Shown here: positions 1 to 64,000 of the stretch, one piece after another
Position numbering within the stretch: the first letter of the stretch is position 1
Layout: each line of letters starts with the position of its first letter
From: Verrucomicrobiota bacterium
GTDB taxonomy: Bacteria; Verrucomicrobiota; Verrucomicrobiia; Limisphaerales; CANJSG01
Direction: 5' to 3'
Length of the DNA: 64,000 bases
Assembly (NCBI GenBank): GCA_043744715.1
Contig: JAYTUE010000082.1
Coordinates: 1,884 to 65,883, forward strand
The notes under the pieces: model-generated
The model's input: the letters and a program-made list of their open reading frames with translations, nothing else
Told to the model about the DNA's origin: nothing
The model's database searches: none
Translations under genes and position numbers: made by a program

Positions 1-1
1 C

Positions 2-1030
2 AAACCCGAACTCCGCGTGACGATCGACCGCAGCCGCGCAGCCGCGCTCGGGGTCAGCATCCAGGACATTTCCCGCACCACCCAGATTCTCTTCGGCGGC
101 CTGGACCTCAGCCGCATCAAGGTCGACGGCAAGGAATACAAGGTCATCGGGCAGCTCGAACGCGAGTCGCGGCTGACACCCTCGGACCTCGACAACGTTT
201 ACGTCCGGAGCACCAAAGGCGAACTCATCCAGCTCAGCGCGATCGTCACCCGGACCGAAGGCGGCGCACCGAACGGCATCAACCACTATGGCCGTCTTCG
301 CTCCGCCAGCATCACGGCCTCTGTCGGGTCCGTGCCGATCGGCACCGCCGTGAAGGCGGTTGAACCGCTTCTTTCGACCGATCTTCCGCCCGGCTTTCTC
401 CACGCCTGGGAAGGCGATGCGAAGAGCCTCGCGGACACTTCTTCCGAAATCTGGTGGATCCTCGGACTGGCCCTGGTCATCGTTTACATGACCTTGGCGG
501 CGCAGTTCGAGAGCCTCATCCATCCCTTCACCGTTATCCTCGCCGTGCCGCTCGCAATGGTCGGTGCCTTCGGCGCGTTGTGGCTTTTGAACAAGGGCGG
601 CGCCATCGGTCTCTACCCGCCGATCCCCGCGATGAACGTGAATCTCTTCAGCCAGATCGGCCTCGTTCTCCTCATCGGCCTCGTGACGAAGAACTCCATC
701 CTGCTCGTCGAATTCGCCAACAAGCAGACCGGGAAAGGGGTCGGCTCCCATGCCGCCATGGAGGAAGCCGGCCGCGTGCGCCTGCGTCCGATCTTGATGA
801 CGGCGCTCTCGACCATCGCGGGCATCATGCCGATCGCCATCGGATTCGGGGCCGGGGCCGAAAGCCGAAGGCCGATGGGCGTCGCCGTGGTCGGAGGAAT
901 GCTGACCTCCACCTTCCTCACGCTCTACGTCATCCCCGTCGTCTACACGTTGCTCGACGATCTGCGGGTGAAGTTCGGTGCTAGGACCCCCGTGACCCCG
1001 CCGCAGTCCGAGGCCATCCCAGTCAAATAA
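2..1030 (+). CDS. RND-family (AcrB/HAE1-like) efflux transporter inner-membrane subunit, C-terminal ~340 aa; the 5-prime end lies outside the window
   Basis: The frame is open from the window edge (track ORF 17..1030 begins at an internal GTG). It has a C-terminal TM bundle with AcrB-like motifs VTKNSILLVEFAN and RLRPILMTALSTIAGIMPIAIG. Confidence 0.85.
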   Translation, partial: KPELRVTIDRSRAAALGVSIQDISRTTQILFGGLDLSRIKVDGKEYKVIGQLERESRLTPSDLDNVYVRSTKGELIQLSAIVTRTEGGAPNGINHYGRLRSASITASVGSVPIGTAVKAVEPLLSTDLPPGFLHAWEGDAKSLADTSSEIWWILGLALVIVYMTLAAQFESLIHPFTVILAVPLAMVGAFGALWLLNKGGAIGLYPPIPAMNVNLFSQIGLVLLIGLVTKNSILLVEFANKQTGKGVGSHAAMEEAGRVRLRPILMTALSTIAGIMPIAIGFGAGAESRRPMGVAVVGGMLTSTFLTLYVIPVVYTLLDDLRVKFGARTPVTPPQSEAIPVK

Positions 1031-1146
1031 GCCGCCGGCCGGCCCCGGTTTCTACCGGGCAACTTTCGTTTTGAATTCACGGCCGCAAGGGCCAAAGTCC
1101 GCCCTCGATTTCGCGGGGGAAGGCCCACCTGATCTCGCACGACGAC

Positions 1147-2949
1147 ATGAAACGCACCCATCATTGCAACGAGCTCCGCGCCGAACACGCCGGACAGACT
1201 GTCACTTTGGCTGGCTGGGTCCATTCCCGCCGCGACCTCGGCGGACTCCTCTTCATCGACCTGCGCGACCGTGAAGGCCGCACCCAGACCGTCTTCGATC
1301 CGGCTGATCTGCCGAAGGAAGTCTTCGAGGGCGCGACCCATCTGCACAGCGAGTCCGTCATCGAAGTCACCGGCATCGTGCGCGCGCGCCCTACCGGCAC
1401 GAACAACGACAAGATCCCCACCGGACAGGTGGAGGTGATCGTCAAGGGCTGCACCGTCCTGAACCACGCCGAGATTCTCCCCTTCCCCGTCGATGACCCG
1501 GAGATCGCCAGCAAGGTCAACGAAGAGCTGCGCCTCCAGTATCGTTATCTCGACCTGCGCCGCCCGGAGATGATCCGCAACTTGCGCGTCCGCTCGAAGG
1601 TCGCTATCGCCACGCGCAGCTTCATGGATGAACAGGGCTTCCTCGAAGTCGAGACGCCCACGCTCTTCAAGTCCACGCCCGAAGGCGCGCGCGAATTCCT
1701 CGTCCCGAACCGCCGCGATCCCGGCACGTTCTACGCGCTGCCGCAGTCGCCACAGCAGTTCAAGCAGATCCTCATGGTCGGCGGCATCGAGCGTTACTTC
1801 CAGATTGCCCGCTGCTACCGCGACGAAGATCTGCGCGCCGACCGCCAGCCCGAGTTCACCCAGGTCGATATCGAGATGTCGTTCATCGACCGCGAAGACA
1901 TCTACGCGCTGATCGAAGGCTTGCTGAAGAAGGTCTGGATGACCGCGCTGAACATCGACATCCCGACGCCCTTCAAGCGCATCAGCTTTGAAGAGGCGCT
2001 CAACCGCTACGGGATCGACAAGCCGGACACGCGCTTCGGCATAGAGCTGGTGGACTTCACCGAGGAATTCCGCGCGAGCACGTTCAAGGTGTTCAGCGGA
2101 GCGATTGCCAGCGGCGGCGTGGTCAAGGCCATCAACGCCCGCGGCCTCGCCGGTGCGACGCAGGGCCAGCTCGAAACGATGACTGAGACCGCGAAGGGCT
2201 TCGGTGCGAAAGGGCTCGCTTACATCAAGGTGGAGAACGGTGAATGGAAATCGCCCATCGTGAAGTTCTTCAGCGAAGCCGAGAAGGCCGCGCTCACCAG
2301 CAAGCTCGCGATTCAAGAGGGCGACCTGATTCTCTTCGCCGCCGACCAATGGCTCAACGCCTGCGAAATCCTCGGCAAGATCCGCCTCTACTGCGCCGAC
2401 GTGCTGAAGACGCAGGGCAAGCTCACGCTTGATCCGAAGCAGTTCAATTTCCTGTGGGTGATCGAGTTCCCGCTGCTCGGTTTCGACCGCGAGATGAACC
2501 GCTGGTATTCCAGCCATCACCCGTTCACCGCGCCCGTCGCGGACGACATCCCGCTGCTCAAGACCGACCCGAAGCGCGTCCGCGGCCAGCACTACGACAT
2601 CGTGGTGAACGGCGTGGAGCTCGGCGGCGGATCGATCCGCATCCATCAGCCCGACGTGCAGAAGACCATCTTCGAGGAGCTGCTCCAGATTCCACCGGAC
2701 GAAACCCAGAGCCGCTTCGGCTACATGCTGGAAGCCTTCAAGTATGGCGCGCCTCCCCACGGCGGCATCGCGCTCGGCTTTGATCGCCTCATCGCGATCC
2801 TCTGCGGCGCGAGCAGCATCCGCGACGTCATCGCCTTCCCGAAGACCGCGAAGGGCGTCTGCCTCATGACCGACAGCCCGAGCCAGGTGACCCCGCGCCA
2901 GCTCCGCGACCTGCACATCGAGGTGAAGGCTGCGGTGAAGAAGGAGTGA
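1147..2949 (+). CDS. aspS: Aspartyl-tRNA synthetase
   Basis: 600-aa ORF with an N-terminal OB fold (GWVHSRRDLGGLLFIDLRDREG), FYALPQSPQQFKQ, class II motif 2 RCYRDEDLRADRQPEFTQVD and motif 3 GGIALGFDRL. Confidence 0.97.
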   Translation: MKRTHHCNELRAEHAGQTVTLAGWVHSRRDLGGLLFIDLRDREGRTQTVFDPADLPKEVFEGATHLHSESVIEVTGIVRARPTGTNNDKIPTGQVEVIVKGCTVLNHAEILPFPVDDPEIASKVNEELRLQYRYLDLRRPEMIRNLRVRSKVAIATRSFMDEQGFLEVETPTLFKSTPEGAREFLVPNRRDPGTFYALPQSPQQFKQILMVGGIERYFQIARCYRDEDLRADRQPEFTQVDIEMSFIDREDIYALIEGLLKKVWMTALNIDIPTPFKRISFEEALNRYGIDKPDTRFGIELVDFTEEFRASTFKVFSGAIASGGVVKAINARGLAGATQGQLETMTETAKGFGAKGLAYIKVENGEWKSPIVKFFSEAEKAALTSKLAIQEGDLILFAADQWLNACEILGKIRLYCADVLKTQGKLTLDPKQFNFLWVIEFPLLGFDREMNRWYSSHHPFTAPVADDIPLLKTDPKRVRGQHYDIVVNGVELGGGSIRIHQPDVQKTIFEELLQIPPDETQSRFGYMLEAFKYGAPPHGGIALGFDRLIAILCGASSIRDVIAFPKTAKGVCLMTDSPSQVTPRQLRDLHIEVKAAVKKE

Positions 2950-2988
2950 TAAGAAATTCCGGGGAATAGGTATAAGTCGAGATGCCGG

Positions 2989-3369
2989 ATGAAAGTTGGA
3001 AACGCTGACACACCTCGACCTCGGATCACTGCTACAAGAGTTATCCTTGGATGCTTGGTGTTGTTGATCTTGGCTTGGCTGACATTAATCCAGGTTGGAT
3101 TCCCAGAAGGAATCTACTACTCGGCCGAGGTTGATCAGCGTTTTCCCGGATACCGGATGGAAATCCGTGATGGAGAAATCCTCCTGACCAGCTCGGACAA
3201 AGAGATTGTCAGAGTCGGACAGTGCTGGATTACCAATGGGGCACATCACGCTTCACTAAATACTGACCGGCAGCTGTCGTTTCAGCTGGACCGAACCCCA
3301 CTCGGGCTACGTTTTTCGAATCTCTTCACCAACTCGCCAAGCCAAACCCTCATCAAGATTTGGCCGTGA
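2989..3369 (+). CDS. Hypothetical small membrane protein
   Basis: 126-aa ORF with one N-terminal hydrophobic helix (VILGCLVLLILAWLTLI). G+C is visibly lower than in the neighbours. No recognisable family. Confidence 0.4.
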   Translation: MKVGNADTPRPRITATRVILGCLVLLILAWLTLIQVGFPEGIYYSAEVDQRFPGYRMEIRDGEILLTSSDKEIVRVGQCWITNGAHHASLNTDRQLSFQLDRTPLGLRFSNLFTNSPSQTLIKIWP

Positions 3370-3509
3370 TTGATACGCTTCGTTGTATCCGATCCATTCC
3401 TTGTCTGAGGACTTTGGGTCAAGTGTGAGTCAAGTTATTGGTCAAGCTCGTCCGCTGTTGACGGAATTGGCCTGAAGAAATCCGCCGTTGAACTTGTCCG
3501 ACTAGTCGG

Positions 3510-6500
3510 ATGAGTGAGAACCTGCGGCCAATGCCCCGATTGAAGTCCAAGACCGTGTTCGCCTTGGCGATGTGCTTCGCCGTGTGGGCGGCTTCCCTGC
3601 AAGGCCGTGCCGACGAGATCCGGTTCAACCGCGACATCCGGCCGATCCTCTCGGACAACTGCTTCCAATGCCACGGCCCGGACCCGAAGAACCGGAAGGG
3701 AAAGATGCGACTGGACGTCCGGGAGGAGGCTCTCGCCAAGAAGGCCTTCGTCCCAGGTGATCCGGCAAATTCCGAACTCCTCGCCCGCCTCGTCAGCACC
3801 GATGCCGAGGAGGTCATGCCTCCGCCAGAAACCCACAAGACCGTCACGGCCCCCCAGCGTGAGCTGCTGAAGCGCTGGATCGCCGCCGGGGCGCCCTACG
3901 AACCCCATTGGTCCTATGCACCCGTCGTGCGTCCCGTGGTTCCTTCGGTGGCCGACACGAAGTGGCCGACCACGCTCATCGACCGTTTCCTGTTGAGCCG
4001 ACTTGAAGCCGGCAAGATCCCGCCGTCGCCCGCCGCCGACCGACGCACCCTGCTCCGCCGCCTTTCGCTCGATCTGACAGGGCTTCCTCCGAGTCCGGCG
4101 GAGGTCGATGCGTTCGTGAAGGACACTTCCGCCAAGGCCTACGAGAAACAGATCGACCGCCTTCTGGCCTCGCCCCACTTCGGTGAACGCATGGCCGTGC
4201 CGTGGCTGGATGCGGTGCGGTTCGCCGACACCGTCGGCTACCACGGCGACCAGAACCAGAACGTCTTCCCCTACCGCGACTACGTCATCGACTCGTTCAA
4301 CCGCAACAAACCCTTCGACCAGTTCACCCTCGAACAGATCGCCGGCGACCTCCTGCCCAACGCGACGCCCGAACAACGCACGGCCAGCGGATTCAACCGT
4401 CTGAACATGATGACCCGCGAAGGCGGCGCGCAGCCGAGGGAATATCTGACGAAGTATGCCGGCGACCGTGTCCGCACTGTCTCGACCGCGTGGCTCGGTT
4501 CGACGATGGCCTGTTGCGAATGCCACGATCACAAGTTCGATCCGTTCTCCCAGGCCGACTTCTACACGATGGCGGCGTTCTTCGACGACGTGAAGCAATG
4601 GGGCGTCTACAACGACTACAACTACACGCCGAATCCGGAGCTCAAGGGCTGGAGCAACGACCACCCCTTCCCGCCCGAGCTGGTCGTCACCAACGCCTAT
4701 CTCCAGCGCCGCGAGATCAGCCTCCGCCGGCAGTTGGACGGCCTGCTCGCAGCCGTTCCCGCTTCGACGAATCGCGCGGCGTTTGAGACGTGGCGCAAGG
4801 AGACGGCGGAGTTCGTGAAGCGCTGGAAGGACGGCTGGCAGGTCGCATTGGTGCCCAAGGCTTCCCTCGTCGCCACCAACTCGAAGGCCACGGTATCCGT
4901 GCTGGACGACGGATCCCTGCTCGTCGGCGGAAAGCCCGCAGCCGCCGAGAAGTTCCTCGCCTCGTTCGGCCTGCAAAAAGGCCGCCTCGCCGCACTCCGT
5001 CTCGAACTGATGCCGCATCCCGAACACAAGAATTCCACGCTGCGTGCGGGCAAGGCCTTCGGCCAGATCCGTCTGACTGCGACGCTCAAGCCGCGCAACG
5101 GCAAGGAACAGAAGCTGAAGTTCTCCGACGCCCAGGCCTCGTCGCGCGTGGCGGCCTACGCGAACGGCTTCGAGGTGACCGACGTGAAGGGCGTCTGGAA
5201 AGTGCCCGCGCACACCGCCAAGGCCACGCAGACGGCCGTCTACCTGATTGATGGGCCTGTCGTGGTGGAGGACGGCGATCTTCTTTCGGTAACCGTCGAA
5301 TCAGACGACATCGGACGTTTCCGGATCAGCGCCACACCGCTGGCCTCGCTGGACCTCCTCCAGTCCGGAGCCGATCCCGTCATGGTCAAAGCCCTGGCTT
5401 CATCCGGCCTCGGCCGCAGCTCCGCCGTGAAGCGTTCCCTCGCTGTCGGCTTTCTGCTTGGAACCGCGGCCGATCCCGTCGCCTATGAACGCGTCAAGAA
5501 CCTGTTGGCGGAAGCGCGGTCGCTGCACGGCGGAACTTCCCCCACCCTCGTCACCGTCACCACGACGAACCTTTTCGCCACCCGCGTGCTGCCCCGTGGC
5601 AATTGGCAGGATGAATCCGGTGCCGTCCTCAAGCCGGCCACGCCCCATTTCCTTTCCGGCCCCAAGCAACCGGCCGAAGGACGCCTCAGCCGGATCGACC
5701 TCGGACGCTGGCTGACTTCCCGGGAGAATCCGCTGACCGCCCGCGCGATGATGAACCGGATGTGGAAACAGTTTTTCGGCAACGGCATTTCCAACCAGCC
5801 GGAGGAACTCGGCGCGCAGGGTGAACCTCCTACCCATCCCGAACTCATCGACTGGCTCGCCGCCGAGTTCATGGACAGCGGCTGGAACGTGAAGCACATG
5901 GTCAGGCTTCTCGTCACATCCTCCGCCTACCAGCAGGACAGCAGGGGGCGTCCGGAGCTGCGCGACATCGATCCGAACAACCGTCTCCTGGCCCGGCAGA
6001 ATCCGCGCCGTCTTGAAGCCGAGTTTGTCCGGGACAACGCCCTCTTCATCGCAGGAATGCTCGACCCGGAAGTCGGCGGACCCAGCGCGTTCCCCTACCA
6101 ACCGGGCGGCTATTACGCGAACATCCAGTTCCCCGACCGCGACTACTACGCAAGCCGGGACGAACGCCAATATCGCCGGGGGCTCTACTCCCATTGGCAG
6201 CGGACGTTCCTCCATCCGATGCTGGCCAACTTCGACGCGCCTTCCCGCGAGGAATGCGCCGTCGACCGGCTCACCTCCAACACCCCACAGCAGGCGTTGA
6301 CGTTGCTCAACGATCCTTCGTTCGTCGAAGCCGCCAAGGTCTTCGCCGCGAAGCTGCTGTCCGCTCCGAAGGTGAAGACGGACGAAGCGCGGCTTGGTCT
6401 GGCCTTTCAAACAGCGCTGATGCGCGCCGTCAAACCGGCGGAACGTGACTCCCTGCTGAAGCTTCTTTCCGAACAGCGGAAGGCCTTTTCCGCCGCTCCG

Positions 6501-6632
6501 GGCGACGCGGACAAGCTGCTGAAAACCGGGCTGACTCCGCCGGATCCAAAACTTCCCGCCGCCGAGCACGCCGCCTGGACGAGCGTGGCCCGCGTCATCC
6601 TCAACCTCCACGAGACGATCACCCGTTATTGA
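3510..6632 (+). CDS. PSCyt/DUF1549/DUF1553 (PSD1-type) exported protein
   Basis: 1040 aa with an N-terminal signal peptide, a cytochrome-c-like CFQCHG motif, DUF1549-like PHFGERMAVPWLDAVRFAD and DUF1553-like CCECHDHKFDP. It is followed by a DUF1501 partner, which is typical of PVC genomes. Confidence 0.85.
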   Translation: MSENLRPMPRLKSKTVFALAMCFAVWAASLQGRADEIRFNRDIRPILSDNCFQCHGPDPKNRKGKMRLDVREEALAKKAFVPGDPANSELLARLVSTDAEEVMPPPETHKTVTAPQRELLKRWIAAGAPYEPHWSYAPVVRPVVPSVADTKWPTTLIDRFLLSRLEAGKIPPSPAADRRTLLRRLSLDLTGLPPSPAEVDAFVKDTSAKAYEKQIDRLLASPHFGERMAVPWLDAVRFADTVGYHGDQNQNVFPYRDYVIDSFNRNKPFDQFTLEQIAGDLLPNATPEQRTASGFNRLNMMTREGGAQPREYLTKYAGDRVRTVSTAWLGSTMACCECHDHKFDPFSQADFYTMAAFFDDVKQWGVYNDYNYTPNPELKGWSNDHPFPPELVVTNAYLQRREISLRRQLDGLLAAVPASTNRAAFETWRKETAEFVKRWKDGWQVALVPKASLVATNSKATVSVLDDGSLLVGGKPAAAEKFLASFGLQKGRLAALRLELMPHPEHKNSTLRAGKAFGQIRLTATLKPRNGKEQKLKFSDAQASSRVAAYANGFEVTDVKGVWKVPAHTAKATQTAVYLIDGPVVVEDGDLLSVTVESDDIGRFRISATPLASLDLLQSGADPVMVKALASSGLGRSSAVKRSLAVGFLLGTAADPVAYERVKNLLAEARSLHGGTSPTLVTVTTTNLFATRVLPRGNWQDESGAVLKPATPHFLSGPKQPAEGRLSRIDLGRWLTSRENPLTARAMMNRMWKQFFGNGISNQPEELGAQGEPPTHPELIDWLAAEFMDSGWNVKHMVRLLVTSSAYQQDSRGRPELRDIDPNNRLLARQNPRRLEAEFVRDNALFIAGMLDPEVGGPSAFPYQPGGYYANIQFPDRDYYASRDERQYRRGLYSHWQRTFLHPMLANFDAPSREECAVDRLTSNTPQQALTLLNDPSFVEAAKVFAAKLLSAPKVKTDEARLGLAFQTALMRAVKPAERDSLLKLLSEQRKAFSAAPGDADKLLKTGLTPPDPKLPAAEHAAWTSVARVILNLHETITRY

Positions 6633-6639
6633 TGCCGCC

Positions 6640-8091
6640 ATGAGAACTTCATTCGATCTCGACCGCTTCACGCGCGACATCAACCGCCGGTCGTTCCTCG
6701 CGCGTTCCGCCTACGGCTTGGGCGGAATGGCCCTCGCCTCCTTGTTCTCCCCGGATTTATTCGCCACGGCCCCGGCTTCGTCGATCCGGGGAATTCCCGG
6801 ATCGATTCAACCGCTCCATTTTCCGCAGAAAGCCAAACGCGTCATCCACCTCTGCATGGCCGGCGGGCCCTCGCACCTGGAGAGCTTCGACTGGAAACCC
6901 AAGCTCAAGGAGCTCGACGGGAAGCCGTTCCCCGACTCCCTGACGAAGGGCCAGCAACTTGCCCAGCTTCAGAACACGCCGCTGAAGGCGCGGGGACCAT
7001 TCGTCGAGTTCAAGAAACACGGCCACTCCGGCCAGGAAATCTCCAGCCTCTTCCCCAACATCGCCACGTTGGCCGACCAGATGTGCATCGTCCGATCCAT
7101 GCACACGGAGCAGATCAACCACGATCCGGCCCATGCCTTCATGAACAGCGGCTCGATCATCAAGGGCCGTCCGTCGATGGGTTCGTGGCTGCTCTACGGT
7201 CTCGGTGCGGAGACGGACAACCTGCCGGGCTTCGTCGTCCTTACTTCCCAAGGTAAGGCCGGTGCCCAGCCAGTCTCCGCGCGGCAATGGTCTTCCGGCT
7301 ATCTCCCGAGCAAGTATCAGGGCATCCAGCTCCAGTCGAAGGGCGAGGCCGTCCACTACGTCGGCAATCCCGAGGGCGTGTGCCAGAGCACGCAGCGCCA
7401 GATCGTCGAGGAGATCAACCGGATCAACGGCATGTTGGCCGACGAGAAACTCGATCCCGAGATCCAGACCCGCATCGCCCAATACGAGCTGGCCTTCAAG
7501 ATGCAGACGTCCGTGCCCGACCTGACGGACTTCGCCGAGGAGTCCAAGGAAACCCTTGAATCCTACGGCATCAAGGAAGCCGGCGACGGCTCCTTCGCCT
7601 CCAACTGCCTCATGGCCCGGAGGCTGGCGGAACGGGGCGTCCGTTTTATCCAGCTCTACCACCGCGCCTGGGACCACCACGGCGAGATCGAGAAGAACAT
7701 GCCGGTCGCGGCGAAAGACGTGGACCAGTCGAGCGCCGCCTTGGTCAAGGATCTGGCGCAGCGCGGGCTCCTGGAAGACACGCTCGTCGTCTGGGGCGGC
7801 GAATTTGGGCGCACGCCCATGGGCCAGGGTTCGGGCCGGGACCACCACATCAAGGCCTTCTCCATCTGGATGGCCGGCGGCGGCATCAAGCCCGGCGTCA
7901 CTTGGGGCAGCACCGACGAACTGGGCTACAGCTACGTGTCCGACGGCCAGGACATGGACGTCCACGACCTCCACGCAACGATGCTCTCGCTCTGCGGCAT
8001 CGACCATAGACGGCTCACCGTCCGCTATCAGGGCCGCGACTTCCGGCTGACCGACATCCACGGACGGATCATCAAGGGCATCTGCGCGTGA
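6640..8091 (+). CDS. DUF1501 (sulfatase-like fold) protein with twin-arginine signal
   Basis: 483 aa with a Tat motif RRSFLARSA and motifs GGPSHLESFDWKP, AWDHHG and GGEFGRTP. It is the canonical partner of the upstream DUF1553 gene. Confidence 0.85.
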   Translation: MRTSFDLDRFTRDINRRSFLARSAYGLGGMALASLFSPDLFATAPASSIRGIPGSIQPLHFPQKAKRVIHLCMAGGPSHLESFDWKPKLKELDGKPFPDSLTKGQQLAQLQNTPLKARGPFVEFKKHGHSGQEISSLFPNIATLADQMCIVRSMHTEQINHDPAHAFMNSGSIIKGRPSMGSWLLYGLGAETDNLPGFVVLTSQGKAGAQPVSARQWSSGYLPSKYQGIQLQSKGEAVHYVGNPEGVCQSTQRQIVEEINRINGMLADEKLDPEIQTRIAQYELAFKMQTSVPDLTDFAEESKETLESYGIKEAGDGSFASNCLMARRLAERGVRFIQLYHRAWDHHGEIEKNMPVAAKDVDQSSAALVKDLAQRGLLEDTLVVWGGEFGRTPMGQGSGRDHHIKAFSIWMAGGGIKPGVTWGSTDELGYSYVSDGQDMDVHDLHATMLSLCGIDHRRLTVRYQGRDFRLTDIHGRIIKGICA

Positions 8092-8148
8092 TGCACCGGG
8101 CCGACTCGTTCCAGCCTGGCCGTTCATGAGCGAACCCGCCTGCCCGAT

Positions 8149-8343
8149 GTGCGAGATGGCCGAGTGTTGGGGCACCCGGATCGACTGACTCTGAGCTGCC
8201 CCCTGCTGTGGCGGCTCTATCTGCCCCGGCACTGGCTGGACGATCCGGCCCAACGGGCGGCTGGGCGGATTCCTGCGGAGGTTCAATACCGGAGCAAGAA
8301 CGATCTGGCCTTCGGAAATCCAGCGGCGGCGCGCACGGAGTGA
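8149..8343 (+). pseudogene. Fragment of an IS701-like (DDE) transposase
   Basis: Only about 50 codons are recognisable: LYLPRHWLDDPAQRAAGRIPAEVQYRSKNDLAF resembles the conserved LYLP..W..D..R...AG.P......TK..LA block of IS701-family transposases. No catalytic region and no inverted repeats were seen. Confidence 0.45.
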
Positions 8344-8431
8344 CGCGCCCTACCGCCGCCGGGTCAATGGGCGACTGTGGAGAGGCCAGCCAGTGGGACT
8401 GGCAAGATGCACTGCCCTGCCTTCACGACGT

Positions 8432-9199
8432 TCAACCCAACCGGCCGAGGAGCTGGTCGACCTTGTCGCGCTGGCTGCGGGCCAGGGTCAGGCGGACGCC
8501 GTTGACGAGGATGACGGCGTATTCGCCGTGGAAGAGCGGCTGGAGTTCCTTAACCCGGTCAAGGTTCACGATGGCCGACCGGCTGATGCGGAGGAACTGG
8601 ACCGCGTTGAGCCGCTTTTCCCACGCCGAGATGGTCTCGCGGATCAGGTGAGTCTCGGTCCCGATGTGGAGCTCGACGTAGTTGTCGGCCGCGCCCACCC
8701 AGTCGATGTCGCCGGGGCGGATGAGAAGGATGCGGCCATTGGACTTGATGGCGAGGCGATCGGACCCGCGGCCTGCTGCGTCGAGGTCGTTGACGAGCCC
8801 ATCGACCCTGGCCTGGGCGGGCGCGGGATTTGCGCGACGCAGCTCCGCCACCGCCCGACTGAAGGCGGTCTGGAAGCGTTCGCGGTCATAGGGCTTCAGC
8901 AGGTAGTCGAGCGCGCGGGACTCGAAGGCTTTCACGGCGAACTGGTCGAATGCCGTGACGAAGATGATCAACGGCCTGTGCTCGGGATCGATCGACGCGA
9001 GCACGCCGAAACCGTCCAGCTCGGGCATCTGGATGTCGAGGAACACGAGGTCGGGCTTGAGCTCGCCGATGCGGTCGACGGCTTCGAGGCCGTGCGCGGC
9101 CTCGCCGACGATCTCGGCCTCCGGCTCCTTCTCCAGCAACGCCCGCAGCCGGCCCCGGGCCAGCGGTTCGTCGTCGACTATGAGCGCGCGCACTTTCAT
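8432..9199 (-). CDS. LytR/AlgR-family response regulator (receiver + LytTR DNA-binding domain)
   Basis: Receiver motifs (ALIVDDEPLAR, FLDIQMPELDG, LLKP) and a LytTR domain (IDWVGAADNYVELH ... FLRISRSAIVNLDRV). The start is placed at the MKVRALIVDDE ATG rather than the longer track ORF (..9256). Confidence 0.9.
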   Translation of the reverse strand: MKVRALIVDDEPLARGRLRALLEKEPEAEIVGEAAHGLEAVDRIGELKPDLVFLDIQMPELDGFGVLASIDPEHRPLIIFVTAFDQFAVKAFESRALDYLLKPYDRERFQTAFSRAVAELRRANPAPAQARVDGLVNDLDAAGRGSDRLAIKSNGRILLIRPGDIDWVGAADNYVELHIGTETHLIRETISAWEKRLNAVQFLRISRSAIVNLDRVKELQPLFHGEYAVILVNGVRLTLARSQRDKVDQLLGRLG

Positions 9200-9348
9200 G
9201 GGGTGGGAGGGTCTAACCACAGACGGGCCTGCTGGCAAAGCCGAAGACCAAATCAACGATCACCGATGATGAGGAGCAATCAGCCGAACCGAAAATTCGG
9301 GCTTCAGCTTCCGGGCTTCTTTCGGCCTTAAACCTTCGGATTTCGGGC

Positions 9349-10464
9349 TTACTTGAGCGCATGGGGAGTCGGGCCGAGTTTCTTCAGCGGAAGTCGGATC
9401 AACGCCTCCGTCCCGCCGTTGGCGCCGGCGGCAAGGCTGAATTCCTGGGCGGTGCCGTAGAGCTGTTCCAGCCGCGCCCGCGTGTTCGCGACGCCGATGC
9501 CGGTGCCGTGGCGGTTGCTTGAACCGGGGCCTCGGCCGGTGTCGGTGACGAGGAGGATCAGTTCGTCGCCGAGTCGTTCCGCCGAGATGCGGATGGCACC
9601 GGGCGCGGCCATCGGTTCGATGCCGTGGCGGATGGCGTTCTCGACCAGCGGTTGGAGGATGAGCGTGGGCACGCGGGCTTCGGCCAGTTCATCGGGAATC
9701 GCCACGTCGACGGTCAGCCGGTCGCCGAAACGCGTCTGCTCGATCTCCAGATAGCATTTCAGGAAATCGATCTCCTGCCGCAGCGACACCTCCTGTTCCG
9801 AGCTGCTGGCGAGGGCACGACGCAGCAAATCCGCCAGCTTGGTCAACGTGCGGTCGGCCGCGTCCACGTCGACGTGCATGAGGGACGAGACGGCGTTGAG
9901 CGAATTGAAGAGGAAGTGCGGGTTGAGCTGCATCTGGAGCGCCTGGAGACGCGCGACGGTGAGGCGTTGTTCCAGTTCCACGGCGCGGCGCTGGCGTTCC
10001 TGGGCGTCGCGGTAGTAGCGCAGGCCGGTGCTCATGCCGACGATCAGCCAATAGACGAGCACGTTGAAGAACCACGTCTTCCGCGCCAGCAGTTGCACAG
10101 CCCCGCCGAAATTCTCTTCCTCCCCCGCCCCGCCTGCGGGTAACTGCCCGACGGCCGCCCGGAGAAAAAGGTAACTCAGGCAGAAGACGGCGCTGGCGAG
10201 GAGATGGAGCAGGAGATGACGGCCCCGATCCGGGGATTCTATGGCGAACCTTCGCGCAAGCCACAGCACCGGCACGGACAGCAGCGCGAAGGCATACCAG
10301 TCGCCCAGGGACCAGACGACCGCCCGTCCGAGACCGACCGATGCGCCGGCCTTGCTGCCCGAGATGTAGAACTGCCCGGCGAAGGCCAGGCCCACGAGCG
10401 TCCACACGCCGAACAGGGCGGCGGCGCGGAACCAGGGGCGTTGCCAAAGGACGTTCAGGGACAT
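9349..10464 (-). CDS. LytS/YehU-type sensor histidine kinase (His_kinase + HATPase_c)
   Basis: N-terminal TM helices, then LNPHFLFNSLNAVSSL (PF06580-type H box) and an ATPase region LILQPLVENAIRHG ... DTGRG. The start is placed at MSLNVLWQ (10464). The upstream 231 codons of track ORF 9349..11157 are antisense to the next gene. Confidence 0.85.
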   Translation of the reverse strand: MSLNVLWQRPWFRAAALFGVWTLVGLAFAGQFYISGSKAGASVGLGRAVVWSLGDWYAFALLSVPVLWLARRFAIESPDRGRHLLLHLLASAVFCLSYLFLRAAVGQLPAGGAGEEENFGGAVQLLARKTWFFNVLVYWLIVGMSTGLRYYRDAQERQRRAVELEQRLTVARLQALQMQLNPHFLFNSLNAVSSLMHVDVDAADRTLTKLADLLRRALASSSEQEVSLRQEIDFLKCYLEIEQTRFGDRLTVDVAIPDELAEARVPTLILQPLVENAIRHGIEPMAAPGAIRISAERLGDELILLVTDTGRGPGSSNRHGTGIGVANTRARLEQLYGTAQEFSLAAGANGGTEALIRLPLKKLGPTPHALK

Positions 10465-10557
10465 CTCGGAGCGGAGCTTGGAGGGAAAAACGGCGCAGGT
10501 GAACAGCGAAGCGCCCCGGAGCTTGCATCCCTTCCCCGGCTGCCCCATTCGTTCGCC

Positions 10558-11139
10558 GTGAAGCCCCACTTCGACGAGCAATCGATCCTCGCCATCGAAC
10601 GCCCGCACAAGAGCCTCTGGTCCTACTACCTTCTCTGCTCCGTCGCGTTTCCGCCCGCCTTCCCGTTCCTCGTCCTCCCGAACTGGTTCCGCTACCACAC
10701 GCTCCGCTACAAGTTCACCGCCGAGGGCGTGTCGATGAGCTGGGGCATCCTCTTCCGCCGCGAGATCATCCTGAACTACGCCCGCATCCAGGACATCCAC
10801 CTCCGTTCGAACATCGTCGAACGCTGGTTTGGCCTTTCTCGCATCCTCGTCCAGACGGCCAGCGGCAGCTCTTCGGCGGAGATGACCTTGGAAGGGTTGA
10901 AGGAGTTCGAGGCGGTGCGCGACTTCCTCTACTCCAAGATGCGCGGGGTGAAAGATCATCCCTCCCAGGCCGCTCAACCGCCGTCGCACCTGCTCCCCAT
11001 CATCCCCGCAGGTGAACTCGGGCTGGCCTCCACGCTGAGGGAAGTGACCGTCGAACTCCGCGCGATCCGACTCGCCCTCGAAGGACGCGGCATCGCGCCG
11101 GCGACACCGGGAAAGGAGGCGGGCCATGACGCTGTTTGA
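10558..11139 (+). CDS. YdbS-like membrane protein with bPH_2 (DUF304) domain
   Basis: Two TM helices followed by RYKFTAEGVSMSWGILFRREIILNYARIQDIHLRSNIVERWFGLSRILVQTA. The start is uncertain: GTG at 10558 is chosen because the longer ORF overlaps the kinase gene. Confidence 0.65.
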   Translation: MKPHFDEQSILAIERPHKSLWSYYLLCSVAFPPAFPFLVLPNWFRYHTLRYKFTAEGVSMSWGILFRREIILNYARIQDIHLRSNIVERWFGLSRILVQTASGSSSAEMTLEGLKEFEAVRDFLYSKMRGVKDHPSQAAQPPSHLLPIIPAGELGLASTLREVTVELRAIRLALEGRGIAPATPGKEAGHDAV

Positions 11140-12082
11140 GAAACTGCGCTCGCGCATCCTCAGGTTCCTGAGGGTGCCGCATGAACCGGAGCCGCCGCTC
11201 GGTGCCCCTGACTCGATCCGCGTCTTCCGCGCTGCCAGGAATTTCTACAAGCTCCGGCTCTTCGCCTGGGGCGTCGGCCAGTTCTTCGCGCTGCTGGGCA
11301 TTATCTTCTGGATCGGAGTCATCGCCGTGGCGGAAAGGGAAGCCCGGGCGAAGAGGGAATCGACAGCCGTTTCCCAGTCAGCAGCCCCAGCTCCAGGCAT
11401 CGAAGAAACACCGGCCACTCCGGCCCCGAGCGCAAGCAACTCCACGGATGGAGCGGGGGCATCCGCAGCGAAGAACAAGAAGAAGCCCCGCGCCCGCAAC
11501 GACCCCATCAAGGAGTTCGTGACCATGACGAGCAAAATGCCTCCGTGGGCCTTCACCACATTGTGGACCCTCAAGATCGTCTTCTTCTTCGTCTACCTCG
11601 GCCAGGCGGCGGTCACCTACGCGATCCTCCGGCTCGATTACGAACAGCGCTGGTATATCGTGACCGACCGCAGCCTGCGCGTCCGCAGCGGCCTTTGGAG
11701 CGTGCAGGAGATGACGATGAGCTTCGCCAATCTGCAACAGGTCGCCTTGTCGCAGGGGCCGTTGCAACGGCTGCTTGGAATCGCCGACGTGCGCGTCCAA
11801 TCGGCCGGCGGAGGCGGTGCCAGTCCGGGCCACAAGGGGCAGGACCTTTCGTTGCACACCGGCGTCTTCCACGGTGTCGACAACGCCCAGGAAATCCGCG
11901 ACCTGATCCTCGAACGGCTGCGTCTCTTCCGCGAAACCGGACTGGGCGATCCGGATGAAGCCCAGCGTGCCCATCCCGAAGCGCCTTCGACTCCTACGTT
12001 GCACGCGCAGGATCCACTGGCCTTGGCGGCGGCCAAGGAGTTGTTGGACGAAGCACGCGCGCTGCGGCGCGTGCTCGGGTGA
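11126..12082 (+). CDS. YdbT-like membrane protein with bPH_2 (DUF304) domain
   Basis: 318 aa with TM helices and RWYIVTDRSLRVRSGLWSVQEMTMSFANLQQVALSQGPLQRLLGIADVRVQSAGG. It overlaps the preceding bPH_2 gene by 14 nt, indicating an operon. Confidence 0.7.
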   Translation: MTLFEKLRSRILRFLRVPHEPEPPLGAPDSIRVFRAARNFYKLRLFAWGVGQFFALLGIIFWIGVIAVAEREARAKRESTAVSQSAAPAPGIEETPATPAPSASNSTDGAGASAAKNKKKPRARNDPIKEFVTMTSKMPPWAFTTLWTLKIVFFFVYLGQAAVTYAILRLDYEQRWYIVTDRSLRVRSGLWSVQEMTMSFANLQQVALSQGPLQRLLGIADVRVQSAGGGGASPGHKGQDLSLHTGVFHGVDNAQEIRDLILERLRLFRETGLGDPDEAQRAHPEAPSTPTLHAQDPLALAAAKELLDEARALRRVLG

Positions 12083-12137
12083 TGACAGTCCGTTTTGGAG
12101 ATCGACGAACCGGCAAACTTCCCTCGCATCGGTGGCT

Positions 12138-12241
12138 CTACGGAATCGCAAGCTGCCGAAACTCGCCCGGCTGGATGGTCATCACGGCTGCGAGGATCTG
12201 GGATTCGGCCATGGGACACACTCGTCCAGGAGCATCTTCAT
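12138..12241 (-). pseudogene. Degraded DUF5615 (Mut7-C/PIN-like toxin) remnant downstream of the DUF433 gene
   Basis: An ATG overlapping the DUF433 stop (ATGA) opens MKMLLDECVPWP, a typical DUF5615 N-terminus, but the frame stops after 19 codons. A second frame continues ESQILAAV..T.QPGEFRQLA. There is room for only about 50 codons before the convergent gene. Confidence 0.4.
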
Positions 12242-12450
12242 GCCGCGGTGAGAAGCGCGGATTCGGAACGCTCCAGAAGGCGGCAGGCCATCTCACGGGT
12301 GACGGATGGAAAACATTCCAGGAATTCGTCGAGGGAATAGCTCGCCTCAAGATAGTCGAAGAGGCTCTTCACGGGCACGCGCGTTCCCTTGAACACGGGA
12401 GTGCCGCCGAGGATGTCCGGATCAACGGTGATAAGGTCGCTCGCATTCAC
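12238..12450 (-). CDS. DUF433 domain protein (antitoxin-like)
   Basis: 70 aa; ITVDPDILGGTPVFKGTRVPVKSLFDYLEASYSLDEFLECFPSVT matches the DUF433 signature. Confidence 0.8.
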   Translation of the reverse strand: MNASDLITVDPDILGGTPVFKGTRVPVKSLFDYLEASYSLDEFLECFPSVTREMACRLLERSESALLTAA

Positions 12451-12569
12451 GGGAGAAGCTTATCCTTGTCTTGCCCAGAGCGTAAAGCCCGTTGCCAGGG
12501 GAGTGCCTTCAACCAACGCCCAAGTCCCGCGTCTTGCTTCCCGTGCGGATGTGCGCCTAAAACTCTCCC

Positions 12570-13910
12570 ATGTCTCCCCAAGCAACCACTCCGCTTTCCC
12601 GGCGCCGTTTCCTCACCACCAGCGCCGTCGCCGCTCTGGCTTTTCCGTTCGTCAGCCGCCTCGGGGCCGCGTCCGCCAATGGCCTGCTGAACCACGCGAG
12701 CTTCGGCGCTTCCGGCATGGCCGGCGCCGACCTCACCTCGATCACCGCGACCAAACTGGTCAACCTGGTGGCCGTCGCGGAGATCGACGAGGCGAGGACG
12801 GCCGAACTGCGGAGGAACCATCCCAACACCCGCGTCTACCGCGACTGGCGCGAGCTGCTGGACAAGGAGGCCAAGAACATCGAGTCGGTCAACGTCTCCA
12901 CGCCCGACCACATGCACGCGCCCATCGCCCTGGCCGCGATCCAGCTGGGCAAACACGTCTACGGCCAGAAGCCCCTTACCCAAAACGTCTGGGAAGCGCG
13001 CCAAGTCACCCTCGCCGCGCGCAAGGCCGGCGTCGTCACCCAGATGGGGATCCAGATCCATTCCCACGTCGCCTACCGCACCGCCGTCCAGCTCATCCAC
13101 GACCAGGCCATCGGCAAGGTGAAGGAGGTCCACACCTGGAGCAGCAAGAAGTGGGGTGACCCCACGCCGCTGCCGACCACGAGCGATCCGACCCCCGACG
13201 GCTTCGACTGGAATCTCTGGCTCGGCGTCGCCGCCGACCGGCCCTTCATCAAGGGCTACTACCATCCCGGCAACTGGCGCAAACGGCTCGACTTCGGCAC
13301 CGGCACCTTCGGCGACATGGGCTGCCACATCTACGACCCCGTCTTCAAGGCGCTCAACCTCACCGCGCCCATCTCCCTGCGTTCCGAAGGCGAACAGCCC
13401 ACCGCGACCAACTGGGGCATCAACGCGGTCATCCACTACATCTTCCCCGGCAACGAACTCACCGCCGACAAGACGGTGAAAGTCACCTGGTATGACGGCG
13501 ACATGCGCCCGCCCGGCAGCGTGCTCGAAGGCCTCGGCCCCGACATCAAGCTGCCCGACCAGGGCTCCATCTTCCTCGGAACAAAGGGCGCGATGCTCCT
13601 TCCGCACATCGGCACACCCGTGCTTCTCCCGAAAGCCAACTTCATGGAGTTCGCCCTGCCCAAGCTCGCGCAGGTCGACCACTACCGGCAGTTCGTCGAG
13701 GCCTGCCAGGGCAAGGGCAAGACCTCGGCCCACTTCGACTACGCGGGCGCGCTCACCGAGACGATCCTCCTCGGCGGCGTGGCCACGCGTTTCCCCAAGA
13801 CGACCCTCGAATGGGACGCCGCGAAGATGACTTTCAAGAATCTGAACGAAGCGAACCCGTTCCTCCGCCGCGCCAGCTACCGCAAAGGCTGGGAGCCGAA
13901 GTGGGTGTGA
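12570..13910 (+). CDS. Gfo/Idh/MocA-family oxidoreductase with Tat signal
   Basis: 446 aa with a twin-arginine leader SRRRFLTTSAVAALA, a Rossmann N-terminus and EKPL-type motif (YGQKPLTQNVWEA). Confidence 0.8.
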   Translation: MSPQATTPLSRRRFLTTSAVAALAFPFVSRLGAASANGLLNHASFGASGMAGADLTSITATKLVNLVAVAEIDEARTAELRRNHPNTRVYRDWRELLDKEAKNIESVNVSTPDHMHAPIALAAIQLGKHVYGQKPLTQNVWEARQVTLAARKAGVVTQMGIQIHSHVAYRTAVQLIHDQAIGKVKEVHTWSSKKWGDPTPLPTTSDPTPDGFDWNLWLGVAADRPFIKGYYHPGNWRKRLDFGTGTFGDMGCHIYDPVFKALNLTAPISLRSEGEQPTATNWGINAVIHYIFPGNELTADKTVKVTWYDGDMRPPGSVLEGLGPDIKLPDQGSIFLGTKGAMLLPHIGTPVLLPKANFMEFALPKLAQVDHYRQFVEACQGKGKTSAHFDYAGALTETILLGGVATRFPKTTLEWDAAKMTFKNLNEANPFLRRASYRKGWEPKWV

Positions 13911-13926
13911 AACAGCCGACCGTCCG

Positions 13927-14352
13927 ATGGGCTTCTCGCCACTCAATGAAGAAAGTATTGCGCTACTCGAACAAGAGCGCCGGTTGGTTCAGAGCATCGT
14001 CGCATCTAAGTATCATGGCGTTTACCTGCTCGGAACTTCTTCGGACACAGAAGTCCTCCAACTGATTATCGATGATGGCCCGCATACCGACTCTCTGGAA
14101 ACCGAACTCCTAGCTTTGGGCACTTGGTTCGGAGACCTGGTCGCCCAGGTTTTAGGGCTTGAATGGGTGCTGTTCAGTGACGAGCACGGCACTGACTTGG
14201 GGCTCCGATTTGGAACCTCGTTCATCACCGTGTTTCCACGGGACATGATGATCAAGCGTGCTGAAGCCGGGGAGAAGATTGACGTCCAGCATCTTTATGA
14301 CGACCTCATAAACGAGATCAGAAAGATTGTCGCATCGGGCGACTTTCAGTGA
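13927..14352 (+). CDS. Hypothetical protein
   Basis: 141-aa ORF with lower G+C than its neighbours. It is acidic and has no signal peptide. No family recognised. Confidence 0.5.
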   Translation: MGFSPLNEESIALLEQERRLVQSIVASKYHGVYLLGTSSDTEVLQLIIDDGPHTDSLETELLALGTWFGDLVAQVLGLEWVLFSDEHGTDLGLRFGTSFITVFPRDMMIKRAEAGEKIDVQHLYDDLINEIRKIVASGDFQ

Positions 14353-14440
14353 GTCATTGCTTGCCTCGCCCTGCCTTCAAGAGCCCAGCCTGAGCGCCCT
14401 CGGTTGACTTTCACCTGTCCGGCCCCTATCCCAACGCGCG

Positions 14441-15292
14441 ATGTCTTCCCCGACGGCGCCGAATTCGTATCCCAGGCTGCTGCGGCCGTTTGCTCCACGG
14501 CCGCAGATCTCCCACGTCGTCTTCGATTTCGACGGCACCCTCTCCTGGCTCCGGCACGCCTGGCCGGAGATCATGCTCAACCTGTTCCTGGAATACTTCC
14601 CCATCCGACCTGGGGACGATCTGGCGGCCATCAAACAGGACCTGATCATCGACATCCTCAGCCTCAACGGCCAGCCCACCGTCTTCCAGATGCGGAGCTT
14701 CGTGGAACGAGCGCTGGCCAAGGGCGGACGCCCTCCCAAGCCCGAGGAGCTGCTCGTCGCCTACCAATTCCGCCTCGACGAGGTGATCGACGAACGCACC
14801 GACCGCATCAAGGACGGCTCGGCCTTCCCGGACCACTTTGTCGTCTTCGGCGCGCGCGCCCTGCTACGGCGTTTGGCCGAACGCGACGTGACTCTCTACG
14901 TCCTCAGCGGCACCCACATCGACCGTGTGCTGGAGGAAGCGGCCTTGCTCCAGCTCGCGGACTTTTTTGAGGACCGCATCTTCGGCAGTCCGGCGGACGC
15001 GACGGGCTTCTCCAAGCGGATGGTCTTCGACCGCATCCTCGCCGAGGAAGGCATCCGCGGGGACCAACTTCTTTCGCTCGGCGACGGGCCGGTGGAGATC
15101 CGTCACACCGCCGAGCTGGGCGGAATTGCCGTCGGCGTGGCCAGCGACGAGGACCAGAACGGTTCGGGCCAGTGCGATCCCTGGAAGGAAAAGCAGCTCA
15201 ACGAAGCCGGCGCCCACCTGATGCTGGCCGACTACCGCGATCCGGACGCCATCCTCGACCAAATCTTCGGCGCCCCTCCCGCCATCGCATGA
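14441..15292 (+). CDS. HAD-superfamily hydrolase/phosphatase
   Basis: Motif I VVFDFDGTL, motif II LSGT and motif IV SLGDGPVE. It is the first gene of a translationally coupled operon. Confidence 0.8.
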   Translation: MSSPTAPNSYPRLLRPFAPRPQISHVVFDFDGTLSWLRHAWPEIMLNLFLEYFPIRPGDDLAAIKQDLIIDILSLNGQPTVFQMRSFVERALAKGGRPPKPEELLVAYQFRLDEVIDERTDRIKDGSAFPDHFVVFGARALLRRLAERDVTLYVLSGTHIDRVLEEAALLQLADFFEDRIFGSPADATGFSKRMVFDRILAEEGIRGDQLLSLGDGPVEIRHTAELGGIAVGVASDEDQNGSGQCDPWKEKQLNEAGAHLMLADYRDPDAILDQIFGAPPAIA

Positions 15293-16395
15293 CTCCCAGC
15301 CCGCTCGACTGGTCCAAGCTGCGCGTGTTCCCCCTCGCGGAGCGCCGCAGCCTCAGCAGGGCGGACACGTTGGAGCCGGACCTTGCCTCGCCGCTTCCGG
15401 AATGCACCGGGGACGCCCTCGGCAAGGTGGCCATCGCCGCGAACCGCATTCGACAAGCGAGGGCGCGCCACGCCGGGGTCCAGCTGATCTACGGAGCGCA
15501 CCTGCTCCGCAACGGCGGCGGCGCGGTCATCCGCGAACTCCTCCGCGAAGGGCTGGTCACGCATCTGGCCACCAACGGCGCGGGCACGATCCACGACTGG
15601 GAGTTCTCCTTCCTCGGTCGTTCCACCGAAAGCGTGGCACAGAACGTCGCCACCGGAACGTTCGGCACCTGGGATGAAACGGGCCGCAACATCCACCTCG
15701 CGCTTCTCGCGGGCGCGCTCGACGGGCTCGGCTACGGGGCCAGCCTCGGGCGGTTCATCGCCGAGGACGGCTGCACGCTTCCTTCCATCGACAGCCTTGA
15801 AACCTGGCTGCGCGACGAACCGTCATCGCCGTTCTCGCCCGCCCGGGCCGATCTGCTTCAGGCCATCCGACAACACAACCTGCCCGTCGGACGCATCCAT
15901 GTGGAACATCCTTGGAAGCGCGTTTCCATCCTCGCGGAAGCGTGGACGAAGGGTGTTCCGCTGACGGTCCATCCGGGCATCGGCTACGACATCGTCGCGT
16001 GCCATCCCATGTTCAACGGCGCCGCCATCGGCCGCGCGGGGCAGATCGATTTCCAACGGTTCGCCGGAGTCGTCGAGACGTTGGACGGGGGCGTGGTCCT
16101 CTCGATCGGTTCGGCCATCATGGGTCCGCAGGTCTTCGAGAAGGCCTTGAGCTGCGTGAACAACCTGCGGATGAGTTCCGGGCGCGGCATCGTCTCGGGC
16201 CACGAGATCTTCGTCGTCGATCTCCAGGACGGCGGCGGCTGGGACTGGACAAAGGGCGAGCCGCCCAAGACGAACGCCGCCTACTACCTCCGCTTCTGCA
16301 AGAGCTTCTCCCGGATGGGAGCGCCGATGCACTACGCCTCCTGCGACAATATCGTTTTCCTCCGCCACCTTTGGGCGGCCCTGAAACCCGCGTGA
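15289..16395 (+). CDS. Conserved hypothetical protein (possibly deoxyhypusine-synthase-like fold)
   Basis: 368 aa from an ATG overlapping the upstream stop (ATGA). LIYGAHLLRNGGGAVIRELLREGLVTHLATNGAGTIHDWE weakly resembles DHS-like proteins, but the assignment is tentative. The longer track ORF (15172..) is an in-frame extension into the HAD gene. Confidence 0.55.
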   Translation: MTPSPLDWSKLRVFPLAERRSLSRADTLEPDLASPLPECTGDALGKVAIAANRIRQARARHAGVQLIYGAHLLRNGGGAVIRELLREGLVTHLATNGAGTIHDWEFSFLGRSTESVAQNVATGTFGTWDETGRNIHLALLAGALDGLGYGASLGRFIAEDGCTLPSIDSLETWLRDEPSSPFSPARADLLQAIRQHNLPVGRIHVEHPWKRVSILAEAWTKGVPLTVHPGIGYDIVACHPMFNGAAIGRAGQIDFQRFAGVVETLDGGVVLSIGSAIMGPQVFEKALSCVNNLRMSSGRGIVSGHEIFVVDLQDGGGWDWTKGEPPKTNAAYYLRFCKSFSRMGAPMHYASCDNIVFLRHLWAALKPA

Positions 16396-17471
16396 ACCTG
16401 ATCCGCTTCAAGAAAATCATCACGGGGTATCCCAAGATGCGCGTGGCCGTCATCGGCGACTTCTGCCTCGACCGCTACCTCGAGATCGATCCGTCGCGGG
16501 CCGAGGTTTCCATCGAGACGGGACTGCCCGTGCATAACGTGGTCAGCGTCCGCGCCCAGCCCGGCGGCGCTGGGACCATCCTGAACAACCTCGTCGCCCT
16601 CGGCGTGGGCGAGATCTATCCGGTGGGGTTCTGCGGCGACGACGGCGAAGGATTCGAGCTCCGCCGCGCCCTCAGCAGCATGCGCGGAATCCGCCTGGAC
16701 CACTTCATCACCACCAGGCAGAGGCGCACCTTCACCTACTGCAAACCGCTGATGATGATGCCAAATTCGCCGCCGGAGGAACTGAGCCGGCTGGACTCGA
16801 AGAACTGGACCGAAACTCCGGGCGAAGTCCAAAGCCGCCTGATGGATGGCATCAAGGACCTCGCCGGCCGGGTCCACGCGATGATCCTCCTCGACCAAGT
16901 CGACATGCCGGACACCGGGGTCGTCACGCGGATGGTCCGCGACACCGTCGGTTCCGCCGCGCGGATGTATCCCTCGCTCACGGTCGTGGCCGACGGGCGC
17001 CGGGGCCTGGCCGGTTTTCCTCCCCTCCTTTTCAAGATGAACCTGGCCGAGCTCGCCCGCACCGTGCCCCTTCCAGCGGATCCAGGCGAAGAGACTGTCA
17101 TCGCCGAGGCGACCGGTCTCGCAGTCAAAAACAAACGGCCGGTCGTCATCACCATGGCGGATCGCGGCATGATCGGCGTCGCGGCCGACGGCAAACTCTC
17201 CCGGCAGCCCGCACTGTCCCTGCGCGGACCGATCGATGTCGTGGGGGCGGGCGACTCCGTGACGGCCAACCTCACGACCGCGCTCGCCGCCGGAGCGACG
17301 ATGCCGGAGGCCTTGGAGCTGGCGACGGCCGCGGCCTCGACCGTGATCCATCAGCTCGGGACCACGGGCACGGCCACGATCCTGGACCTCTTCGGCATCA
17401 TCGCGGCCAACATTCCTCCCGAGCCGGCACCGGAAGGGACGGAGTTTCTGACGCGCCGAAGCCAGCAGTGA
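16392..17471 (+). CDS. PfkB-family carbohydrate/sugar-phosphate kinase (RfaE domain I-like)
   Basis: MRVAVIGDFCLDRYLEID, GGAGTILNNL and C-terminal DVVGAGDSVTA (PfkB signature). The GTG start overlaps the upstream stop (GTGA); an alternative ATG lies at 16437. Confidence 0.8.
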   Translation: MNLIRFKKIITGYPKMRVAVIGDFCLDRYLEIDPSRAEVSIETGLPVHNVVSVRAQPGGAGTILNNLVALGVGEIYPVGFCGDDGEGFELRRALSSMRGIRLDHFITTRQRRTFTYCKPLMMMPNSPPEELSRLDSKNWTETPGEVQSRLMDGIKDLAGRVHAMILLDQVDMPDTGVVTRMVRDTVGSAARMYPSLTVVADGRRGLAGFPPLLFKMNLAELARTVPLPADPGEETVIAEATGLAVKNKRPVVITMADRGMIGVAADGKLSRQPALSLRGPIDVVGAGDSVTANLTTALAAGATMPEALELATAAASTVIHQLGTTGTATILDLFGIIAANIPPEPAPEGTEFLTRRSQQ

Positions 17472-18643
17472 ATGCCTCTCTCCCATTCCCGAAGAACGCC
17501 GCGCAGGCAGGGCGGAGTCGCCGCTCCGCCTCGGCATCACGCCTACCCGAAAAGACTGCGATCCAAGGCTGCACGGCAGCGCAGCCCTACCTGCCACACC
17601 TTCTCCCGACGTTGCTCGTTCTCCTGATCGCCTTTCTTTCGGGATGCGCGACTTCTTCAACTCCGGCCACATCGCTTCGCCGCTTTGAGTTCACCGAACC
17701 GCAGATGGGCGTGCCGTTCCGGATCGTCTTTTATGCCACGGACCAGTCCCACGCGAATGCCGCCGCCGACGCGACGTTCGCGCGTATCCGCCGGCTCAAT
17801 GAAATCCTCAGCGACTACGAATTCGACAGCGGACTCAGCACGCTCTCGCGCTCGTCCGGCTTCGGCACAAACGTGGCCGTCAGCCCGGAGCTGTGGTTTG
17901 TCCTAAGCCGGGCCCAGGAACTTTCCCGTCGGACCGACGGGGCGTTCGACATCACCGTCGGCCCCGTCGTCAGCCTGTGGCGCAAGGCGCGGCGTGAGAA
18001 ACGCCTGCCAGATCCGGCGCGGCTGGCCCAAGCCATGCGGTCGGTCGGATGGACCAATGTCGTGCTTGATGCCCGCACGCATTCCGCGCGTTTGCTCAGG
18101 CCTTCCATGCGCCTCGACCTCGGTGGAATCGCCAAGGGATACGCGGCGGACGAAGCCCTGAAGGTCTTGAAACAGCACGGCATCACCCGCGCCCTCGCCG
18201 CCGCCGCAGGCGACATCACCGCAGCCGACGCACCTCCTGGAAAACGGGGCTGGCGGGTCGAGGTTCCGGCGCTGGACGTGACGAACGCGCCTCCCGCCCG
18301 GCAGCTCCTCCTGCGCCATGCCGCCGTTTCGACGAGCGGCGACCTGTTCCAGCACATCGAGATCGATGGCGTCCGCTATTCGCACATCGTGGATCCGAAG
18401 ACGGGCCTTGGCCTGACCGACCACAGCCTCGTGACCATCATCGCCCGCGACGGGATCACAGCCGACAGCCACTCGAAACCCCCCAGCATCCTGGGGCCGG
18501 CAGAAGGGATGAAGTTCATCGAACGAACACCCGGCCTGGCCGGACTGATTGTCCGAAAGCCGGCTGACCGCATCGAAACGGCGGAGTCGTCGCGGTTCCA
18601 GCGATGGCTGGACGTTGAAGCAGGTGGGCAAGGGAGAAAGTGA
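17468..18643 (+). CDS. apbE: FAD:protein FMN transferase (ApbE family) lipoprotein
   Basis: Lipobox LLIAFLSGC, plus DLGGIAKGYAADEA and AAVSTSGD motifs. The GTG start overlaps the upstream stop, and the true start is uncertain. Confidence 0.8.
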   Translation: MNASLPFPKNAAQAGRSRRSASASRLPEKTAIQGCTAAQPYLPHLLPTLLVLLIAFLSGCATSSTPATSLRRFEFTEPQMGVPFRIVFYATDQSHANAAADATFARIRRLNEILSDYEFDSGLSTLSRSSGFGTNVAVSPELWFVLSRAQELSRRTDGAFDITVGPVVSLWRKARREKRLPDPARLAQAMRSVGWTNVVLDARTHSARLLRPSMRLDLGGIAKGYAADEALKVLKQHGITRALAAAAGDITAADAPPGKRGWRVEVPALDVTNAPPARQLLLRHAAVSTSGDLFQHIEIDGVRYSHIVDPKTGLGLTDHSLVTIIARDGITADSHSKPPSILGPAEGMKFIERTPGLAGLIVRKPADRIETAESSRFQRWLDVEAGGQGRK

Positions 18644-18778
18644 GCCAGGGAGCATAACTCCGGTATCTGGCATCCGGCATCCGGCATCGGGTATCAGCTC
18701 CGCAATTCCGGATTTGTCACCCTCCCGGCATCATTTCAAGCTTCCTTCCGGCCTCCGCCTTCGGCATTCGTCTTCGGC

Positions 18779-20065
18779 ATGTTCACCCGCCTGCTTCTGC
18801 TCCTTGCGTTTTCGCTCCCCGCCTTCGCCGGTCCGTTGGAGGACTACGTCTCCAAGCCCGATAGCGCGTTCAACTGGAAGATCGTTTCTTCCATCCAAAC
18901 CAACGGCATGACCGTGGCGCGATTGGAGATGACCTCGCAGCAGTGGCGTGAACACACCTGGAAACACTCCATCGTCATCGTCACGCCGGCCCAGGTGCGC
19001 AATCGCGAGCACGCCTTCCTCTTCATCTCCGGCAGCGGCAACGGCCTCCAATACGTCTCCATGCTCGCCACCATCGCCGAACGCGCGGGATGCATCGCCG
19101 GCGTCATCACCGATGTGCCGAACCAGCCGCTCTACGGCGGAAAGAAGGAGGACGCCCTCATCGCCTACACCTTCTCCGAATACTTGAAGTCGAAGGATCC
19201 CACGTGGCTGCTGCTCTTCCCAATGGCCAAGAGCGCCGTTCGCGGACTCGACACGTTGGCCGCCTACGGAGCCGAGACCAAGGCCGCCACGCCGACGAAG
19301 TTCATCGTCTCGGGCGCCAGCAAACGCGGCTGGACGACCTGGCTCACCGCCGCCACCGACAAGAGGGTCGTCGCCATCGCGCCAATGGTCATCGACGTGC
19401 TCAACATGTCCGCGCAGGTGAAGTGGCAGCGCAAGGTCTACGGACGCGACTCCGAGCAGATCAAGGACTACACCGAACGCGGACTGACCGACGTCTTCAC
19501 CAATCCCGACATGGCCGACCTCCGGGGCATGATCGACCCCTACACCTACCGCGCCCGCTACACGATGCCCAAGCTGATCATGCTCGGGAGCAATGACCCC
19601 TACTGGACCGTCGACGCCCTCCGCTTCTACTGGAACGACCTGCCCGGCCAGAAACTCATCCACCAGACCGCCAACGCCGGCCATGATCTCAACGGCGGCA
19701 AGGAAGCCATTCCCACCCTCGCCACCTGGACGCAAATGATCGCGGACGGCGAAAAGCTCCCAGAGATGAAGTGGACCTTCACCGACGGCAAACCCGCCAA
19801 GATCACCGTGGAGGCCGGCCAGCCGATCAACCGCGGCCTCTTCTGGACCGCCACCTCGACCAACCGCGACTTCCGCAAATCCGCCTGGTCTAGCCAGCCG
19901 CTCACAATCGCCGGCTCCAAACTCTCCGCCGAAGGCACCGCGCCCGAAGGCGGCTGGAGCGCCGGCATGATCCACGCCGAGTTCACCTCCAAACGCGGCA
20001 ACAAGGCCTGGTTCTCCACCGAAGCCCGCGTGACCCCGGATGATCCGAAGCCGGAAGGGAAGTAA
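18779..20065 (+). CDS. PhoPQ-activated pathogenicity-related (PqaA/PF10142-like) exported protein
   Basis: Signal peptide, then PLEDYVSKPDSAFNWK ... LEMTSQQWREHTWKHSIVIVTP ... SGASKRGWTTWL, as remembered for the PhoPQ_related family. Confidence 0.65.
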   Translation: MFTRLLLLLAFSLPAFAGPLEDYVSKPDSAFNWKIVSSIQTNGMTVARLEMTSQQWREHTWKHSIVIVTPAQVRNREHAFLFISGSGNGLQYVSMLATIAERAGCIAGVITDVPNQPLYGGKKEDALIAYTFSEYLKSKDPTWLLLFPMAKSAVRGLDTLAAYGAETKAATPTKFIVSGASKRGWTTWLTAATDKRVVAIAPMVIDVLNMSAQVKWQRKVYGRDSEQIKDYTERGLTDVFTNPDMADLRGMIDPYTYRARYTMPKLIMLGSNDPYWTVDALRFYWNDLPGQKLIHQTANAGHDLNGGKEAIPTLATWTQMIADGEKLPEMKWTFTDGKPAKITVEAGQPINRGLFWTATSTNRDFRKSAWSSQPLTIAGSKLSAEGTAPEGGWSAGMIHAEFTSKRGNKAWFSTEARVTPDDPKPEGK

Positions 20066-20080
20066 GCGAGTCCACACAAG

Positions 20081-20199
20081 CAGCCCGTCAAAGAAGCCCC
20101 CGCCCAGCCGCGTGAGGGCACGCGGCCTACAAAAAAAGCTCGGGAATCACCTTGGTCTTGTAGGCCCGGTCCCCTGACCGGGTGTTCTTTGACGGGCTG
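20081..20199. repeat. 119-bp compound inverted-repeat element (nested stems plus two side hairpins)
   Basis: Outer 15-bp stem: CAGCCCGTCAAAGAA (20081..20095) with TTCTTTGACGGGCTG (20185..20199). Inner 9-bp stem: GGCCTACAA (20124..20132) with TTGTAGGCC (20158..20166). Side hairpins at 20110..20123 and 20166..20181. Confidence 0.7.
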
Positions 20200-20484
20200 G
20201 TAGCGTTGGTGGTGCAATTCCGTGCCCAGGCGGCGGCAAGCTTCTTCGATCACATCCAAAAATTTACAACCGCGAGCACCGCCACTCCGCGCTCGGCCAC
20301 CAAACACCCGTAGATTTCGAGAGCCAACTCGACTAAACCACCTACATGCGCCGCGCGTCTCCAAGGTGTCCATCAATCCGGGTTAAGACCACCTGACAAC
20401 CTCCGTGCATCTTTCAGGATCTTGATTCGCAGAACGAGCTGGGCAATCCGATGAATCATGGTCACCTAAGATTTGAGTCGAAGA

Positions 20485-21906
20485 TCACGCCGACGCTGAC
20501 AAATCCTTCAGGTCCGCGCGGACCTTTTCGTAGGTCGTGTCGAAGGCGAGGACCTTCGGGTCGGGTTGTTTGCCTTGGGCTTTGCAGTAGTCGAGGTAGA
20601 CATCGGGCCACCAGTTGCGGTGTGCGGTGAGGCCTTCGTCCTTCCAGTTCTTCCAACCGACGAGGACCTTGGACCAGCAGGCGTCGCCGTAGTTCACGGC
20701 CTTTCGCGGATCACCCATCTCCTTCACATACCAGTCGCGGCCCACGCGGGCATGCAGGACTTCATCGGCCCAGTCGTAGTCCTGGAAGAGCCCGGAGAGC
20801 GGGTTGCCCGAGGCGAGGCCGACTTCCCATTCGTAGCGTTTGCCGGTCTTGGGCATGAGGCCCTGCTCGATGTAGTAGAGGACGGCATGGCGTTCCAGCG
20901 GCGTGAGCTGGGTGTTGAGGGCGAGGGACCAGGTGAAGTTGACCATCACCTTGTGCCAGTCGACCCCGGCGGCCACGAACCCGGCCTCGCCCATCATGGC
21001 GTGGCGGGCTTCGTCCCAGAGCTGGCGGGTCATGTCGCGGTAGTAGCCCCAGGGTTTGCCGGGCGTCTGGGCGATGATGCTGGACATCATCTCGGGCACG
21101 TCGATTTCACGGATGCGCTTGTAGAACATCATCAGGGTCTTCGCGTCGGCCGGCATGGCCTCGTCGTAGAGGAAGACCTCGGCGTTGACCCCCATGTTGT
21201 AGGGATCGGGGAAGCGCGCGTCGCGATTGGGAACGGGATCGTAGACGAACGGCTTGGCGGAAAAGAGCCGGGCTGGAAGCGCTCCCGGAGAAACTTCGGT
21301 GCCGTCCAAACCACCGGCGGCGGCGAGGGCCTGGTCGAGGAGCTTCAGCCAACTGCCCAGGGTTTCGCGGACCTCGTCGGAAACGAGGGCGTGCAACGCC
21401 TTCGCCCCGTAGTCGACCATTTCCTCCACTTCAAGACGTGCGAACCGGCAGACCCGGACGGACGGATGATCGGCGAGCGGGTTGGTGTCGCGGATGTGGC
21501 GTTCTAGCGAGGTCTTCAAGGCCGGGAGCGCCTTGGCGTAGAGGCCGAGGAGAAGGGCTTCGGTCGAAGGAGCCGATTTGATTTCGTCGAAGAAGAGTTC
21601 CAGCCCGGCGTGGGTAGGGGCTTCAAGGCCCAGAGGCGGTTCCCGCATCTCCCCTACCCGCCTGCGGATCTCGGCGACGTGTTCCGCGCAGAGATGGGCG
21701 TGGAGGCTGAAGACCATCTTCAGCTCGTAAACGGGTTCGGCCGCCAAACGGGCGATGAGGATCTCGTGGATGCGCCTGAAGGCCGAGTGGTGGCGCTTGA
21801 GCCGCAGGACGCACTGTTCGACGGAGAGTCCCGGCCGGGAGGCTTCTGGAAAAGTGGCAAGTCCGGCCAAGGCCGGGAGGCCCTTGAAAGGGGTGTAGGC
21901 AGCCAT
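20485..21906 (-). CDS. Hypothetical ferritin-like/di-iron-type protein
   Basis: 473-aa ORF with two E-x-x-H motifs (WDEARHAMMGE, ADEVLHARVG) that suggest a di-iron carboxylate fold. The family was not identified. Confidence 0.6.
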   Translation of the reverse strand: MAAYTPFKGLPALAGLATFPEASRPGLSVEQCVLRLKRHHSAFRRIHEILIARLAAEPVYELKMVFSLHAHLCAEHVAEIRRRVGEMREPPLGLEAPTHAGLELFFDEIKSAPSTEALLLGLYAKALPALKTSLERHIRDTNPLADHPSVRVCRFARLEVEEMVDYGAKALHALVSDEVRETLGSWLKLLDQALAAAGGLDGTEVSPGALPARLFSAKPFVYDPVPNRDARFPDPYNMGVNAEVFLYDEAMPADAKTLMMFYKRIREIDVPEMMSSIIAQTPGKPWGYYRDMTRQLWDEARHAMMGEAGFVAAGVDWHKVMVNFTWSLALNTQLTPLERHAVLYYIEQGLMPKTGKRYEWEVGLASGNPLSGLFQDYDWADEVLHARVGRDWYVKEMGDPRKAVNYGDACWSKVLVGWKNWKDEGLTAHRNWWPDVYLDYCKAQGKQPDPKVLAFDTTYEKVRADLKDLSASA

Positions 21907-21965
21907 AGATCTCAGCGAAGTCTAGCCACACCAGCCGCTTCGATAAAGGCCTGAAAACGGTCTCC

Positions 21966-22003
21966 CTGAAAACAACAGCGGGCCACCGGAAATCCGGTGG
22001 CCC
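21966..22003 (-). terminator. Rho-independent terminator-like hairpin downstream of 22032..22283
   Basis: GGGCCACCGGA/TCCGGTGGCCC stem (21980..22003), followed on the minus strand by GCUGUUGUUUUC. Confidence 0.55.
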
Positions 22004-22031
22004 GACGATGAAACACTTCCGGCGAACCGGC

Positions 22032-22283
22032 TTACTTCGCCTTGACCGCCGCCGCAGCGGCGGCGGCGGCCGCCTTGCTGATCAGTTCGGCGCGGTTATT
22101 GCGCAGATAATCCTGAACGGTGGCAATGCCCCCGAGGCTGATGGGGACACGCTTCTGGTTGGAGAAGAGGCGATAGTGGGTCAGGGTCTTGCCGACTTCC
22201 ATGATCTCAAGGTGCTTGTCCTCCATTTTCCACAGTTGTCCTTTTTCAAGTTGGGGTGCGCGGCTCCGTTTGTTCAGTTTCAT
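22032..22283 (-). CDS. Hypothetical small protein with C-terminal poly-alanine tract
   Basis: 83-aa ORF ending in ISKAAAAAAAAAVKAK, with its own upstream AT-richer region and a downstream hairpin. Confidence 0.5.
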   Translation of the reverse strand: MKLNKRSRAPQLEKGQLWKMEDKHLEIMEVGKTLTHYRLFSNQKRVPISLGGIATVQDYLRNNRAELISKAAAAAAAAAVKAK

Positions 22284-22600
22284 AGATCAGACAGTCTTGG
22301 GTAATAGCAGAACACGGTTTGAAACACAACTCTTCAGATTGGTAGAGACGACATCCGCCCGAGAAAACCGAAGAATTCGTCATGATCGGACACGGTTTTC
22401 GGACAACCGTTCATGTCCATTCCAACAATTCAACCACGGCCCCCGTGCCACCGGGCCTGCATGGCAGGTCTTGGTAAGGATGACTCCAACGGACAATGCC
22501 TCGTGGAGCCTATCCTTACCCTAAACCCGCCGCGACCCGATTGCATCGCAGGTGTTTCCGGGTCAACGAAATTTCTCAGAAATGACAGGCTTCAATGGCC

Positions 22601-23191
22601 TCAACGGGGTGATTCGATCCGCACTTCCTTGAAGCCCAACTTCCCGAAGAACGCCTGCAATTGAAGGGCGGCGCGTTCCTCCGCATCGGCCACGATTCCG
22701 TTTTTCTTCGCGGCGATCAGCATTTGTCCGACTGCCTGTTTCCGGGCCTCCTGTTCGAGATCCTTGTCGAACTCGCGGAAAAGGCCCGTCGAACGATCCA
22801 GCACCTGCGTCTCGCGGTCCTTGAGATACGCGTCGAGCACTTCGGCCTTGGGCAGCTTGATCGTCAGCACGTCGCCGGAGATCTGGACGTCTCCCTCGCT
22901 CATCTTCCCCAGATCGACCCCGGCCTTCACCACTCCGCTGGCGACGAGGACGACGCGGTTGCCGCCATACCATTTCACGTCCTCAAGGATGACGACTTTT
23001 TCCAGCGTGTAGCGGACAGTGGAGAGTTCGTTCAGGCTCTGGATCTGCTTCACGATCGTCGTCGTGTTCGCGATCAACGGCACCGATCCCTGGGGCAGTA
23101 GTAGCCGGCCGAAGATGAGGCCGATGATGCCGCCGATAATGAAGATGACGATCAAAGCCGCACCCGCCGAGATCAGCATTGCCCGGTTCAT
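22601..23191 (-). CDS. DUF4230 domain membrane-anchored protein
   Basis: N-terminal TM helix, then VKQIQSLNELSTVRYTLEKVV ... LVASGVVKAGVDLGKM, typical of DUF4230. Confidence 0.7.
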   Translation of the reverse strand: MNRAMLISAGAALIVIFIIGGIIGLIFGRLLLPQGSVPLIANTTTIVKQIQSLNELSTVRYTLEKVVILEDVKWYGGNRVVLVASGVVKAGVDLGKMSEGDVQISGDVLTIKLPKAEVLDAYLKDRETQVLDRSTGLFREFDKDLEQEARKQAVGQMLIAAKKNGIVADAEERAALQLQAFFGKLGFKEVRIESPR

Positions 23192-23284
23192 AGGCCTACC
23201 ATAGCCAACGCCGCGTTTCGGCCAAGCAATTCAACCCCGCGCGCGACCGTTGCCCTGCCGATGCCCCCTGCCCTAGCCTGCGGC

Positions 23285-24286
23285 ATGAACTTCGACCAAC
23301 TGCCCGGCTTCCCGGTCAACCGTCCGCGGCGTCTCAGGCAATCCGCCGCACTCCGCAGCCTGGTGCGGGAGACCGCGCTGGCACCGGGACAGTTCATCCT
23401 GCCTTTCTTTGCGCGCCCCGGGAAAGGCGTCCGCATTCCCATCCGCTCGATGCCGGGGGTCTTCCAGCTGTCATCAGAGCAGCTCGTGAAGGACGCCGCC
23501 GAGGCGTTCAAGCTGGGGATCCGTTCCGTGATCCTGTTTGGCATTCCCGAAGCAAAGGACGCCAAGGCTTCCGGTTCCCATGCGAAGAACGGCATCGTCC
23601 AGCAGACCATCCGCCTGCTGAAAAAAGAGCTCCCGGATCTCGTGGTGGTGACGGACGTCTGCCTTTGCGAATACATGAGCCACGGACATTGCGGCATCGT
23701 GGACGTGAAGGCGGGTCGAATCCTGAACGATCCTTCCTTGGCACTCCTCGCCAAAACGGCCGTCAGCCATGCGGAGGCGGGTGCCGACATCGTCGCCCCA
23801 TCGGACATGATGGATGGACGGGTCTCGGCGATCCGCGGAGCCTTGGACAAGGCCGGCTTCTGCGACACTCCGATCATGGCCTACTCGGCCAAGTTCTCCT
23901 CAGGATTCTACGGCCCCTTCCGCGACGCGGCGGAATCCACCCCGAAGTTCGGCGACCGCCGCAGCTACCAGATGGACGCGGCCAACGCCAACGAAGCCCT
24001 GCGCGAAACGGCTCTCGATATTGCCGAAGGCGCGGACATCGTCATGGTGAAACCAGCCCTCGCCTACCTCGACATCATCTACCGAGTGAAGACGACCTTC
24101 GGCCTTCCCACGGCGGCCTACAACGTCAGCGCCGAGTATTCCATGATCAAGGCCGCCGCCGCCAACGGCTGGATCGACGAGCGCACGGTCACGCTGGAAA
24201 GCCTGCTGGCCATGAAACGGGCGGGGGCGGATATGATCATCACCTACGCCGCAAAGGAGGCGGCTAGGTGGCTGAACGAGGCTTGA
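23285..24286 (+). CDS. hemB: Porphobilinogen synthase (delta-aminolevulinic acid dehydratase)
   Basis: RPRRLRQS, CLCEYMSHGHCG, APSDMMDGRV, SAKFSSGFYGPFRD and VMVKPA motifs. The start is placed at MNFDQL (23285); the track ORF starts at 23261. Confidence 0.95.
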   Translation: MNFDQLPGFPVNRPRRLRQSAALRSLVRETALAPGQFILPFFARPGKGVRIPIRSMPGVFQLSSEQLVKDAAEAFKLGIRSVILFGIPEAKDAKASGSHAKNGIVQQTIRLLKKELPDLVVVTDVCLCEYMSHGHCGIVDVKAGRILNDPSLALLAKTAVSHAEAGADIVAPSDMMDGRVSAIRGALDKAGFCDTPIMAYSAKFSSGFYGPFRDAAESTPKFGDRRSYQMDAANANEALRETALDIAEGADIVMVKPALAYLDIIYRVKTTFGLPTAAYNVSAEYSMIKAAAANGWIDERTVTLESLLAMKRAGADMIITYAAKEAARWLNEA

Positions 24287-24405
24287 GTGCGGCCCTCATT
24301 TCGTCTCCTTCAGCCGGACCCCATAAATTCCACGGCGGGAGGAACCGGTCAGATCTTCCCGACAAACGGCTCTCCGCAATGAACGAGGACTGAAGCCGAA
24401 TCCGG

Positions 24406-24930
24406 TTAGGGTGTTTGGGTGATCGAACCAGACTGCATGATCGCCCAGATGATGAGCCCGATGATCACGACTCCCAACACGATCGCGCCCACGATGAACA
24501 TCTTGGTGCCGCTGTTCGTCTTCTTGGCGAAGGCGGAATCCTTGGCGAAGGACGTCGACTGGGTCGCGCCGATATCGTCGATCTTGACTCCCTTGCCGAT
24601 GACCTGGGTGCGATCAACGGACTTCTTGGCCGAAGCCCCTTCGATTCCTTCGACCCGGATCTCGACTTGGCCGAGGCGGAGAATCTGGCCTGAAGGGATC
24701 GGCGCTTCGCCGTGCACCTGCTTGCCGTTGATGAAGGTGCCGTTGGTGGAATTGAGATCGCGCACGACCACTTCCGTTCCCATCAACAGGATCTCGCAGT
24801 GGTGGCTGGAGACGGAAGGATCCGATACCTGGAAGGAGTTGTCCTCGACGCGGCCGACAGTGATTTTGTCCGTCTTCAGTTCATAACTGAGTCCGGCGAG
24901 GCCTTGGCTGAGGACAACAAGCTTGGGCAT
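24406..24930 (-). CDS. FHA-domain protein with C-terminal TM anchor
   Basis: ITVGRVEDNSFQVSDPSVSSHHCEI ... RDLNSTNGTFINGKQV (FHA) and a C-terminal helix FIVGAIVLGVVIIGLIIWAI. Confidence 0.85.
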   Translation of the reverse strand: MPKLVVLSQGLAGLSYELKTDKITVGRVEDNSFQVSDPSVSSHHCEILLMGTEVVVRDLNSTNGTFINGKQVHGEAPIPSGQILRLGQVEIRVEGIEGASAKKSVDRTQVIGKGVKIDDIGATQSTSFAKDSAFAKKTNSGTKMFIVGAIVLGVVIIGLIIWAIMQSGSITQTP

Positions 24931-25014
24931 AAGGGGATTGGTAAGGCTGGTTTATCGGATGCGAGATCGCTGAGTCAACCGGTTTATCCTCAGAGCCCGG
25001 GGCGTGTGCCCGCT

Positions 25015-26175
25015 CTAGGCCGTCAAAATCATGCTGCGGAACTCGGCAAACAAAGACGTGGAATCGTGCGGTCCGGGTGAAGCCTCGGGGTGATATTGCA
25101 CGCAGAAAAGCTTCTTCGAACGATGCCTCAACCCTTCGACGGTCTGGTCGTTGAGGTTGATCCGGTTGACCGAGACATCGGAGGGCATCGAAGCCGCGTC
25201 GACCGCGAAACCGTGGTTTTGTGAGGTAATCTCGACCTTGCCGCTCTCAAGATCCTTCACCGGCTGGTTGCCGCCGCGATGGCCGAACTTGAGCTTGAAG
25301 GTTTTTCCACCGAGCGCCTGGCCGAGAATCTGATGGCCAAGACAGATCCCGAACGTCGGCAAGCCGGAATCCACGAGCGCCTTCACTTCACGGACGATTG
25401 CCCCCAAAGCGGCCGGATCACCGGGACCATTGGAAAGAAACAACCCCGCAGGCTTGTGCTTCAGGATCTCCGCCGCCGTCGTGTGGGCCGGCACCACCTG
25501 CACCTTGAAGCCGTGCTGACGCAGCCGGCGCAGGATGTTGTATTTCATCCCGAAGTCGTAGGCGACGATCGGCACATCGGCCGGTGGGAGCGGCTTGCGG
25601 ACGTTGCGGGCATCCGCGACGGCCCCCGCCTGGACAAGGCTGAACGCCGCCGACTGCTTGTCCTCAGGATCCCACTGGAACGCCTGTTTGTGGGTGACTT
25701 CGCTGACGTAGTCGCGACCCTCCATGCCGCCCCAGGCTTTCGCCCTGGAAACGGCTTCCGCGTCCGACATCGCAAGAGTCGAGATGCAACCGCTCAGCGC
25801 TCCCCGGACGCGCAGTTTCTTGGTCAACGAGCGCGTGTCGATTCCTTCGATGCCGGGAATGCCGTGCTTCTTGAGATACTCGTCGAGGGAACAATCGGCC
25901 CTCCAGTTGCTGACGACGGGTGAAAGTTCGCGGATGACGAATCCGGCGACGTGCGGAGCCCACGATTCCACGTCCTGTTCGTTGACGCCGTAGTTGCCGA
26001 TCAACGGATAGGTCATCGTCACGATCTGCCCCTTGTAGGAGGGATCGGTAAGGATTTCCTGGTAGCCCGTCATGGAGGTGTTGAAACACACCTCGCCGGC
26101 CGTGGCGCTGTCGGCGCCAAAGGCTCTTCCGTGGAATACGGAACCATCTTCAAGGGCCAAAATCGCTTGCTTCAT
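25015..26175 (-). CDS. carA: Carbamoyl-phosphate synthase small (glutaminase) subunit
   Basis: [16 protein letters not shown], the GATase triad region [10 protein letters not shown] and [14 protein letters not shown]. The start is at 26175 rather than the track start 26235. Confidence 0.95.
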
Positions 26176-26293
26176 CGTAGAAATGCGGCGCGATGCTAGG
26201 AGCGACCCCCGTGAGGTCAAGCGACAATCCCTCAAGCCCTAAAACGTAGACGCCCGGCACGAGGTCGGGCGTCGCAGAAACCCTTTCGATGAG

Positions 26294-26740
26294 CTATTTC
26301 TTGGAGATGGCCTTCATCATCTGACCGATCACCGCCTTGGCACCATCCCCACCGTAGCCGACCTGCCGCCAAAGCTCTTTGCCCTCGCCGTTCAGGATGA
26401 TCAGCGTCGGAAATCCCTCGATCTTGTATTTCTCGCTCAAAGCCTGGTTGGTTTTCTTGAGATTCTCGGCCTGGGGTTTCCTCCGCGGAAAATCGAGCTC
26501 CACGAGCACTAGGCTCTTCTTGGCGAAGTCCTTGAAGTCCGCCGTATCCAGCACGTTTTTGTGGAGTTGAACGCAGGGGGGGCACCAGTCGGAACCGGTG
26601 AAGTCCAGGAGGACGAACTTGCCGTCCTTCTTGGCCTGGGCTTGAGCCGCCTTCGCATCCGTTCCCCAACCCTCGCTCGCAGCCAAAACGGTTGCCGCAG
26701 AAAGAACCAGTGCTGCCAATGTTGCTTTGATGGATTTCAT
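26294..26740 (-). CDS. Exported thioredoxin-family protein
   Basis: Signal peptide MKSIKATLAALVLSAATVLA and active site DWCPPC. The start is placed at 26740. Confidence 0.8.
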   Translation of the reverse strand: MKSIKATLAALVLSAATVLAASEGWGTDAKAAQAQAKKDGKFVLLDFTGSDWCPPCVQLHKNVLDTADFKDFAKKSLVLVELDFPRRKPQAENLKKTNQALSEKYKIEGFPTLIILNGEGKELWRQVGYGGDGAKAVIGQMMKAISKK

Positions 26741-26805
26741 TAGATTCCCTTTCGTGGCAAAGGCTAGCCCCTGATCTGGTTCCCGCAAGCCGCTTCCCTA
26801 AAACG

Positions 26806-28179
26806 CTACGCTTTGTAGGCCACATTCCCCGCCACCACGGTGCCGGTCACCCTGCCCCTCATGGGCCATCCATGGAACGGGCTGTTCTTCGACTTGCTGA
26901 CCGACGCCATCCGGTCATACGTCCATTCCGCATCGAGATCGAAAACCGTGACATCGCCGTCACATCCCACGGTCAGCCGCCCCTTCGTTCGCAGTCCAAG
27001 CAGCCTGGCCGGATTGACCGTGAATTTCTCCACCATGGACGACAGGGAAAGGCGCTTGGTGTGGACCAGCTGCATCAGGGAAAGCGCGAGTTCGTTTTCC
27101 AGTCCAGTGATGCCAAACGGCGCGTAGTCGAACTCGACTTCCTTCTGGTAGTCGCAGTGCGGTGCGTGGTCGCTGGCCAGAACCTCCAGAGTCCCGTCCG
27201 CCAAGCCTTCGAGAATGGCTTCCCGATCCGCCGCCGAACGGAGCGGCGGGTTCATCTTGAAATTCGTATCGTAAGAGGGCCATTGCGGCACGGGCCTTCC
27301 CCTCAGGTCCACCAAGCCCTTGCCGTCCCCTTTCCAGAAACCGTCGCTGCCCGCGAGGGCCATGTCGGTCAGCGTGAAATGATGCGGGCAGGCCTCGCCG
27401 GAGATCGGCACCCCGCGCTTCTTTGCTTCACGGATCAAGCGGATGCTCCCCGCCGCGCTCATGTGCTGGCAATGAACCCGGCATCCGGTCAGTTCCGCCA
27501 GGAGGATGTTGCGGGCAACGATCATCTCCTCCCCGGCCGACGGCCAGCCTCGCAATCCAAGCGAAGCGCTCCAATAGCCCTCGTGCATCACCCCGTCGGT
27601 CACGATCGAATAGTCCTGGCAATGATCCATGACCGTCAGGTCGAACATCCGCGCATATTCCAACGCACGGCGCATCAGATCGTTGTTCTGGATGCAATGC
27701 CCGTCATCAGTGACGGCCACGACCCCGGCGTTCTTGAGCGATCCGATCGGCGCGAGTTCCTCGCCGGCGATCCCCTTGGTCAGAGCCCCGGCCACGAACA
27801 CATTGACCACGCCCTCACGCTGCGCCTTCTCCTGGATCAGCGCCACGGCACCCGTGTTGTCGATGGCCGGCGACGTGTTCGGCATGCAGACGATGGAGGT
27901 GAATCCCCCGCGCGCCGCCGCCTGGGTGCCGGTGGCGATGGTTTCCTTGGCCGACTGGCCGGGTTCCCGGAGATGCACATGCAGGTCGATCAACCCCGGG
28001 CTGACCACCTTGCCCGCGGCATCCATCCTCGGAACTCCCGCCGGCACTTGAGCCGCGACGCCGGGACCGACGGCAGCGATCTTGCCGTCACGAATCCAGA
28101 CGTCGCCCGTCGTGTCGACGCGGTTGGCGGGATCCAAAATGCGGCCTCCGGTGATGAGCAGAGAAGCGGGCGATAGCAT
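26806..28179 (-). CDS. pyrC: Dihydroorotase (multifunctional-complex type amidohydrolase)
   Basis: GLIDLHVHLREPG, the metal-binding HxH, and DHAPH near the C-terminus. It lies next to carA. Confidence 0.9.
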   Translation of the reverse strand: MLSPASLLITGGRILDPANRVDTTGDVWIRDGKIAAVGPGVAAQVPAGVPRMDAAGKVVSPGLIDLHVHLREPGQSAKETIATGTQAAARGGFTSIVCMPNTSPAIDNTGAVALIQEKAQREGVVNVFVAGALTKGIAGEELAPIGSLKNAGVVAVTDDGHCIQNNDLMRRALEYARMFDLTVMDHCQDYSIVTDGVMHEGYWSASLGLRGWPSAGEEMIVARNILLAELTGCRVHCQHMSAAGSIRLIREAKKRGVPISGEACPHHFTLTDMALAGSDGFWKGDGKGLVDLRGRPVPQWPSYDTNFKMNPPLRSAADREAILEGLADGTLEVLASDHAPHCDYQKEVEFDYAPFGITGLENELALSLMQLVHTKRLSLSSMVEKFTVNPARLLGLRTKGRLTVGCDGDVTVFDLDAEWTYDRMASVSKSKNSPFHGWPMRGRVTGTVVAGNVAYKA

Positions 28180-28250
28180 CGGGCGCGGACGCTACAAGGA
28201 GCAGGTTTGACAACGCAAGCGCAGCACCGTATTCCACTGCGCGTTCGGAT

Positions 28251-28324
28251 GCGGGTGTAGCTCAATGGTAGAGCGCTAGTCTTCCAAACTAGTTACGAGG
28301 GTTCGATTCCCTTCACCCGCTCCA
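28251..28324 (+). tRNA. tRNA-Gly (anticodon UCC), with encoded CCA
   Basis: Hand-folded cloverleaf: acceptor GCGGGTG/CACCCGC, D arm GCTC-AATGGTA-GAGC, anticodon arm CTAGT-CTTCCAA-ACTAG (UCC at positions 34-36), T arm GAGGG-TTCGATT-CCCTT, then discriminator T plus CCA. Confidence 0.9.
28295..28324 (+). repeat. attL core (3-prime 30 nt of tRNA-Gly)
   Basis: ACGAGGGTTCGATTCCCTTCACCCGCTCCA, identical to 59698..59727. Confidence 0.9.
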
Positions 28325-28383
28325 CTCTTCCCAAACTGCTTCTGCTGAGGGCTTCCCGCGATTCCGACTTCAGACCTACACAC

Positions 28384-28407
28384 AAAACGGGAATAAAAAC
28401 GGGAATA
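28384..28407 (+). repeat. Tandem 12-mer AAAACGGGAATA x2 (candidate recombinase arm-type site)
   Basis: Two perfect tandem copies lie 60-83 bp inside attL. A related AAAAGCGGGAATG lies 74-86 bp inside attR. Confidence 0.5.
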
Positions 28408-28611
28408 GCAGACCCAGTTTTGCGCCTCGAACACGGTGGAAATCCCTGTGTTTACAGGGGGTATGATGATGGTGTTCACATTGCTGAAATGGGAATTCTC
28501 AGGTCGTTCCCCTTTCGCTCAAGTTCTCGGAGGGAACTGAGATTCCTGACTGCTCAAGAATTGAAAATGAAGCAAATGGCAGCCCTCAAGATGCTGGTGA
28601 ATTCGATGAAA

Positions 28612-28633
28612 GAAAAACCCCGCGACAAGCGGG
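28612..28633 (-). terminator. Rho-independent terminator of 28640..29065
   Basis: On the minus strand, CCCCGC-uuguc-GCGGGG is followed by UUUUU. Confidence 0.75.
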
Positions 28634-28639
28634 GCTGAT

Positions 28640-29065
28640 CTATTTGCGGCTTTCTTCGACGAACCGGACAAACTTGGGATCTTGGAACGCTTTGGACTTT
28701 TCCCAGACGGATTTCGGGATGGGGCGGGCGACCGCCTGCCGGGTGCGGAACACGCCTGCTTCCATCGCCTGCCAAGTGGAGTTCAAATGCAGCACAAGGA
28801 ACGTCACGAAGAGGGATTCCTCGTTGGTCACCGGTTTGCGGACCAGATCCACGTCCGTTTCGAGGATGCGGGCCAGTTCGGGACGGGTGAAGAGCTGGGA
28901 CCAGATGTCGCGGTGAGCGGAGGTCAGCGCCAGCAGGTTGCCGATGCGGCGGGAGCTTTCGTCTTTGCGGAAGGAGAACGCCGTGAACCCGAGACTGGCC
29001 ATGATCCCCAACACTCCGACCAGGTCGAAGCCGTGTTCCTGAATCCAATGCAGCGAAAATTCCAT
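28640..29065 (-). CDS. Hypothetical protein with one N-terminal TM helix
   Basis: 141-aa ORF (LVGVLGIMASLGFTAFSF) with a clean terminator. No family recognised. Confidence 0.55.
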   Translation of the reverse strand: MEFSLHWIQEHGFDLVGVLGIMASLGFTAFSFRKDESSRRIGNLLALTSAHRDIWSQLFTRPELARILETDVDLVRKPVTNEESLFVTFLVLHLNSTWQAMEAGVFRTRQAVARPIPKSVWEKSKAFQDPKFVRFVEESRK

Positions 29066-29094
29066 CCCTGCATTGTATCACGGCGACAGCCGTT

Positions 29095-29128
29095 TCGTCA
29101 CACGCTGTCGAGGATGTCGCCCTTGGCC
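29095..29128. repeat. 34-bp direct repeat, copy 1 (duplicated 3-prime end of gene 29642..29884)
   Basis: TCGTCACACGCTGTCGAGGATGTCGCCCTTGGCC matches 29639..29672 with one mismatch. The reverse translation gives AKGDILDSV-stop. Confidence 0.85.
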
Positions 29129-29199
29129 CGGCTTGCTGTGGCTGGACGCATGGTTGACACTGGACCCTGAAGCAAATAGCCCTTCTTCCCGACACAACT

Positions 29200-29574
29200 A
29201 TGATCAAATCAGCAACGATTCTTCTGGCCGCTGCCCTCCTGGCCTTCGGCGGCAACACCTTGTCCGCACAGACCACCACCGAACCCAAGACCGTGATCCA
29301 TGTGGTGACGGTGAAATGGAAGGCGGACGCCACCCCGAAGCAGATCCAGGCCGCGCTGGACGGCGTGAAGGCGCTGCCTGCGGCGTATCCGGGCGTCAAA
29401 CGGGTATGGATCAAGGCCATCAAGGTCCAGGGCGATAAGACCAACGCGTTAGTCATGGAATTCGCCGATGAAGCGGCCTTGAAGGCCTATGCGGACAGCC
29501 CCGCCCAGAAGGAATGGTATAAGGTCTATCTGCCCATCCGCGAAGCGAGCACGACCTTCGACATCACCAACTAG
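29200..29574 (+). CDS. Exported Dabb (stress-responsive A/B barrel) domain protein
   Basis: Signal peptide MIKSATILLAAALLAFGGNTLSA, then VIHVVTVKWKADATPKQI ... ALVMEFADEAALKAYADSPAQKEW. Confidence 0.7.
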   Translation: MIKSATILLAAALLAFGGNTLSAQTTTEPKTVIHVVTVKWKADATPKQIQAALDGVKALPAAYPGVKRVWIKAIKVQGDKTNALVMEFADEAALKAYADSPAQKEWYKVYLPIREASTTFDITN

Positions 29575-29638
29575 CCGCCAAACGCGGTCCGTCCCCTGAA
29601 GGCTGGCGGGATTTCCAGCCGACCACACGGCGGCCTTC

Positions 29639-29672
29639 TCGTCACACGCTGTCGGGGATGTCGCCCTTGGCC
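29639..29672. repeat. 34-bp direct repeat, copy 2
   Basis: Covers the stop codon and last 9 codons of ORF 29642..29884. Confidence 0.85.
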
Positions 29673-29884
29673 AGCACCAGCGTCTTTCGGGGAATCCAGA
29701 CCACCCGTTCATCCGGGCCGCAGCCGACCGAGGGCGGAAACTTCCCCTTCGCCTTCTCCGTGATGTCGATGCCGATGACGGCGAAGTTACCGTCCTCCAG
29801 CTCCAGCAGGTCGGGACAACCCGCCAGCGCGACAGTCCGCTGCCCGTTCAGGTGCGGATTAGGGCCGAGGCGTTTCAAGAACAT
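29642..29884 (-). CDS. Hypothetical small protein
   Basis: 80-aa ORF, divergent from the XRE regulator gene. No family recognised. Confidence 0.5.
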   Translation of the reverse strand: MFLKRLGPNPHLNGQRTVALAGCPDLLELEDGNFAVIGIDITEKAKGKFPPSVGCGPDERVVWIPRKTLVLAKGDIPDSV

Positions 29885-29943
29885 GGGTCTATTTCACTAT
29901 AGGGAAATACGCTGTCAACTTCAAAACCCTGTAGCTGTGCCGG

Positions 29944-30204
29944 GTGTCGAAACCCGAGCGAGGACAGTTGCTGTGTCTCCGCATCATCCAGCTCCTCGCC
30001 GAGGAACGGGTGAAGCGGAAGATTTCGAAGTATGCCCTCGCCCAGAAGTCCGGTGTTTCCCCGCAGATGGTGGGCTACATCGAAAAGGGCGAAAGAAACC
30101 CCACTCTGGAAATTGTCTGCCGATTGACCGCTGCTTTGGAAGTGGACTTGTCGAAGCTTGTGCGGAAGGCGGAGCACGATATTTCCCCATCGAAGATAAC
30201 GTAG
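29944..30204 (+). CDS. XRE-family helix-turn-helix transcriptional regulator
   Basis: KISKYALAQKSGVSPQMVGYIEKGERNPTLEIVCRLTAAL is a classic HTH_3 signature. GTG start; the exact start is uncertain. Confidence 0.8.
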   Translation: MSKPERGQLLCLRIIQLLAEERVKRKISKYALAQKSGVSPQMVGYIEKGERNPTLEIVCRLTAALEVDLSKLVRKAEHDISPSKIT

Positions 30205-30249
30205 CCAAAGCCTGGGACCAAATCGCCTTCATCACATCGGCGCTCACTG

Positions 30250-30546
30250 TTGGGTATTGCACAACGTAGAATCGCAGTAAAACGGGCGTCAATTGTCCCC
30301 CCTAATAGAGGTCGTAAACGCTTCCCGACGACGGCAGGGACACTTGGGGAGTTGATCAGGATCCGACGGGTGGAACGCCTGCTGAAGCAACGTGGATTGG
30401 CAGCGCTTCTGCAAGTTGACCGTTCCTTCATTTCCAGTTGGGAACGGGACGAAGCCGTGCCGCCGGCCGGGCAATGGACGAAACTCGCCGAACTCCTCGG
30501 CCTGCTTTGCTCTCCAAGTGACGCCTTCCCCAACAGTGGACCTTGA
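30250..30546 (+). CDS. Second XRE-like HTH protein (tentative)
   Basis: TLGELIRIRRVERLLKQRGLAALLQVDRSFISSWERDEAVP fits the HTH_3 pattern. The start is non-ATG or uncertain. Confidence 0.5.
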   Translation: MGIAQRRIAVKRASIVPPNRGRKRFPTTAGTLGELIRIRRVERLLKQRGLAALLQVDRSFISSWERDEAVPPAGQWTKLAELLGLLCSPSDAFPNSGP

Positions 30547-30975
30547 TGTTGGGCATTTCACGTTCCGGGCACCGCGCTTTCTGGAAGCGAGAATGGTCAG
30601 GCGGCTCCGTTTGTTTGAAAAAACTTGTCCCGCCCCGTCTTCGATCCCCGCCTGATCGGATAGATGCCGAGCGGAAGTCAGGCGACATCGGCGGGACGCG
30701 GCGTGAAAGAATAATCGTGCGGGGTGTTTGACCTTCTTCGACCCAGCCGTTTTTCGATTCCGTCCCAACCCACTACCGTCGCCGCCTACGATGGGAAGGC
30801 CGTGACCCTCCACTACTCCCGACGGCGGGACACCCCAAGGGGACCCATTCTTTGGGGAGCTCGGGTCGCATGATCCAAGTCGTCGAGATTCAGAGCGGCG
30901 CTTGGGGACAGTATGATTATTTCTGGCTTTGTCCCAAGGTAGCGGGCTTTAGCCTCCCCCCATGCGAAAGATTCA

Positions 30976-31326
30976 TTGAAGGACTTTGCCAGCCTCCGCC
31001 GCAGCCTGCTCGCCGAGCGTGACCGTCTCGACGCCAGGCTCCGGGCCATCAACGCCGTCCTCGGCGATGAACCCGCCTCCGCTGTGCAGGCTGCCAAGCC
31101 AGGCAAGGTGAAGAGGTCGACCCGCGCCAAAAACGACCTGTCACTGAAAGAAGCCGTCGTGAAGGTGACGACAGGCAAAGCACTGACCAAGGAGGAGATC
31201 TTGGAGTCGGTGAAGAAGCTGGGCTACACGTTCACCACCTCCAAGCCGCTCAACTCCATCAAAGTCGTGCTCTACGGCAAGAAGCCCAAGTTCAAGAACT
31301 CTGATGGCAAGTTTTCGGCCACCTAA
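30976..31326 (+). CDS. Hypothetical protein (N-terminal coiled coil, basic C-terminal winged-helix-like part)
   Basis: 116-aa ORF with a TTG start. No family recognised. Confidence 0.45.
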   Translation: MKDFASLRRSLLAERDRLDARLRAINAVLGDEPASAVQAAKPGKVKRSTRAKNDLSLKEAVVKVTTGKALTKEEILESVKKLGYTFTTSKPLNSIKVVLYGKKPKFKNSDGKFSAT

Positions 31327-31328
31327 AG

Positions 31329-31982
31329 TTACTCCACGGAGACGCCCAAAACAAAGGGAGCGGACATGGCGTTCTCCGAGCGGACGGTGACCGAGGCAAT
31401 CTCGGACGCCTTCTCCAGGCTGAAGGTGCTGCGGTAGATCCGGAGGGTGGCTTTGGCGTTCTTGGACTGCTCGTTTTCGCCCGTCCAGACCACCTTGGAA
31501 TCCTTGTCCTTGACGTCCTCGTCCTTGAACCCCCACCAGTCCCTGACGTGGCCGGCATAGATGATGGGTTTTTCTACCTTGGTGCCGTCCGCCAGGGAGA
31601 TCACGAGGGTGGCGATCTTGCGGCCGGGTTTGTCGGTGAAGGCGGTTCCGTGCAGTAGATGGATTTTGGAACCCGAATCGTTCACCGGGAAGGAAACCTC
31701 CTTCGCCGCCCTGGTTCCGTTCTCCTCCAGTTTTGTTCCATGGAGCTGAGCCACGCCCGAGACCTTGAACCTGATGCCGTCGAGGGCGACGTCGCCCGAG
31801 GGAAAGTTCGTCAGGCCGTTTCCGGGCAACGCCGTCTTGTCCAAGTGCAGCGATTCGGTAAGCGGCGCTCCTTTTCCAGCGGTGGACACGGCCCTGCCTT
31901 TAGGCTCAGCCTGTGTTTCAGCGGCTTGGAGAGCGATGGAGAACGCGACGAGAAGAGAGAGAAATCCGGATACCCCTTGCAT
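31329..31982 (-). CDS. Hypothetical secreted protein
   Basis: Signal peptide MQGVSGFLSLLVAFSIALQA; a beta-rich sequence. The start is placed at the second Met. Confidence 0.6.
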   Translation of the reverse strand: MQGVSGFLSLLVAFSIALQAAETQAEPKGRAVSTAGKGAPLTESLHLDKTALPGNGLTNFPSGDVALDGIRFKVSGVAQLHGTKLEENGTRAAKEVSFPVNDSGSKIHLLHGTAFTDKPGRKIATLVISLADGTKVEKPIIYAGHVRDWWGFKDEDVKDKDSKVVWTGENEQSKNAKATLRIYRSTFSLEKASEIASVTVRSENAMSAPFVLGVSVE

Positions 31983-32213
31983 AGGTTTTTGATTGCCACG
32001 ATCTGAAGGGCAGCTCAAGAAAAATATGGCCTTGAAGTAGAATTATCTTGAGTTCCATCCAAGGCTCTATATCTGAAGAGCGTCTCCAAGAGAATTTAGG
32101 CCCATCACGTTCCACCCGTTCCGAAGCTGTCATCGTGTCGGCTTTTCGCGGGTGACGGGCAAGGGGATGCCGCACAGGGTGCGGGTTTTGTAATTATACA
32201 AAGAGGTTCCACC

Positions 32214-33233
32214 ATGAAGGCGTTCATAGCCCTATTCCTGTCGTTTGCCATATCCACCGCCCTCCGCGTGTCTGCCGCCGAGCCCGACTCGGACTTCGAC
32301 GGCATCTCCGACGCTGAGGAGACTGCCCTTAATTTGAATCCCAACGACGGGACGGACGCGCCCAAAAGGAAGCTGGCCACGTTCCGCTTCAACGGCACCA
32401 ACTGGATCGGCGACCAGGGGCAGGTGCCTGTCGCGCATTACGGGCTGACGCTGGAGGCTGGCGTCGAGTCAAACGCAGTGAAGGTAACCGGCGGGGATTG
32501 GGCCAAGTATCTGGTGTTCCGCTTGGCCGAGACCAACGATAAGCCAAACCTGTCGTTCCGGCAAGGCAGCGTCAGCATGTGGTTCAAACCCAATTGGAAC
32601 GGGACCAACCACGGGGGCAACGGGCCTGTCCCTGCCGCCTGGGGGCGGATCTTCAACATCGGGGAATGGACGACCGACGCTTCCTACGGACTATGGACCA
32701 TGGGGCTGACGCCCGACGGCGACTGGATCAGCTTCACGGCGCACACCAACAACGGGACCCTTTACGGTTCCGGCTGGGGACAAGTTCCCGGAGGGATGGT
32801 TTCCAACGAATGGCGGCACGTGGCCATGACCTACTCGACGACGAACATGTCGATCTACATCGACGGGACCAACGTGATGGACATCGGCTGCCTCTTCGAC
32901 GGCACGAACTGGTTCTGCAACGTGGGCAACAGCCTGATCCCGCCGAAGACGTTGAGAGACCAGGGGTTCTACGTGGGCACGGACACGGGGGGAAACCAGG
33001 CATCCCAGGGCACGTTCGACCTGTTGGAGACCTATAATTATCCATTGAGCGCGGTGGAAGTGCTGGCGGCGTTCGACGCCTACTATTTTTCGTCGGTCAA
33101 CCCCGGCGGCGACTACGACGGGGACGGTGTGTCCAACGGGGTGGAGGCGGCGCTGGGGCGCAATCCGAAGGTGGCGGGGGTGCAGTCCGGGAGCACGGGG
33201 CTGGTCACCTACACGCCGGTGCGGTCGAACTGA
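32214..33233 (+). CDS. Secreted LamG/concanavalin-A-like lectin domain protein with thrombospondin-type-3-like Asp-rich motifs
   Basis: Signal peptide; DSDFDGISDAEE and DYDGDGVSNGVE calcium-type motifs flank a Laminin_G_3-like core (SVSMWFKPNW ... WRHVAMTYSTTNMSIYIDG). Confidence 0.7.
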   Translation: MKAFIALFLSFAISTALRVSAAEPDSDFDGISDAEETALNLNPNDGTDAPKRKLATFRFNGTNWIGDQGQVPVAHYGLTLEAGVESNAVKVTGGDWAKYLVFRLAETNDKPNLSFRQGSVSMWFKPNWNGTNHGGNGPVPAAWGRIFNIGEWTTDASYGLWTMGLTPDGDWISFTAHTNNGTLYGSGWGQVPGGMVSNEWRHVAMTYSTTNMSIYIDGTNVMDIGCLFDGTNWFCNVGNSLIPPKTLRDQGFYVGTDTGGNQASQGTFDLLETYNYPLSAVEVLAAFDAYYFSSVNPGGDYDGDGVSNGVEAALGRNPKVAGVQSGSTGLVTYTPVRSN

Positions 33234-33258
33234 AGAAATTTCGGGAACACGAAGAGGT

Positions 33259-36200
33259 ATGAAAACGATATTGAAGATGGTTGCTGCCCTATTCGTCGGG
33301 CTTCTGATTTGTGCCCAAGGAGCCGGGGCAAGTTGTTTGTCCCTCGAGCTGGAAGTCCAGTTAGCCAGCACGAACCGGGGCAAGGTGGGGTTCCCCAATT
33401 TCCGCGCCAGCGAGAGCGACCCTATCACCAAGTATTACCTGAAGAAAACCACCCAGGATGTGCTTTACCAGAACTCGGCCTGGACAGAGACGATTTTCGA
33501 CTGCACGCAAAACGTGTTCCTGCAATTCGACTGGAGCGAGACGACGGTGCAAAACTTCAACGTGACCAACCTCACCATCAGTGGCGGGGTGACCTCGGGC
33601 TCGAAGAGCTGGGGGTATTCCGGGAATCCATGCACCAATCTTCCGTCGATCTCCTGCTCCATGACGTGGAACACGTCGAGCAACGCCTACGTCGGTGATG
33701 GAAGCTGCCTGAACGGCTGGGGGATGATCGGCTGCTCCAACAACTCCTTCTCCGTTTCCGTCACCCCTCCATCTACGCAGGTGTCGAGCTGGTCGTGCTC
33801 GGAGACCAGCGGTTACGGGACAACCGACACTGGCAACAGAACGATTACGGCCACTCTCTCAGAGGAGTATACGACGACACGGCTGAAGAGCGAATGCGAA
33901 GGGGTGCAGTATGACGGTAAATGGATTTTGGCGAACACCAATGCCCCCACCGCGTCGGCCAGTGCAAGCTACATCCTGTCCACCCACGAAACGGCCCTTG
34001 TGATCAGCAAGAGCAAGTGGCGGCTGAAATACATCCTGCCCAAGGACGTCGAATACGATCATGAGCTGACGCGGACGGAGACGATCGACGGGGTGACTAC
34101 GGAAAAGAAATACACAGTCACTTTGAAGGGCACGGGCAAGGTGGCCTACCATCCCGATGAAGACGGTGAAGAGTTGTCGATCAGCGGCGGCACAAGCGCC
34201 ACTTCCAGGAGCGTTTCCATCACCACCGTTCAGACTCCCGGGGGGACGTCGTGCTCCTCAAGCGGCTGTTCTTCCGGCATCAGCGCGGAAAACGGATCGG
34301 TGAACATCAAAGTCGGCCTGGGGAAGACGGCCGACGGACGCGGCAACGGATTACTCTACATCGAGGAGAACGGCTACGGGACGCAGATCGCGAACCCGGC
34401 GGCGTTCGGCCTCTTCCAGGGGATGAACACCACGGTCATCCGCCAGGGAACCAAGACCATCCGGCAGGTGTTCGCACCGGAAGTGCTGGTGGACATCGTT
34501 TCCAACTCCACCTCGCAGGTGACGATCCTGCTCTACCGGCAGCCGTCGTCCGGTTGGTGGAACTCCTCGTCCAACCTCTACATCCCGTCGGTGTCCGCCT
34601 CGGCGACCGGAGTCGTCGAACGGCTCGATGGCCCCGGAAAACTGATCCGGCTGACCGTGACCGACGTCGGCACCAGCACCTACGACTACGAATGGGTCGA
34701 CGCCAACGGCGGCTGGTCGCTGACCACGGGCGGAGGGCTGCGGAAAGAGGTCAAGATCGGCACGGCCACCAATCTATATGAGACCATCCTGGTCAAGAAC
34801 GGGTCCGGCGTGATCGAACAGGCCGAGACCAACGCCTACGTCCAGCTGGCCAACATTGGTCGCCGGCTGCCCGTGCGGAAGGATGTGGGGTTGATGCCGT
34901 GGACCAAGACCACCACATGGGACTACTACACCAACTCGACGACCGACGGGACCAACTACGGACAACTCAAGCTCAAAGTGGAACACGACGGTTCCTGGGA
35001 GCATCTCGTCTACGATACCAATGGGTTGCTGACGGCGAGATACACGCCGTTCCTGAACTCGGCCCCGACCACCAACGCCTCTCTGTGTCGGGTCTTTGAA
35101 TATGACTACACCAAACTCGACACGAATGACGTCAGTGCCGGACAGGCCCGCCGCATCATCCAGAAGGTGCTCGGCCAGGAGATCTCGCGGCGCTACTTCG
35201 TCGACTACAGCACCTCCAAGTGGGACATCGCGTGTGCGGAACCGGGGGCGGCCTGGAACAGCGGCTCGAACAAGGTGACCAAGACTGTGTCCTACGTCGG
35301 CGGACCCTGGGATGGCCGGACATGGCGGGTGGAACGGCCGGACGGGACGATGACCCTCCATGCCTACAGCACGAACTCCTCGGGCGCATGGGCGGTGGAC
35401 GTGTCCACCGGTGTTCCGAACGGGTCGAAGGACGCGGTGATCGACGGAACGAAGACTTCGACGGGCTACGACCTCCGGGGCCAGATGATCGGAACGACCA
35501 ACCGTGACATCGGCTCGAACCTGATCCTGAGCCAGCAGGTCTGGTCCAATCCCGACAGCGTCGGACGCTACCAGACGCTGACCTATCTGGACGGACGGAC
35601 CGAGTCCACGGCCTACGGGTGTTGCGGGATCGATTCGACCACGGACAAGGACGGCGTCACAACCAGCTACGGTTATGACGCCCTGAAGCGGCGGACCACG
35701 ACCATCCGAAACGGCATCACGCGAACGGTCACGTATGACTCCGATGGCAGGGTCTTGAGCCAAAGCCAGACCGGCACCAACGGGACGACGCTGGATCTCG
35801 GTTCATCGCTCTACAACACGGCGGGAGACCTCATCGGTTCCTACGACGCGCTGGGCCGGACCAACATCTCCATTGAAGTGACCAACTCCAGCGGCGGGTT
35901 GATCCGGGAAACCACCTTCACCGACGGGACCACCCGGTTGGAAGTCACTGCGAGGGACGGTTCTGTTCTTTCAACCACGGGCACAGCGGAACACGGGGTG
36001 CGTTACGACTACGGCGTGACCAATGACGGCGGCATCTACCGGCTCTACCAGTCGACCATCCGGCTCAACACCAACGGGACCGACAGCGCCGAGGTGGTCA
36101 CCACCTTCAACCGCTGCGATGGCGGGACCTACAAGACGATCCATGCCGGAGCGGCCACCAACACGATGGAGTTCAACACGCTGGGCCAGATGGTCAAATC

Positions 36201-39200
36201 CACCGATCCGGACGGCGTGGCCATGCTCTACGGCTACAATCCGCTGGGCGAACAGGTGGTCAGCGCCGTCGACGTGAACCGCAACGGGGTCATCGACACC
36301 AACGGCACGGACCGGGTGACGGTTATGACTCGTTCGGTCCTGACCAATCCCGAGAGCTACGTTGTGCAACGGACGGTGACGCAGGTCTACAGCGTGGACA
36401 GCAGCAGCGCGTCGGTCATCGCCACGACCAACGAAACCTCCGCCACCGGACTCCGCTCATGGAACCGCACGGCAGCCGGTGTGTCGACTCGCGTGACCGC
36501 CTACCCCGGCAGCGGCCAACGCACCGTCACCTCCACCGCTCATGACGGTTCTTACTCCGTCACGTTCTATCAGGACGGTCGGATGCTTTCAATGACCCGT
36601 TACGACGCCCTCGGCACGCAGTTGGCCCAGAACACGGCCGACTACGACGCCTTTGGCCGCGCCTGGCTCTCGACCGACTCGGTCCACGGCACCCGCACCA
36701 ACTTCTTCGACACGGTCAACCGGGTTTATCGCACCTCGACCGCCGCTCCCGCCTCCGGCCAGTCCCCTCTGAACACGACCAACTACTTCGATGGACGCGA
36801 CCGCGTCTTCCGTATGGTCCACCCGGACGGCAACTCCGTGACCAACGAGTTCTTCCTGACCGGGGAACTCAAGAAGACCTACGGTTCCCGCACCTATCCT
36901 GTTGCCTACACCTACGACCATGCCGGTCGCTTGAAGACCATGACCACCTGGCAGAGCTTCGCCACCTCAGGCGGTGCAGCCGTCACCACGTGGAACTACG
37001 ACGGCTACCAAGGGCTGCTGACCAACAAGCAGTATCAGGGTGGTTCCGGTCCGTCCTACACCTACACGCCCTCGGGCAAGCTCAAGACCCGGACCTGGGC
37101 GCGGGGCGTGGTCACATCCTACGGCTACAACAACGCGGGCGATCTACAGAGCCTGACCTACTCCGACGGCATCACCCCCGCCGTGACCAACAGCTACAAC
37201 CGTCTCGGTCAGATCGTCAGCCAGACGCAGTCGCTCGGCGGGACCAACGTAGTCCGCACTACCGGGTTCTCCTTACTCGCGCTGCCGTTGACGGAGAGCT
37301 GGACCGGTGGTCCTTTGGATGGACTAAGCGTGACCAACGGCTTCGACAACCTCCAGCGCCGGACCACCGTGGGCCTGAGCAACTACAGCGCCTCGGTCGC
37401 CGTCTACGGCTACGACCGCGCCTCCCGTCTGGCGGGCGTGACCAACGGCTCGGCCTTCGCCGCCTACACCTACTCGGCGGATCGTGGCCAATGGTCCAAA
37501 CTCCAGATGGGTCTAAGCGGCACGAATCGCCTCACCACCAGTCGGGTCTATGACAAGGTGGATCGGCTCACTTGGCTGACCAACGCCTACGCCTCCACCG
37601 ACGTCTTCGGGTTCGCCTTCAACGCTGCGGGACAGATGACTCGCCGTGACGAACCGGACGGCGCCTACTGGATCTACACCTACGACAGCCTCGGCCAAGT
37701 GACCTCGGGCAAAAAGTATTGGAGCGACAGCTCCCCGGTGGCCGGGCAGCAGTTCGAGTATGCCTTCGACGACATCGGCAACCGCAATAGCAGCGCCTCG
37801 GGTGGTGATGCCAGCGGGTCGAATCTACGGTCTACGTCTTATTCGGTGAACCTTCTCAACCAGTATTCGAGTCGGAACAATCCCTCCCCCATCACCGTCA
37901 TCGGTTCCGCCGTGACCAACGCCACCGTCACTGTCAACCTCAACTCCACCGTGCGGAAGGGCGAATACTGGTGGGGCGAAGCCACGGCCACAAACACCTA
38001 CTACCCCGCGCGCGTCGGTATCACCAACGTGGCCGTCATCAAAGGTGCGGGAACAAATGGCACCGACCTGGTCTCCACCAACACGGGCGCGCTCCTCTGG
38101 GCCGAGGCCAGCGAGACGTTCACCAATGACCTCGATGGTAACCTCATGGCAGACAGCCTGTGGACCTACACGTGGGATGGCGAAAACCGCCTCATCCGCA
38201 TGGAGAGCCGGTCGGCGGTGCCGTTGGACTTTAGGCGCAGGCTGGACATGACCTATGACGCGGGCAGCCGCCGTATCGGGCAGACCATCTCCACTTGGAC
38301 CAACAACGCCTATGCGTCGGCCAAGACCAAACGCTTCGTCTCAGATGGCTGGAACCTCCTGGCCGAACTCGATGTCAGCAAAACGCTTGTTCAGGCCTAC
38401 GTTTGGGGAACCGACCTCAGTGGCTCCATGACAGGGGCGGGCGGGGTCGGAGGATTGCTCATGGTCAACACCGGTTCCGCCTCCCACGGCTATGCCTACA
38501 ACAGCAACGGAGATGTGCGTTCATTGGTCTCCCTGACCGACGGCGGCCAGTCCGCCGCTTACGAATACGGGCCGTTCGGTGAGCTCATCCGCTCCTCGGG
38601 CGCCATGGCCCTCTCCAACCCGTTCAGGTTCTCAACCAAACACCATGACGAGGAGTCGGCATTGCTCTACTACGGATACAGATATTATGACTCACGGGCG
38701 GGAAGGTGGATCAACATGGATCCGATTGGGGAGTTGGCCTTTTTCTTACAATATGCTCGCTTTCACAACGCGACTGAGTTGCTCGATGAGCGTCCTGTCG
38801 GCCTTAATTTGCATCTATTTATTAGCAACAACCCCATCGGGAACACAGATATGGACGGATGTCTAATGACGCCGGGTGGCGAGGTTGGCAAGACCAAGGA
38901 AAATAGACGAACGCCCCCTGCCAGGATGGAATTAATTCAAGTTCCGAAGTGCACAATCCTCTTCGTGTATGGGCACAACTATGTGGACGACTTTGAGAAG
39001 ACAGGTTTACAGTGGATATGGAACATTGTGCCCGTAAATGACAACGATAAGTCGTGTTCATATGCAGCAGTGGCGGGTTGTGCGGCTGATCGCATTCCCA
39101 ATGAAATCCCTTTACCGGGATTCGATTACTCCACCTATGATGTTGCAGAGCAAAGACAAATCCCTGCCCCTGTGCTTCTCCGGATGTGGACAGATGTGCG

Positions 39201-39354
39201 GGACGGATTGCCGAGTTTTGCGGAAGGGCTTTGCGATCAAGCGTGCGAGTGCAAGGAAATCACGCTCTCCGCGAAGAAAATTGGCAACTTAGCACTCACT
39301 ATCGAGAAGGGACCATTCAAATATAAATGCAAAATAAATAAGAAAAGCAATTAA
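33259..39354 (+). CDS. RHS/YD-repeat polymorphic toxin with Sec signal peptide and a variable C-terminal domain
   Basis: 2031 aa from MKTILKMVAALFVGLLICAQGAGA. It has dozens of YD repeats (YDALGR, YDAFGR, YDSLGQ, YTYDHAGRL, WDGENRL) and an RHS core end YYGYRYYDSRAGRWINMDPIGE ... NLHLFISNNPIGNTDMDGC, followed by about 165 aa that are Cys-rich and of unknown fold. The track ORF starts earlier, at 33127. Confidence 0.9.
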   Translation: MKTILKMVAALFVGLLICAQGAGASCLSLELEVQLASTNRGKVGFPNFRASESDPITKYYLKKTTQDVLYQNSAWTETIFDCTQNVFLQFDWSETTVQNFNVTNLTISGGVTSGSKSWGYSGNPCTNLPSISCSMTWNTSSNAYVGDGSCLNGWGMIGCSNNSFSVSVTPPSTQVSSWSCSETSGYGTTDTGNRTITATLSEEYTTTRLKSECEGVQYDGKWILANTNAPTASASASYILSTHETALVISKSKWRLKYILPKDVEYDHELTRTETIDGVTTEKKYTVTLKGTGKVAYHPDEDGEELSISGGTSATSRSVSITTVQTPGGTSCSSSGCSSGISAENGSVNIKVGLGKTADGRGNGLLYIEENGYGTQIANPAAFGLFQGMNTTVIRQGTKTIRQVFAPEVLVDIVSNSTSQVTILLYRQPSSGWWNSSSNLYIPSVSASATGVVERLDGPGKLIRLTVTDVGTSTYDYEWVDANGGWSLTTGGGLRKEVKIGTATNLYETILVKNGSGVIEQAETNAYVQLANIGRRLPVRKDVGLMPWTKTTTWDYYTNSTTDGTNYGQLKLKVEHDGSWEHLVYDTNGLLTARYTPFLNSAPTTNASLCRVFEYDYTKLDTNDVSAGQARRIIQKVLGQEISRRYFVDYSTSKWDIACAEPGAAWNSGSNKVTKTVSYVGGPWDGRTWRVERPDGTMTLHAYSTNSSGAWAVDVSTGVPNGSKDAVIDGTKTSTGYDLRGQMIGTTNRDIGSNLILSQQVWSNPDSVGRYQTLTYLDGRTESTAYGCCGIDSTTDKDGVTTSYGYDALKRRTTTIRNGITRTVTYDSDGRVLSQSQTGTNGTTLDLGSSLYNTAGDLIGSYDALGRTNISIEVTNSSGGLIRETTFTDGTTRLEVTARDGSVLSTTGTAEHGVRYDYGVTNDGGIYRLYQSTIRLNTNGTDSAEVVTTFNRCDGGTYKTIHAGAATNTMEFNTLGQMVKSTDPDGVAMLYGYNPLGEQVVSAVDVNRNGVIDTNGTDRVTVMTRSVLTNPESYVVQRTVTQVYSVDSSSASVIATTNETSATGLRSWNRTAAGVSTRVTAYPGSGQRTVTSTAHDGSYSVTFYQDGRMLSMTRYDALGTQLAQNTADYDAFGRAWLSTDSVHGTRTNFFDTVNRVYRTSTAAPASGQSPLNTTNYFDGRDRVFRMVHPDGNSVTNEFFLTGELKKTYGSRTYPVAYTYDHAGRLKTMTTWQSFATSGGAAVTTWNYDGYQGLLTNKQYQGGSGPSYTYTPSGKLKTRTWARGVVTSYGYNNAGDLQSLTYSDGITPAVTNSYNRLGQIVSQTQSLGGTNVVRTTGFSLLALPLTESWTGGPLDGLSVTNGFDNLQRRTTVGLSNYSASVAVYGYDRASRLAGVTNGSAFAAYTYSADRGQWSKLQMGLSGTNRLTTSRVYDKVDRLTWLTNAYASTDVFGFAFNAAGQMTRRDEPDGAYWIYTYDSLGQVTSGKKYWSDSSPVAGQQFEYAFDDIGNRNSSASGGDASGSNLRSTSYSVNLLNQYSSRNNPSPITVIGSAVTNATVTVNLNSTVRKGEYWWGEATATNTYYPARVGITNVAVIKGAGTNGTDLVSTNTGALLWAEASETFTNDLDGNLMADSLWTYTWDGENRLIRMESRSAVPLDFRRRLDMTYDAGSRRIGQTISTWTNNAYASAKTKRFVSDGWNLLAELDVSKTLVQAYVWGTDLSGSMTGAGGVGGLLMVNTGSASHGYAYNSNGDVRSLVSLTDGGQSAAYEYGPFGELIRSSGAMALSNPFRFSTKHHDEESALLYYGYRYYDSRAGRWINMDPIGELAFFLQYARFHNATELLDERPVGLNLHLFISNNPIGNTDMDGCLMTPGGEVGKTKENRRTPPARMELIQVPKCTILFVYGHNYVDDFEKTGLQWIWNIVPVNDNDKSCSYAAVAGCAADRIPNEIPLPGFDYSTYDVAEQRQIPAPVLLRMWTDVRDGLPSFAEGLCDQACECKEITLSAKKIGNLALTIEKGPFKYKCKINKKSN

Positions 39355-39370
39355 TTACATAGGAACAAAA

Positions 39371-40123
39371 ATGAATTTTTTCATTCATCGGTTGCCATTT
39401 TATAACAAGTCTCGCCGCAGAAAGTTGGATGGGTTACTGTGCAGCCTGATACTGATTGTGCTTGCAATTGGATGTTCGACCGAGCCGCTGTGGAAAGGCA
39501 AACGTCTGTCCACTTGGCTTGAGGATTTGGATGACCTTGATTTGAAAAAAACGGTCGCGGCTGAGACTGCGTTAAAACGCATTGGAACAAATGCAATTCC
39601 CTACCTCATGTTAAAGCTAACCACCCCAGAATCATCGGTTTCAGATTGGATCAGAACTGGTGGCCGGCGTGGGGCTGAACATACCGACGTAGTCATGGCC
39701 TTTCGTGTATTGGGAAGTTCTGCAGCCCAAACGTTGCCCTCTCTTGGCTCCCTCCTCACCAACCAGACGAGTATGACCAACCCCGGAGCTGCATATAAAA
39801 TTGCGCAATCTATGGCAGGCATTGGAGAGCAGGCGAAACCGCAGCTTGTCGCAGCATTGAATAGTTCGAGTCCCAGCATTCGTCGAGCAAGCTTGGTGGG
39901 ACTGATTGACCTGGGAAAGGCCGCAAATGATGCAATGCCTACAGTATTGGAACGAGTAACGGATAGCGACGCTGAAACCAGAGGACTAGCGCTTTTTTTC
40001 GTGAGCGACGTAGCTGTCGATGACGAGATGAAGTTGCGCGTTTTTAAGGAGGCTTTACTGGACTCGGATCGCTACGTCCGCTCATTCGCTCAAAGAGAAC
40101 TTCGGAGATTTGAAAGCAAGTAA
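39371..40123 (+). CDS. HEAT/armadillo-repeat lipoprotein (candidate cognate immunity protein)
   Basis: Lipobox LAIGCS and repeated HEAT-like units (SPSIRRASLVGLIDLG, DSDAETRGLALFFV, DSDRYVRSFAQREL). It shares low G+C with the RHS C-terminus and lies directly downstream of it. Confidence 0.6.
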   Translation: MNFFIHRLPFYNKSRRRKLDGLLCSLILIVLAIGCSTEPLWKGKRLSTWLEDLDDLDLKKTVAAETALKRIGTNAIPYLMLKLTTPESSVSDWIRTGGRRGAEHTDVVMAFRVLGSSAAQTLPSLGSLLTNQTSMTNPGAAYKIAQSMAGIGEQAKPQLVAALNSSSPSIRRASLVGLIDLGKAANDAMPTVLERVTDSDAETRGLALFFVSDVAVDDEMKLRVFKEALLDSDRYVRSFAQRELRRFESK

Positions 40124-40144
40124 AGCGTCTCCTGCCCCCGCAAC

Positions 40145-40897
40145 TTACTTTGTTTCGCCCCCCCGTTCTTTCAGACCGAGGAGCTTTGTCTCCAGCTGTC
40201 CGACCGTGCGGCTTGTTTCGACGAGCTGTTGGAATATCTTCTCACGATCCTTTTCCATCCGATCAATTTGCAGGTCTTTTACCCGGTTGGTGATTTCAAG
40301 ATCGCGCACCTCCCTTTTCAGCTCCGCCAGTTCATTTGAATCCGCCTCTTCCCTTCGTTTTGGTTCCGCATCATGCGGAAAGGTGCGGAAGTTTTCCGAA
40401 TCCTGCGGAAGCGGTTCCGGATTGGCTTTGGCGGCCCTGGCCTTCTCCTCGGTGATGGCGGCCTCGACGGACTGGGGGGTGATGAAATAGCGGCGTTCAT
40501 TGGGATCGAAATAGGCTTCGAGCCGGGCGATGCCCTGCCGGTTGGGCTGGCACCAGTTGGTGATGCTGCGTTCCGAACGGGCGACACCGGCGGTCTCGAA
40601 GAGCCGGGCGACATCACGCACGATCAAAGTGCAGTTCTCCCGCCTGACGGAAGGAGTGCGGAATGCTTCCGAAGAGTTCGGAATGGTTCCGAAGACTTCC
40701 GCAACGTGCGGAACCTTGCCGAAGCGTTCCGAACCTTGCGGCACCGTGCGGAGTGCTTCCGCACCATTCGGAAAAGCCGCATTGTCATGCGGAAGATGAT
40801 TCGGGTCGGGTTGTAGCGGGGATGTCTCGAACATGGGGGAAGTGAAGCCGTGGAGCGGGTCGTAAGACCCCGGCATTCCTGCATCCAATTCTAGCAC
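40145..40897 (-). CDS. Hypothetical protein: decapeptide repeats + HTH-like centre + C-terminal coiled coil
   Basis: 250-aa ORF. aa ~35-80 read AEALRTVPQG SERFGKVPHV AEVFGTIPNS SEAFRT; the centre reads IVRDVARLFETAGVARSERSITNW (HTH-like); the C-terminus reads ELAELKREVRDLEITNRVKDLQIDRMEKDREK. Coding status across the repeat block is ambiguous because nearly all frames are open there. Confidence 0.55.
   Translation of the reverse strand: MLELDAGMPGSYDPLHGFTSPMFETSPLQPDPNHLPHDNAAFPNGAEALRTVPQGSERFGKVPHVAEVFGTIPNSSEAFRTPSVRRENCTLIVRDVARLFETAGVARSERSITNWCQPNRQGIARLEAYFDPNERRYFITPQSVEAAITEEKARAAKANPEPLPQDSENFRTFPHDAEPKRREEADSNELAELKREVRDLEITNRVKDLQIDRMEKDREKIFQQLVETSRTVGQLETKLLGLKERGGETK
40364..40421. 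repeat. Heptamer array A1: 5 copies in exact 10-bp phase plus 1 copy shifted by 1
   Basis: TTCCGCA, TGCGGAA, TGCGGAA, TTCCGAA and TGCGGAA start at 40364, 40374, 40384, 40394 and 40404. TTCCGGA starts at 40415. Confidence 0.85.
40657..40794. repeat. Heptamer array A2: 12 copies in exact 10-bp phase (plus one straggler)
   Basis: Starts at 40657 + 10n: TGCGGAA TTCCGAA TTCGGAA TTCCGAA TTCCGCA TGCGGAA TGCCGAA TTCCGAA TGCGGCA TGCGGAG TTCCGCA TTCGGAA. An extra TGCGGAA lies at 40788. Confidence 0.9.
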
Positions 40898-40982
40898 ACC
40901 CGCAGGGTGGAGCGGAAGGGCGTGGAGTTATGCACAGGCGGGCTTGTGGCGGAGGAACCCCGCGCCGTGCTAAACTGGTGAA

Positions 40983-41300
40983 ATGACAAACATTCCACAC
41001 ACAGACAGCGACATCCGCATTCCACACGCTCTCTGGCTCGCGTCAGGACTCTCGCTGCGGGAAAAGGCTCTATTGGCAAAGATCGCCGAAGCCGATGTGA
41101 ACGAAGGCTACCGTGTTCTCAACCGCGACATCATAGGGTTTCTTGGCGTGCGTGAACGGCACGTCCAATCCTGCGTCGCCGCGCTTCTGGACAAGGGCTA
41201 CATCACGCTACGGATCAACTCCGACATGAGCCGCGTGATCAAACCGACGGCGAAGCTGGCGAAGATTCTGACGCGACGGGTCAAGCGCAGCGGTCGCTGA
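40983..41300 (+). CDS. Small winged-helix DNA-binding protein
   Basis: 105 aa; LSLREKALLAKIAE ... FLGVRERHVQSCVAALLDKGYITL has a MarR/Rep-like wHTH pattern. Confidence 0.6.
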   Translation: MTNIPHTDSDIRIPHALWLASGLSLREKALLAKIAEADVNEGYRVLNRDIIGFLGVRERHVQSCVAALLDKGYITLRINSDMSRVIKPTAKLAKILTRRVKRSGR

Positions 41301-41348
41301 TCACACGCGCTGACTCGCACCGTGCGTGGAGTGATCAATTGAACAGCC

Positions 41349-41744
41349 ATGCAATCCATCAACCAACTCATCAAGGAAAAGAACATCGAACTCGCGACCC
41401 TTGATCCGGTGGTGGCGGCAGGCTTCACGCAGGTGCCCAACTTCATCCTCCGCAATCCCGACATTTCAGCCGGAGCCAAGGTGGTGTATGCCATGTTCCT
41501 TTCCTATGCCTGGCACAACGACTCGTGTTTTCCGGGACAGGACAGGTTGGCGGAGGACATGGGGTTGACCCGTCCGCGTGTGACGCAGTTGATCTCCGAG
41601 CTGGAATCCGCTGGGTTCATCACCATCCAACGACGTGGGCAGGGGAAGACCAACCTCTACAAGGTTCATTTCCAGGTGCAGGCGAAGCCGCAGAGTTTTC
41701 CACAGCAAACATCCAGAGGTAAACTGGCTTACCTCAAGAAGTAA
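41349..41744 (+). CDS. Helix-turn-helix (HTH_36/replication-initiator-like) protein
   Basis: 131 aa; FTQVPNFILRNPDISAGAKVVYAMFLSYAWHNDSCFPGQDRLAEDMGLTRPRVTQLISELESAGFI is typical of plasmid/ICE Rep-organiser-type HTH proteins. Confidence 0.65.
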   Translation: MQSINQLIKEKNIELATLDPVVAAGFTQVPNFILRNPDISAGAKVVYAMFLSYAWHNDSCFPGQDRLAEDMGLTRPRVTQLISELESAGFITIQRRGQGKTNLYKVHFQVQAKPQSFPQQTSRGKLAYLKK

Positions 41745-42124
41745 GCCCATTGACCACTTGTGGTAAACCGGCTGACTTCATTCTATATAAGAATACCCAG
41801 ATCAAGAACACGAAGAGAAAGAATAGAGGAGTTTCTTAATGAAACTGTGGATAACCCGAATTCGGGTGCGGGGAATACCCCTCCAACCTTGGAAAGGTGG
41901 AAAAACGCGAAACAGCACACGGATCAGGACGTGTCAAGACCCTCCAACCTTACAGGTTCTTCGAGCCCAAACCCACCAACGCACCCGCATCTTGGGCGAA
42001 GCCATGAAAACTGGCTGCGCCAGTCGGGAAACAGATATTGTGCGACTCGGATTGTGGGGCAGGGTTGAGCCCTTTTCCCTGCCCCAAACAAAAATCCCGA
42101 CACAGTTTTGTGTGCGGGATTCTT

Positions 42125-42339
42125 TTAGTTTCGGAGCAGTTCGATCAGGTCGTCCGTGGTCAACCTGGCTTGTCGCATGATCAGCTTGAGCGTATAGGAT
42201 CAGGCAGATCCTTGCCGTGCAGCGCCACCAAGGTCGTCAGGCGCTTGATGGGATGCCAGAAGATGACATGGCTTCCGTCCTGTCTCTTCTCCACGAAACC
42301 GGCCCGTTTGAGCGCGGCCACCATCTTGGAAGGACGCAC
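42125..42339 (-). pseudogene. hicA: HicA-family mRNA interferase toxin, apparently frameshifted
   Basis: VRPSKMVAALKRAGFVEKRQDGSHVIFWHP ... LHGKDLP is HicA-like. The frame stops at 42181 (..DPIRSS-stop), while the -1 frame continues YTLKLIMRQARLTTDDLIELLRN-stop (to 42125), which is the conserved HicA C-terminus. Confidence 0.6.
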
Positions 42340-42353
42340 CGTCGGCAGGCGGG

Positions 42354-42596
42354 TCAAACGAGTATCGGCCGTCGCACCTGAACACCGACTATGACCGGTT
42401 GGCTGTGCTCTTCCGGGATCGGTTCGCCGAGTTCCTGCAATGTCTCCACCCACAGTTCGATGGCCTCCTTCGCCATGGCCACCGCGTGCTCGAAGCTCGT
42501 GCCCCAAGTCACACAGCCAGGCAAAGCCGGCACGCTCACGGCAAAACCACCCTCTTCCAGAGGGGCCAGCTCAATTGTGTAAGTCATGGTCTGCAT
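42354..42596 (-). CDS. hicB: HicB-family antitoxin (UPF0150)
   Basis: 80 aa; YTIELAPLEEGGFAVSVPALPGCVTWGTSFEHAVAMAKEAIELWVE. Its stop overlaps a possible TTG start of hicA. Confidence 0.8.
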   Translation of the reverse strand: MQTMTYTIELAPLEEGGFAVSVPALPGCVTWGTSFEHAVAMAKEAIELWVETLQELGEPIPEEHSQPVIVGVQVRRPILV

Positions 42597-42640
42597 AGAC
42601 TTACATCATAGCACATGCGTGTTCTTAACGTCAAAGATGG

Positions 42641-42880
42641 CTAGGCCGCCCGCACCAGGATGGGAAAGGTGAAGGTCTTGTGCCCCAGCTTTTCCACAGG
42701 CCACGGTTCCCCTCTTTGTTGCAGAGATGCCAGGTGGAACTCGATGGCCGCTCGAACTGAAGCAGTCGCTTCCTCAAGGGTGTCTCCACGGGAAAAGCAG
42801 CCCGGCAAGGCCGGGACTTCCGCCCAATACCCTCCTTCGGCGGCGGGCTGGATCTTGACGGTGTAGTGCGTGATTTCCAT
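42641..42880 (-). CDS. hicB: Second HicB-family antitoxin paralogue
   Basis: 79 aa; YTVKIQPAAEGGYWAEVPALPGCFSRGDTLEEATASVRAAIEFHL. It lies in tandem with the first hicB. Confidence 0.8.
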   Translation of the reverse strand: MEITHYTVKIQPAAEGGYWAEVPALPGCFSRGDTLEEATASVRAAIEFHLASLQQRGEPWPVEKLGHKTFTFPILVRAA

Positions 42881-43551
42881 CCCTCCATTCTACCATGTCC
42901 GACAGTTTTCCCGCAAACGACCGCCCTTGTCCTTTACGCCGACCCCGACATCACGGGCGACATACATGGTATGTAGGGGCTGGACGCCCTTCACTGGTTC
43001 ATTCCATGGCTCTACCGAGCCACGACTTGTTCCCCAACGTGTCGTCGGCTAGCGCCCGACTTTGCGCTTTTTCCATCCGGCTAGTCGGGTATCAGGTTTT
43101 CCTATCGGTCACCCTCACCAAAAACCGCAAAGTCGGCCGCCTCGGGACTATCGTCCCTTAGCCGTCGACACGTTGGGGGGTGCTGTCGGTGCTGGCGCAC
43201 GGCCACTAGGAGCTACCGCTCCACCTGAACATCGTGCTGGCGCGACGGTTCGCGTGGAGACGCGGAGGGACGAATCCCCGCCTGCCGGTCAATGGACAAA
43301 AGCGCCGCCGCGAATGCGGCTTGGAACAGCACGCGGCGAATGCCGCGCACCGTTGCCGCTGTGGTATGATTACCTTTCCTCCCACGACTCCCAGCAATCC
43401 TGTCTCCCTATGAGTCTACCGGCAGGTGGTGCTGAGACCAGGCGCTATTACCTCGATGGCTCGTGCCCAAAACGGTTGCCGTCGTTCCGAAATGCGGTCC
43501 ACACAACCGGAACTGCATTCGGTTTCAGGAGTGGCGGCTGGTCTGGGCACC

Positions 43552-44832
43552 ATGAACGACCCGCTTATCCACATCGGCCAATTCGACCACCGGGGGCAAC
43601 CATTGCCCTTCGGGCTTTCAGCCGTGGACGCCCGCCAACACCTCTACCTCATCGGCAAGACCGGTTCCGGGAAAACCACCCTGCTCCGCAACCTGCTGGT
43701 GCAACACATCGCCGCTGGACACGGCGTCGGGCTGATTGATCCCCACGGCGATCTCGCCGAGGAATTGTTGAATCACATCCCGCCTTCGCGGGCGGATCAT
43801 CTGGTCTACTTCAATCCGGGCGACCTGGAGTTCCCCATCGGTTTGAACCTCTTGGCCAATGTGCCGGTGGATGACCGGCACTTGGTCGCCTCCGGCATCG
43901 TAGGAGCCTTCAAGGGGATTTGGAGGGACTCATGGGGGCCTCGGCTCGAATACATCCTCTACAACGCCATAGCGGCCCTCCTGGACTGCCAGAACACCAC
44001 TTTGTTGGGCGTGAACCGGCTCCTGACGGACTCGCGCTACCGCGCTTGGGTCGTGCGCCAGATCAAAGACCCGTTCATCCGGGATTTCTGGGAGAACGAA
44101 TACGAGGGCTACGATCCACGGTTCCAACGCGAGGCCATCGCCCCCATCCAGAACAAGCTGGGCCAGTTCCTCCAGAGTCCCGTGATTAGAAACATCCTCG
44201 GGCAGGTGCGGACAAAGGTGAGCATCCCCTTCGTCATGGACACCTCCCGCATCTTCATCGCCAACCTGTCCAAAGGACGCTTGGGTCATGACAAGGCCAA
44301 CCTGCTTGGTTCCCTGCTGACGACGCAGTTCCAGTTGGCGGCCATGGCACGGGGTTCGATCCCGGAGGCGGAACGCCGTGATTTCCACCTCTTCATCGAT
44401 GAGTTCCAGAATTTCAGCACGGACGCCTTCGCCTCGATCCTCGCCGAAGCTCGCAAATACCGGCTCTGCCTCACGCTCTCCCACCAATACATCGACCAGC
44501 TTTCCCTGCCGGTGCGTCAGGCGGTCTTTGGCAACGTGGGCACGCTCGTCTCCTTCCGCGTGGGTCACACGGATGCCGAGGTGCTGCATGATGAATTCGG
44601 CCACGAATTCGCCGAGCAACAGCTCGTCGATCTCGACAAGTTCGAGATGGTGGTGAAGCTCTTGGAGAACGGAACCAACCGGACGCCTTTCCGGGCGATG
44701 AGTCTCGCGCCTTTGGAGAACCGGGTGGGACGCAGGGACAAGTTAATCAAGCTGTCACGGGAGCGGTTCGCGACGCCGAGGAAAGAGGTGGAGGGGAGGT
44801 TGGAGAGATGGATGGATTCTGATTGCGGCTAA
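43552..44832 (+). CDS. TraD/VirD4-like (T4SS-DNA_transf/DUF87) P-loop ATPase without TM domain
   Basis: Walker A GKTGSGKT, Walker B FHLFIDEFQNF and a TraG-D_C-like LTLSHQYIDQLSLPVRQAVFGNVGTLVSFRV. The start is placed at MNDPLIH (43552). It is a paralogue of the core of 55374..58445. Confidence 0.8.
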   Translation: MNDPLIHIGQFDHRGQPLPFGLSAVDARQHLYLIGKTGSGKTTLLRNLLVQHIAAGHGVGLIDPHGDLAEELLNHIPPSRADHLVYFNPGDLEFPIGLNLLANVPVDDRHLVASGIVGAFKGIWRDSWGPRLEYILYNAIAALLDCQNTTLLGVNRLLTDSRYRAWVVRQIKDPFIRDFWENEYEGYDPRFQREAIAPIQNKLGQFLQSPVIRNILGQVRTKVSIPFVMDTSRIFIANLSKGRLGHDKANLLGSLLTTQFQLAAMARGSIPEAERRDFHLFIDEFQNFSTDAFASILAEARKYRLCLTLSHQYIDQLSLPVRQAVFGNVGTLVSFRVGHTDAEVLHDEFGHEFAEQQLVDLDKFEMVVKLLENGTNRTPFRAMSLAPLENRVGRRDKLIKLSRERFATPRKEVEGRLERWMDSDCG

Positions 44833-47156
44833 ATCTGAACTCGGAGTTCGGCTGCGGTGCGTAGGCGGACGGGTTGGAGCGCTCCGAACTTACGGATCAC
44901 CGCGTCGTATAAGTCTCCTGGAAACTTCGGCGCGGAAATTGTGATGATGGCTGCGTATTCGAGTCGATTGGTTGCGCCGTGGCGAGGAATGGCGTGCAGC
45001 ACGAGAAACGGCTCGTGCAGCGACGTGGCCCACTTCGATTTCGAGCGGCGCACTATGGCCTCCCACTTGTATTGCACCCGGCGTTCGCCCTCGGACGGAT
45101 ATTGATTGCCCGACTCCGAGACAGAGAGCACCGATTTTTTCCAGCCGTCTGCCAAGAGCGCTTTGACTTCTGCTGCGTCACCTAGGGTGTGAAGTCTTTT
45201 CGCTTTCACGCCTACCGCCTCGCGCTTGGGCGTGAAGGTGAATACCTGACTGTTCGGGTAGAACGTGTCTTCGATGCACATTGCGGTGTAGTCCGAAGGA
45301 TGATTCGGAGCTATGGGAGGCAGCGCGGCCACTGTCCATTTCACGCTCACTTTGCCACTCGTCACCAAATTTGGTGGCAACATGATCGGGAGCTTCACCA
45401 TCTTCTTCGCTGCGATGTCGCCTTGGAAAACGATTGTGACCGTTTTCTCATCGCAGCGTAGCAGCCCATCGAGATTCGCCGGGACGATGCCGTGTCCAAG
45501 AAAGTTGTCCGGTTCATCATCCGGGTGCGCGGCGGCGTGAATGAGCAGCGCGCGGGCGAGCAAAGCTGTTCCGCGTTCAAAGCTCTCCACCGCCTGCCCA
45601 CCGAGCGCCGCTACAATCGGCGATGCGAAGCTGGTGCCGGCGCTCAAAACTTTGATTCCCGGCGCTACAGCAACGAGGTGAATGGGCCGCTGGTCGCAGC
45701 CGCCGAAGGCCGCCACATCCGGTTTGAGCTTTGCACATTCACGACCAGGTCCTTGGCATGAATAGGGGGCGTGAATCTTCCCATTCTTTCGCTCAGTGTA
45801 AGCGCCTACGCCAAGCCCGTTCACCAAATCTGCGGGTGCTTGAATCCGGTTCATCCCCGCTCCCGCCGCACCGTCATTACCCACCGCCACACAAAACACA
45901 ACTTTGTGAGCTACAGCGAGCAGATCGAGCGCAAAAGTGAAGCGCGAAATCATGTCGTCGAGAAGCGGTCCGCGCGGACCAAAGCTCACATTGAAGACTT
46001 TGATGTCCTTGCGTGCCGGCACTGCCGCTTCAATGACGTCGATGGATTCGTAAAGATCAATGTCGGCTGAATTGGAAGTCGGCAGCGCCCGGATGCTTAC
46101 AACGGAAATCGCAGGTGCGGGCAACGGTGTCTTCGTATCGTGATCATTCAGTGGCCCGTATAGCATGGCTCCGGCAACAGCCGTGCCGTGAGCGATCCCT
46201 TCGGCTACAGCCGTCGTCTTGATTGAGAGACCCTCGTCCTGCTCAGCGTGTCCACGTAGCAACGGGTGACTCGGATCGATGCCGCCGTCGAACATCCCGA
46301 CTTTTATTGTCGACCGTGTCGTTGCGGTCGGCGGCGGCGGCGCGGGGAAGGTGGGCGCACTCCGCAGATTCTCAAAACCGCCGAAGACCAGCGGATGTGC
46401 TGTGCGGAGCGGGTTCGCACCCGCCAGGGCTTGGAGGGCGTTTCGGTTGAGATGACACGATACGAAAAGCGGTCCGCTCTCGTAGTAAGCAACGGTTGGT
46501 CTCCTCATCGTCACGCCTTGTTCGTGGAAGAGTTCCTTGAGGAAGTGCGCTTGCTCACCCTCCGAGTGACGCGAAGGATGCAACACAACTTCCACGCGTC
46601 CCTCTGTCCAACCTGGCTCAAAGCCGAGGAGTTGTTCGTGTGCTCCGAGAAGGTCGAACTTTTCGATGCGCTGAATCTCCTCACGAAATGGCCTTGGCAA
46701 TGTGCCCTCGGACTGGTCGAGCGCATTCAGTAGCCTGCGAAAGCCCGCATCGTTGCTGCGCACAAAGACCATACGACCGGTGACTTCATGGATATGTTGT
46801 TCGAGATGCTTTTTCATTCGCTTGGTCTGCGCGACCTCGGCGGTCGGAAGGCGAAAGTTGCGTGACCCGACGTTTTCCAAATCTCGCACGAGGCCAAAGA
46901 TGCCGTGTGGATCATAGGACTTCGCAATCATGTCCGGATGCAAGCGGAGGCAGAGCACCGCTTCGTCTTTGAAACGTTTGCGTGGAGGCAACTCTGCATA
47001 TTGCGCAAGGGCGGTGCTGATTTCGCGCTTCACTAGGTCGCGAGCCTCGCCATAGCTGCGCGGCATTTCAGTCGAGCCAAAACCGGAGCGCTTTTCGACC
47101 GGAGCCACGTATCGCTCACCATTGGCGAGGATGAGTCTGCGTTGCGGATCAGGCAT
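44829..47156 (-). CDS. ietS: Subtilisin-like S8 serine peptidase, IetS-like
   Basis: 775 aa with catalytic triad motifs VGMFDGGID, AHGTAVAG and GTSFASPIV. It overlaps the upstream AAA ATPase gene by 8 nt. Confidence 0.75.
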   Translation of the reverse strand: MPDPQRRLILANGERYVAPVEKRSGFGSTEMPRSYGEARDLVKREISTALAQYAELPPRKRFKDEAVLCLRLHPDMIAKSYDPHGIFGLVRDLENVGSRNFRLPTAEVAQTKRMKKHLEQHIHEVTGRMVFVRSNDAGFRRLLNALDQSEGTLPRPFREEIQRIEKFDLLGAHEQLLGFEPGWTEGRVEVVLHPSRHSEGEQAHFLKELFHEQGVTMRRPTVAYYESGPLFVSCHLNRNALQALAGANPLRTAHPLVFGGFENLRSAPTFPAPPPPTATTRSTIKVGMFDGGIDPSHPLLRGHAEQDEGLSIKTTAVAEGIAHGTAVAGAMLYGPLNDHDTKTPLPAPAISVVSIRALPTSNSADIDLYESIDVIEAAVPARKDIKVFNVSFGPRGPLLDDMISRFTFALDLLAVAHKVVFCVAVGNDGAAGAGMNRIQAPADLVNGLGVGAYTERKNGKIHAPYSCQGPGRECAKLKPDVAAFGGCDQRPIHLVAVAPGIKVLSAGTSFASPIVAALGGQAVESFERGTALLARALLIHAAAHPDDEPDNFLGHGIVPANLDGLLRCDEKTVTIVFQGDIAAKKMVKLPIMLPPNLVTSGKVSVKWTVAALPPIAPNHPSDYTAMCIEDTFYPNSQVFTFTPKREAVGVKAKRLHTLGDAAEVKALLADGWKKSVLSVSESGNQYPSEGERRVQYKWEAIVRRSKSKWATSLHEPFLVLHAIPRHGATNRLEYAAIITISAPKFPGDLYDAVIRKFGALQPVRLRTAAELRVQI

Positions 47157-48312
47157 GTTGAACCTCCTTGTTCTTCAGGCTTTTTCGCCCTGGGGCGTTC
47201 TTGGTCAGATGATACTGCACGGTGGATGAGCTTTTCCCGAAAAACTCGGCGATTTCGCGCACACTCATGCCGGTCATTTCTTTAAGTGTCTTGGTCATCG
47301 GTCCCAACTCGTCCTTCGGAATACCAGGCATCCGATGCGTAGTGGCCTCAATGAACGCGAAACCGAGCGGCACTTGTTCGACGACATGCCGGCGAACTAC
47401 GCCTTGCGCCATCGTATCGAGTTCCGAACCATTGCTGCCTGCAAGAATCCGCGCGATAGCGGCAAGAAAACCAGCCGGCAGTGCGCTAGCAAAGCGCCCA
47501 CAAGCACGCACAAGAATCGCCTCTCGTTGCAGCTCGCCGGGAAGCGGCGTTTGCAGCACCACATCAAAACGACGGTTGATGGCTGGATCGAGCAACTCCG
47601 GGTGATTCGTCGCGGCAATGAGGACAGAGTGTAAAGGCCATTCCTCCAACTCCTTTAAGAGGACGTTCACAATACGTTTGAGTTCACCAACTTCCGTCGC
47701 GTCGTCCCGACGTTTGGCGATGGCATCGAACTCATCGAGCAACAACACGCAGGGCGTCGCACGCGCGTAGTCGAGACTGCGTCGCAGATTTGAGCCCGTT
47801 TTGCCGAGAAAGCTGGAGATGGACGTGGCGAGATCAAGCACGACCAACGGCAGATCAAGTTTCAATGCAAGCCACCGGGCAAGCATGGTCTTGCCAGTTC
47901 CAGGCTGCCCTTTGAGCAACAGCGTGCGGGGCGGAGCGAACCCTTCTCGCAGCAGGCGCTCGACTTCCAAACGCTCGCGCAGGAAACGCGCGACGATTGC
48001 GTGAACCGCCGGCTCCAGGATCGGTTCAGGCGCATTGTCCGCCGGTAGCACGCGAAGCAAGGCCAGGCCCGCGTCCGCATCGGTTGGGGGCGGTTCAGCG
48101 GAGTGCCAGCGAATCGCAGCACTGTTGGCGGCAAACTTTGAGAGGAGATCGCCCAGATCTTCGGCGACTTGTGGGTATTCCTTTTTAAGCGAGCGAATCG
48201 CAGTGAGAGAGAGCAGTTCCAACCGCTGTCGGTTGCCAGACAGGCCAGCCTCGACAAGCTGAGGCAGGAGCGCACTTAGAGATTTTGTGCTAGAAATGTG
48301 CTCTTGTTTCAT
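47149..48312 (-). CDS. ietA: AAA+ ATPase with C-terminal HTH, IetA-like
   Basis: 387 aa with Walker A GQPGTGKT, Walker B VLLLDEFD and sensor ATNHPELLDPAINRRF, plus a C-terminal MSVREIAEFFGKSSSTVQYHL. It is paired with the S8 protease as in the IetAS defence system (Gao et al. 2020). Confidence 0.75.
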   Translation of the reverse strand: MKQEHISSTKSLSALLPQLVEAGLSGNRQRLELLSLTAIRSLKKEYPQVAEDLGDLLSKFAANSAAIRWHSAEPPPTDADAGLALLRVLPADNAPEPILEPAVHAIVARFLRERLEVERLLREGFAPPRTLLLKGQPGTGKTMLARWLALKLDLPLVVLDLATSISSFLGKTGSNLRRSLDYARATPCVLLLDEFDAIAKRRDDATEVGELKRIVNVLLKELEEWPLHSVLIAATNHPELLDPAINRRFDVVLQTPLPGELQREAILVRACGRFASALPAGFLAAIARILAGSNGSELDTMAQGVVRRHVVEQVPLGFAFIEATTHRMPGIPKDELGPMTKTLKEMTGMSVREIAEFFGKSSSTVQYHLTKNAPGRKSLKNKEVQHA

Positions 48313-48543
48313 TAGTTCGCACAGAATAATGATAGTGCCTGTATTTTATGGCAAGCTCAGTGTGCGGAAACTACGAAATAGAAAATATTGTTCGCACAAT
48401 GATTTCAATCGGCCAATGTGCTCTCCACCAAAAAACACGGGCATCGCACGCTCTTGAATCCGTCGCATGTGCCCGCCCCAGAGATGGATGTGGAGGCCCT
48501 GACTGCAAAGATTCCGGAACACAAGCCGTGTTAGAATGATCGG

Positions 48544-49491
48544 ATGTCCCAAGGACGTCTTCCCCGTTTCCAACGTGCCTCCGGTGTTGCGCGCATCAAC
48601 CTGACCGAACGCGACCGTGAGATGCTGCGCCAAGTGCATCGGCATCGGTTTCTTCGGTCTTCCCATTTGATTTCCTTGGTCGGTGGCAGCCGGCAACACC
48701 TCCTTCGTCGTCTTCAGTTGCTCTACCACAACGGTTATCTGGAACGTCCCCGAGCCCAGATCGACTACTTTCATCGGGGCGGTTCCCGCGCCATCGCCTA
48801 CGGACTTGGGAACAAAGGTTCTGCTCTTTTGAAGCGCGGGATGTCGCTTCCCTTCCAGCGGCTGGATTTGGGCGCGAAGAACGGCGGCACGAGTCGGCTT
48901 TTCCTGGAGCACACGCTCTTCATCGCGGACATCATGGTGTCGTTGGAACTCGCCTGCCGCCGTCATGGGCAGGTTCGATTGGTCGCTGCGGATGAACTGC
49001 CTCTACCCGAAGCCACTCGTCACCAGCGTGAACCCTTTCAATGGCGAGTTTTGGTGGGAAACCGTCTGAAGCTGGGTGTCATTCCCGACCAAGTGTTCGG
49101 TTTGGAGTTCACGGGTTCAGGAACGAAACCCACACGAGCCTTCTATTTCTTGGAAGCCGACCGGGCGACGATGCCCGTGATGAGGCAATGCCTCTCTCAG
49201 TCGTCTTTCTACCGGAAGCTGCTGGCCTACGAAGCGACATGGACGCAGAACCTCAACCGTTCCCACCTCGGGTTGAACCGTTTTCGCGTGCTCACCGTCA
49301 CCAGCAGTCCCGAGCGCGTGCAAACCATGGTCGAGGCCTGTAGAAAACTGGAGAAGGGTCGGGGACTGTTCCTGTTCACAGACGCCGACACGGTCCTGAA
49401 GTGTGCCGATCCGCTCGCACTGGCGTGGATCTCCCCCAACTCGAAGGCTCCCGAGTCTTTGCTCGATTCCCTGTCGCCTCCGCGCCCTTGA
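48544..49491 (+). CDS. Replication-relaxation (Replic_Relax) family protein
   Basis: 315 aa; LTERDREMLRQVHRHRFLRSSHLISLVGGSRQHLLRRLQLLYHNGYLERP matches the remembered N-terminal signature of PF13814. Confidence 0.7.
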   Translation: MSQGRLPRFQRASGVARINLTERDREMLRQVHRHRFLRSSHLISLVGGSRQHLLRRLQLLYHNGYLERPRAQIDYFHRGGSRAIAYGLGNKGSALLKRGMSLPFQRLDLGAKNGGTSRLFLEHTLFIADIMVSLELACRRHGQVRLVAADELPLPEATRHQREPFQWRVLVGNRLKLGVIPDQVFGLEFTGSGTKPTRAFYFLEADRATMPVMRQCLSQSSFYRKLLAYEATWTQNLNRSHLGLNRFRVLTVTSSPERVQTMVEACRKLEKGRGLFLFTDADTVLKCADPLALAWISPNSKAPESLLDSLSPPRP

Positions 49492-49608
49492 ACCTTGCGT
49501 CTCTGGCGGGATGTTCTGATTTCGTGCTAGGATAATCTTTGGAGGCAACCCCCGGCATTCGCCGGTCGGTTCCACTTGTTCACCACACTCCCAACCCAAG
49601 GAAGATCC

Positions 49609-50625
49609 ATGCCCAAGAAGAAGCTCGTCGATTTCCGCGCCGTGCGCGAGGCCGTCACGATGGAGGAAATCTTGAACCACTACGGACTCCTCGACCGGAT
49701 GAAACGCAATGGCGACAACCTCAGCGGTTGTTGCCCGATCCACAAAGGAAAGAACCCGACACAGTTCCGGGTCAGTCTCGAAAAGAACCTCTGGAACTGC
49801 TTCAGCGAATGCAAACACGGCGGCAACGTCATTGACTTCATCTCCCGGATGGAGGACGTGAGCGCCTACGCCGCCGCCCAGAAAGCCATCGAATGGTTCA
49901 AGCTTTCTGAAGAGATGGTCTACGCCGAAGGGGCTGCGGCTCCGCAAGAGGAAGCCGAAGCCGCTCCGCGTCCGAAGGCCGCCACCACGGTGGTTCAGGA
50001 ACCCAAGCCCGAAGGCACGGCTCCCAATCCGCCGCTGACGTTCCGGCTGGACAATCTCCAGCGCGATCATCCCTACCTGGCCGAACGCGGGCTGACCCTT
50101 GAAACCATCGTGGATTTCGGGGTCGGGTTCTGCGCCAAGGGCATGATGGCGGGTCGCATCGCCATCCCCATCCACAACGCCAAGGGACAGGTCGTCGCCT
50201 ACGCCGGTCGCCATGTGGGTGATCCAGCGGAAGGCACACCCAAATATAAGTTGCCGCCGGGATTCAGGAAATCGCTGGAACTCTTCAACCTCGACCGGGC
50301 CAAGCAGGCTTCGCCTGATCTTCCACTCATCGTGGTCGAAGGGTTCTTCGACGCCATGAAGCTGCATCAGCTCGGGCACCGCAAGGTGGTCGCCCTCATG
50401 GGCAGCAGCATGTCGGCGGCCCAGGAAGACCTGATCCGCCGGCACACCGACCAGCACAGCCTGATCGTGGTGATGCTGGACGAGGACGAGGCCGGGCGTT
50501 CCGCCCGCGACGAGATCGCATCGCGATTGGCGAAGTTCGCCTACGTGCGGATTCACGCGTTCGAGAAGGAAGGATTCCAACCCGAACATCTCACGGCAGA
50601 ACAACTGGCGGGCATCTTCGCCTGA
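49609..50625 (+). CDS. DnaG-like primase (CHC2 zinc finger + Toprim)
   Basis: CCPIHKGKNPTQFRVSLEKNLWNCFSECKHGGNVIDF (CHC2), with Toprim motifs VVEGFFDAM and MLDEDEAGR. The ATG at 49609 is preceded by GGAAG. Confidence 0.85.
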   Translation: MPKKKLVDFRAVREAVTMEEILNHYGLLDRMKRNGDNLSGCCPIHKGKNPTQFRVSLEKNLWNCFSECKHGGNVIDFISRMEDVSAYAAAQKAIEWFKLSEEMVYAEGAAAPQEEAEAAPRPKAATTVVQEPKPEGTAPNPPLTFRLDNLQRDHPYLAERGLTLETIVDFGVGFCAKGMMAGRIAIPIHNAKGQVVAYAGRHVGDPAEGTPKYKLPPGFRKSLELFNLDRAKQASPDLPLIVVEGFFDAMKLHQLGHRKVVALMGSSMSAAQEDLIRRHTDQHSLIVVMLDEDEAGRSARDEIASRLAKFAYVRIHAFEKEGFQPEHLTAEQLAGIFA

Positions 50626-50637
50626 AAGGAGACCACC

Positions 50638-50967
50638 ATGGATGTCCATTGCTCCACCTGTTGCGAACCCTGGGATACACACCACCTCTGGCACGACGCC
50701 ATCTTCGAGACCGGCTTGCCCATGGAGTCGGCGGAAGCCTGGGGTTCATTGCCCGGAGCCGAGAAATTGTCCGAACGATTCCGAAAGGAGTTTCTGTCGG
50801 TCGGCTGGGTCTTCGGTCGAAGCGTCATCAACGTCGTCCGTTGCCCCTGTTGCCCCAAGGACGCCTTGCCGAATCCCGAACGGGTTCAGACCAAGGCTGC
50901 CTTGGAGGAACTCCTGGGTGACGACGAGGACGGATTGGCCGCCACCTTTGAGGATTATCGCCTATGA
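50638..50967 (+). CDS. Hypothetical Cys-rich (zinc-ribbon-like) protein
   Basis: 109 aa with CSTCC ... CPCC pairs and a strong AGGAG RBS. It overlaps the next gene by 4 nt. Confidence 0.6.
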   Translation: MDVHCSTCCEPWDTHHLWHDAIFETGLPMESAEAWGSLPGAEKLSERFRKEFLSVGWVFGRSVINVVRCPCCPKDALPNPERVQTKAALEELLGDDEDGLAATFEDYRL

Positions 50968-51236
50968 ACAACCCGAAATTCGACCTCGGACGGCTCATGA
51001 TCACGAGCCATGCCATGTCCACCCTCGATCCTTTGGAGATCGCCAAAGCCGTTTCCCGTCATCTCCAAGGTGATTGGGGCGACTGTGATCCCGAAGACCG
51101 CGCTGCGAATGACGCCGCCTTGTTGGAAGGTTCCCGCCTGTTCTCGGTCTACCATACCACGAACAAAACCAAGTTCTGGATCATCACGGAATGGGATAGA
51201 TCGGCTACAACCGTTCTCCTACCCGAAGACTACTGA
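50964..51236 (+). CDS. Small conserved plasmid/ICE-associated protein
   Basis: 90 aa with GDWGDCDPED and a C-terminal WIITEWDRSATTVLLPEDY, a pattern remembered from small genes next to radC and antirestriction genes on mobile elements. No precise family name is claimed. Confidence 0.55.
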   Translation: MNNPKFDLGRLMITSHAMSTLDPLEIAKAVSRHLQGDWGDCDPEDRAANDAALLEGSRLFSVYHTTNKTKFWIITEWDRSATTVLLPEDY

Positions 51237-51243
51237 GCACAAG

Positions 51244-51271
51244 CCCCGTCCGCAAAGGAGGGGCTTTTTTC
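51244..51271 (+). terminator. Rho-independent terminator
   Basis: GCCCCGTCC-gcaaa-GGAGGGGC followed by TTTTTT. Confidence 0.75.
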
Positions 51272-51420
51272 TGGGCGTGGTAAACTGGTGGATGGAGGTA
51301 GGCCGTGTGGTTTGCCCGTAGTTCTTCCAACCCAAAGAGGGATCGTGCCGCTTCCAGGGAGTCACCTTCCTGGAAGCACCTGTTACTAGCAGGCTGCACG
51401 ATCCCCGAGAGAGAGTCATC

Positions 51421-51924
51421 ATGAACCAACCCGATCTGTTCAAGGACGGAACCAGTCCCCACAAAGGAACGTATCAACCCAAGGAGTTCAAGGTGGTCGC
51501 TCTGCGCGACTGCCCCACACCCATGGCAATGCAGCTCTGCGACACCCCGCAACGCGCCGCCGACTATTGGCGGCTCCACATCGCAACCCATCCGCACTTC
51601 GATCCCGAACGCGAGTGCCTCGCGGTGCTCCTGCTCAACACCCGGTTCCGGGTCAAAGGGCATCATCTGGTTTCGACCGGACTCCTCGACACCCTGCTGG
51701 TCCACCCGCGCGAGGTGTTCCGCGTCGCCATCATCGCGGCCGCCCATTCGCTCATGCTGCTCCACAACCACCCTTCGGGTGATCCCACGCCCAGCGACGC
51801 CGACATCCGCGTCACCCGCGATCTCGTCCGTGCCGGCCAGATGCTCAAGATCGAGGTGCTCGACCACATCGTCATTGGCAGACCGGATCATCGGTCGCTG
51901 AGGGAACTGGGGTATTTCAGCTAG
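51421..51924 (+). CDS. radC: RadC-like JAB/MPN domain protein
   Basis: LLHNHPSGDPTPSDADIRVT (JAMM motif) and EVLDHIVIG. Confidence 0.9.
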   Translation: MNQPDLFKDGTSPHKGTYQPKEFKVVALRDCPTPMAMQLCDTPQRAADYWRLHIATHPHFDPERECLAVLLLNTRFRVKGHHLVSTGLLDTLLVHPREVFRVAIIAAAHSLMLLHNHPSGDPTPSDADIRVTRDLVRAGQMLKIEVLDHIVIGRPDHRSLRELGYFS

Positions 51925-51931
51925 CAAGCAT

Positions 51932-51956
51932 AGCCCGACATTAAAAGTGTCGGGCT
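51932..51956 (+). terminator. Terminator-like hairpin after radC
   Basis: AGCCCGACA-ttaaaag-TGTCGGGCT; the downstream T-tract is only weak. Confidence 0.5.
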
Positions 51957-52294
51957 GACTATATTTCTCAGTCAAATTAGTTGTTCATTTCTGAAGAAAG
52001 CCACCCACTTTACGAGCCACTTAATTAAGACTTTCAGAGGAGCTGCCCGCGCTAAAACAACATTTGCAAGATCAATCTCTACACAATTCATTAAAAAATC
52101 CCACTAACGCCCCCCCCCAACAGCCAATTCCACCGGCCGAGGAAACCGTTTTGATTTTCACGTCAAGGACGAAAAAGATACAGCAAATTGTATGGTTGAC
52201 TTCCGAAACCACAACGGGCAGTAGAAGGAGACTAAATGAGAGCGGAAAGCAACTGGTCTACTAATTCTCTCGGGATTGCTCAACTCCAGTCTCC

Positions 52295-54310
52295 ATGTTA
52301 GAAACGAAGACTACACTGGTGGCAGACATACTGCATGGAGTCATCGCGTTGTCTCCGCTGGAGAAGCGACTTGTTGCCACTCGGGCATTCAATCGTCTCC
52401 ACAACGTTCTCCAGAACTCGACCGTATATTTCACTTACCCGTCAAACCGTACCTCGCGCCTGAGCCATTCGCTTGGTGTTGCGAAGATCGCTGGAGAATT
52501 ATTCCGGCAGGGGTTGCTCAATGCCACAGTGGACGATCGCCGAGCATTTCTGAAGATGGCACACACCAGTATCGGAGAATTCCAGAGTGAAACCGCTTTT
52601 AGGGAAGATACAGCGCGTCACACTTCAGGTCACACACATATAGGAGATTTGCTAAGGTCAAAGACTATTGCCATCCCATGCGATTTCTATTCATCGATGC
52701 TCCTTGCCGGACTCGAGCCTGACGAAATTCGCACCTACCTCGTTTTGTTGCAATCTGTCCGTTATGTGGCCCTTCTTCATGATCTTGGACATCCACCATT
52801 CTCACATGTGACAGAAGCGGCCCTGCAAAGCGGTTTCGAGCGATTACAAGGCGACGACGTTATTCCAACTTCTCGCCGCGGAATTCTTAAACAAGAATTG
52901 ACTGAATTTCTTTCTGGACCAGATGATGCCGCGTTTCATGAGCTGCTCGGCCTTGAACTCACAAAAACATTGTTAGACACAGTTTTGGCGGACTTGAAGA
53001 AGGAAAGTCTTACCGACTATCAACTTTTTGATGTTCTCGTAATAAAACACGCAACGTTAAAGATTTTACAGAACAAGCCGTTTTTTTGTATCCTTCACCA
53101 AATCGTTGACTCGGATCTTGATGCCGATCGTTTGGACTACGTTCAACGGGATCTGATCAGTTCGGGAATGTCGCGCGAACCGTTCCGTCCCGACCGATTG
53201 ATTCAATCCTTTACATTGATTGCAGATGCTGCGGAGCAGGCGTATCCATTTCTTTTTCTCCCTTCAATACGAGCTCTCAATAATTTGGAGGACTTTTTTC
53301 ATCAGAGATTTCAACTTTATAAGTATGTGATCTTTCATCATAGAGTGGTCAAATTTGATGGATTGCTTCAGCGATGTATTGAAGAAATTAGTGATCAAGC
53401 GCTCATTGAAACCCCGCTTGTTGAGGCTGCCAGTGGCGTTGAATCTGCTCCCAATGAAAATCCTCTCCTTCTGCCAACCGGCATTGCGGGCATCTGGAGT
53501 CTTTTTAGCCGGGCTGTTTCCACAAACCCGCTACAAAGAGAAAGTTTTTATGTTCAATGGGATGACGCTTGGCTTTTAGGAGCACTCCGCAATAAGTATT
53601 TCACAATGAAGCGGTTCCGGAGTCTGCAAAATCCGCCCGTTACGGAAAAAACCGTATTAGAGGTTCGCCTTGAAGAAATGCTGTCAAATCAGAAGCATCA
53701 TCGAGCGCTATTTAAGCGTGGGGAATGTTTTTATGCTGTTGACGATGCATTTTGGAGAGCGATTCCAGACAACACCTCATTTACGTCGTTTGGGAAATCG
53801 TGGGAGCCAAATCCAACTGGGCATTTTGCATTTGAGAAAGGTGGGAAAAAAATTCAAGATTATGTCTCCCAACTTAGGAGCGCCTCAGGCGATGGTGAAG
53901 CTCTGACGGAACTTGTGGAGCAATATGGGTATGTGCTGTCTTTGATTTGCGCCTTAGTCCATCGTATTGCCGGGCGAAAAGTTCCATTGAGTTTTCTATT
54001 TAAGGCAGCCCTGGAGTTCAAAGAAATTCACTTTAGAGACAACATTTTGGATGTAATTGTTATTCCTAAAACAATTAAAGCAGGGGTTCAACGCAACTTT
54101 AGGTTGGCCGCTAATAATATGGAGATTGTGCCGATCGGCCGCGTGTCGCCGATCGCGGGGGAATTGGAGCGGGCATCATTGTTGTTTCCTCCTTTTTTTG
54201 TATACATGCTTTCCGCAAATGAACCTTCGGATGGGGAACGCCTGAAATGGCGCGCTGAATTTGGCCAACTGCTTTGGAAGCACTTCCAGACGTGGGCTCT
54301 TATCGATTAG
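52295..54310 (+). CDS. SAMHD1/dGTPase-like HD-domain phosphohydrolase with a ~340-aa C-terminal extension
   Basis: 671 aa with DILHGVIALSP ... FNRLHNVLQ ... RLSHSLGV, LLHDLGHPPFSH and DADRLDYVQRD, which are the dNTP triphosphohydrolase HD signatures. It sits in a markedly AT-richer cassette. Confidence 0.8.
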   Translation: MLETKTTLVADILHGVIALSPLEKRLVATRAFNRLHNVLQNSTVYFTYPSNRTSRLSHSLGVAKIAGELFRQGLLNATVDDRRAFLKMAHTSIGEFQSETAFREDTARHTSGHTHIGDLLRSKTIAIPCDFYSSMLLAGLEPDEIRTYLVLLQSVRYVALLHDLGHPPFSHVTEAALQSGFERLQGDDVIPTSRRGILKQELTEFLSGPDDAAFHELLGLELTKTLLDTVLADLKKESLTDYQLFDVLVIKHATLKILQNKPFFCILHQIVDSDLDADRLDYVQRDLISSGMSREPFRPDRLIQSFTLIADAAEQAYPFLFLPSIRALNNLEDFFHQRFQLYKYVIFHHRVVKFDGLLQRCIEEISDQALIETPLVEAASGVESAPNENPLLLPTGIAGIWSLFSRAVSTNPLQRESFYVQWDDAWLLGALRNKYFTMKRFRSLQNPPVTEKTVLEVRLEEMLSNQKHHRALFKRGECFYAVDDAFWRAIPDNTSFTSFGKSWEPNPTGHFAFEKGGKKIQDYVSQLRSASGDGEALTELVEQYGYVLSLICALVHRIAGRKVPLSFLFKAALEFKEIHFRDNILDVIVIPKTIKAGVQRNFRLAANNMEIVPIGRVSPIAGELERASLLFPPFFVYMLSANEPSDGERLKWRAEFGQLLWKHFQTWALID

Positions 54311-54355
54311 TATTTGTTTTTGGAGAATGCTATTATATTGCTGGAGAAATAACAT

Positions 54356-54568
54356 ATGTGCAAACAGTTTGACGATAATCGACGCTTAGTTTCAAAACTG
54401 GTTTATTCAAGACGACAATTTACCGTAGAGGAAATTATCGCGGCTTATCGCAATGAAAGAGGTAACGCGATAATCGACGGCTTTGAGACCATCCGCAGTT
54501 TTATTCGTGGACTAGAAGAGCATGGTGCGCTGCGGATGGAACACGGTAAATATGTGGTCAACGATTAA
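54356..54568 (+). CDS. Hypothetical 70-aa protein (small winged-helix-like)
   Basis: ORF in the same low-G+C cassette, 45 nt after the HD gene and followed by a strong terminator. Confidence 0.5.
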   Translation: MCKQFDDNRRLVSKLVYSRRQFTVEEIIAAYRNERGNAIIDGFETIRSFIRGLEEHGALRMEHGKYVVND

Positions 54569-54573
54569 CCTCA

Positions 54574-54605
54574 AGAGCTTAACTTAAAGTTAAGCTCTTT
54601 TTAAT
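54574..54605 (+). terminator. Rho-independent terminator
   Basis: AGAGCTTAACTT/AAGTTAAGCTCT palindrome followed by TTTTAATTT. Confidence 0.75.
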
Positions 54606-54676
54606 TTGAAATAGCATCAAATGACGAGATTTACATTTTATTAAGCTTGGAAATTTAATTTTATCTGTGTTGCTCA

Positions 54677-55396
54677 ATGTTCAACTTCTTCAAAAAGAAG
54701 ACGGAGGTATTAAATCACTGGATCGCATTTGCTGATGGGTTCCAGACTTCCCCGTTGGAGTTCTACGCGGCTTTGGAAAAGGAACTGGCAGACCGGCAGG
54801 TCCCGAGCATGGAGATGAAGCGCATCGAGCTGCCCGAAGGCGGGCTGCTTTCCGAGAAGCGCGTCTACCTGCGGATGCTGCGGGAAAGACTGGTGTTCGA
54901 CGTGTGCGCCGCTCCGTTTGGGAGCGGCTTTTTCTTTTCCTGCCGCACTTCGGAAATCCCCGTTGTCCTCAACCTTCTGGAGCTGGCCCTGGTGTTCATG
55001 GCGGGCGCGTTGTCCTTTGTGGCGTTCACCTACTTCCTTGGCTTCATCCTGGGAACCTTGAGCTTGTTGGCGCTGCTCGTCGCCGCCGTCTACGTGCTCC
55101 GCAACGCCGTGGCCATGGGATTGCAGGATCTGGACAAGACCCTTCAGCAATCGCCCTTCGTGGGCACCGTCTACGAAGCCTGGTTCCGCAAGGAGACCTA
55201 CCACCGCATCGATTCGCGGCTGTGCTATCTGGAGGTGGTTCCCTCATTGGTGAAGAAGCTGGCCGAAGACACGGCCGCCACCAAGGGCATCAAACTCGTG
55301 CGCCAGTTCCAACTGGCTCCCGTCTTGGGCGAACTCTACCAGCCGGCGGCACCAACCTTGAACCCTGTCCCCTATGCCCCACCGGTCGGTGCATGA
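54677..55396 (+). CDS. Hypothetical membrane protein (2 TM helices)
   Basis: 239 aa with central helices VVLNLLELALVFMAGALSFVAFTYFLGFILGTLSLLALLVAAVYVL. Its 3-prime end overlaps the next ORF by 23 nt. Confidence 0.65.
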   Translation: MFNFFKKKTEVLNHWIAFADGFQTSPLEFYAALEKELADRQVPSMEMKRIELPEGGLLSEKRVYLRMLRERLVFDVCAAPFGSGFFFSCRTSEIPVVLNLLELALVFMAGALSFVAFTYFLGFILGTLSLLALLVAAVYVLRNAVAMGLQDLDKTLQQSPFVGTVYEAWFRKETYHRIDSRLCYLEVVPSLVKKLAEDTAATKGIKLVRQFQLAPVLGELYQPAAPTLNPVPYAPPVGA

Positions 55397-58300
55397 GCAG
55401 GTGTCCGAGCAGTTCGCGGAGCTTGAGCGTCGTGGACGTGGGTGGCAGGTGTTTCCCGAGCCGGTCACGCCAGAACCGCCCTTTGTCCCCTTCACCGGCT
55501 ACACCCTGGCTTCCGTGCTGGACGACGGACGCGTGCCGACCGTGGGCAGTTCCCTGCTTTCCGGCGTCCTCCGTTGGCTGAACAAGGAACCCCAGGTTCC
55601 ATCGAATGAGGACGAAGCCGAGGAACCAGTCCCGACTCCGCTCGTGCGGGAGGATCTGGTCGAACTTCAACTCTCGCTGCCCGATAGCCTGAAGGTGTCT
55701 CCCGAGGTGTTCGCCGGCTTCCTTTCCCAACTCACACTCTGCACCGAGCCCGTGAGCTTCGAGCTGTTCGGCACCACTGAAAAGGTTGTCGCCCAGTTTT
55801 CCGCCAGCCATTCGGACGCACCCGGTGTGCGTCGGCAGCTCTCCGCCCATTTCCCCGAGGTGGTGTTCCTGCCGACGAAGGACACACTTTTTCCACTGGC
55901 TGAACCTGACGCCCACCATGCGGTGGTCGAGTTCGGTCTGGAGAAGGAGTTCCTGCTGCCTTTGGCCTCCGGAGGACTTGATCCCTTTGTGGCTCTGGTG
56001 GCTGCCATGGGCGAACTGCGCGAGGGCGACTGCGCCCTCTACCAGGTGCTCTTTCAGCCCTGCCGCCATCCTTGGCGGGAAAACATCCTCCGCTCCGTGA
56101 CCGACGGCGAAGGCGGAGCCCTCTTCGTCAATCGTCCCGATCTCGTGATGCTGGCCAAAGGCAAGGTGTCCCAGCCGCTCCATGCCGTGGTGGTGCGGAT
56201 CACCTCGAAAAGCGGCAGCTTCGAGGAAGCTTGGGAGATTCTGCGGGGGTTGGCGAGAGCCTTGCGGGTGTTCTCGAACCCGGAGGGCAACGAACTCGTT
56301 CCGCTGGCCAATGACGACTATCCGGCCGAGGCCCATTTGGAAGATGTGCTCCGTCGCCAGACCCGACGCAGCGGGATGCTGCTCAATGCCGATGAACTGG
56401 CCGGCTTCGTCCATCTGCCTTCGCCCGCAGTCCGCACGGCCAGGTTTCAGCGGCAGTCCAAAACCAGCAAAGCCCCTCCAAAATCTCTCTCCCCTGTGGG
56501 GGTTCTATTGGGAACCAATCTCCACGCGGGCAAAACCACTCCCGTCCGTCTCTCCGCCGAACAACGGACGCGCCACATGCACGTCATCGGGGCTTCGGGC
56601 ACGGGCAAGAGCACCTTCCTCTTCAACCTGATCCAGCAGGACATCCTCGCCGGTGAAGGGCTCGCCGTCCTGGACCCGCACGGCGACCTGATCGACCGGA
56701 TCTTGGAAGTCATTCCCGAGCACCGGATCAAGGACGTCATCCTTGTCGATCCCTCCGACGAAACCGCCTCCATCGGGTTCAACATCCTGTCGGCGCACAG
56801 CGACTTGGAGAAGACGCTGCTCGCCTCCGATCTCGTGTCCGTCTTCGCGCGGCTTTCCACCAGCTGGGGCGACCAGATGGAGGGCGTGTTCCGCAACGCC
56901 ATCCTCGCGTTCCTGGAAAGCAGCCAGGGCGGCACGCTCTCCGATCTCCGCCGCTTCCTGCTCGATCCCAAATACCGCGAGCGGTTCCTCGCCACCGTGC
57001 AGGACCCGGACATCCAGTTCTACTGGCGGAAGGGGTTCGCCCAGCTCACGGGCAACAAGTCCATCGGCCCCGTGCTGACGCGCCTGGAAATCTTCCTCGC
57101 CCCCAAACCGATCCGCTACATGGTGGCGCAGCCGGTCAACCGGCTGGACTTCACGGGCATCCTCGACTCCGGAAAGATCCTCCTCGCCAAACTGTCGCAA
57201 GGAGCCATCGGCAAGGAAAACTCCCATCTGCTGGGTTCCCTCTTCATGGCCAAGCTGCAACAGGCGGTCATGGCCCGGCAGCGGCAGGAGGCGGCCGTCC
57301 GCCAGGACTTCTGGCTCTACTGCGACGAGTTCCACAACTTCATCACCCCGAGCATGGCCGAAATCCTGAGCGGGGCGCGCAAGTATCGGCTGGGACTCGT
57401 CCTCGCCCACCAGGAGCTGCGGCAGTTGGAACGCGACCGCGAGGTGGCCAGCGCCGTCCTCTCCAATCCCTATACCCGCGTGGTCTTCCGCGTGGGCGAC
57501 GATGATGCACGGAAGCTGGAGAACGGGTTCTCCTCGTTCGAGGCCCACGATCTCCAGAACCTCGCCACGGGCGAAGCCGTGGTGCGGATCGAACGGAGCG
57601 ACGGTGATTTCAACCTGCGGGTTTCCCAGCCGGAAAAGGTCGATCCTGCTTTGGCAGCAGCACGGTTGAAGGAAGTGACGGAAGCCTCCCGTCGCACCTA
57701 CGCCACGCCACGGGCGGAGATCGAGGCCGCGTTACGGCAGCAGTTCCCACCAGAAGAACCCCCGCAGTCTGCGGAAGCACGGAAGGATGCGGAAGAGTTC
57801 CGTGCCGTGCCGAAGGCTTCCGAACGCATCGGAAAAGTTCCGAAGATGGCGGAAAGCAGCGGCATCGTTCCGCAGGTTGCCGAAGCGCCGAAGACGTCTG
57901 AACCCGGCGCTGACTCAAAAGCAGCGCTTGAGACCGAACATAGCGCCATCAAGCGACAGATCACGCGGCACGCCGAAGCGTTGGGCTACCATGTCGCGGT
58001 CGAAGAATTTGTGGCGGACACCCTCGGGCGGGCCGATCTGGTTCTTCGTCGCGGGAAACGGGTCGTCGCCGTCGAGGTGTCCGTGACGACCAATGCCGGG
58101 AATGAAATCGGCAACCTCGTCAAATGCCTGTCGGGCGACTTCTCGCAGGTTGTCCTCGTGGCGACCAGCGCCCGGAAGCTCGCCAACATCGAGCGGCGGT
58201 TCCGCAGCACCGCCCCGGCGGAAGGCGCTGCGGAAGTAGTTTTTTGCCTGCCCGCAGACCTCCTTGAACAGCTTCGGACATGGGCGGCGGGCGACCCGCG

Positions 58301-58445
58301 CGATTTGGCGACCGAAAAGGCATTTCCACGCAAACAGCCGATCAATCTGGTGGCACCACGGATGACCGACGCCGAGCGGACCGAGCGCGAAGGGGCGATG
58401 CTGGCGCGTTTACGGGAGGCGATGAAAACGCCGCCGCCGACATAG
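55374..58445 (+). CDS. Large TraD/DUF87-like P-loop ATPase fused to a decapeptide-repeat linker and a PD-(D/E)xK-like C-terminal domain
   Basis: 1023 aa. aa 1-400 have no recognised family. Walker A GASGTGKST (56589..56615), Walker B FWLYCDEFHNF and a TraG-D_C-like LVLAHQELRQLERDREVASAVLSNPYTRVVFRV. Repeats AEEFRAVPKA SERIGKVPKM AESSGIVPQV AEAP. Then LGYHVAVEEFVADTLGRADLVLRRGKRVVAVEVSVT (nuclease-like D ... E-x-S/K core; tentative). Confidence 0.8.
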   Translation: MPHRSVHEQVSEQFAELERRGRGWQVFPEPVTPEPPFVPFTGYTLASVLDDGRVPTVGSSLLSGVLRWLNKEPQVPSNEDEAEEPVPTPLVREDLVELQLSLPDSLKVSPEVFAGFLSQLTLCTEPVSFELFGTTEKVVAQFSASHSDAPGVRRQLSAHFPEVVFLPTKDTLFPLAEPDAHHAVVEFGLEKEFLLPLASGGLDPFVALVAAMGELREGDCALYQVLFQPCRHPWRENILRSVTDGEGGALFVNRPDLVMLAKGKVSQPLHAVVVRITSKSGSFEEAWEILRGLARALRVFSNPEGNELVPLANDDYPAEAHLEDVLRRQTRRSGMLLNADELAGFVHLPSPAVRTARFQRQSKTSKAPPKSLSPVGVLLGTNLHAGKTTPVRLSAEQRTRHMHVIGASGTGKSTFLFNLIQQDILAGEGLAVLDPHGDLIDRILEVIPEHRIKDVILVDPSDETASIGFNILSAHSDLEKTLLASDLVSVFARLSTSWGDQMEGVFRNAILAFLESSQGGTLSDLRRFLLDPKYRERFLATVQDPDIQFYWRKGFAQLTGNKSIGPVLTRLEIFLAPKPIRYMVAQPVNRLDFTGILDSGKILLAKLSQGAIGKENSHLLGSLFMAKLQQAVMARQRQEAAVRQDFWLYCDEFHNFITPSMAEILSGARKYRLGLVLAHQELRQLERDREVASAVLSNPYTRVVFRVGDDDARKLENGFSSFEAHDLQNLATGEAVVRIERSDGDFNLRVSQPEKVDPALAAARLKEVTEASRRTYATPRAEIEAALRQQFPPEEPPQSAEARKDAEEFRAVPKASERIGKVPKMAESSGIVPQVAEAPKTSEPGADSKAALETEHSAIKRQITRHAEALGYHVAVEEFVADTLGRADLVLRRGKRVVAVEVSVTTNAGNEIGNLVKCLSGDFSQVVLVATSARKLANIERRFRSTAPAEGAAEVVFCLPADLLEQLRTWAAGDPRDLATEKAFPRKQPINLVAPRMTDAERTEREGAMLARLREAMKTPPPT
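57770..57895. repeat. Heptamer array B: 10 copies in exact 10-bp phase plus out-of-phase flanking copies
   Basis: Starts at 57788 + 10n: TGCGGAA TTCCGTG TGCCGAA TTCCGAA ATCGGAA TTCCGAA GGCGGAA AGCGGCA TTCCGCA TGCCGAA. Extra copies lie at 57770 (TGCGGAA) and ~57888 (CCGAA). Confidence 0.9.
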
Positions 58446-58466
58446 GCTTGGCAGCGGGTCGGGGAG

Positions 58467-59600
58467 CTATTTCGCGCCGAACAGCGGCATCGTGGTGACG
58501 GCACTCCGCAGGGTGGACACTTCCAGATGGGTGTATCGCTTGTTCATCTCCTTGGAGGAATGCCCCGTCAGTTTCATCCTCAGTTCGTCCGAAACTCCGG
58601 CGTTGGCGAGGATCGAGTTGAAGCTGTGGCGGAGCGAGTGGAACGTCCGTTGGGTGAACTTGCGCGTGCCCTTTCCTTCGATCACACCCGGATCGATGCC
58701 GGCCCCCACCACGATCCGTTTGAAGCTCTCCGAGAGCCCGTGTTTTCCACCCGGCCCCTTTGTCGCCAGCTTGGGGCAAAGGAATCCGGCGGTGCCAAAA
58801 GTCTTCAGGTAGTCCAGATGTTCAAGGATGTGGAAATGCATCGGGATGATGACTTTTTTACCCGTCTTTTTCTGGAGATAGACGATGACCCCTTCCGCCG
58901 GAAGGACGTTCTCCCATTGCATCTGGACGCAGTCGCCCAACCTCGCGCCGAGGAAATAGCCCAGCAGGATCAGGGTTTGCCATTCCAACGACGGCGCGGC
59001 CCCGATGAGCTTCTGGACCTCTTCCTGCGTAAAGATGCCGCGTTCCGAGCTTTCATCCTTCGGCAGCTGCACCGCGACCACCGGGTTCTTGAGGATGATG
59101 CCGTAAAGCTCGGCCCGCCGAAACGCGCTCTTCAGCGTCTTCACGTCGACGATGGCGGTCTTCGGCGCGGCTCCGGAGTTCAGCCGCCAGTTAAGGAATC
59201 CTTCCACTTCGGCGGGTGTCACCGACGTCATGGGTTTCTTCTCCCGTGGCCCCAAGTGGGCCAGGAAGAGGCGGACCGAATTCCCGTAACGCACATGCGT
59301 CCCGGTTGCGCGTCTGGCCTTCACCCCATCCAGCCAGCCGTTCAGATAGTCGGCGACCGAGGGAACCGCCAGACTGTCGCCGTTCACTTTCTCCGAGACG
59401 TCGTTGAGCACCTTCCGCAGCTGCGCGGTCGTCAAGGAACCGGCGCGGGCCTGCTGCTCCACCCGCTCCAGTTCCACCGCCACCCGCATCGCTTGATTCC
59501 GGTCGGTGGTCTTGGCCGATCGTTTCAACTGGCGTCCGTTGCGGTCGGTGAAGCACGCGATCCAGTAGCGGGATTCGTCCCGGCGAATGACGGTTGCCAT
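58467..59600 (-). CDS. Tyrosine-type site-specific integrase
   Basis: 377 aa with an N-terminal SAM-like/arm-binding region and a catalytic region with LGARLGD, HSLRHSF and GHSSKEMNKRYTH (R..HxxR..Y). Its 5-prime end lies 98 bp from attR. Confidence 0.9.
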   Translation of the reverse strand: MATVIRRDESRYWIACFTDRNGRQLKRSAKTTDRNQAMRVAVELERVEQQARAGSLTTAQLRKVLNDVSEKVNGDSLAVPSVADYLNGWLDGVKARRATGTHVRYGNSVRLFLAHLGPREKKPMTSVTPAEVEGFLNWRLNSGAAPKTAIVDVKTLKSAFRRAELYGIILKNPVVAVQLPKDESSERGIFTQEEVQKLIGAAPSLEWQTLILLGYFLGARLGDCVQMQWENVLPAEGVIVYLQKKTGKKVIIPMHFHILEHLDYLKTFGTAGFLCPKLATKGPGGKHGLSESFKRIVVGAGIDPGVIEGKGTRKFTQRTFHSLRHSFNSILANAGVSDELRMKLTGHSSKEMNKRYTHLEVSTLRSAVTTMPLFGAK

Positions 59601-59611
59601 GGACTGAGAAT

Positions 59612-59624
59612 AAAAGCGGGAATG
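59612..59624 (+). repeat. AAAAGCGGGAATG motif related to the attL-proximal 12-mers
   Basis: A single copy between the integrase start and attR, in the same orientation as 28384..28407. Confidence 0.4.
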
Positions 59625-59697
59625 AAAAGCTCAAGACATGGCCTCAAAACGATGCGCTACATGTTGACCATCAATGCTTGGAAAAAGGTGCATCGAG

Positions 59698-59727
59698 ACG
59701 AGGGTTCGATTCCCTTCACCCGCTCCA
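59698..59727 (+). repeat. attR core (displaced copy of the tRNA-Gly 3-prime end)
   Basis: Identical 30-mer to 28295..28324. The upstream sequence does not continue the tRNA. Confidence 0.9.
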
Positions 59728-59880
59728 ATCCAACTCCCACGCGACCCCCTGTCCTGAGGCTCGGATCGGCTCGTCCTGACAGCTTCCTCCTCTTGTCCCT
59801 AAACCGGATTCCCTTTCAAGCCGTCATCTGGCTACTGCCGCGTGACCACGTTCATCCCAAAGCCTGAAACCACCCGCATT

Positions 59881-60252
59881 ATGCGACTACTCGTCCTTGA
59901 AGACGACTTGGAGTTCGCCGGCATCCTCAAGACGCATCTGGAACACCACGGACATTCCGTGGCCACCGTCCCCAACGGCTCGGAAGGACTGAAGCTCATC
60001 ATGAAGGAGGACTTCGACGTCATCATCTGCGACCTGATGATGCCGCAGGTCGCCGGCAACATGTTCTATGTGGCGGTGGAGAAATCGAAACCCCACTTGA
60101 AGAACCGCTTCGTCTTCGTCACCGGTTTCGGGAGCGATCCCAAGGTGGAGCAGTTCCTCAAGGAATGCGGCCAGAAGCATTTGTGGAAGCCGTTCTCTCC
60201 GGCGGACCTGCTCCGGGCCATGGACGAAGTGGTCCGATCCTCGAAAGCCTGA
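59881..60252 (+). CDS. Stand-alone CheY-like response regulator receiver protein
   Basis: MRLLVLEDD, DVIICDLMMPQVAG, FVTG and WKPF. The start is placed at 59881. Confidence 0.85.
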   Translation: MRLLVLEDDLEFAGILKTHLEHHGHSVATVPNGSEGLKLIMKEDFDVIICDLMMPQVAGNMFYVAVEKSKPHLKNRFVFVTGFGSDPKVEQFLKECGQKHLWKPFSPADLLRAMDEVVRSSKA

Positions 60253-60306
60253 CCGAAGGCATTCCACGCTCTTGGCAGGGGCCCCGTTCCGGTGTTTGCT
60301 CCTTCC

Positions 60307-61032
60307 ATGTCGAGTTCTTCCCTGAAAATAGCCTGGGTGCTGGCCGCCGTCAGCTCTGCGGCCGCCGTCGGAGCCTGGGTCTACGCGAACGATCCCGTGA
60401 AGGCTGCGGACGTCATCCTCCTGCGCGAAACCTCCGAGGAAGCCCGGCGGATCGAGGCTGAAAATAAACGTCTGGCCGCACAGACGCCCAAGGATGAGGA
60501 CATCGCGTCCCTGCGCCGGACCAATGCCGAGATGCTCCGCGTCCGCACCGAGACCCTGCAGGCCCGCCGCGAGATCGCCCTGCTCAACAAATCGACCAAC
60601 GCCCTGCCCACGGCCGCTCCGGAATTGGCCGAACTCTCCACCGAAAATCAGCGCCTGCGCGCCGAGGCTCTCACCATCGCAAACCGGACCGGCAACGTCC
60701 CTCCCGAGGTTGTCCCGCTTCCCGGCGTGGCCGCCCGGGCACCCGGCGCAGACTCCGGCCGCGGCATGGTGGAGATGATGCGCCGCCTCCGTGAACAAGG
60801 AGCCGACGCGGAAACCATCAAGACAACCGCCGAGGGCCTCCGGAAATATTTGCAAGAAAACGGCACCGCCCCGACAAGCCCGGCCGACCTCTCGAAATAC
60901 CTTCCCGCCGACATCCTCGAAAAGCTGAAGGGCGAACCCTTCGAGCTCGTGCAAAAGAGCGCCGACGGGACGACCTACTTCTCCACGAACGCCACCGGAG
61001 TGGTCATCCGCAAAGAGAACATCAAGCCCTGA
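60307..61032 (+). CDS. Hypothetical membrane-anchored coiled-coil protein
   Basis: N-terminal helix LKIAWVLAAVSSAAAVGAWVY, then a coiled coil. No family recognised. Confidence 0.55.
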   Translation: MSSSSLKIAWVLAAVSSAAAVGAWVYANDPVKAADVILLRETSEEARRIEAENKRLAAQTPKDEDIASLRRTNAEMLRVRTETLQARREIALLNKSTNALPTAAPELAELSTENQRLRAEALTIANRTGNVPPEVVPLPGVAARAPGADSGRGMVEMMRRLREQGADAETIKTTAEGLRKYLQENGTAPTSPADLSKYLPADILEKLKGEPFELVQKSADGTTYFSTNATGVVIRKENIKP

Positions 61033-61044
61033 CCCCTTCCCGCC

Positions 61045-61659
61045 ATGCGCCTCATCTGGATACCCGTCCTGCTCATCGTCGCCTCGCTTTCGTGGGCCGG
61101 TCTGAGCTTCTCCCAGCATTTCAAGACCAACGCCGAGCTGGACCAGCTCAAGCAGATCGGAGGAGACCTCACGAAGATCCGCCAACGGAACGTGGACCTG
61201 AAAGCCGGTTCGGGACTACAGGCCGAGATGGAGAGGCTCAGGAAGGAGAACGAGGGCTTCGACGAGGCGAGGAAGGAAAACGAAAAAGTCGTGTCCGAGA
61301 AGGTGGAGACCGACAAACGCGTGCGCGAACTCCAGAAGACCCAGATCGAGGCCCGGCGTGAAAAGCTGGCCACCGAAAACCAGCTGCTCCAGCAACGGAC
61401 CAAGGAAGCGCAGAGCGCCACCCATGCCGCCACCCAGCCCATCTGTTTCCAGATGATGAAGCAGATCCAGGGAGCCAAGGAGCAATGGGCCCTCGAAAAC
61501 CGCAAGGACGCCACCGGCCTGCCCATCGCCGAGAATCTCGCCCTCTACCTTCGTGGAGCCCAGTTGCTGAAATGCCCGGGCGGCGGAACCCACACGATCA
61601 ACTACGTCGGCCAGCTCCCGATCTGTTCGGTGCACGGTTCGCTGGCGGCGGCGCGGTGA
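61045..61659 (+). CDS. Hypothetical membrane-anchored coiled-coil protein with Cys-containing C-terminal module
   Basis: N-terminal helix LIWIPVLLIVASLSWAGL, a coiled coil, and a C-terminal ICFQMMKQIQGAKEQWALEN ... CPGGG ... CSVHG pattern common in PVC proteins. Confidence 0.55.
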   Translation: MRLIWIPVLLIVASLSWAGLSFSQHFKTNAELDQLKQIGGDLTKIRQRNVDLKAGSGLQAEMERLRKENEGFDEARKENEKVVSEKVETDKRVRELQKTQIEARREKLATENQLLQQRTKEAQSATHAATQPICFQMMKQIQGAKEQWALENRKDATGLPIAENLALYLRGAQLLKCPGGGTHTINYVGQLPICSVHGSLAAAR

Positions 61660-61763
61660 TCGGTTTACCGGGAAGCCTGTCCGTCAAAATCAGCCTTCCC
61701 TTTTAGCCTCCCCTTCCTAGATTCACGCGTCTTTTTTGTGCCCCTTAACCGATACTAGAACCT

Positions 61764-63836
61764 ATGGCCGCTGATACCTCCGTCGTTGCGAAAGTCGAAC
61801 TCCCGCCGCTCGTCCCGCAGAAGCTCAAGTCGAAGCTCGCGCCCACCCCAGGCAAACCGAAATACGCCACCACCGTCAAGAACGCCGCCGGTGCCGACGT
61901 CACACTCGTATGCCCCAAGACCACCCGCGCGCTCATCGCGTTGATGGACGTTCATGCGGTGAACGGTGGTGCCGCCTGCCATTGGGGCGGGCCTGCCGCC
62001 TACGCCGAGGTCAACGCCGCGATCCACGGCCTGATGTTCCTGACCACCGGCCGCCAGTGGCATGAAGCCTACAACTTCGTCAACGACGCGGGCCACGCCG
62101 AGAACGGCATCTACGCCCTGCGCGCCAACTACGGCTTCGACGGCCTGACCTTCGAGTCGCTCAAGGGTTTCCGCTCCGTTTCCAGCAAGTTGACCGGCCA
62201 CGGCGAATCGCATCTCAACCCCGAGGGCGTCCTCCTCTCCAACGGCCCGCTCGGCTCCGCTCTGCCGCAGGCCCAGGGCCTGGCCATCGGCGACAAGCTG
62301 GCCAAGAACGACCGTGTGACCATCGCCATCGTCTCCGACGGGGCCTCGATGGAAGGCGAGGCCAAGGAAGCCTTCGCCGCCATTCCCGGACTTGCCGCCA
62401 AAGGCCGCGTGAACCCCTTCGTCATGGTCGTCTCCGACAACGACACGAAGCTCTCCGGCCGCATCACGAAGGATTCCTTCTCCATGCAGCCCACCTTCGA
62501 GGCGTTGGCCGTTCTCGGTTGGGATGTCCGCAAGGTCGCCAACGGCCACGATCTCCAGACCGTCTTCCTCGCTGTCGAAAAGGCAGTCGCCGACGCCAAG
62601 GCCAATCCTTCCAAGCCCGTCGCCATCTGGCTCAAGACCATCAAGGGCTACGGCGTGAAGGCCACCGAGGAGAACGACGCCGGCGGCCACGGCTTCCCGC
62701 TCGCGAACGGCGAGAAGATCGTTCCCTTCGTCGAGGAAATCTATTCCGGCGACCTTCCAGAAGAGCTGAAGCAATGGGCCGCTTCTCTCCGCGCCGACTG
62801 GGAAAAGTCCGAGGCTGCCAAGAAGGCCAAGGCTGAAGCCGCCGCTGCGAATCCGGCTCCCGCCGCCCCGGCGGTGAAGAAGGACAAGGTCCAGGCCGGT
62901 CTCGCCGCCGGTGCCATCAAGGCCGCGATGGAAGGCTACCCGGTCTATTCCGTCAGCGCCGACGTGCAGGGGTCCACCGGCATCAGCACCTTCCAGAAAG
63001 CCACGGGCAACTTCATCGAGGTCGGCATCGCCGAGTCGAACATGATCTCCACCGCCGCCGGCCTCTCCAAGGTCGGCTTCATCCCCATCGTGGACACCTT
63101 CGGCCAGTTCGGCGTCACCAAGGGCAACCTGCCCCTGACCATGGCCGCCCTCTCCCAGGCCCCGGTCATCGCGATGTTCTCGCATGTCGGCTTCCAGGAC
63201 GCGGCCGACGGCGCGAGCCATCAGGCCACGACCTACTTCGCCGCCGTCAGCGCCATTCCGCACACCGTCGTCATCGCCCCGAGCTGCGCCGATGAAGCGG
63301 CGGCGTTCATGTATCAAGCGATCAAACGCATCGGCGACGAGCGCAAGGCCGGCCACGACGGCGAGTCCGTCGTCTTCTTCGTGGGCCGCGAGAATTACCC
63401 CGTGCGCTGGGTCGAAGGCTCCACCTATCCCTGGGGCAAGGCCCAAGTCATCCAGGAAGGCACCGATGTCGTCCTCGTCGGTTCCGGCGTGCTCTTCAAC
63501 AAGGCGCTCGAAGCCGCGAAGATCCTCGCGTCGAAGGGCAAGTCCGCCACGGTGATCAACAACCCCTTCATCAACCTCGTGGACATCGAGACCATCGGCG
63601 CGGCAGTCAAGAAGGCCGGCGGCCGTCTCGTGACCATCGAGGACCACCAGGTCATCGGCGGAATGGGCGCGCAGGTCAGCCACGCGTTGAGCAACGCCGG
63701 CATCGCGCACCGCGTGAAGAGCCTCGGCATCAAGAACGAGTTCGGCCAGAGCGCCTACATGGCCGAGGAACTCTACGTGAAGCACGGCCTGACCGGCCCC
63801 AAGATGGCCGAAGCCGCGCTGGAACTGATCGGCTAA
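61764..63836 (+). CDS. Transketolase-family thiamine-diphosphate enzyme
   Basis: 690 aa with a ThDP-binding block VSDGASMEGEAKEAFA ... VVSDNDTKLSG, a Pyr domain EVGIAESNMISTAAGLS and a C-terminal domain. The N-terminus is atypical for classical Tkt. Confidence 0.7.
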   Translation: MAADTSVVAKVELPPLVPQKLKSKLAPTPGKPKYATTVKNAAGADVTLVCPKTTRALIALMDVHAVNGGAACHWGGPAAYAEVNAAIHGLMFLTTGRQWHEAYNFVNDAGHAENGIYALRANYGFDGLTFESLKGFRSVSSKLTGHGESHLNPEGVLLSNGPLGSALPQAQGLAIGDKLAKNDRVTIAIVSDGASMEGEAKEAFAAIPGLAAKGRVNPFVMVVSDNDTKLSGRITKDSFSMQPTFEALAVLGWDVRKVANGHDLQTVFLAVEKAVADAKANPSKPVAIWLKTIKGYGVKATEENDAGGHGFPLANGEKIVPFVEEIYSGDLPEELKQWAASLRADWEKSEAAKKAKAEAAAANPAPAAPAVKKDKVQAGLAAGAIKAAMEGYPVYSVSADVQGSTGISTFQKATGNFIEVGIAESNMISTAAGLSKVGFIPIVDTFGQFGVTKGNLPLTMAALSQAPVIAMFSHVGFQDAADGASHQATTYFAAVSAIPHTVVIAPSCADEAAAFMYQAIKRIGDERKAGHDGESVVFFVGRENYPVRWVEGSTYPWGKAQVIQEGTDVVLVGSGVLFNKALEAAKILASKGKSATVINNPFINLVDIETIGAAVKKAGGRLVTIEDHQVIGGMGAQVSHALSNAGIAHRVKSLGIKNEFGQSAYMAEELYVKHGLTGPKMAEAALELIG

Positions 63837-63866
63837 AGCACCTCCGAAACTTTCCAAGATTCAAGG

Positions 63867-63900
63867 CCCCGCCGGAGCGATCCGGTGGGGCTTTTGTTTT
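63867..63900 (+). terminator. Rho-independent terminator
   Basis: CCCCGCCGGA-gcga-TCCGGTGGGG followed by CTTTTGTTTT. Confidence 0.85.
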
Positions 63901-64000
63901 CGGCCGTGCGGCCGCGCAGCCCCACCAATTTCGGCAGGGTGGAGCTGCTGCTCCGCCCCTTCTCCCGGCTCACTTGAACCCGCAGCCCTTCACGTTCGTG

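Follow-up and report, generated by a model that had tools for sequence, protein, structure and literature searches.

The closest described systems pair repeated DNA sites with a protein that recognises them. In plasmid centromeres such as R1 parC (bound by ParR), TP228 parH (ParG), the heptads of pSM19035 (omega) and tubC (TubR), short regular sites are occupied cooperatively by a small dimeric protein, and the site array is often an autoregulatory operator as well. Such sites can also lie within genes: λ ori consists of repeated O-binding sites inside the linker-coding part of gene O, and pac sites inside small-terminase genes are an analogue for a packaging locus within a gene. The ram sites of RacA are 14-bp inverted repeats scattered over the origin region. 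RacA itself, a kinetochore-like anchor of Bacillus subtilis, comprises a winged helix, a disordered linker and a coiled coil; it coats a GC-rich centromere and uses the coiled coil to tether this DNA to a partner (PMC4914108). Streptomyces BldC forms multimers on tandem repeats with a consensus per protomer of AATTXXXX(C) (PMC5859096), and BldC, Xis and RdfS place one protomer on each short repeat, with variable repeat number, in cooperative filaments that distort the DNA (PMC5859096, PMC11963761). On pSK41, whose origin is of the RepA_N type, four Rep boxes lie within rep, in a part that codes a dispensable linker (PMC5703833), and the clt locus of Streptomyces, made of short direct repeats, marks a mobile element in cis for the FtsK-like translocase TraB (PMC4447253).

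The locus described here lies in a stretch of 64,000 nucleotides (the window) of contig JAYTUE010000082.1 from a Verrucomicrobiota bacterium, where two blocks of heptamers at 10-bp pitch are written into the gene of a 229-aa protein. RacA is the top structural match of that protein's domain (5i44) and has the same winged helix-linker-helix layout as the predicted model, but its ram sites are not 10-bp-phased arrays inside racA's own gene, and RacA is chromosomal and sporulation-specific, with undetectable sequence similarity to the 229-aa protein. BldC belongs to the same fold class (6ama/6amk, TM 0.66-0.69 normalised by target, rmsd 2.5 Å), but it binds directional direct repeats in promoters, whereas the site here is a GC-centred palindrome, present in up to 14 copies per block in coding DNA; BldC and λ Xis also differ in having no coiled coil, and RdfS, from an ICE, in having no consensus motif. 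pSK41 and λ ori share with this locus repeated sites in linker-coding DNA, and here a Rep-like HTH_36 gene is adjacent; those origins, however, have a handful of Rep boxes or iterons, placed within the gene of the initiator itself and beside an unwinding region, whereas the arrays here have up to 14 heptamers per block at 10-bp pitch, in two blocks that flank a MerR-type domain with no adjacent AT-rich region. Plasmid centromeres likewise have many short sites at regular spacing. The arrays here are, in contrast, intragenic, the candidate binder is a MerR-type winged helix with a probable coiled coil rather than a ribbon-helix-helix protein, and no ParA, ParM or TubZ partner was found among the island ORFs scanned with Pfam, NCBIfam and PADLOC, which weakens the centromere-like role suggested in the initial annotation of this DNA. 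Finally, as with clt, an ATPase resembling coupling proteins, FtsK and HerA is encoded in the same backbone as the arrays, but clt is read by the C terminus of the translocase, whereas Pfam and NCBIfam scans find no reader domain in the ATPases here, and motif, pitch and genomic placement all differ.

Results

The main array (40657..40794, no strand assigned) comprises 12 heptamers at an exact 10-bp pitch (40657-40773) and a further TGCGGAA at 40788, 21 bp past the block. The second block (40364..40421, no strand assigned) has five units, again at exactly 10 bp (40364-40410), followed 11 bp on by TTCCGGA at 40415, which has one mismatch to the consensus T-K-C-S-G-M-A. All 12 starts at 40657+10n and all five at 40364+10n given in the initial annotation were verified, and its consensus fits 11 of the 12 units of the main block, TGCGGAG at 40747 differing at the last base. 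In the window, three heptamers follow one another in phase at 10 places, every one of which is within the two blocks, and runs of three never appear in 100 dinucleotide-preserving shuffles. The window holds 93 heptamers where 52 ± 7 are expected; about 25 of the 93 are in the arrays, and single heptamers outside them are near background. In the Fourier spectrum of 40657-40776, periods 10 and 5 have power of 7.0 and 7.7, respectively, against 0.69 for period 3. The minus-strand ORF and its decapeptides are as previously described, and five of the six frames are indeed open over 40663-40799. A literature search with the heptamer strings returned primers and unrelated matches only.

We find strong support for selection on the arrays at the nucleotide level. 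Codons were scored in 255 repeat units, defined by their peptide, from 123 distinct homologous genes, and synonymous positions within the heptamers are about 98% invariant. Position 3 of the unit is T in 253 of 255 cases, although the codon that it closes serves 13 different amino acids and the background frequency of T at third positions is 15%; the other third-codon positions within heptamers are similarly fixed (position 9 is A in 249 units, position 15 C in 252 and position 27 G in 251). The 3-nt spacers, including their third positions, drift freely. Codon usage in the repeats departs from that of the core, with GAA:GAG at 258:11 against 687:374 and TTC:TTT at 240:8 against 145:134. When the window gene is compared with two close relatives (L204 and L205), the columns that vary amount to 2 of 40 fixed heptamer positions, 4 of 30 degenerate positions and 12 of 30 spacer positions, while third codon positions of the core domain vary at 27 of 77. 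Spacer positions that change the amino acid drift at roughly the synonymous rate. This pattern is the reverse of a peptide tandem repeat, in which residues would be conserved and synonymous codons free, and it strongly supports the initial annotation's proposal of a DNA-level element laid over coding sequence, for which a conserved decapeptide with freely varying codons was to have been the refuting outcome.

The variation that the repeats tolerate in the peptide tracks the degeneracy of the DNA. The peptide variants A/S, R/G, P/R and K/N/Q/H all fall where the heptamer has K, S or M, and the degeneracy is symmetric, K at position 2 mirroring M at position 6 and the centre being S only. Both orientations of the heptamer are present on one strand. 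Symmetric degeneracy together with both orientations is what a site recognised in duplex DNA predicts.

Homologues have 6-14 in-phase heptamers at the position of the main array, and many of them, distant ones included, have a second block. At distant loci of 38%, 45% and 57% GC, strict TTCSGAA is kept in both blocks and the register of the decapeptide is lost, as expected if the decapeptide is a by-product of 10 x 3 = 30. The motif is a palindromic TTCSGAA that is relaxed to T-K-C-S-G-M-A in GC-rich hosts. At the 38%-GC locus the repeats employ the codons CCG and TCG, whereas CCA is the choice elsewhere. Spacings of TTCSGAA in these distant relatives are 10-12, 20-24 and 33 bp, and in one of them (L201) a 63-nt super-repeat corresponds to six 10.5-bp turns; its interrupted blocks hold 22 heptamers in all, and runs reach up to 14 per block. 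Short repeats in helical phase are found both in the window, with its 12 + 5 units at 10 bp, and among the homologues, where the intervals lie close to multiples of 10-11 bp; the window has a basic period of 10 nt and distant homologues have spacings of 10, 11, 12, 21, 22 or 23 nt, not the conserved multiple of 3 that a peptide repeat would have. Helical phase is not conserved between the two blocks of a gene, since the distances between them are scattered over 198-257 bp, with modes at 243 and 237.

Two broader scans for arrays were made. Among viral contigs there were 12 matches, mostly perfect 10-mer microsatellites and not related to the array-gene family, only one of which (L080) has an HTH followed by similar repeats. 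Among metagenome contigs, 62 of 80 loci scored as homologues of the array gene, a figure inflated by about 20 loci of a termite-gut 10-bp satellite (TTCCGAACTC) that match the repeat peptide only; the other 18 are simple microsatellites and similar repeats. The metagenome scan gave no independent non-coding context, nor did any family member prove to have an array beside it in DNA that is clearly non-coding, one locus (L084) being ambiguous on both counts.

The array gene (40145..40834, minus strand) lies in an ORF that is open up to a GTG at 40897, but its start is most likely the ATG at 40834, giving 229 aa. From its N terminus, the protein consists of a disordered tail made of repeats, a winged helix of the MerR type, a linker that is again disordered and made of repeats, and a single long helix at the C terminus, which is probably a coiled coil: in the AF2 model, pLDDT is about 40 at residues 1-60 and 141-160, residues 61-137 are folded and residues 162-228 form a single long helix. 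The arrays code exactly the two disordered segments, the main array covering approximately residues 14-60 of the N-terminal tail and the second block the linker between winged helix and C-terminal helix. This layout of winged helix, disordered linker and probable C-terminal coiled coil in the model is that of RacA. The winged-helix core (coding segment 40421..40657, minus strand; pLDDT 89 in a model of the core) has as its top Foldseek matches the DNA complexes of RacA (5i44) and BldC (6ama/6amk), followed by BmrR, GlnR and CarH, with probabilities of 0.7-0.8, TM 0.5-0.69 and weak E-values of 0.3-1.3. Because these E-values are weak and the Pfam MerR and HTH_17 models do not match the protein, the predicted structure places it among MerR-like proteins at the level of fold only. 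Weak E-values are usual for domains of 60-80 residues.

Homologues of the array protein number more than 1000, none of them named, and their winged-helix cores form 324 clusters at 50% identity; searches of PDB, Pfam, NCBIfam, PHROGs, PADLOC and annotated plasmids and phages gave the protein neither a family nor a named relative. Its recognition-helix motif, ERS[IV]xNWC, is near-invariant and is co-conserved with the heptamer in hosts of 38-66% GC. Covariation between helix and motif was uninformative because both are nearly invariant. The initial annotation overlooked that the array ORF itself codes a winged helix like those of MerR, RacA and BldC. As this is the only DNA-binding domain found with every array, it appears from the sequence comparisons to be a better candidate binder than the products of the neighbours.

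A 31-kb island has inserted at tRNA-Gly, and the array gene is part of its conserved backbone. A 33-nt stretch that forms the 3' end of tRNA-Gly (attL, 28295..28327, plus strand) recurs at 59698-59730 (attR), which sets the limits of the island at approximately 28.3-59.7 kb, and a tyrosine integrase gene (58467..59600, minus strand; Pfam Phage_integrase, 9.7e-19) lies at its right end. Divergent from the array gene is a gene for a 105-aa small protein (40983..41300, plus strand) that looks like a winged helix by eye and has a homologue upstream in about half of the related loci; next to it is the gene of a 131-aa protein (41349..41744, plus strand) that matches Pfam HTH_36 (1.3e-11) and the PHROG 'replication initiation protein' (2.6e-17). 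Of the earlier description of these neighbours as winged-helix, Rep-like genes, the presence of both and the Rep-like character of the 131-aa protein (HTH_36, with an O-like N-terminal domain) stand; the 105-aa protein has no family match. The 131-aa protein gene is kept beside the array gene even in the distant loci L201 and L203, and the upstream partner alternates between two small winged-helix families that look unrelated, BLASTP detecting no similarity between the 105-aa and 131-aa proteins. On one short contig of 2 kb (L202) there is no partner gene within about 900 bp.

Also in the backbone are a gene (43426..44832, plus strand; present at 32 of the 68 related loci) whose product is a soluble P-loop ATPase of 468 aa that resembles coupling proteins of the TrwB/HerA/FtsK type, a 525-aa protein with no match anywhere and a conserved nested inverted repeat of 150 nt at 43032-43178. 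A second coupling-protein-like ATPase, of 1023 aa and with a C-terminal domain, is encoded at 55374..58445 (plus strand). The FtsK_SpoIIIE match of the island ATPases reaches only E = 2e-3, and Pfam and NCBIfam scans recognised in them no winged helix or other domain that reads sequence, and in the island neither a relaxase nor secretion-channel genes. The linker between the ATPase and C-terminal domains of the 1023-aa protein holds a third, looser array, overlooked in the initial annotation (57778..57884, no strand assigned), with 11 units in one 10-bp phase, six of them perfect and five with one or two mismatches; it is colinear with the main array, and an extra perfect TGCGGAA at 57770 lies just upstream, out of phase. 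The third array was not found in the linkers of four homologues of the 1023-aa protein (L061, L025, P0121 and P0122) and is therefore lineage-specific.

Discussion

We have found that rows of a short palindrome are conserved as DNA within the coding sequence of a large family of island genes. The arrays are probably a protein docking track written into coding sequence, since hundreds of relatives conserve them as DNA and not as protein. In the reading that we prefer, to which we would give a probability of about one half, they act in cis as a track for cooperative binding, and the binder is most likely the product of the gene itself. We infer that a protein binds the arrays, that this binding serves the life cycle of the island and, from co-occurrence only, which protein that would be. 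Rows of TTCSGAA at about one per helical turn would have been written where the protein sequence is least constrained; because 10 and 3 share no factor and each site is a palindrome, all frames stay open and yield the same pseudo-peptide ([AS]E-x-F[GR]-x-[VIL][PR]-x-x), and the apparent decapeptide repeat would be a translated array of binding sites. Winged-helix monomers, most likely of the protein coded between the arrays, could fill successive sites on one face of the DNA as a cooperative filament, as do BldC, λ Xis and RacA. Because the pitch is exactly 10.0 bp and the helical repeat 10.5 bp, a filament of 12 units could be accommodated only by winding around the DNA, or by bending and overtwisting it. 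The long C-terminal helix, as a probable coiled coil, might pair or bridge arrays; alternatively, it might anchor the island DNA to another protein, for instance the backbone's coupling-protein-like ATPase. Binding at sites 40 nt within the gene, which are some 190 bp away from the divergent winged-helix genes, could also autoregulate both promoters. The function of such a track may be that of a tether, a centromere-like site, an autoregulatory operator or an origin.

A more specific form of this proposal, which we put forward tentatively and hold to be somewhat doubtful, is that the cis element is self-referential, the disordered tails being the translation of the protein's own array of binding sites. 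Selection would then act on the DNA track, and the protein would load onto its own gene in cis, possibly while it is being synthesised, so as to mark the island DNA to be tethered, segregated or passed on to the coupling-protein-like motor. With a palindromic site at a 10-bp pitch, an array is proof against changes of frame, so that units can be gained or lost without creating internal stop codons.

The main rival to the gene's own product as binder is a Rep-like winged-helix neighbour, either the HTH_36 protein or the 105-aa protein, with the arrays serving as iterons of a replication origin of the excised island. We consider this unlikely, though it is the strongest of the alternatives. Origins embedded in linker-coding DNA are known (PMC5703833), the match of the 131-aa protein to HTH_36 extends to the N-terminal origin-binding domain of phage O-like and DnaD-like initiators, relatives give faint RepA_N matches, and a small winged-helix gene is divergently upstream in most loci, L201 and L203 among them. 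The 131-aa protein, however, resembles that DNA-binding domain only and does not include the helicase-loading part, about half of the loci have the dissimilar 105-aa protein in its stead with the heptamer unchanged, and a partner gene is not seen on the short contig of L202. In the known cases, moreover, the array is in the initiator's own gene rather than in a neighbour's, and iterons are 17-22 bp long whereas the sites here are 7 bp at a 10-bp pitch. The iteron origin proposed in the initial annotation also fits poorly with base composition: the GC content of the arrays and their flanks is 0.57-0.64 and no AT-rich unwinding region adjoins them, the nearest dip (0.38, at 41750-41850) being about 950 bp away.

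It is a little less likely again that the arrays are a recognition locus for DNA translocation, in transfer or packaging, read by the coupling-protein-like ATPases either directly or through an adaptor. The island encodes two ATPases of the TrwB/HerA/FtsK type, one of them in the conserved backbone with the array gene and the other with an array copy inside its own gene, and the direct 8-bp repeats of clt loci are bound by a translocase (PMC4447253). Against this, Pfam and NCBIfam recognise no reader winged helix in the ATPases, the array in the second ATPase gene is absent from that ATPase's homologues, and as an oriT-like candidate the separate inverted repeat at 43032-43178 is preferable to the arrays. 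With no relaxase detected in the island by Pfam or NCBIfam, the relaxosome scaffold named as an option in the initial annotation is disfavoured too. We note that a translocation locus would merge with a docking track if the 229-aa protein were the adaptor.

An improbable reading is that the constraint acts on the transcript, through UUCSGAA hairpins or an RNA-binding factor that controls translation or stability of the mRNA. All arrays found beside family members are transcribed as coding sequence, and the array mRNA folds far better than shuffled sequences (-61.9 kcal/mol, z = -4.5). But hairpins would call for complementary neighbours, and in homologues neighbouring heptamers are no more often complementary than in shuffled arrays (86 pairs against 80.7 ± 6.5), so that we reject a hairpin signal; the perfect 17-bp palindromes formerly reported between neighbouring units prove to be 7-bp complementary arms around an asymmetric spacer. 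The degeneracy is moreover symmetric under reverse complementation, and in RNA the two orientations on one strand would read as distinct sequences; the spacings group close to multiples of the helical repeat of DNA, and in an Rfam scan the sole match was a tRNA, with no family matching the arrays. Because every array beside a family member is in DNA that is coding or ambiguous, a role at the RNA level or a dual role of the peptide is conceivable, and the repeats may have a secondary function as peptide. The least credible explanation is a common low-complexity repeat at the peptide level, such as a short linear motif of a disordered tail, kept regular by codon bias and homogenisation. Most homologues, and a second island protein beside the 229-aa protein, do show the peptide [AS]ExF[GR]x[VIL]P, but the codon analysis of homologues contradicts this explanation, radical P/R and R/G swaps are tolerated exactly at the degenerate positions of the DNA motif, distant homologues break the decapeptide and keep the heptamer, and homogenisation would have homogenised the spacers too.

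The family offers an unusually clean case in which a signal at the DNA level, and not the protein, shapes a coding sequence, across more than 1000 genes and hosts of 38-66% GC. A 'protein repeat' in a disordered region can thus be a translated array of binding sites, which calls for caution in the annotation of repeats and motifs. If the 229-aa protein does bind its own gene, this would be a compact coupling of a cis site to its reader, and the use of phased palindromes rather than direct repeats would be a new binding mode for a MerR-like winged helix. The motif, the candidate binder and the partner genes together offer a concrete, testable way into a family of integrative islands that is uncharacterised. 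Such islands are common among Verrucomicrobiota, and their cargo includes defence systems, IetAS in the island described here and BREX in a relative.

Results

Direct reading of positions 40100-41800 and a tabulation of decamers place twelve heptamers at 40657+10n (main array, 40657-40794) and five at 40364+10n (second block, 40364-40421), in agreement with the list and the 10-bp phase given in the initial annotation. The consensus T-K-C-S-G-M-A (strict form TTCSGAA) fits 11 of the 12 main-block units, the exception being TGCGGAG at 40747, whose last base is off. About one or two helical turns past each block there is an extra copy, TGCGGAA at 40788 (+21) after the main block and a copy with one mismatch at 40415 (+11) after the second. 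All ten runs of three in-phase heptamers in the window fall inside the two blocks, and none occurred in 100 dinucleotide-preserving shuffles. Window-wide there are 93 heptamers against 52 +/- 7 expected; about 25 of them are in arrays, and isolated copies outside the arrays occur at a frequency near background. A Fourier analysis of the main block gives powers of 7.0 and 7.7 at periods 10 and 5, compared with 0.69 at period 3. The initial annotation is likewise right about the ORF on the minus strand and the decapeptides it encodes, and five frames are open. The supposed 17-bp palindromes are really 7-bp arms flanking an asymmetric spacer, and the gene most likely starts not at GTG 40897 but at ATG 40834, the public-data call, which gives a protein of 229 aa (40145..40834, minus strand).

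The same motif scan revealed a third array that had been missed (57778-57884, in the cluster at 57.77-57.88 kb). Its eleven units share one 10-bp phase; six are perfect and the other five have one or two mismatches. The array is on the plus strand within the gene for a 1023-aa coupling-protein-like ATPase (55374..58445), translates to AEEFRAVPKA SERIGKVPKM AESSGIVPQV AEAPK in the linker joining the ATPase domain and a C-terminal domain, and aligns with the main array unit for unit without gaps. Four homologues of this ATPase (L061, 54% identity; L025, 38%; P0121, 60%; P0122, 35%) have Pro/Ala-rich linkers without the array, which makes this a lineage-specific copy.

The 229-aa protein has more than 1000 homologues, every one unnamed. 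Among 68 genome loci retrieved, mostly from Verrucomicrobiota MAGs and with protein identities of 36-61%, about 58 have an array gene whose 5' end carries 6-14 heptamers, all sharing one 10-bp phase; in the homologues the array sets in 20-60 nt past the ATG and ends at the exact start of the folded domain. We collected repeat units by peptide alone, blind to DNA, which yielded 255 units from 123 distinct genes. Unit position 3 is T in 253 of these, in a codon that spans 13 amino acids and against a background T3 of 15%; the counts are 249 for A at position 9, 252 for C at position 15, 251 for G at position 27, 252 for T or G at position 24, and 251 for A or C at position 18. The heptamer centre is C or G in 244, such that GCA, GCT, TCA and TCT are avoided. 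Third-codon positions within heptamers are thus almost invariant, while the three in the spacers are without constraint. Codon choice in the repeats departs sharply from that elsewhere in these genes: the ratios are 258:11 versus 687:374 for GAA:GAG, 240:8 versus 145:134 for TTC:TTT, and 176:3 versus 414:201 for GTT+GTG to other Val codons. Since the units are phylogenetically non-independent, formal P-values would overstate these differences, whose effect size does not depend on them.

Across the window copy and its close relatives L204 and L205, variable columns number 2/40 at fixed heptamer positions, 4/30 at degenerate ones, where changes always stay within K/S/M, and 12/30 in spacers; in the folded domain 27/77 third positions vary, against 6/154 first and second positions. 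Two thirds of spacer nucleotides are amino-acid-changing, and the spacers evolve at approximately the synonymous rate, given 12/30 versus 27/77. L204 carries an exact 30-nt insertion, equal to three units. Peptide A/S corresponds to DNA [GT]C[GC], F-R/F-G to TTC[CG]G, V-P/V-R to T[TG]C[CG]G, and the following K, N, Q or H to [AC]AN; radical P/R and R/G exchanges are confined to sites where the palindrome centre may flip. The variable peptide residues are the degenerate positions of the DNA motif. What selection preserves in the array is the nucleotide sequence rather than the peptide.

When only the folded core was used as query, the search returned 324 clusters at 50% identity. Three distant members that we inspected (L201, L202 and L203; about 50% core identity; host GC 57%, 38% and 45%) retain strict TTCCGAA/TTCGGAA in the block on either side of the core, with 22, 9+6 and 10+11 strict copies, respectively. 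Their sites are spaced by 10, 11, 12, 20, 21, 22, 23, 24 or 33 bp, so that the decapeptide register is lost while the sites persist near whole helical turns; in L201 a super-repeat of 63 nt corresponds to six turns at 10.5 bp each, and the repeats of the 38%-GC locus use Pro CCG and Ser TCG/TCC, with CCA elsewhere. The initial annotation would have abandoned a DNA-level constraint had homologues kept the decapeptide and lost the register, and the distant relatives do the reverse. Together with the fixed synonymous sites, their retained heptamers strongly support its proposal of a DNA element superimposed on coding sequence.

Pfam, NCBIfam, PHROGs, PADLOC and PDB sequences offer no match to the 229-aa protein, and the core protein has none among annotated plasmids and phages. 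AlphaFold2, run on the family alignment, predicts that residues 1-60, encoded by the main array, are disordered (pLDDT about 40), that residues 61-137 form a confident winged helix, that residues 141-160, encoded by the second block, are again disordered, and that residues 162-228 are a single long helix, which is probably a coiled coil. For a model of the core alone (pLDDT 89), the best PDB neighbours are RacA-DNA (5i44; TM 0.51-0.60) and BldC-DNA (6ama/6amk; target-normalised TM 0.66-0.69, rmsd 2.5 A), with BmrR, GlnR and CarH next. All five are MerR-type winged helices, and at the level of fold the core is predicted to be one too, with the weak E-values expected for a domain of 60-80 residues. 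RacA has the same layout as the 229-aa protein, namely a winged helix, a disordered linker and a coiled coil; it coats a GC-rich centromere and anchors it via the coiled coil (PMC4914108). BldC forms cooperative head-to-tail multimers on variable numbers of short direct repeats (PMC5859096), and related wHTH excision factors of integrative elements likewise oligomerise on DNA (PMC11963761). The recognition helix of the family, ERS[IV]xNWC, is as invariant as the heptamer across 38-66% GC, and we found no informative covariation of helix and motif in homologues. We note that the lineage of L009 and L025 has ERSVTKWC in place of ERSI(T/V/I)NWC and decayed arrays (1-5 perfect heptamers versus the usual ~10); a third gene with K at this position retains 10, so the covariation is not clean.

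The 3' end of tRNA-Gly is repeated directly over 33 nt, with one mismatch (attL, 28295-28327; attR, 59698-59730); this repeat and a tyrosine integrase (58467..59600) bound a 31.4-kb integrated island. In the backbone, as defined by synteny over the 68 loci, the array gene and a small wHTH gene diverge, followed downstream by HicAB, a 468-aa soluble TrwB/HerA-type ATPase (43426..44832, plus strand) and three unknown proteins (206, 525 and 256 aa). The small gene is either HTH_36-like (here 131 aa, 41349..41744) or of a 105-aa type without family match (40983..41300), both being present only in the closest relatives. The neighbourhood of a Rep-like wHTH and a coupling-protein-like ATPase is thus conserved. 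Genes for a HicA toxin and, in tandem, two HicB-like antitoxins (42181-42880, minus strand) separate the wHTH genes from the ATPase gene and are kept in several related loci. Cargo here comprises the anti-phage pair IetA (AAA ATPase, 1e-77) and IetS (S8 peptidase, 7e-54) at 44829-48312 (minus strand), a dGTPase-like HD protein (52295..54310) and an RHS toxin; the L204 island carries BREX genes. Abutting the array gene inside the island (33127-40123) are a 2075-aa RHS/YD-repeat protein and then a 250-aa HEAT-repeat protein, possibly its immunity partner; in L205 this position is likewise occupied by a similar RHS gene. The HTH_36 gene is immediately followed by a sharp drop in GC, to 0.38 from ~0.6 around it (41750-41850); this dip, in a ~430-bp gap that is apparently non-coding, holds the palindrome-like TTCTATATAAGAATA.

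Discussion

We have found a conserved DNA motif, at about one site per turn, in two disorder-encoding segments of a gene. The literature and databases we searched hold no description of the motif, the arrangement or the protein family. The arrays are of a known kind, cis-acting repeats in linker-coding DNA, for which pSK41 rep provides a precedent: its Rep boxes sit in a linker-coding part that is dispensable in the protein (PMC5703833). Because 10 and 3 share no common factor and the palindromic site is stop-free, an array at this pitch stays open in virtually every frame and gives one and the same peptide, so that a disordered tail can accommodate it at little cost to the protein. Here the reader may be an architectural MerR-like winged helix, the product of the array gene itself, to which we assign a probability of about 0.5. 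It is favoured because it is the sole DNA-binding domain seen with every array, because its recognition helix is as invariant as the motif, and because the closest folds coat multiple sites in this way. We infer that the array serves as a docking track for cooperative protein binding; with this reader, the long C-terminal helix would bridge arrays or tether DNA to a partner. Protein bound 40 nt into its own gene, at a distance of 190 bp from the divergent ones, would also be autoregulatory. With a pitch of exactly 10.0 bp a long filament must wind round or overtwist the DNA, and we see no helical phasing between the two blocks of one gene.

That the arrays are instead an iteron origin read by the HTH_36 protein is unlikely. 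Its gene adjoins the array gene and its domain is initiator-like, but it matches only the N-terminal DNA-binding domain of phage O-like/DnaD-like initiators (2.6e-17) and lacks the helicase-loading part; moreover, the wHTH partner switches family between loci (and is not seen on the short contig of L202), no AT-rich region adjoins the arrays and the sites are just 7 bp. Slightly less probable still is a translocation or packaging locus read by the ATPases, analogous to clt/TraB (PMC4447253), as Pfam and NCBIfam scans find no reader domain in them and the backbone has a separate, better oriT-like candidate. This is a nested long inverted repeat at 43032-43178 (arms of 20 and 21 nt, 90-95% complementary), directly upstream of the 468-aa ATPase gene, whose sequence and structure are kept in L204, L003 and L011 with one compensatory pair; it has no Rfam match and may be an oriT, a single-strand origin or a structured RNA. 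Scans of the island's ORFs against Pfam, NCBIfam and PADLOC recognised no ParA, ParM or TubZ and no relaxase, and the labels of the initial annotation (centromere-like, iteron origin, relaxosome scaffold) are unsupported.

It is improbable that the constraint is on RNA. Every array found beside a family member is transcribed, and array RNA folds well (z = -4.5), but neighbouring heptamers show no excess of perfectly complementary pairs over shuffled arrays (86 versus 80.7 +/- 6.5), so the folding is a by-product; an Rfam scan of the window found tRNA only. Further, the degeneracy is reverse-complement symmetric (K at 2 mirrors M at 6, with S at the centre) and both orientations of every variant are found on one strand, which makes one duplex site yet two distinct RNA words. 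A plain peptide repeat is very improbable, since distant relatives without the decapeptide register retain the sites, although the peptide could still have a secondary role, for example as a short motif common to the ATPase linker.

Look-alikes of the arrays occur on other contigs. On a 48%-GC contig (L084, 1649-1979), two blocks of 7 and 6 mixed heptamers lie directly 5' of a 46-aa HTH ORF (…GLSERSILNYIKAKE…), in another frame, and adjoin a 355-aa ORF that, read by eye, is putatively ferrochelatase-like; this is either a frameshifted, degenerate family member or an array untranslated with the domain. A 10-bp satellite, TTCCGAACTC and variants, is present in hundreds of copies on low-GC contigs, apparently from termite-gut metagenomes (L085, L092, L098, L111, L112, L116, L119, L120, L125, L127, L148, L153 and others). 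Their fit to the array pattern is a chance one, and tblastn matches the repeat peptide only; most likely they are eukaryotic satellite DNA with no relation to the island. Lastly, a viral-classified IMG/VR contig (L080, 8265-8353) encodes an HTH (…ERTVLNYIEAEMFDPMPVKIGKAWHF) and then SESFRILPKPSASFGTV, with similar motif units, which hints at translated TTCSGAA sites beside other Xis/AlpA-like HTH proteins.

Follow-up and report, generated by a model that had tools for sequence, protein, structure and literature searches.

With a probability of about 0.6, we consider that the two overlapping genes at 54677..58445 of the window (the whole stretch of 64,000 nt analysed here) encode a split, membrane-anchored DNA-coupling or translocase unit that serves the transfer of an integrative element, via a helper or an undescribed minimal route. 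The pair and its upstream signals are as follows.

54573..54608, + strand: intrinsic-terminator-like hairpin and T-run at the end of the cargo segment 5′ of the pair (sequence)
54630..54659, + strand: promoter-like TTTACA-N18-TTTAAT within the AT-rich spacer (weak, picked by eye)
54677..55396, + strand: 239-aa membrane protein with a conserved N-domain (aa 1-93), a TM hairpin and a conserved C-domain (aa ~146-215) (homologue alignment, TM prediction)
54956..55099, + strand: TM hairpin of the small protein, aa 94-112 and 123-141 (hydrophobicity)
55374..58445, + strand: 1023-aa multidomain ATPase, whole ORF (ORF call, Pfam)

Both ORFs and their 23-nt overlap, described in the initial annotation, were reproduced, and the two start codons match the N-termini of homologues in our alignments. 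The terminator proposed upstream was recovered as a 12-bp-stem hairpin (54573..54599) followed by a T-run. No sigma-70 site was returned by the promoter tool; the TTTACA-N18-TTTAAT element fails its rule of an A at position 2. The two genes are kept together in other genomes: the small gene was found by tblastn at about 70 of 74 large-gene loci and abuts the large gene in 56 of the 64 loci with upstream DNA, mostly at a spacing of -4 to +15 nt.

Two strong hydrophobic segments agree with the proposed 2-TM topology of the small protein. This hairpin varies in sequence and length among the homologues, of which there are 990, and both conserved domains that flank it are predicted to be cytoplasmic. 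No Pfam family was matched by the protein, and the element backbone encodes no other 2-TM protein. As had been suggested, the membrane part is a polypeptide separate from the ATPase, encoded beside it, and the large protein itself lacks a transmembrane domain. The parts of the large protein, and a second ATPase of the same element, are given below.

43552..44832, + strand: stand-alone soluble TraD/TrwB-type ATPase, 426 aa (Pfam TrwB_AAD_bind 1.8e-11, DUF87)
55374..55508, + strand: conserved N-terminal helix-strand motif QF..WE.RGRGW..PEPV.PEPPF (alignments, model)
55638..56489, + strand: DUF8128 domain, aa ~89-372, predicted VirB4-N-terminal-domain-like fold (precomputed PF26449, AF2, Foldseek)
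56502..57734, + strand: T4CP-type P-loop ATPase core, aa ~377-787 (Pfam, NCBIfam, PDB)
56589..56615, + strand: Walker A GASGTGKST, aa 406-414 (alignment)
57318..57332, + strand: Walker B YCDEF, aa 649-653 (alignment)
57741..57923, + strand: P/A/E/K-rich flexible linker, aa ~790-850 (homologue comparison)
57924..58298, + strand: predicted PD-(D/E)xK-fold domain, aa ~851-975 (AF2, Foldseek, conservation)
58368..58427, + strand: conserved C-terminal amphipathic helix, aa ~999-1018 (alignment, model)

Results of our profile searches agreed with the coupling-protein-type core recognized earlier. The Pfam families TrwB_AAD_bind (43.6 bits vs. a cutoff of 20.5), DUF87, TraG-D_C and T4SS-DNA_transf all exceeded their gathering scores over aa ~385-715, and FtsK_SpoIIIE stayed below its own (17.6 bits vs. 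24). The best NCBIfam matches were VirD4-like CD1115 and SXT TraD, with none of the equivalog cutoffs for T4CPs reached, and the best PDB sequence match of the core was TrwB (1.7e-5). Walker A K412 as well as Walker B D651 and E652 are invariant in 66 of 66 homologues. Region aa 377-787 is shared with the stand-alone ATPase (35% identity over 417 aa, E 2e-70), which upholds the paralogy claimed for the two; the longest ORF of this second ATPase begins at 43426, and no TM segment was predicted in it. The large protein looks like a member of the T4CP (TrwB/TraD/VirD4) branch of the FtsK-HerA ATPases and an undescribed relative of the coupling proteins.

The first ~400 aa, which could not be assigned to any family at the outset, turned out to correspond to Pfam DUF8128 (precomputed annotation), a domain present in 1899 representative proteins; a disordered spacer, aa ~45-88, separates it from the N-terminal motif. 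Structure prediction (AF2 pLDDT 89, pTM 0.87) and Foldseek suggest a fold similar to the VirB4 N-terminal domain, the top PDB matches being TrwK/VirB4 of R388 (E 2e-5 to 4e-4, ~360 aligned columns) with a TM-score of only 0.42. These matches would suit a divergent T4SS in which the large protein is a VirB4-type energiser, the small one its VirB3-type partner and the 426-aa paralogue the coupling protein. A viral match of the N-domain labelled 'component of type IV transporter system' points the same way, and so does the gene layout, since virB3 genes encode small 2-TM proteins and lie immediately 5′ of virB4, often overlapping or fused (PMC12857230; PMC3158045). In addition, the 426-aa paralogue adjoins the relaxase in the gene order of locus L001. 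Yet we regard this assignment as very improbable: no Pfam VirB4 family was matched, VirB4 NCBIfam models score far below T4CP models, and hhalign gave no match between the N-domain profile and a genuine Bacillus VirB4. Moreover, the TM-score is low, VirB3 is only half as large as the small protein, and there are no other channel genes.

Relatives on plasmids, annotated as T4CP/VirD4/TraM-recognition proteins, also argue for a coupling role. Two Bacillus plasmids (L084, L093) encode a DUF87 protein that is co-linear with aa 125-775 (24% identity, E 3e-24, tblastn) and lies directly 5′ of a Replic_Relax relaxase and a complete TcpC/TcpE/VirB4(AAA_10)/VirB6-like set. The Bacillus relatives occupy the T4CP slot beside the relaxase, with the canonical VirB4 also present, which speaks against a VirB4 identity for proteins of this architecture. 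The haloarchaeal plasmid NZ_CP135526.1 encodes DUF8128 as a protein by itself (hhalign probability 95.9, E 5.5e-9), with the gene of a 'conjugal transfer protein' on one side and that of a TraM-recognition ATPase on the other. The same N-domain occurs in Bacillus phages G (gp156), Slash and JL (phrog_5156), so conjugation is not the only setting of the architecture.

C-terminal to the core, the "heptamer/decapeptide array" of the initial annotation was not borne out. TRF detected no DNA tandem repeat, and about three loose 'VPKxxE' decapeptides lie in a variable linker whose length ranges from 26 to 113 aa across homologues and whose sequence is not conserved. The suspected nuclease-like segment behind it fared better, with a predicted alpha-beta-beta-beta-alpha-beta restriction-endonuclease fold (AF2 pLDDT 88) and Foldseek matches to R.BspD6I, EcoT38I, the R2 endonuclease domain, Bax1 and Hjc. 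The residues noted in it are H856, E877, D888, E901-x-S903, E911 and K917, and the H/E/D/E/K set is unchanged, or almost unchanged, across 66 homologues drawn from many phyla. The beta3 motif is E-x-S/T and not E-x-K, which counts against a transfer ATPase.

The gene pair belongs to a mobile island of 31 kb (28295..59727), bounded by 30-bp direct repeats and inserted at tRNA-Gly. Its other features are these.

28295..28324, + strand: attL, 30-bp repeat that forms the 3′ end of tRNA-Gly(TCC) (28251..28324) (exact repeat)
41349..41744, + strand: HTH_36 / Rep-O-like winged-helix protein, backbone (Pfam HTH_36 1.3e-11)
48544..49491, + strand: Replic_Relax (PF13814) protein, candidate MOB_C-class relaxase (Pfam 1.3e-17)
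49576..50625, + strand: DnaG-type primase (Zn-ribbon and Toprim), backbone (conserved in 25 loci)
51421..51924, + strand: RadC-like JAB protein, backbone (Pfam RadC 1.1e-35; conserved in 14 loci)
58467..59600, - strand: tyrosine integrase, convergent with the large ORF (Pfam Phage_integrase 9.7e-19)
59698..59727, + strand: attR, second 30-bp copy, 98 nt past the integrase gene; marks the right boundary of the island (exact repeat)

The att 30-mer has only two exact copies in the window, against a chance expectation of 0. The convergent integrase reported beside the pair lies 21 nt beyond the large ORF, and integrases 61-71% identical to it occupy the same position in four other loci (L005, L018, L024, L054). 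The gene pair, the paralogous ATPase, Replic_Relax, the DnaG-type primase, RadC and the integrase form a backbone whose gene order is repeated in L001 and L092; homologues of the HTH_36 protein were found in L051 and L070. Of 79 loci, 70 had the small gene, 43-47 a serine recombinase, 25 the primase, 18 Replic_Relax and 13 ArdC. Several MAGs carry 2-3 copies of the element. PF13814 is the MobC class (PMC5357655 Table 1), and the PHROG label of the Replic_Relax protein is 'replication initiation by nicking'. The suggestion of a DNA-transfer or processing machine fits the evidence. The paralogous ATPase, relaxase, primase, RadC and often ArdC travel with the pair.

The alternative of an anti-phage or anti-plasmid defence, in which a sensor in the membrane and a translocase would work with a nuclease that degrades incoming DNA, is not supported and is the least probable of the readings weighed here. 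IetAS (E 1e-77 and 7e-54), a dGTPase-like HD protein and HicB are indeed neighbours, as first noted, the large protein matches PADLOC mad8 (8.6e-13), and the predicted nuclease fold has similarity to LmuA, Can2 and Cdn1 as well. However, together with an RHS toxin gene these neighbours are variable cargo and not backbone, and the defence genes at other loci differ (SIR2-HerA, TIR, DUF2130, TCAD9). The mad8 match covers the generic P-loop core only and is obtained also with the paralogue (1.9e-13) and IetA (3.8e-4). No whole defence system model was matched, and PADLOC gave nothing for the small protein. The pair co-varies with relaxase, primase and ArdC, and the large protein is 41-70% conserved over its full length across phyla. 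The pair is not a stand-alone module of two genes within a defence island but a constant part of the backbone, with a recombinase downstream of or adjoining it in 38 of 54 testable loci.

A role in element maintenance or replication, be it in DNA segregation, in the processing of replication forks or ends, or in keeping out competing elements, appears quite improbable to us. The backbone with its primase, HTH_36/Rep-like protein and a Replic_Relax protein that is also labelled as an initiator would accommodate it, as would the phage homologues, where conjugation is not expected, and the distant loci at which the operon is flanked by a SWIM protein and a Cas4-like nuclease. Still, the closest annotated relatives in sequence and context are coupling proteins beside relaxases on conjugative plasmids, the pair is accompanied by ArdC and RadC, which are typical of transferred DNA, and replication needs no membrane anchor.

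For a coupling unit serving transfer, the integrase would excise the element at the 30-bp att repeats and the Replic_Relax protein would process its DNA. The co-translated small protein may anchor the large ATPase at the membrane in trans, with the soluble DUF8128 in place of the ATPase's own TM domain. The ATPase, which presumably forms a hexamer and may work together with its 426-aa paralogue, would then feed DNA towards the membrane using ATP, and the tethered PD-(D/E)xK-fold domain may bind or cut the DNA substrate. The initial annotation had already remarked on missing mating-pore genes, and we likewise found no VirB-type or polytopic membrane genes in the island; VirB4 (AAA_10 or CagE_TrbE_VirB), VirB6-, VirB8- and TcpC-like genes are absent from it and none is conserved within ±10 kb at the 79 loci. 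Because no channel or mating-pore proteins are encoded, the envelope would be crossed via a helper type IV secretion system, which would make this an integrative mobilizable element, or by an undescribed minimal route; for the same reason the route across two membranes is unexplained. Two T4CP-like paralogues in one element are unusual, no oriT was identified for the element, and in distant phyla Replic_Relax is absent within 10 kb, all of which weigh against a transfer ATPase.

It is also conceivable, although unlikely, that the 426-aa ATPase, the 2-TM protein and the ATPase-nuclease fusion donate DNA autonomously, exporting the element for uptake by the recipient, much like Streptomyces TraB or the 'push' system of ICETh1 TdtA, where nucleases cooperate with a membrane-associated FtsK-HerA ATPase. 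Apart from the missing mating-pore genes, this is suggested by the three genes forming one operon beside a recombinase in distant phyla, with the 426-aa ATPase gene directly upstream of the small gene, by the spread of the family over many phyla, with 560 or more species genomes carrying it, and by the predicted nuclease fold fused to the motor with invariant residues. ICETh1, a tRNA-inserted element with an ATPase and nucleases, provides a precedent (PMC5365140). Nevertheless, the hosts are mostly diderm and nothing in the element explains outer-membrane passage, the ATPase resembles T4CPs and not FtsK or HerA, its Bacillus and haloarchaeal plasmid relatives coexist with full conjugation gene sets, and the presence of a MOB_C relaxase implies that ssDNA transfer is of the classical, relaxase-led kind.

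Compared with known T4CPs (R388 TrwB, F/SXT TraD, VirD4), the large protein shares the P-loop core and an element with a relaxase, but it lacks the N-terminal TM domain, carries a ~370-aa DUF8128 N-domain and a predicted PD-(D/E)xK-fold C-domain, and is found with a second T4CP-like paralogue and no VirB4/mating-pore set. [quoted passage not shown] Here, however, the anchor has 239 aa and two conserved cytoplasmic domains, and pIP501, unlike this element, has a complete Gram-positive T4SS. VirB3-VirB4 (TrwM-TrwK of R388) is similar in the predicted N-domain fold and in the small 2-TM gene immediately upstream and overlapping, but differs in that our core is T4CP-like by sequence, relatives coexist with a true VirB4 and other T4SS subunits are missing. 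The Bacillus DUF87 and Replic_Relax pair (NZ_CP032854.1, NZ_OX419568.1) has the co-linear N-domain and ATPase with linkage to a MOB_C-type relaxase, and haloarchaeal NZ_CP135526.1 has DUF8128 and a TraM-recognition ATPase, split there, with conjugation genes nearby. Both lack the nuclease domain, in place of which the Bacillus protein has an acidic tail, as well as the small TM partner upstream, and sit in complete conjugation clusters.

Thermus ICETh1 is tRNA-inserted; it carries an integrase and a hexameric ATPase associated with the membrane, and its transfer depends on nucleases (PMC5365140). Its TdtA 'transjugation' and Streptomyces TraB, which has a C-terminal DNA-recognition domain, are alike in combining an integrase element and a membrane-associated hexameric FtsK-HerA ATPase with DNA donation without a T4SS (PMC5365140). 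Unlike our protein, TdtA is HerA-like and TraB FtsK-like, the nucleases are separate proteins, and neither system has a relaxase or DUF8128. The fused C-domain differs also from the MOB_C relaxase of the element: hhalign detected no relationship in sequence between it and the Replic_Relax protein (probability 0.4). MOB_C relaxases (pAD1 TraX, CloDF13 MobC) are conjugative DNA-processing enzymes of the PD-(D/E)xK superfamily (PMC12857230), and therefore a restriction-endonuclease fold can serve DNA transfer.

The gene pair consists of two open reading frames on the forward strand, encoding a small protein of 239 AA with two transmembrane (2-TM) segments and a large ATPase of 1023 AA, and the start codons of both match the N-termini of their homologues. 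The 23-nt overlap between the two frames was found as described in the initial annotation, which had also placed a terminator before the pair and an integrase after it; both are present, the integrase gene starting 21 nt past the large open reading frame. A sigma-70 scan upstream of 54677 gave no promoter, and a near-consensus TTTACA-N18-TTTAAT was spotted there by eye only.

Features of the island that carries the gene pair
28295..28324, first copy of an exact 30-bp repeat, at the 3′ end of tRNA-Gly(TCC)
33127..40123, + strand, 2075-AA RHS-repeat protein, then 250-AA HEAT-repeat protein, between the tRNA and the conserved backbone
42354..42880, − strand, HicB-like antitoxin genes of 80 and 79 AA, side by side
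43552..44832, + strand, stand-alone TraD-like ATPase (426 AA; 468 AA as the longest open reading frame), backbone
44829..48312, − strand, IetS (S8 protease, E 7e-54) and IetA (AAA ATPase, E 1e-77), between the stand-alone ATPase and the relaxase gene
48544..49491, Replic_Relax protein, backbone
52295..54568, + strand, 671-AA HD protein (weak dGTPase match, 1.8e-10) and 70-AA open reading frame, GC 0.46, ending at the terminator
54573..54599, hairpin with 12-bp stem and T-run, within an AT-rich spacer
54677..55396, + strand, small 2-TM protein (239 AA)
55374..58445, + strand, large ATPase (1023 AA)
58467..59600, − strand, tyrosine integrase
59698..59727, second copy of the 30-bp repeat, beyond the integrase
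Within the island, backbone: HTH_36 protein; DnaG-type primase and RadC

As the 30-bp repeat occurs twice in the window (0 expected by chance), we take the island to span 28295..59727, about 31.4 kb. These borders are wider than the region considered in the initial annotation. The pair is encoded together with a relaxase in the same att-bounded island; in Pfam, Replic_Relax is the counterpart of the MOB_C class of relaxases (PMC5357655), and relaxases of this class are PD-(D/E)xK enzymes (PMC12857230). With regard to the features by which ICEs are recognized, a tyrosine integrase with att repeats at tRNA-Gly is present, as are relaxase and T4CP-like genes. VirB4 and other mating-pore genes are absent from the island, in agreement with the initial annotation, and none is conserved within 10 kb on either side in 79 loci. 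Under the usual classification it would count as a mobilizable element (IME).

The same backbone in the same order, with different cargo and with a serine recombinase replacing the tyrosine integrase, was found at locus L001 from another genome, and likewise at L092. Since L001 has a 213-AA gene at the position of IetAS, the latter looks like an insertion into the backbone. The slot upstream of the small gene holds radical SAM/MOSC genes at L001, TCAD9 and HD genes at L092 and other genes elsewhere, and it appears to be a cargo hotspot. The RHS and HEAT proteins are a possible toxin-immunity pair; no HicA partner for the HicB genes was present among the open reading frames scanned. At a further locus, L008, the block of the stand-alone ATPase with small upstream open reading frames lies downstream of the large gene and is inverted, which fits integration of a circular form at another point, or a rearrangement.

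The central part of the large protein was examined with Pfam, and at about AA 385–715 the profiles TrwB_AAD_bind (43.6 bits, cutoff 20.5), T4SS-DNA_transf (22.7, cutoff 20.1) and TraG-D_C (25.2, cutoff 22), and also DUF87, were matched. TrwB was the top match among the sequences of solved structures, and Walker A residue K412 and Walker B residues D651 and E652 were unchanged across 66 homologues, so that the coupling-protein-type P-loop core proposed initially is borne out. The same applies to the proposed paralogy with the stand-alone ATPase (35% identity over 417 residues, E 2e-70). NCBIfam equivalog cutoffs for T4CPs were not reached (best 44.9 bits against a cutoff of 250 and 41.9 bits against 366), and the protein has no strong TM segment; the N-terminal TM domain, a T4CP trait, is missing from this polypeptide. 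FtsK_SpoIIIE stayed below its cutoff (17.6 vs. 24 bits, over 32 residues only), the VirB4 Pfam profiles CagE_TrbE_VirB and AAA_10 gave no match, and TIGR00929 (VirB4_CagE) reached E 0.003 and 15.7 bits against a cutoff of 643.

The N-terminal part, described initially as about 400 AA of no assignable family, is PF26449 (DUF8128) in public precomputed annotation. A profile of AA 89–372 found 1899 representative proteins (about 1900 clusters at 50% identity), 500 of them at E ≤ 1e-30; the best matches are nearly all about 1000–1090 AA long and have the domain at the same position. The AlphaFold2 model of AA 1–372, with an alignment of 40 homologues, had a pLDDT of 89 and a pTM of 0.87. Its best PDB matches in Foldseek were R388 TrwK/VirB4 chains (E 2e-5 to 4e-4, about 360 aligned columns, probability 1.00, TM 0.42, identity 7–9%), followed by FAD-oxidase substrate domains with shorter alignments. 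Because the P-loop proteins TrwB, FtsK and HerA were absent from the PDB matches, we infer that the modeled domain would correspond to the N-terminal domain of VirB4 rather than to its ATPase domain. Membership in VirB4 is not claimed, since hhalign gave no alignment of the DUF8128 profile with a genuine VirB4 from a Bacillus plasmid.

In a viral structure library the best matches of the N-domain model were Bacillus phage proteins of 550–913 AA (phage G gp156, E 1e-17), which probably belong to phrog_5156; a “component of type IV transporter system” was also retrieved. Proteins of the Bacillus phages G, Slash and JL (BFVD G3MBM2, U5Q0H6 and S5MSQ0) reach a TM of up to 0.59 to the DUF8128 model, much better than VirB4. 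Despite these structural relatives, a phage origin is unlikely, as a search of 2.9 million viral (IMG/VR) contigs gave only 3 close relatives.

Between the ATPase core and the C-domain lies a P/A/E/K-rich linker of 26–113 AA across homologues, the sequence of which is not conserved. A heptamer/decapeptide array had been claimed for this stretch; as a DNA repeat it was not found, TRF giving no tandem repeat on 57600..58000. The claim of a PD-(D/E)xK nuclease-like C-domain held for the fold; the motif agrees in part with the canonical one. The AF2 model of AA 846–1023 (pLDDT 88) has the order alpha-beta-beta-beta-alpha-beta (H-E-E-E-H-E), and its best PDB matches in Foldseek were R.BspD6I, EcoT38I, the R2 endonuclease domain, Bax1, PspGI, Hjc and Can2 (E from 4e-4, probability up to 1.00). 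With a confident model and these matches, the restriction-endonuclease fold is established at the model level; it is seen from the structure model only, as a profile of the C-domain found nothing meaningful among PDB sequences. In the 66 homologues, H856, E877, D888 and E911 were unchanged, E901 was kept in 64 and K917 in 63. The conserved D888 and E901 lie on beta2 and beta3, respectively, and the position +2 to E901 is S, T or A and not K, giving E-x-S/T instead of E-x-K on beta3, while E911 and K917 are located on the helix that follows. This pattern suggests a conserved metal site and would be compatible with a “migrated lysine” variant of PD-(D/E)xK. A relation of the fused domain to a duplicated MOB_C relaxase domain was also considered and dropped, because hhalign against the element’s Replic_Relax protein showed none (probability 0.4). 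Taken as a whole, the large protein belongs by sequence to the T4CP branch and by fold appears to have a VirB4-like N-domain, in place of the usual TM domain, and an added, tethered nuclease-fold domain.

Relatives in plasmids were found in 201 records of a plasmid collection, mostly through the ATPase core and in genes labeled T4CP, VirD4 or TraM-recognition. The Bacillus plasmids NZ_CP032854.1 and NZ_OX419568.1 encode a DUF87 protein of 886–913 AA that is co-linear with AA 125–775 of the large protein. Directly after its gene comes one for Replic_Relax, with TcpC, TcpE, an AAA_10 VirB4 and a large VirB6-like gene further on, so that the relative occupies the coupling-protein slot, beside the relaxase, in plasmids with a genuine VirB4. 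The N-terminal part of this DUF87 protein gave a weak but co-linear alignment to the DUF8128 profile (E 0.003), and the true VirB4 of the same plasmid gave none. No small membrane gene lies upstream of the Bacillus gene, and its product has no nuclease domain. In the haloarchaeal plasmid NZ_CP135526.1, DUF8128 stands alone as a 391-AA protein (hhalign probability 95.9, E 5.5e-9), its gene flanked by those for a “conjugal transfer protein” and for a TraM-recognition ATPase. In this Halomontanus plasmid (7485..11730), the DUF8128 gene overlaps the start of the 1026-AA ATPase gene, and the arrangement is a split version of the bacterial fusion.

In the small protein, two strongly hydrophobic stretches (AA 94–112 and 123–141) separate an N-terminal domain, which is well conserved, from a C-terminal domain that is also conserved. 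We found 990 relatives of it, no matches in Pfam, NCBIfam, PADLOC or PHROGs, and only GPCR transmembrane noise in a profile search of PDB sequences. Its position, overlap and two TM helices would fit the general picture of VirB3, the small 2-TM partner encoded beside, or fused to, VirB4; its size is 239 AA vs. 10–15 kDa for VirB3, and it lacks a family or PDB match. Together with the fold match of the N-domain, this gene order suggests that the pair could be the true VirB4 and VirB3 of an unrecognised secretion system. Against this reading speak the sequence data, the fact that relatives occur alongside a canonical VirB4, and the absence of other subunits. The simplest role of the small protein would be that of a membrane anchor for the large ATPase, as suggested by their tight linkage and co-conservation and by its being the sole membrane protein of the element backbone.

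Thousands of full-length relatives of the large protein exist at 52–70% identity, mostly in Verrucomicrobiota MAGs. A scan of one genome per species gave at least 560 loci, with 2–3 copies in several MAGs; the hosts among those listed include Verrucomicrobiota, Acidobacteriota, Planctomycetota, Hydrogenedentota, Sumerlaeota/BRC1, Binatia, Nitrospirota, Bacteroidota, a gammaproteobacterium and Desulforudis, with Brevifollis gellanilyticus as a cultured isolate. Full-length identity is 41–48% even in distant phyla. Under strict clustering of open reading frames, 56 of the 64 loci with upstream DNA have the small gene adjoining the large one, mostly at −4 to +15 nt; by tblastn the count is about 70 of 74. 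Of the 54 loci with enough DNA, 38 have a serine or tyrosine recombinase downstream. Many loci have the paralogous ATPase at a distance of up to 10 kb; in distant phyla it stands directly upstream, giving a three-gene operon. ArdC-type anti-restriction genes were present in 13 loci. On the far side of the serine recombinase, some 7 kb past the large gene, an open reading frame for a ComM/YifB-like Mg-chelatase (ChlI and Mg_chelatase, 375 AA as called) occurs at L033 (14662..15789, − strand) and at 10 other loci, and from its recurrence the elements may insert into or beside comM.

In distant phyla the operon is preceded divergently by two conserved genes, one for a SWIM zinc-finger protein and one for a Cas4-like PDDEXK_1 nuclease (− strand; L061 6416..8057, L072 6071..7896, L083 5748..7657), and no Replic_Relax gene lies within 10 kb of the operon at these three loci. 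Such neighbors, together with the phage homologues of the N-domain, keep alive a role of the pair in maintenance or replication of the element.

Cargo varies by locus and includes SIR2-HerA, TIR, DUF2130, TCAD9 and methyltransferase genes. At L061 (13268..17728 and 4743..5936), genes for DUF2130, for a SIR2-like protein with a HerA-type ATPase and for a CAP12/Pycsar-type TIR protein lie by the pair. The initial annotation had pointed to IetAS, a dNTPase and TA loci near the pair; such genes (IetAS, dGTPase-like, HicB) are indeed present as cargo, and the pair itself is situated within the backbone of a mobile element and not in a defence island. PADLOC matched the large protein only on its generic ATPase core (mad8, HerA, DndH) and returned no whole described system. 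The mad8 match was followed up and set aside as generic P-loop similarity, common to the paralogue and IetA. The earlier suggestion that the pair is itself a defence system, sensing or degrading incoming DNA, is poorly supported by these results, as defence genes vary between loci while the pair is fixed in the backbone.

DNA transfer is the best-supported function of the pair, based on its context (integrase, att sites, MOB_C-class relaxase, primase, RadC and ArdC) and on the plasmid relatives. If this is right, the two genes are signature transfer genes of a very abundant family of integrative elements that seems to be undescribed. Its hosts (Verrucomicrobiota, Acidobacteriota, Planctomycetota, Hydrogenedentota, Sumerlaeota and others) are phyla for which almost nothing is known of horizontal transfer. 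Literature searches on DUF8128, on replication-relaxation with DUF87 and on VirB4 with Verrucomicrobia and ICE gave no description of the gene pair or the element family, and standard conjugation detectors would show only the relaxase in these elements. Given their defence cargo (IetAS, dGTPase-like and TA genes in this island; SIR2-HerA, TIR and restriction-modification elsewhere), it is likely that defence islands of environmental bacteria move by way of such elements. The pair also gives DUF8128 and the unnamed 240-AA family a testable function. A T4CP-type ATPase with an apparently VirB4-like domain and a separate putative anchor in place of its membrane domain, and with a tethered nuclease fold, bears both on the kinship of T4CP and VirB4 and on whether DNA donation can proceed without a full mating pore; the interest of the pair lies in its abundance in little-studied phyla and in how DNA leaves the cell.

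The gap left by the missing mating-pore genes could be closed in two ways. The element may borrow a helper secretion system, as a mobilizable element. Alternatively, the soluble TraD-like ATPase, the 2-TM protein and the DUF8128-ATPase-nuclease fusion could, with the site-specific recombinase, form a self-sufficient DNA-export apparatus that works without a T4SS, a reading which we regard as unlikely, with a probability of roughly one in six. The tethered nuclease would then make the DNA end that is threaded out by the motor, and this would be a previously unrecognised conjugation-like mode, driving a very large element family in Verrucomicrobiota, Acidobacteriota, Planctomycetota and further phyla that have received little study.

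None of the components is of a new kind, as coupling ATPases, separate anchors, PD-(D/E)xK folds and integrative elements are all known. In pIP501, the small TraI protein has a proposed anchoring role for the TMD-less coupling protein TraJ (PMC12857230), and we propose a like role for the small protein of the pair. As a minimal donation machine, the trio would in principle resemble Streptomyces TraB or Thermus ICETh1/TdtA, in which nucleases cooperate with a membrane-associated ATPase (PMC5365140).

Follow-up and report, generated by a model that had tools for sequence, protein, structure and literature searches.

At the ParR-parC loci of R1 and pSK41, the omega heptads of pSM19035 and the MetJ met-boxes, dimers bind cooperatively to short head-to-tail sites that repeat at about one helical turn, and the bound dimers form a filament or superhelix. 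Cox of phage P2 and Apl of phage 186 are small winged-helix or helix-turn-helix proteins that occupy rows of sites about one helical turn apart at two loci. RacA of Bacillus subtilis, a MerR-like winged helix joined to a coiled coil, binds GC-rich inverted repeats and anchors the chromosome. The origin of phage lambda lies within gene O and has four dyad-symmetric iterons; an O dimer binds each of them, and a flexible linker joins the domains of the O protein (PMC6022878). The clt loci of Streptomyces consist of short direct or inverted repeats that are bound by a Tra translocase and can reach into the tra gene (PMC3583192).

Here we describe two arrays of a palindromic heptamer, designated A and B, in a stretch of verrucomicrobial DNA of 64,000 nucleotides (hereafter the window). 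Like the plasmid centromeres, they are tandem short repeats at about one helical turn (here exactly 10 bp), but the centromere arrays are intergenic, beside a ribbon-helix-helix gene and a partition NTPase gene, whereas these lie within coding sequence; among the island ORFs scanned, no ribbon-helix-helix adaptor or ParA/ParM-type NTPase was matched in Pfam or NCBIfam. They share with the P2 Cox and 186 Apl sites the occurrence of helical-turn-phased rows at two separate loci of one element, although those sites are direct repeats at the promoter switch and attP, and these are palindromes in coding sequence. The protein encoded around array A has a predicted architecture (winged helix, then a long helix) that may resemble that of RacA, but the RacA sites are dispersed 14-bp palindromes and not phased arrays in the protein's own gene. 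In common with the lambda origin, the repeats are dyad-symmetric and lie inside an ORF, in segments coding for disordered or flexible linkers, with nucleotide selection beyond the need of the protein and, here, an adjacent O-like gene. In contrast, the four iterons of lambda are 18 bp long, are set about two helical turns apart and are accompanied by an AT-rich region, whereas here there are 7-15 heptamers and no AT-rich region, and the reading in three frames that yields a peptide repeat is without counterpart in lambda. As in the clt/TraB system, a short-repeat cis site overlaps a translocase gene, in a tRNA-integrated element with FtsK/TraD-like ATPases; clt, however, comprises 7-9-bp direct repeats read by the C-terminal winged helix of TraB, while here we find palindromes and an ATPase ending in a nuclease fold, and the combination of direct 8-bp repeats with an FtsK-like translocase carrying a C-terminal winged helix was not found.

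Our preferred reading, to which we assign a probability of about 0.6, is that array B is a lineage-specific second copy of a DNA cis element, and that the arrays are double-stranded DNA platforms for a protein of the element. This cis element is characteristic of a tRNA-integrating element family of Verrucomicrobiota and is placed inside coding DNA. Neither it nor its host gene family has been described previously, and a literature search for the heptamer motif returned nothing relevant. A conserved module also emerges, made up of the winged-helix gene, the O-like gene, the TraD-like ATPases and the integrase; the integrative elements that carry it are common in uncultured Verrucomicrobiota.

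The integrated element and its arrays

Two identical 30-bp direct repeats are present on the plus strand of the window, attL (28295-28324), which is the 3' end of a tRNA-Gly(TCC) gene (28251-28324), and attR (59698-59727). They therefore delimit an integrated element of 31.4 kb (about 28295-59727) with both arrays inside, at distances of 1.8 kb and 12 kb from the att sites; its tyrosine integrase is encoded at 58467-59600 on the minus strand.

Array B (57788-57884, strandless) is composed of ten heptamers with an exact 10-bp period, the dyad-symmetric consensus TKCSGMA and the core TTCSGAA. Six units are exact (57788, 57808, 57818, 57838, 57868 and 57878), three miss the consensus by one base (57828, 57848 and 57858) and one by two (57798, TTCCGTG); 65 of 70 positions agree. 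The sequence-only reading had placed ten heptamers at 57788 + 10n, and both positions and letters were recovered exactly, as were the out-of-phase copies at both ends: an exact TGCGGAA upstream (57770-57776, strandless) and CGCCGAA, with one mismatch, 8 bp past the last unit (57886-57892, strandless). The latter codes for AEAPK, which in an alignment falls on the AEVPK motif of other homologues. When the window was simulated 300 times with a first-order Markov model, the maximum number of in-phase exact heptamers per 100 bp was 1 (212 runs), 2 (87) or 3 (1); a chance origin is excluded. TTCSGAA occurs 24 times in the whole window (14.3 expected), with 7 of the 24 inside the arrays. Tandem Repeats Finder (TRF) reported matches of 68-88% for the arrays, which do not have the character of phase-variable simple sequence repeats: units vary at positions 2, 4, 6 and 8-10, and all arrays lie in intact ORFs.

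The plus strand is coding through array B, as had been read from the sequence, and the ORF at 55374-58445 reads ...DAEEFRAVPKASERIGKVPKMAESSGIVPQVAEAP... there. Its product of 1023 aa consists of a DUF8128-type N-terminus, an ATPase, a disordered linker and a nuclease fold. Residues 385-714 form a TrwB/TraD/HerA-like P-loop ATPase (Pfam: TrwB/TraD-type matches); the linker (aa ~795-845) is disordered according to AlphaFold2, with a pLDDT below 50 in the array B segment (aa ~805-838); and the C-terminal domain has the PD-(D/E)xK restriction-endonuclease fold (EcoT38I, Foldseek E 1.2e-4), with further Foldseek matches to R.BspD6I, the R2 endonuclease domain, Bax1 and Hjc. Placements by Pfam, AlphaFold2 and Foldseek thus agree with the earlier assignment of the array to the region between a TraD-like ATPase domain and a PD-(D/E)xK-like domain.

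Array A (40657-40773, strandless) is the primary copy throughout the family and has 12 in-phase units, 11 of them exact, with an out-of-phase heptamer beside it (40788-40794). A short second array in the same gene (40364-40410, strandless; five exact in-phase heptamers) codes for a disordered segment between winged helix and coiled coil. The host gene (40145-40897, minus strand) is an ORF of 250 aa, called as 229 aa from an ATG at 40834, and reads ...GSERFGKVPHVAEVFGTIP.... The protein comprises, in order, a disordered N-terminus, a winged helix-turn-helix core (aa 66-137 of the 229-aa form), a disordered segment and a long C-terminal helix, modeled by AlphaFold2 as helix-helix-β-hairpin-helix plus a 65-residue helix. 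The arrays cover aa 1-60 and 141-161, both with a pLDDT below 50. More than 1000 members of this family were detected, with a nearly invariant winged-helix core; the protein had no match in Pfam, NCBIfam or PHROG, and no homologues in plasmid and phage collections. Regarding structure, the best Foldseek match of the core was the RacA-DNA complex (5i44_B), which is weak (E 0.25, probability 0.80); there is no sequence similarity between RacA and the array A protein, and a profile search of PDB sequences yielded nothing relevant. The 63-aa N-terminus was used as query in an exhaustive phmmer search, which returned nothing but family members, eukaryotic decapeptide repeats without relation to it and spurious ORFs on simple satellites; two of the satellites that were checked proved to be 10-bp repeats in gene-poor contigs.

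One decapeptide from three frames and both strands

Since 10 = 1 mod 3, the reading frame shifts from one heptamer to the next. The frame xxT-KCS-GMA gives [S/A][E/A], TKC-SGM-Axx gives F[R/G] followed by a residue whose codon starts with A, and xTK-CSG-MAx gives [V/I/L][P/R][K/N/H/Q], so that one decapeptide corresponds to three heptamer units. The heptamer equals its reverse complement, so either strand encodes the same decapeptide, and any frame on either strand yields it up to circular permutation. The decapeptide that the two unrelated proteins share results from a conserved DNA signal; as a by-product it is tolerated, and it makes up disordered linkers. The residue variation that is tolerated (P/R, G/R, E/A, N/K/H/Q and the residues with A-start codons) is a translation of the degeneracy of the DNA.

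The constraint at the DNA level proposed in the sequence-only reading is strongly supported for the array class by heptamer profiles and synonymous sites, and for array B itself by synonymous resampling. In 59 arrays (7-15 units each, period exactly 10 bp; 604 profiled units), the profile is independent of the codon position at which the heptamer starts: over the frames, conservation ranges from 95-98% for T1, 95-100% for C3, 96-99% for G5 and 94-99% for A7, and spacer positions 8-10 are variable. Codons were counted in repeats defined by peptide only, in 57 distinct genes of relatives from other genomes, and proved to be locked to the heptamer. Glu is GAA in 100/102 cases (background 65%), Phe is TTC in 101/102 (53%), Pro is CCG in 128/129 (47%), Val is GTT or GTG in 91/91 and Ile is ATT in 17/17; Ser is TCC or TCG in 56/60 and never AGY (46% of the background), and Arg is CGC or CGA in 53/54 and never CGG. 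When the array B peptide was held fixed and synonymous codons were drawn at the frequencies of the gene itself, none of 20,000 trials attained the observed 6/10 exact heptamers (P < 5e-5). With third-codon positions about 98% fixed, the arrays are an unusually clean natural case of overlapping codes, in which a DNA signal dictates a protein repeat.

The sequence-only reading had also suggested that the decapeptide is a short linear docking motif drawing both proteins to a common partner. The repeats do lie in predicted disordered segments, the usual home of linear motifs, the repeat is kept in 116 of 120 family members examined, and there is some residue preference (Pro over Arg 83:14, Phe over Cys). 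However, synonymous sites are conserved like non-synonymous ones, and the main variants are radical (P/R, G/R, E/A) and correspond to single C/G or A/C toggles of the palindrome. The codon before [A/S]E varies in residue, yet ends in T in 101/102 cases (background 15%), and the residue after F[G/R] may be T, K, N, S, I, M or R, with only the A-start codon in common (A directly follows F[G/R] in 100/102). Because the residue variation follows the DNA degeneracy, synonymous sites are fixed and the segments are disordered, we regard a functional docking motif as highly improbable. Tandem peptide repeats in disordered regions can accordingly be shadows of nucleic-acid signals, for which residue variants that equal single-base toggles of a palindrome are diagnostic.

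A signal acting on single strands, as heptamer hairpins in mRNA (translational control) or in transferred single-stranded DNA, is also very unlikely. TTCCGAA and TTCGGAA are complementary, adjacent units could pair into 7-bp stems with 3-nt loops, and the center bases of neighbors differ somewhat more often than expected. On the other hand, positions 2/6 show no covariation between adjacent units at lag 1 (p = 0.25 and 0.08), and the center-base effect is explained by a frame-specific residue preference (Pro in one frame). Neither array had a match in Rfam 15 at E values up to 1, where the sole match was the tRNA-like attR repeat. The permitted heptamer set is closed under reverse complement, which fits recognition of a duplex, and units deviating in both half-sites (TGCSGCA) are depleted (18 observed, p = 4e-13).

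Array B in related loci

Among the 120 best homologues of the ATPase-nuclease, array B is carried by only two, that of the window and a 70%-identical one (L001), in which the array is orthologous; 118 are without it. Its own function is therefore less secure than that of array A. The four next relatives have 4-5 heptamers with irregular spacing at the same spot of the linker. Across the family the heptamer density in the linker is 8.9 per kb, as compared to 1.6 per kb elsewhere in the gene; leaving out the window and L001 lowers it to about 7.8 per kb, and the enrichment extends over the linkers of 55 further relatives (about 8 per kb). When the two carriers are left out, heptamer-compatible codons are enriched in linker [V/I/L/M]P[K/N/Q/H] (36/56 vs 24/69, p = 0.001) and [A/S]E (45/176 vs 47/644, p = 4e-10). 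Array B probably grew out of an older and irregular cluster of heptamers in the linker, to which about 60 bp (six units, two decapeptides) were added.

This distribution bears on a reading that we consider rather unlikely, in which array B is a functionless passenger, a 60-bp heptamer expansion or insertion in a tolerant linker whose pattern is inherited and has not yet decayed. Besides the low number of carriers, 4/10 of its units are imperfect, compared with 12% in primary arrays (60% exact units vs typically 88%). The window and L001 are moderately diverged (80% nucleotide identity up to the array), and the same codons are used at 16/19 array positions (84%) against a gene background of 66%, a difference that is not significant; since codon conservation is not clearly above background, the pattern could be inherited rather than maintained. 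Against a passenger stand the heptamers in four more homologues at the same linker position and the codon-level enrichment of the family linkers. In addition, the array core is the best-conserved part of a fast-evolving linker (amino acid identity between window and L001 of 70% in the core, 52% before it and 38% after it), and half of the substitutions between their heptamers (4/8, counted manually from the alignment display) are permitted T/G or A/C toggles that preserve the consensus. In the L001 array the observed 8/11 exact heptamers were likewise never reached in 20,000 resampling trials.

A recent origin of array B by duplication of array A within the element is not supported. The in-register identity of array B with primary arrays is 58-61 of 80, within the range seen in pairwise comparisons of unrelated primary arrays (median 55, 95th percentile 63), and it is no nearer to array A than unrelated arrays are, which speaks against the recent duplication of two loci that the sequence-only reading had named as a refuting case. 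Its other such case, a widespread linker motif with a nucleotide pattern that is not conserved, does not apply either: the repeat is widespread, and its nucleotides are conserved. The arrays may act as paired cis sites, as the sequence-only reading suggested; a role as recombination substrates, also raised there, has circumstantial support in a domain swap that starts directly after array B.

Clusters of at least four heptamers in about 1.9 Mb of related loci were found in the winged-helix gene, in the linker of the ATPase-nuclease and in two ATPase-core cases, the latter judged to be due to chance. Clusters in the second TraD-like ATPase (L012, L020, L033 and L034) coincide with the conserved core ...SEP...FGN...FRI...DAE..., have an irregular spacing of 20-27 bp and were judged to be chance by-products of conserved ATPase-core residues.

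Neighboring genes and candidate binding proteins

Divergent from the array A gene is a gene of 105 aa (40983-41300, plus strand) with weak similarity to a replication-initiator winged helix, followed by one for a 131-aa replication-initiator winged helix of the HTH_36 or phage O-like type (41349-41744, plus strand; phrog_270, E 2.6e-17; HTH_36, E 1.3e-11). O-like genes come in two types, one or the other of which lies 40-280 bp upstream of the array-bearing gene, and divergent from it, in 45 of 59 loci; the two types are highly dissimilar and mostly mutually exclusive. The arrays could accordingly be origin iterons, or operators, for the divergent O-like protein, with the lambda origin within gene O (PMC6022878) as a parallel. 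Nevertheless, the heptamer profile is identical with both dissimilar types of O-like gene, and no AT-rich unwinding region was found beside either array (the lowest GC content in 40 bp was 37.5% within 40100-41300 and 50% within 57400-58300). A 7-bp site with a 10-bp period is also unlike typical iterons of 17-22 bp, and this reading appears unlikely to us.

A second TrwB/TraD-like ATPase (468 aa, without nuclease domain; 43426-44832, plus strand) belongs to the conserved module beside the array A gene. Loading sites for the TraD/FtsK-like ATPases, like the clt/TRS repeats of Streptomyces TraB (PMC3583192), would be in line with the presence of two TrwB/TraD/HerA-like ATPases in the element, no other transfer function having been detected in the island ORFs scanned (part of all), and with the location of array B within an ATPase gene. 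Yet the ATPase-nuclease ends in a PD-(D/E)xK domain and not in a winged-helix reader of DNA; in every locus examined, the primary array sits in the winged-helix gene and not in an ATPase gene; and a palindrome would probably give a translocase no direction. We therefore hold loading sites to be very improbable.

Under the preferred reading of the arrays as double-stranded DNA platforms, the heptamers, whose 10-bp spacing sets successive units on roughly one face of the double helix, would be bound cooperatively by a dimeric or orientation-indifferent protein of the element. The likeliest binder is probably the winged-helix/coiled-coil protein, whose gene always holds the primary array. It could coat the array in autoregulation, and its coiled coil could bridge array A to array B within the gene of the ATPase-nuclease, which could serve segregation, the control of replication or delivery to the translocase-like ATPases. 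However, a palindrome of 7 bp leaves little room for two helix-turn-helix domains; a ribbon-helix-helix dimer would fit it better, and the island ORFs scanned contained none. The heptamer is invariant across the family and shows no usable specificity switch, but it does not follow the type of O-like neighbor; in its constancy it parallels the winged-helix core, which is an indirect hint at that protein as the binder.

More tentatively, the array may be a portable, frame-independent 'dual code', by which new platforms are seeded in other genes, the ATPase-nuclease linker being one case, and then bridged by polymerizing winged-helix protein. Any frame on either strand of any gene could accept such an array, at the price of a harmless disordered decapeptide without stop codon, and bridged platforms could tie the winged-helix locus physically to that of the translocase-nuclease when the element is excised, segregated or transferred. 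If so, a compact element would keep long binding platforms without intergenic cost.

The 7-bp motif and three candidate binders provide a handle on the regulation, upkeep and movement of these elements. Regarding the surroundings of the ATPase-nuclease gene, the flanks examined at 84 related loci (L070-L153), of up to 10 kb, contained no winged-helix gene, which counts against the preferred reading. A partner gene of 239 aa (54677-55396, plus strand), which overlaps the start of the ATPase-nuclease gene, is kept in 70 of 84 related loci.

Heptamer arrays and the encoded decapeptide

Array B, the heptamer array in the linker of the ATPase-nuclease gene, comprises ten units at 57788 + 10n (57788-57884), with the sequence given in the sequence-only reading. 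Six units fit the consensus T[T/G]C[C/G]G[A/C]A in full, three carry one mismatch and one (TTCCGTG) carries two; 65 of the 70 positions agree. The out-of-phase copies described at both ends were found, the one at 57770 being an exact heptamer and the one at 57886 a near-heptamer, and the coding strand is indeed plus (ORF 55374-58445, 1023 aa). Array A, in the minus-strand ORF 40145-40897 for a winged-helix/coiled-coil protein, is likewise real, with 12 in-phase units (11 exact) at 40657-40773; in the same gene, five further exact units form a short additional array at 40364-40410. Across 300 Markov simulations of the window, the maximum was three in-phase heptamers per 100 bp.

The consensus TKCSGMA (core TTCSGAA) equals its reverse complement, and because the period of 10 leaves a remainder of 1 on division by 3, consecutive heptamers fall into the three frames in turn. 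The frame xxT KCS GMA yields [S/A][E/A], TKC SGM Axx yields F[R/G] plus a residue with an A-start codon, and xTK CSG MAx yields [V/I/L/M][P/R][K/N/H/Q], three units making one decapeptide. It follows directly from the sequence that the same repeat, circularly permuted, is obtained from any frame of either strand, and that the heptamers introduce no stop codon. Because the array is readable in every frame of both strands, several overlapping ORFs span array A, and P0184, a family member in a shifted frame, still shows '…FRRVRNASARFRTVRK…' owing to the frame independence of the repeat.

The repeat was also sought in other proteins. An exhaustive phmmer search with the 63-aa repeat region against 1.84 billion representatives gave 28 matches: family members and, outside the family, only eukaryotic repeats of no relation to it or spurious ORFs lying in simple satellite DNA. 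Two of these satellites were checked: (GAACGGTTCC)n (L154 10196-10487, x29) and (AACCGTTCCG)n (L155 10124-10542, x42) are 10-bp repeats on gene-poor contigs (~48% GC), and the ORFs called in them encode repeats of SERFRTVPNG / SEPFRTVPNR. Neither satellite is related to the element, and both yield the same peptide by the same frame arithmetic; they show independently that a TTCCGAA-N3 repeat translates to the decapeptide.

Selection at the nucleotide level

More than 1000 homologues of the array A protein exist, and at least two repeats were present in 116 of the 120 best. A genome scan yielded 68 loci, nearly all labelled Verrucomicrobiota MAGs, with 59 distinct primary arrays of 7-15 in-phase units each (88% of units exact). 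The heptamer profile was identical at every codon-position start (T1 95-98%, C3 95-100%, G5 96-99%, A7 94-99%), with variable spacer positions 8-10.

For codon counts in 57 distinct genes, repeats were picked by peptide only ([A/S]E.F[G/R] and F[G/R].[V/I/L/M]P), which avoids circularity, and usage in the folded parts of the same genes served as background (percentages in parentheses). Glu was encoded by GAA in 100/102 cases (65%), Phe by TTC in 101/102 (53%), Pro by CCG in 128/129 (47%), Val by GTT/GTG in 91/91 (63%), Ile by ATT in 17/17 (33%) and Leu by CTT in 16/17 (10%). Ser was TCC/TCG in 56/60 (33%) and never AGY (46%), Arg was CGC/CGA in 53/54 (44%) and never CGG, and Gly was GGC/GGA in 48/48 (66%). 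The third base of the preceding codon was T in 101/102 (15%), and the first base after F[G/R] was A in 100/102 (27%).

The common residue variants (P/R, G/R, E/A, N/K/H/Q) correspond exactly to what the K, S and M degeneracies encode. Selection thus acts on the nucleic acid, the peptide repeat being largely its by-product. A residual amino-acid choice among the permitted DNA variants was seen for Pro over Arg (83:14) and for Phe over Cys. The DNA-level constraint proposed earlier is thus upheld by synonymous sites locked to the heptamer in 57 genes and by the frame-independent profile, and we consider it about 85% probable that the arrays are a DNA-level cis element. The competing suggestion that the peptide is a shared docking motif is disfavoured, since synonymous sites are fixed and residue variants follow the DNA degeneracy.

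Regarding the molecule recognized, an RNA-level signal is disfavoured relative to duplex DNA: the permitted heptamer set is closed under reverse complement, no 2/6 covariation was detected between adjacent units (p = 0.25 and 0.08), and no Rfam family matched the arrays. Units deviant in both half-sites were rarer than expected (18 observed, p = 4e-13), as would be the case if each unit needed a perfect TTC/GAA half on at least one side.

History of array B and the adjoining domain exchange

Among the 120 best ATPase-nuclease homologues, the decapeptide repeat was present only in the window and in P0002 (70% identical, locus L001). These two arrays are orthologous, with eight units aligning in register, and carry ~60 extra bp (two decapeptides) relative to four other homologues (64-69% identical), which have 4-5 exact heptamers at the same position, spaced by 10, 17, 18(, 16) bp in three and by 10, 27, 8 bp in the fourth. 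Heptamer density reached 8.9 per kb in 46 family linkers, or ~7.8 per kb once the window and L001 were left out, compared with 1.6 per kb over the remainder of the gene. In 57 distinct ATPase-nuclease genes, window and L001 excluded, heptamer-compatible codons were used for [V/I/L/M]P[K/N/Q/H] in 36/56 cases in linkers versus 24/69 elsewhere (p = 0.001), and for [A/S]E in 45/176 versus 47/644 (p = 4e-10). The linker enrichment and the heptamers in the four further homologues indicate that a weak cluster is old, the regular 10-bp array being, from these comparisons, a lineage-specific elaboration.

The synonymous-site test was positive for array B: with the peptide held fixed, none of 20,000 resampling trials gave as many exact heptamers as are present (6/10 for the window and 8/11 for L001). 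Some caution is needed. Divergence between the window and L001 is only moderate up to the array (80% nucleotide identity), and the share of identical codons within it, 16/19, does not clearly exceed the gene's background level of 66%. Permitted toggles make up 4/8 of their heptamer differences by our count versus ~14% expected, an excess that is suggestive only. Recent internal duplication of array A into array B is unsupported, because the similarity of B to the window's A does not exceed that among unrelated primary arrays. Array B is a secondary copy confined to one lineage, and a function of its own is plausible but not secured.

The array lies, as first described, between a TrwB/TraD/HerA-like ATPase and a C-terminus of PD-(D/E)xK fold (matches to EcoT38I, E 1.2e-4, R.BspD6I, R2 endonuclease, Bax1 and Hjc), in a linker predicted to be disordered (aa ~795-845). 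Protein identity between the window and L001 is 81% up to the array and 30% beyond, and the window's C-terminal 283 aa are 57% identical to the homologue P0003 versus 40% to P0002. The C-terminal nuclease-fold domain (57890-58445) has thus been exchanged, with the exchange point at or just after the array. Such an exchange fits the idea of a recombination substrate without proving it, since linkers are common shuffling points. The starts of the nuclease-fold domain come in two family types, 'ETEH' and 'GRGGxQH'.

Candidate binders, host element and cargo

Strict phasing, a short dyad site, base-specific conservation and free spacers are the requirements of a cooperative filament; a protein may thus polymerize on one face of duplex DNA over dyad-symmetric sites phased at one helical turn. 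The favoured, still tentative, binder is the winged-helix/coiled-coil protein, which is as invariant as the motif, always carries the array in its own gene and has a RacA-like architecture. AlphaFold2 placed a confidently predicted winged helix (aa 66-137) between two disordered stretches (aa 1-60 and 141-161), with a 65-residue helix at the C-terminus; the best PDB match, though weak (E 0.25), was to the RacA-DNA complex, with MerR- and MarR-type regulators next. Another candidate is the O-like protein encoded next to the array A gene; however, it occurs in two very different types and the motif is identical with both. The 131-aa protein of the window matches replication-initiator families. 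The ATPases are also candidates.

Plasmid centromere arrays and Cox/Apl arrays are parallels. Others are the lambda origin, which lies within gene O (PMC6022878), and the Streptomyces clt repeats, which extend into a tra gene (PMC3583192). None of these, however, equals the arrays jointly in site size, symmetry, period and coding overlap, and our searches turned up no earlier description of the element, the gene family or the three-frame dual coding.

Both array genes reside in one integrated element of 31.4 kb with identical 30-bp direct repeats at its ends, attL (28295-28324) at the 3' end of tRNA-Gly(TCC) and attR (59698-59727), also a weak tmRNA-model match, adjoined by a tyrosine integrase gene (58467-59600). 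AAAACGGGAATA occurs twice in tandem at 28384-28407, ~60 bp inside attL, and the similar AAAAGCGGGAATGAAAAG at ~59609-59630, ~70-90 bp inside attR and beside the integrase gene; arm-type binding by the integrase is a possible role for both.

The module recurring elsewhere comprises the winged-helix gene, a divergent O-like winged-helix gene (one of two types, 40-280 bp upstream in 45/59 loci with enough sequence), often HicAB, a 468-aa TraD-like ATPase and further conserved genes, with a 239-aa gene and the ATPase-nuclease present in some loci. The HicA/HicB-like toxin-antitoxin pair (42181-42596) was called by eye from translations, and its position is kept in a few related loci (L003, L004, L031). 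The conserved ATPase core of the 468-aa TraD-like protein contains 3-4 irregularly spaced heptamers in four loci (L012 6733-6786, L020 7407-7460, L033 6523-6601, L034 2283-2361), judged to be chance products of conserved residues (…LSEP…VFGN…AFRI…DAEV…).

An S8 peptidase and AAA ATPase pair (44829-48312) matches the anti-phage IteS/IteA models below cut-offs (E 6e-44, 3e-65); it looks like a defence cargo insertion, because related loci lack it and it separates the TraD-like ATPase from the conserved gene that follows. A 671-aa HD-domain protein (52295-54310; weak dGTPase-like matches), in a low-GC patch (46% versus ~60%) and without counterpart in related loci, is probably also cargo. The element further encodes a 2075-aa RHS-repeat protein (33127-39354), so named because its sequence is rich in YD repeats and not on the basis of a domain search, and, after it, a 250-aa HEAT-repeat protein (39371-40123). 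GC falls to its minimum in the window (15% over 40 bp) at 39315, where the RHS gene ends. In L071 (863-3695) and L073 (728-3752), genes for a PEGA-domain protein (~576-634 aa) and a ~370-aa protein precede the ATPase-nuclease in place of the 239-aa partner; the gene after the ATPase-nuclease encodes a tyrosine integrase in L070 and L073 and a serine recombinase in L001.
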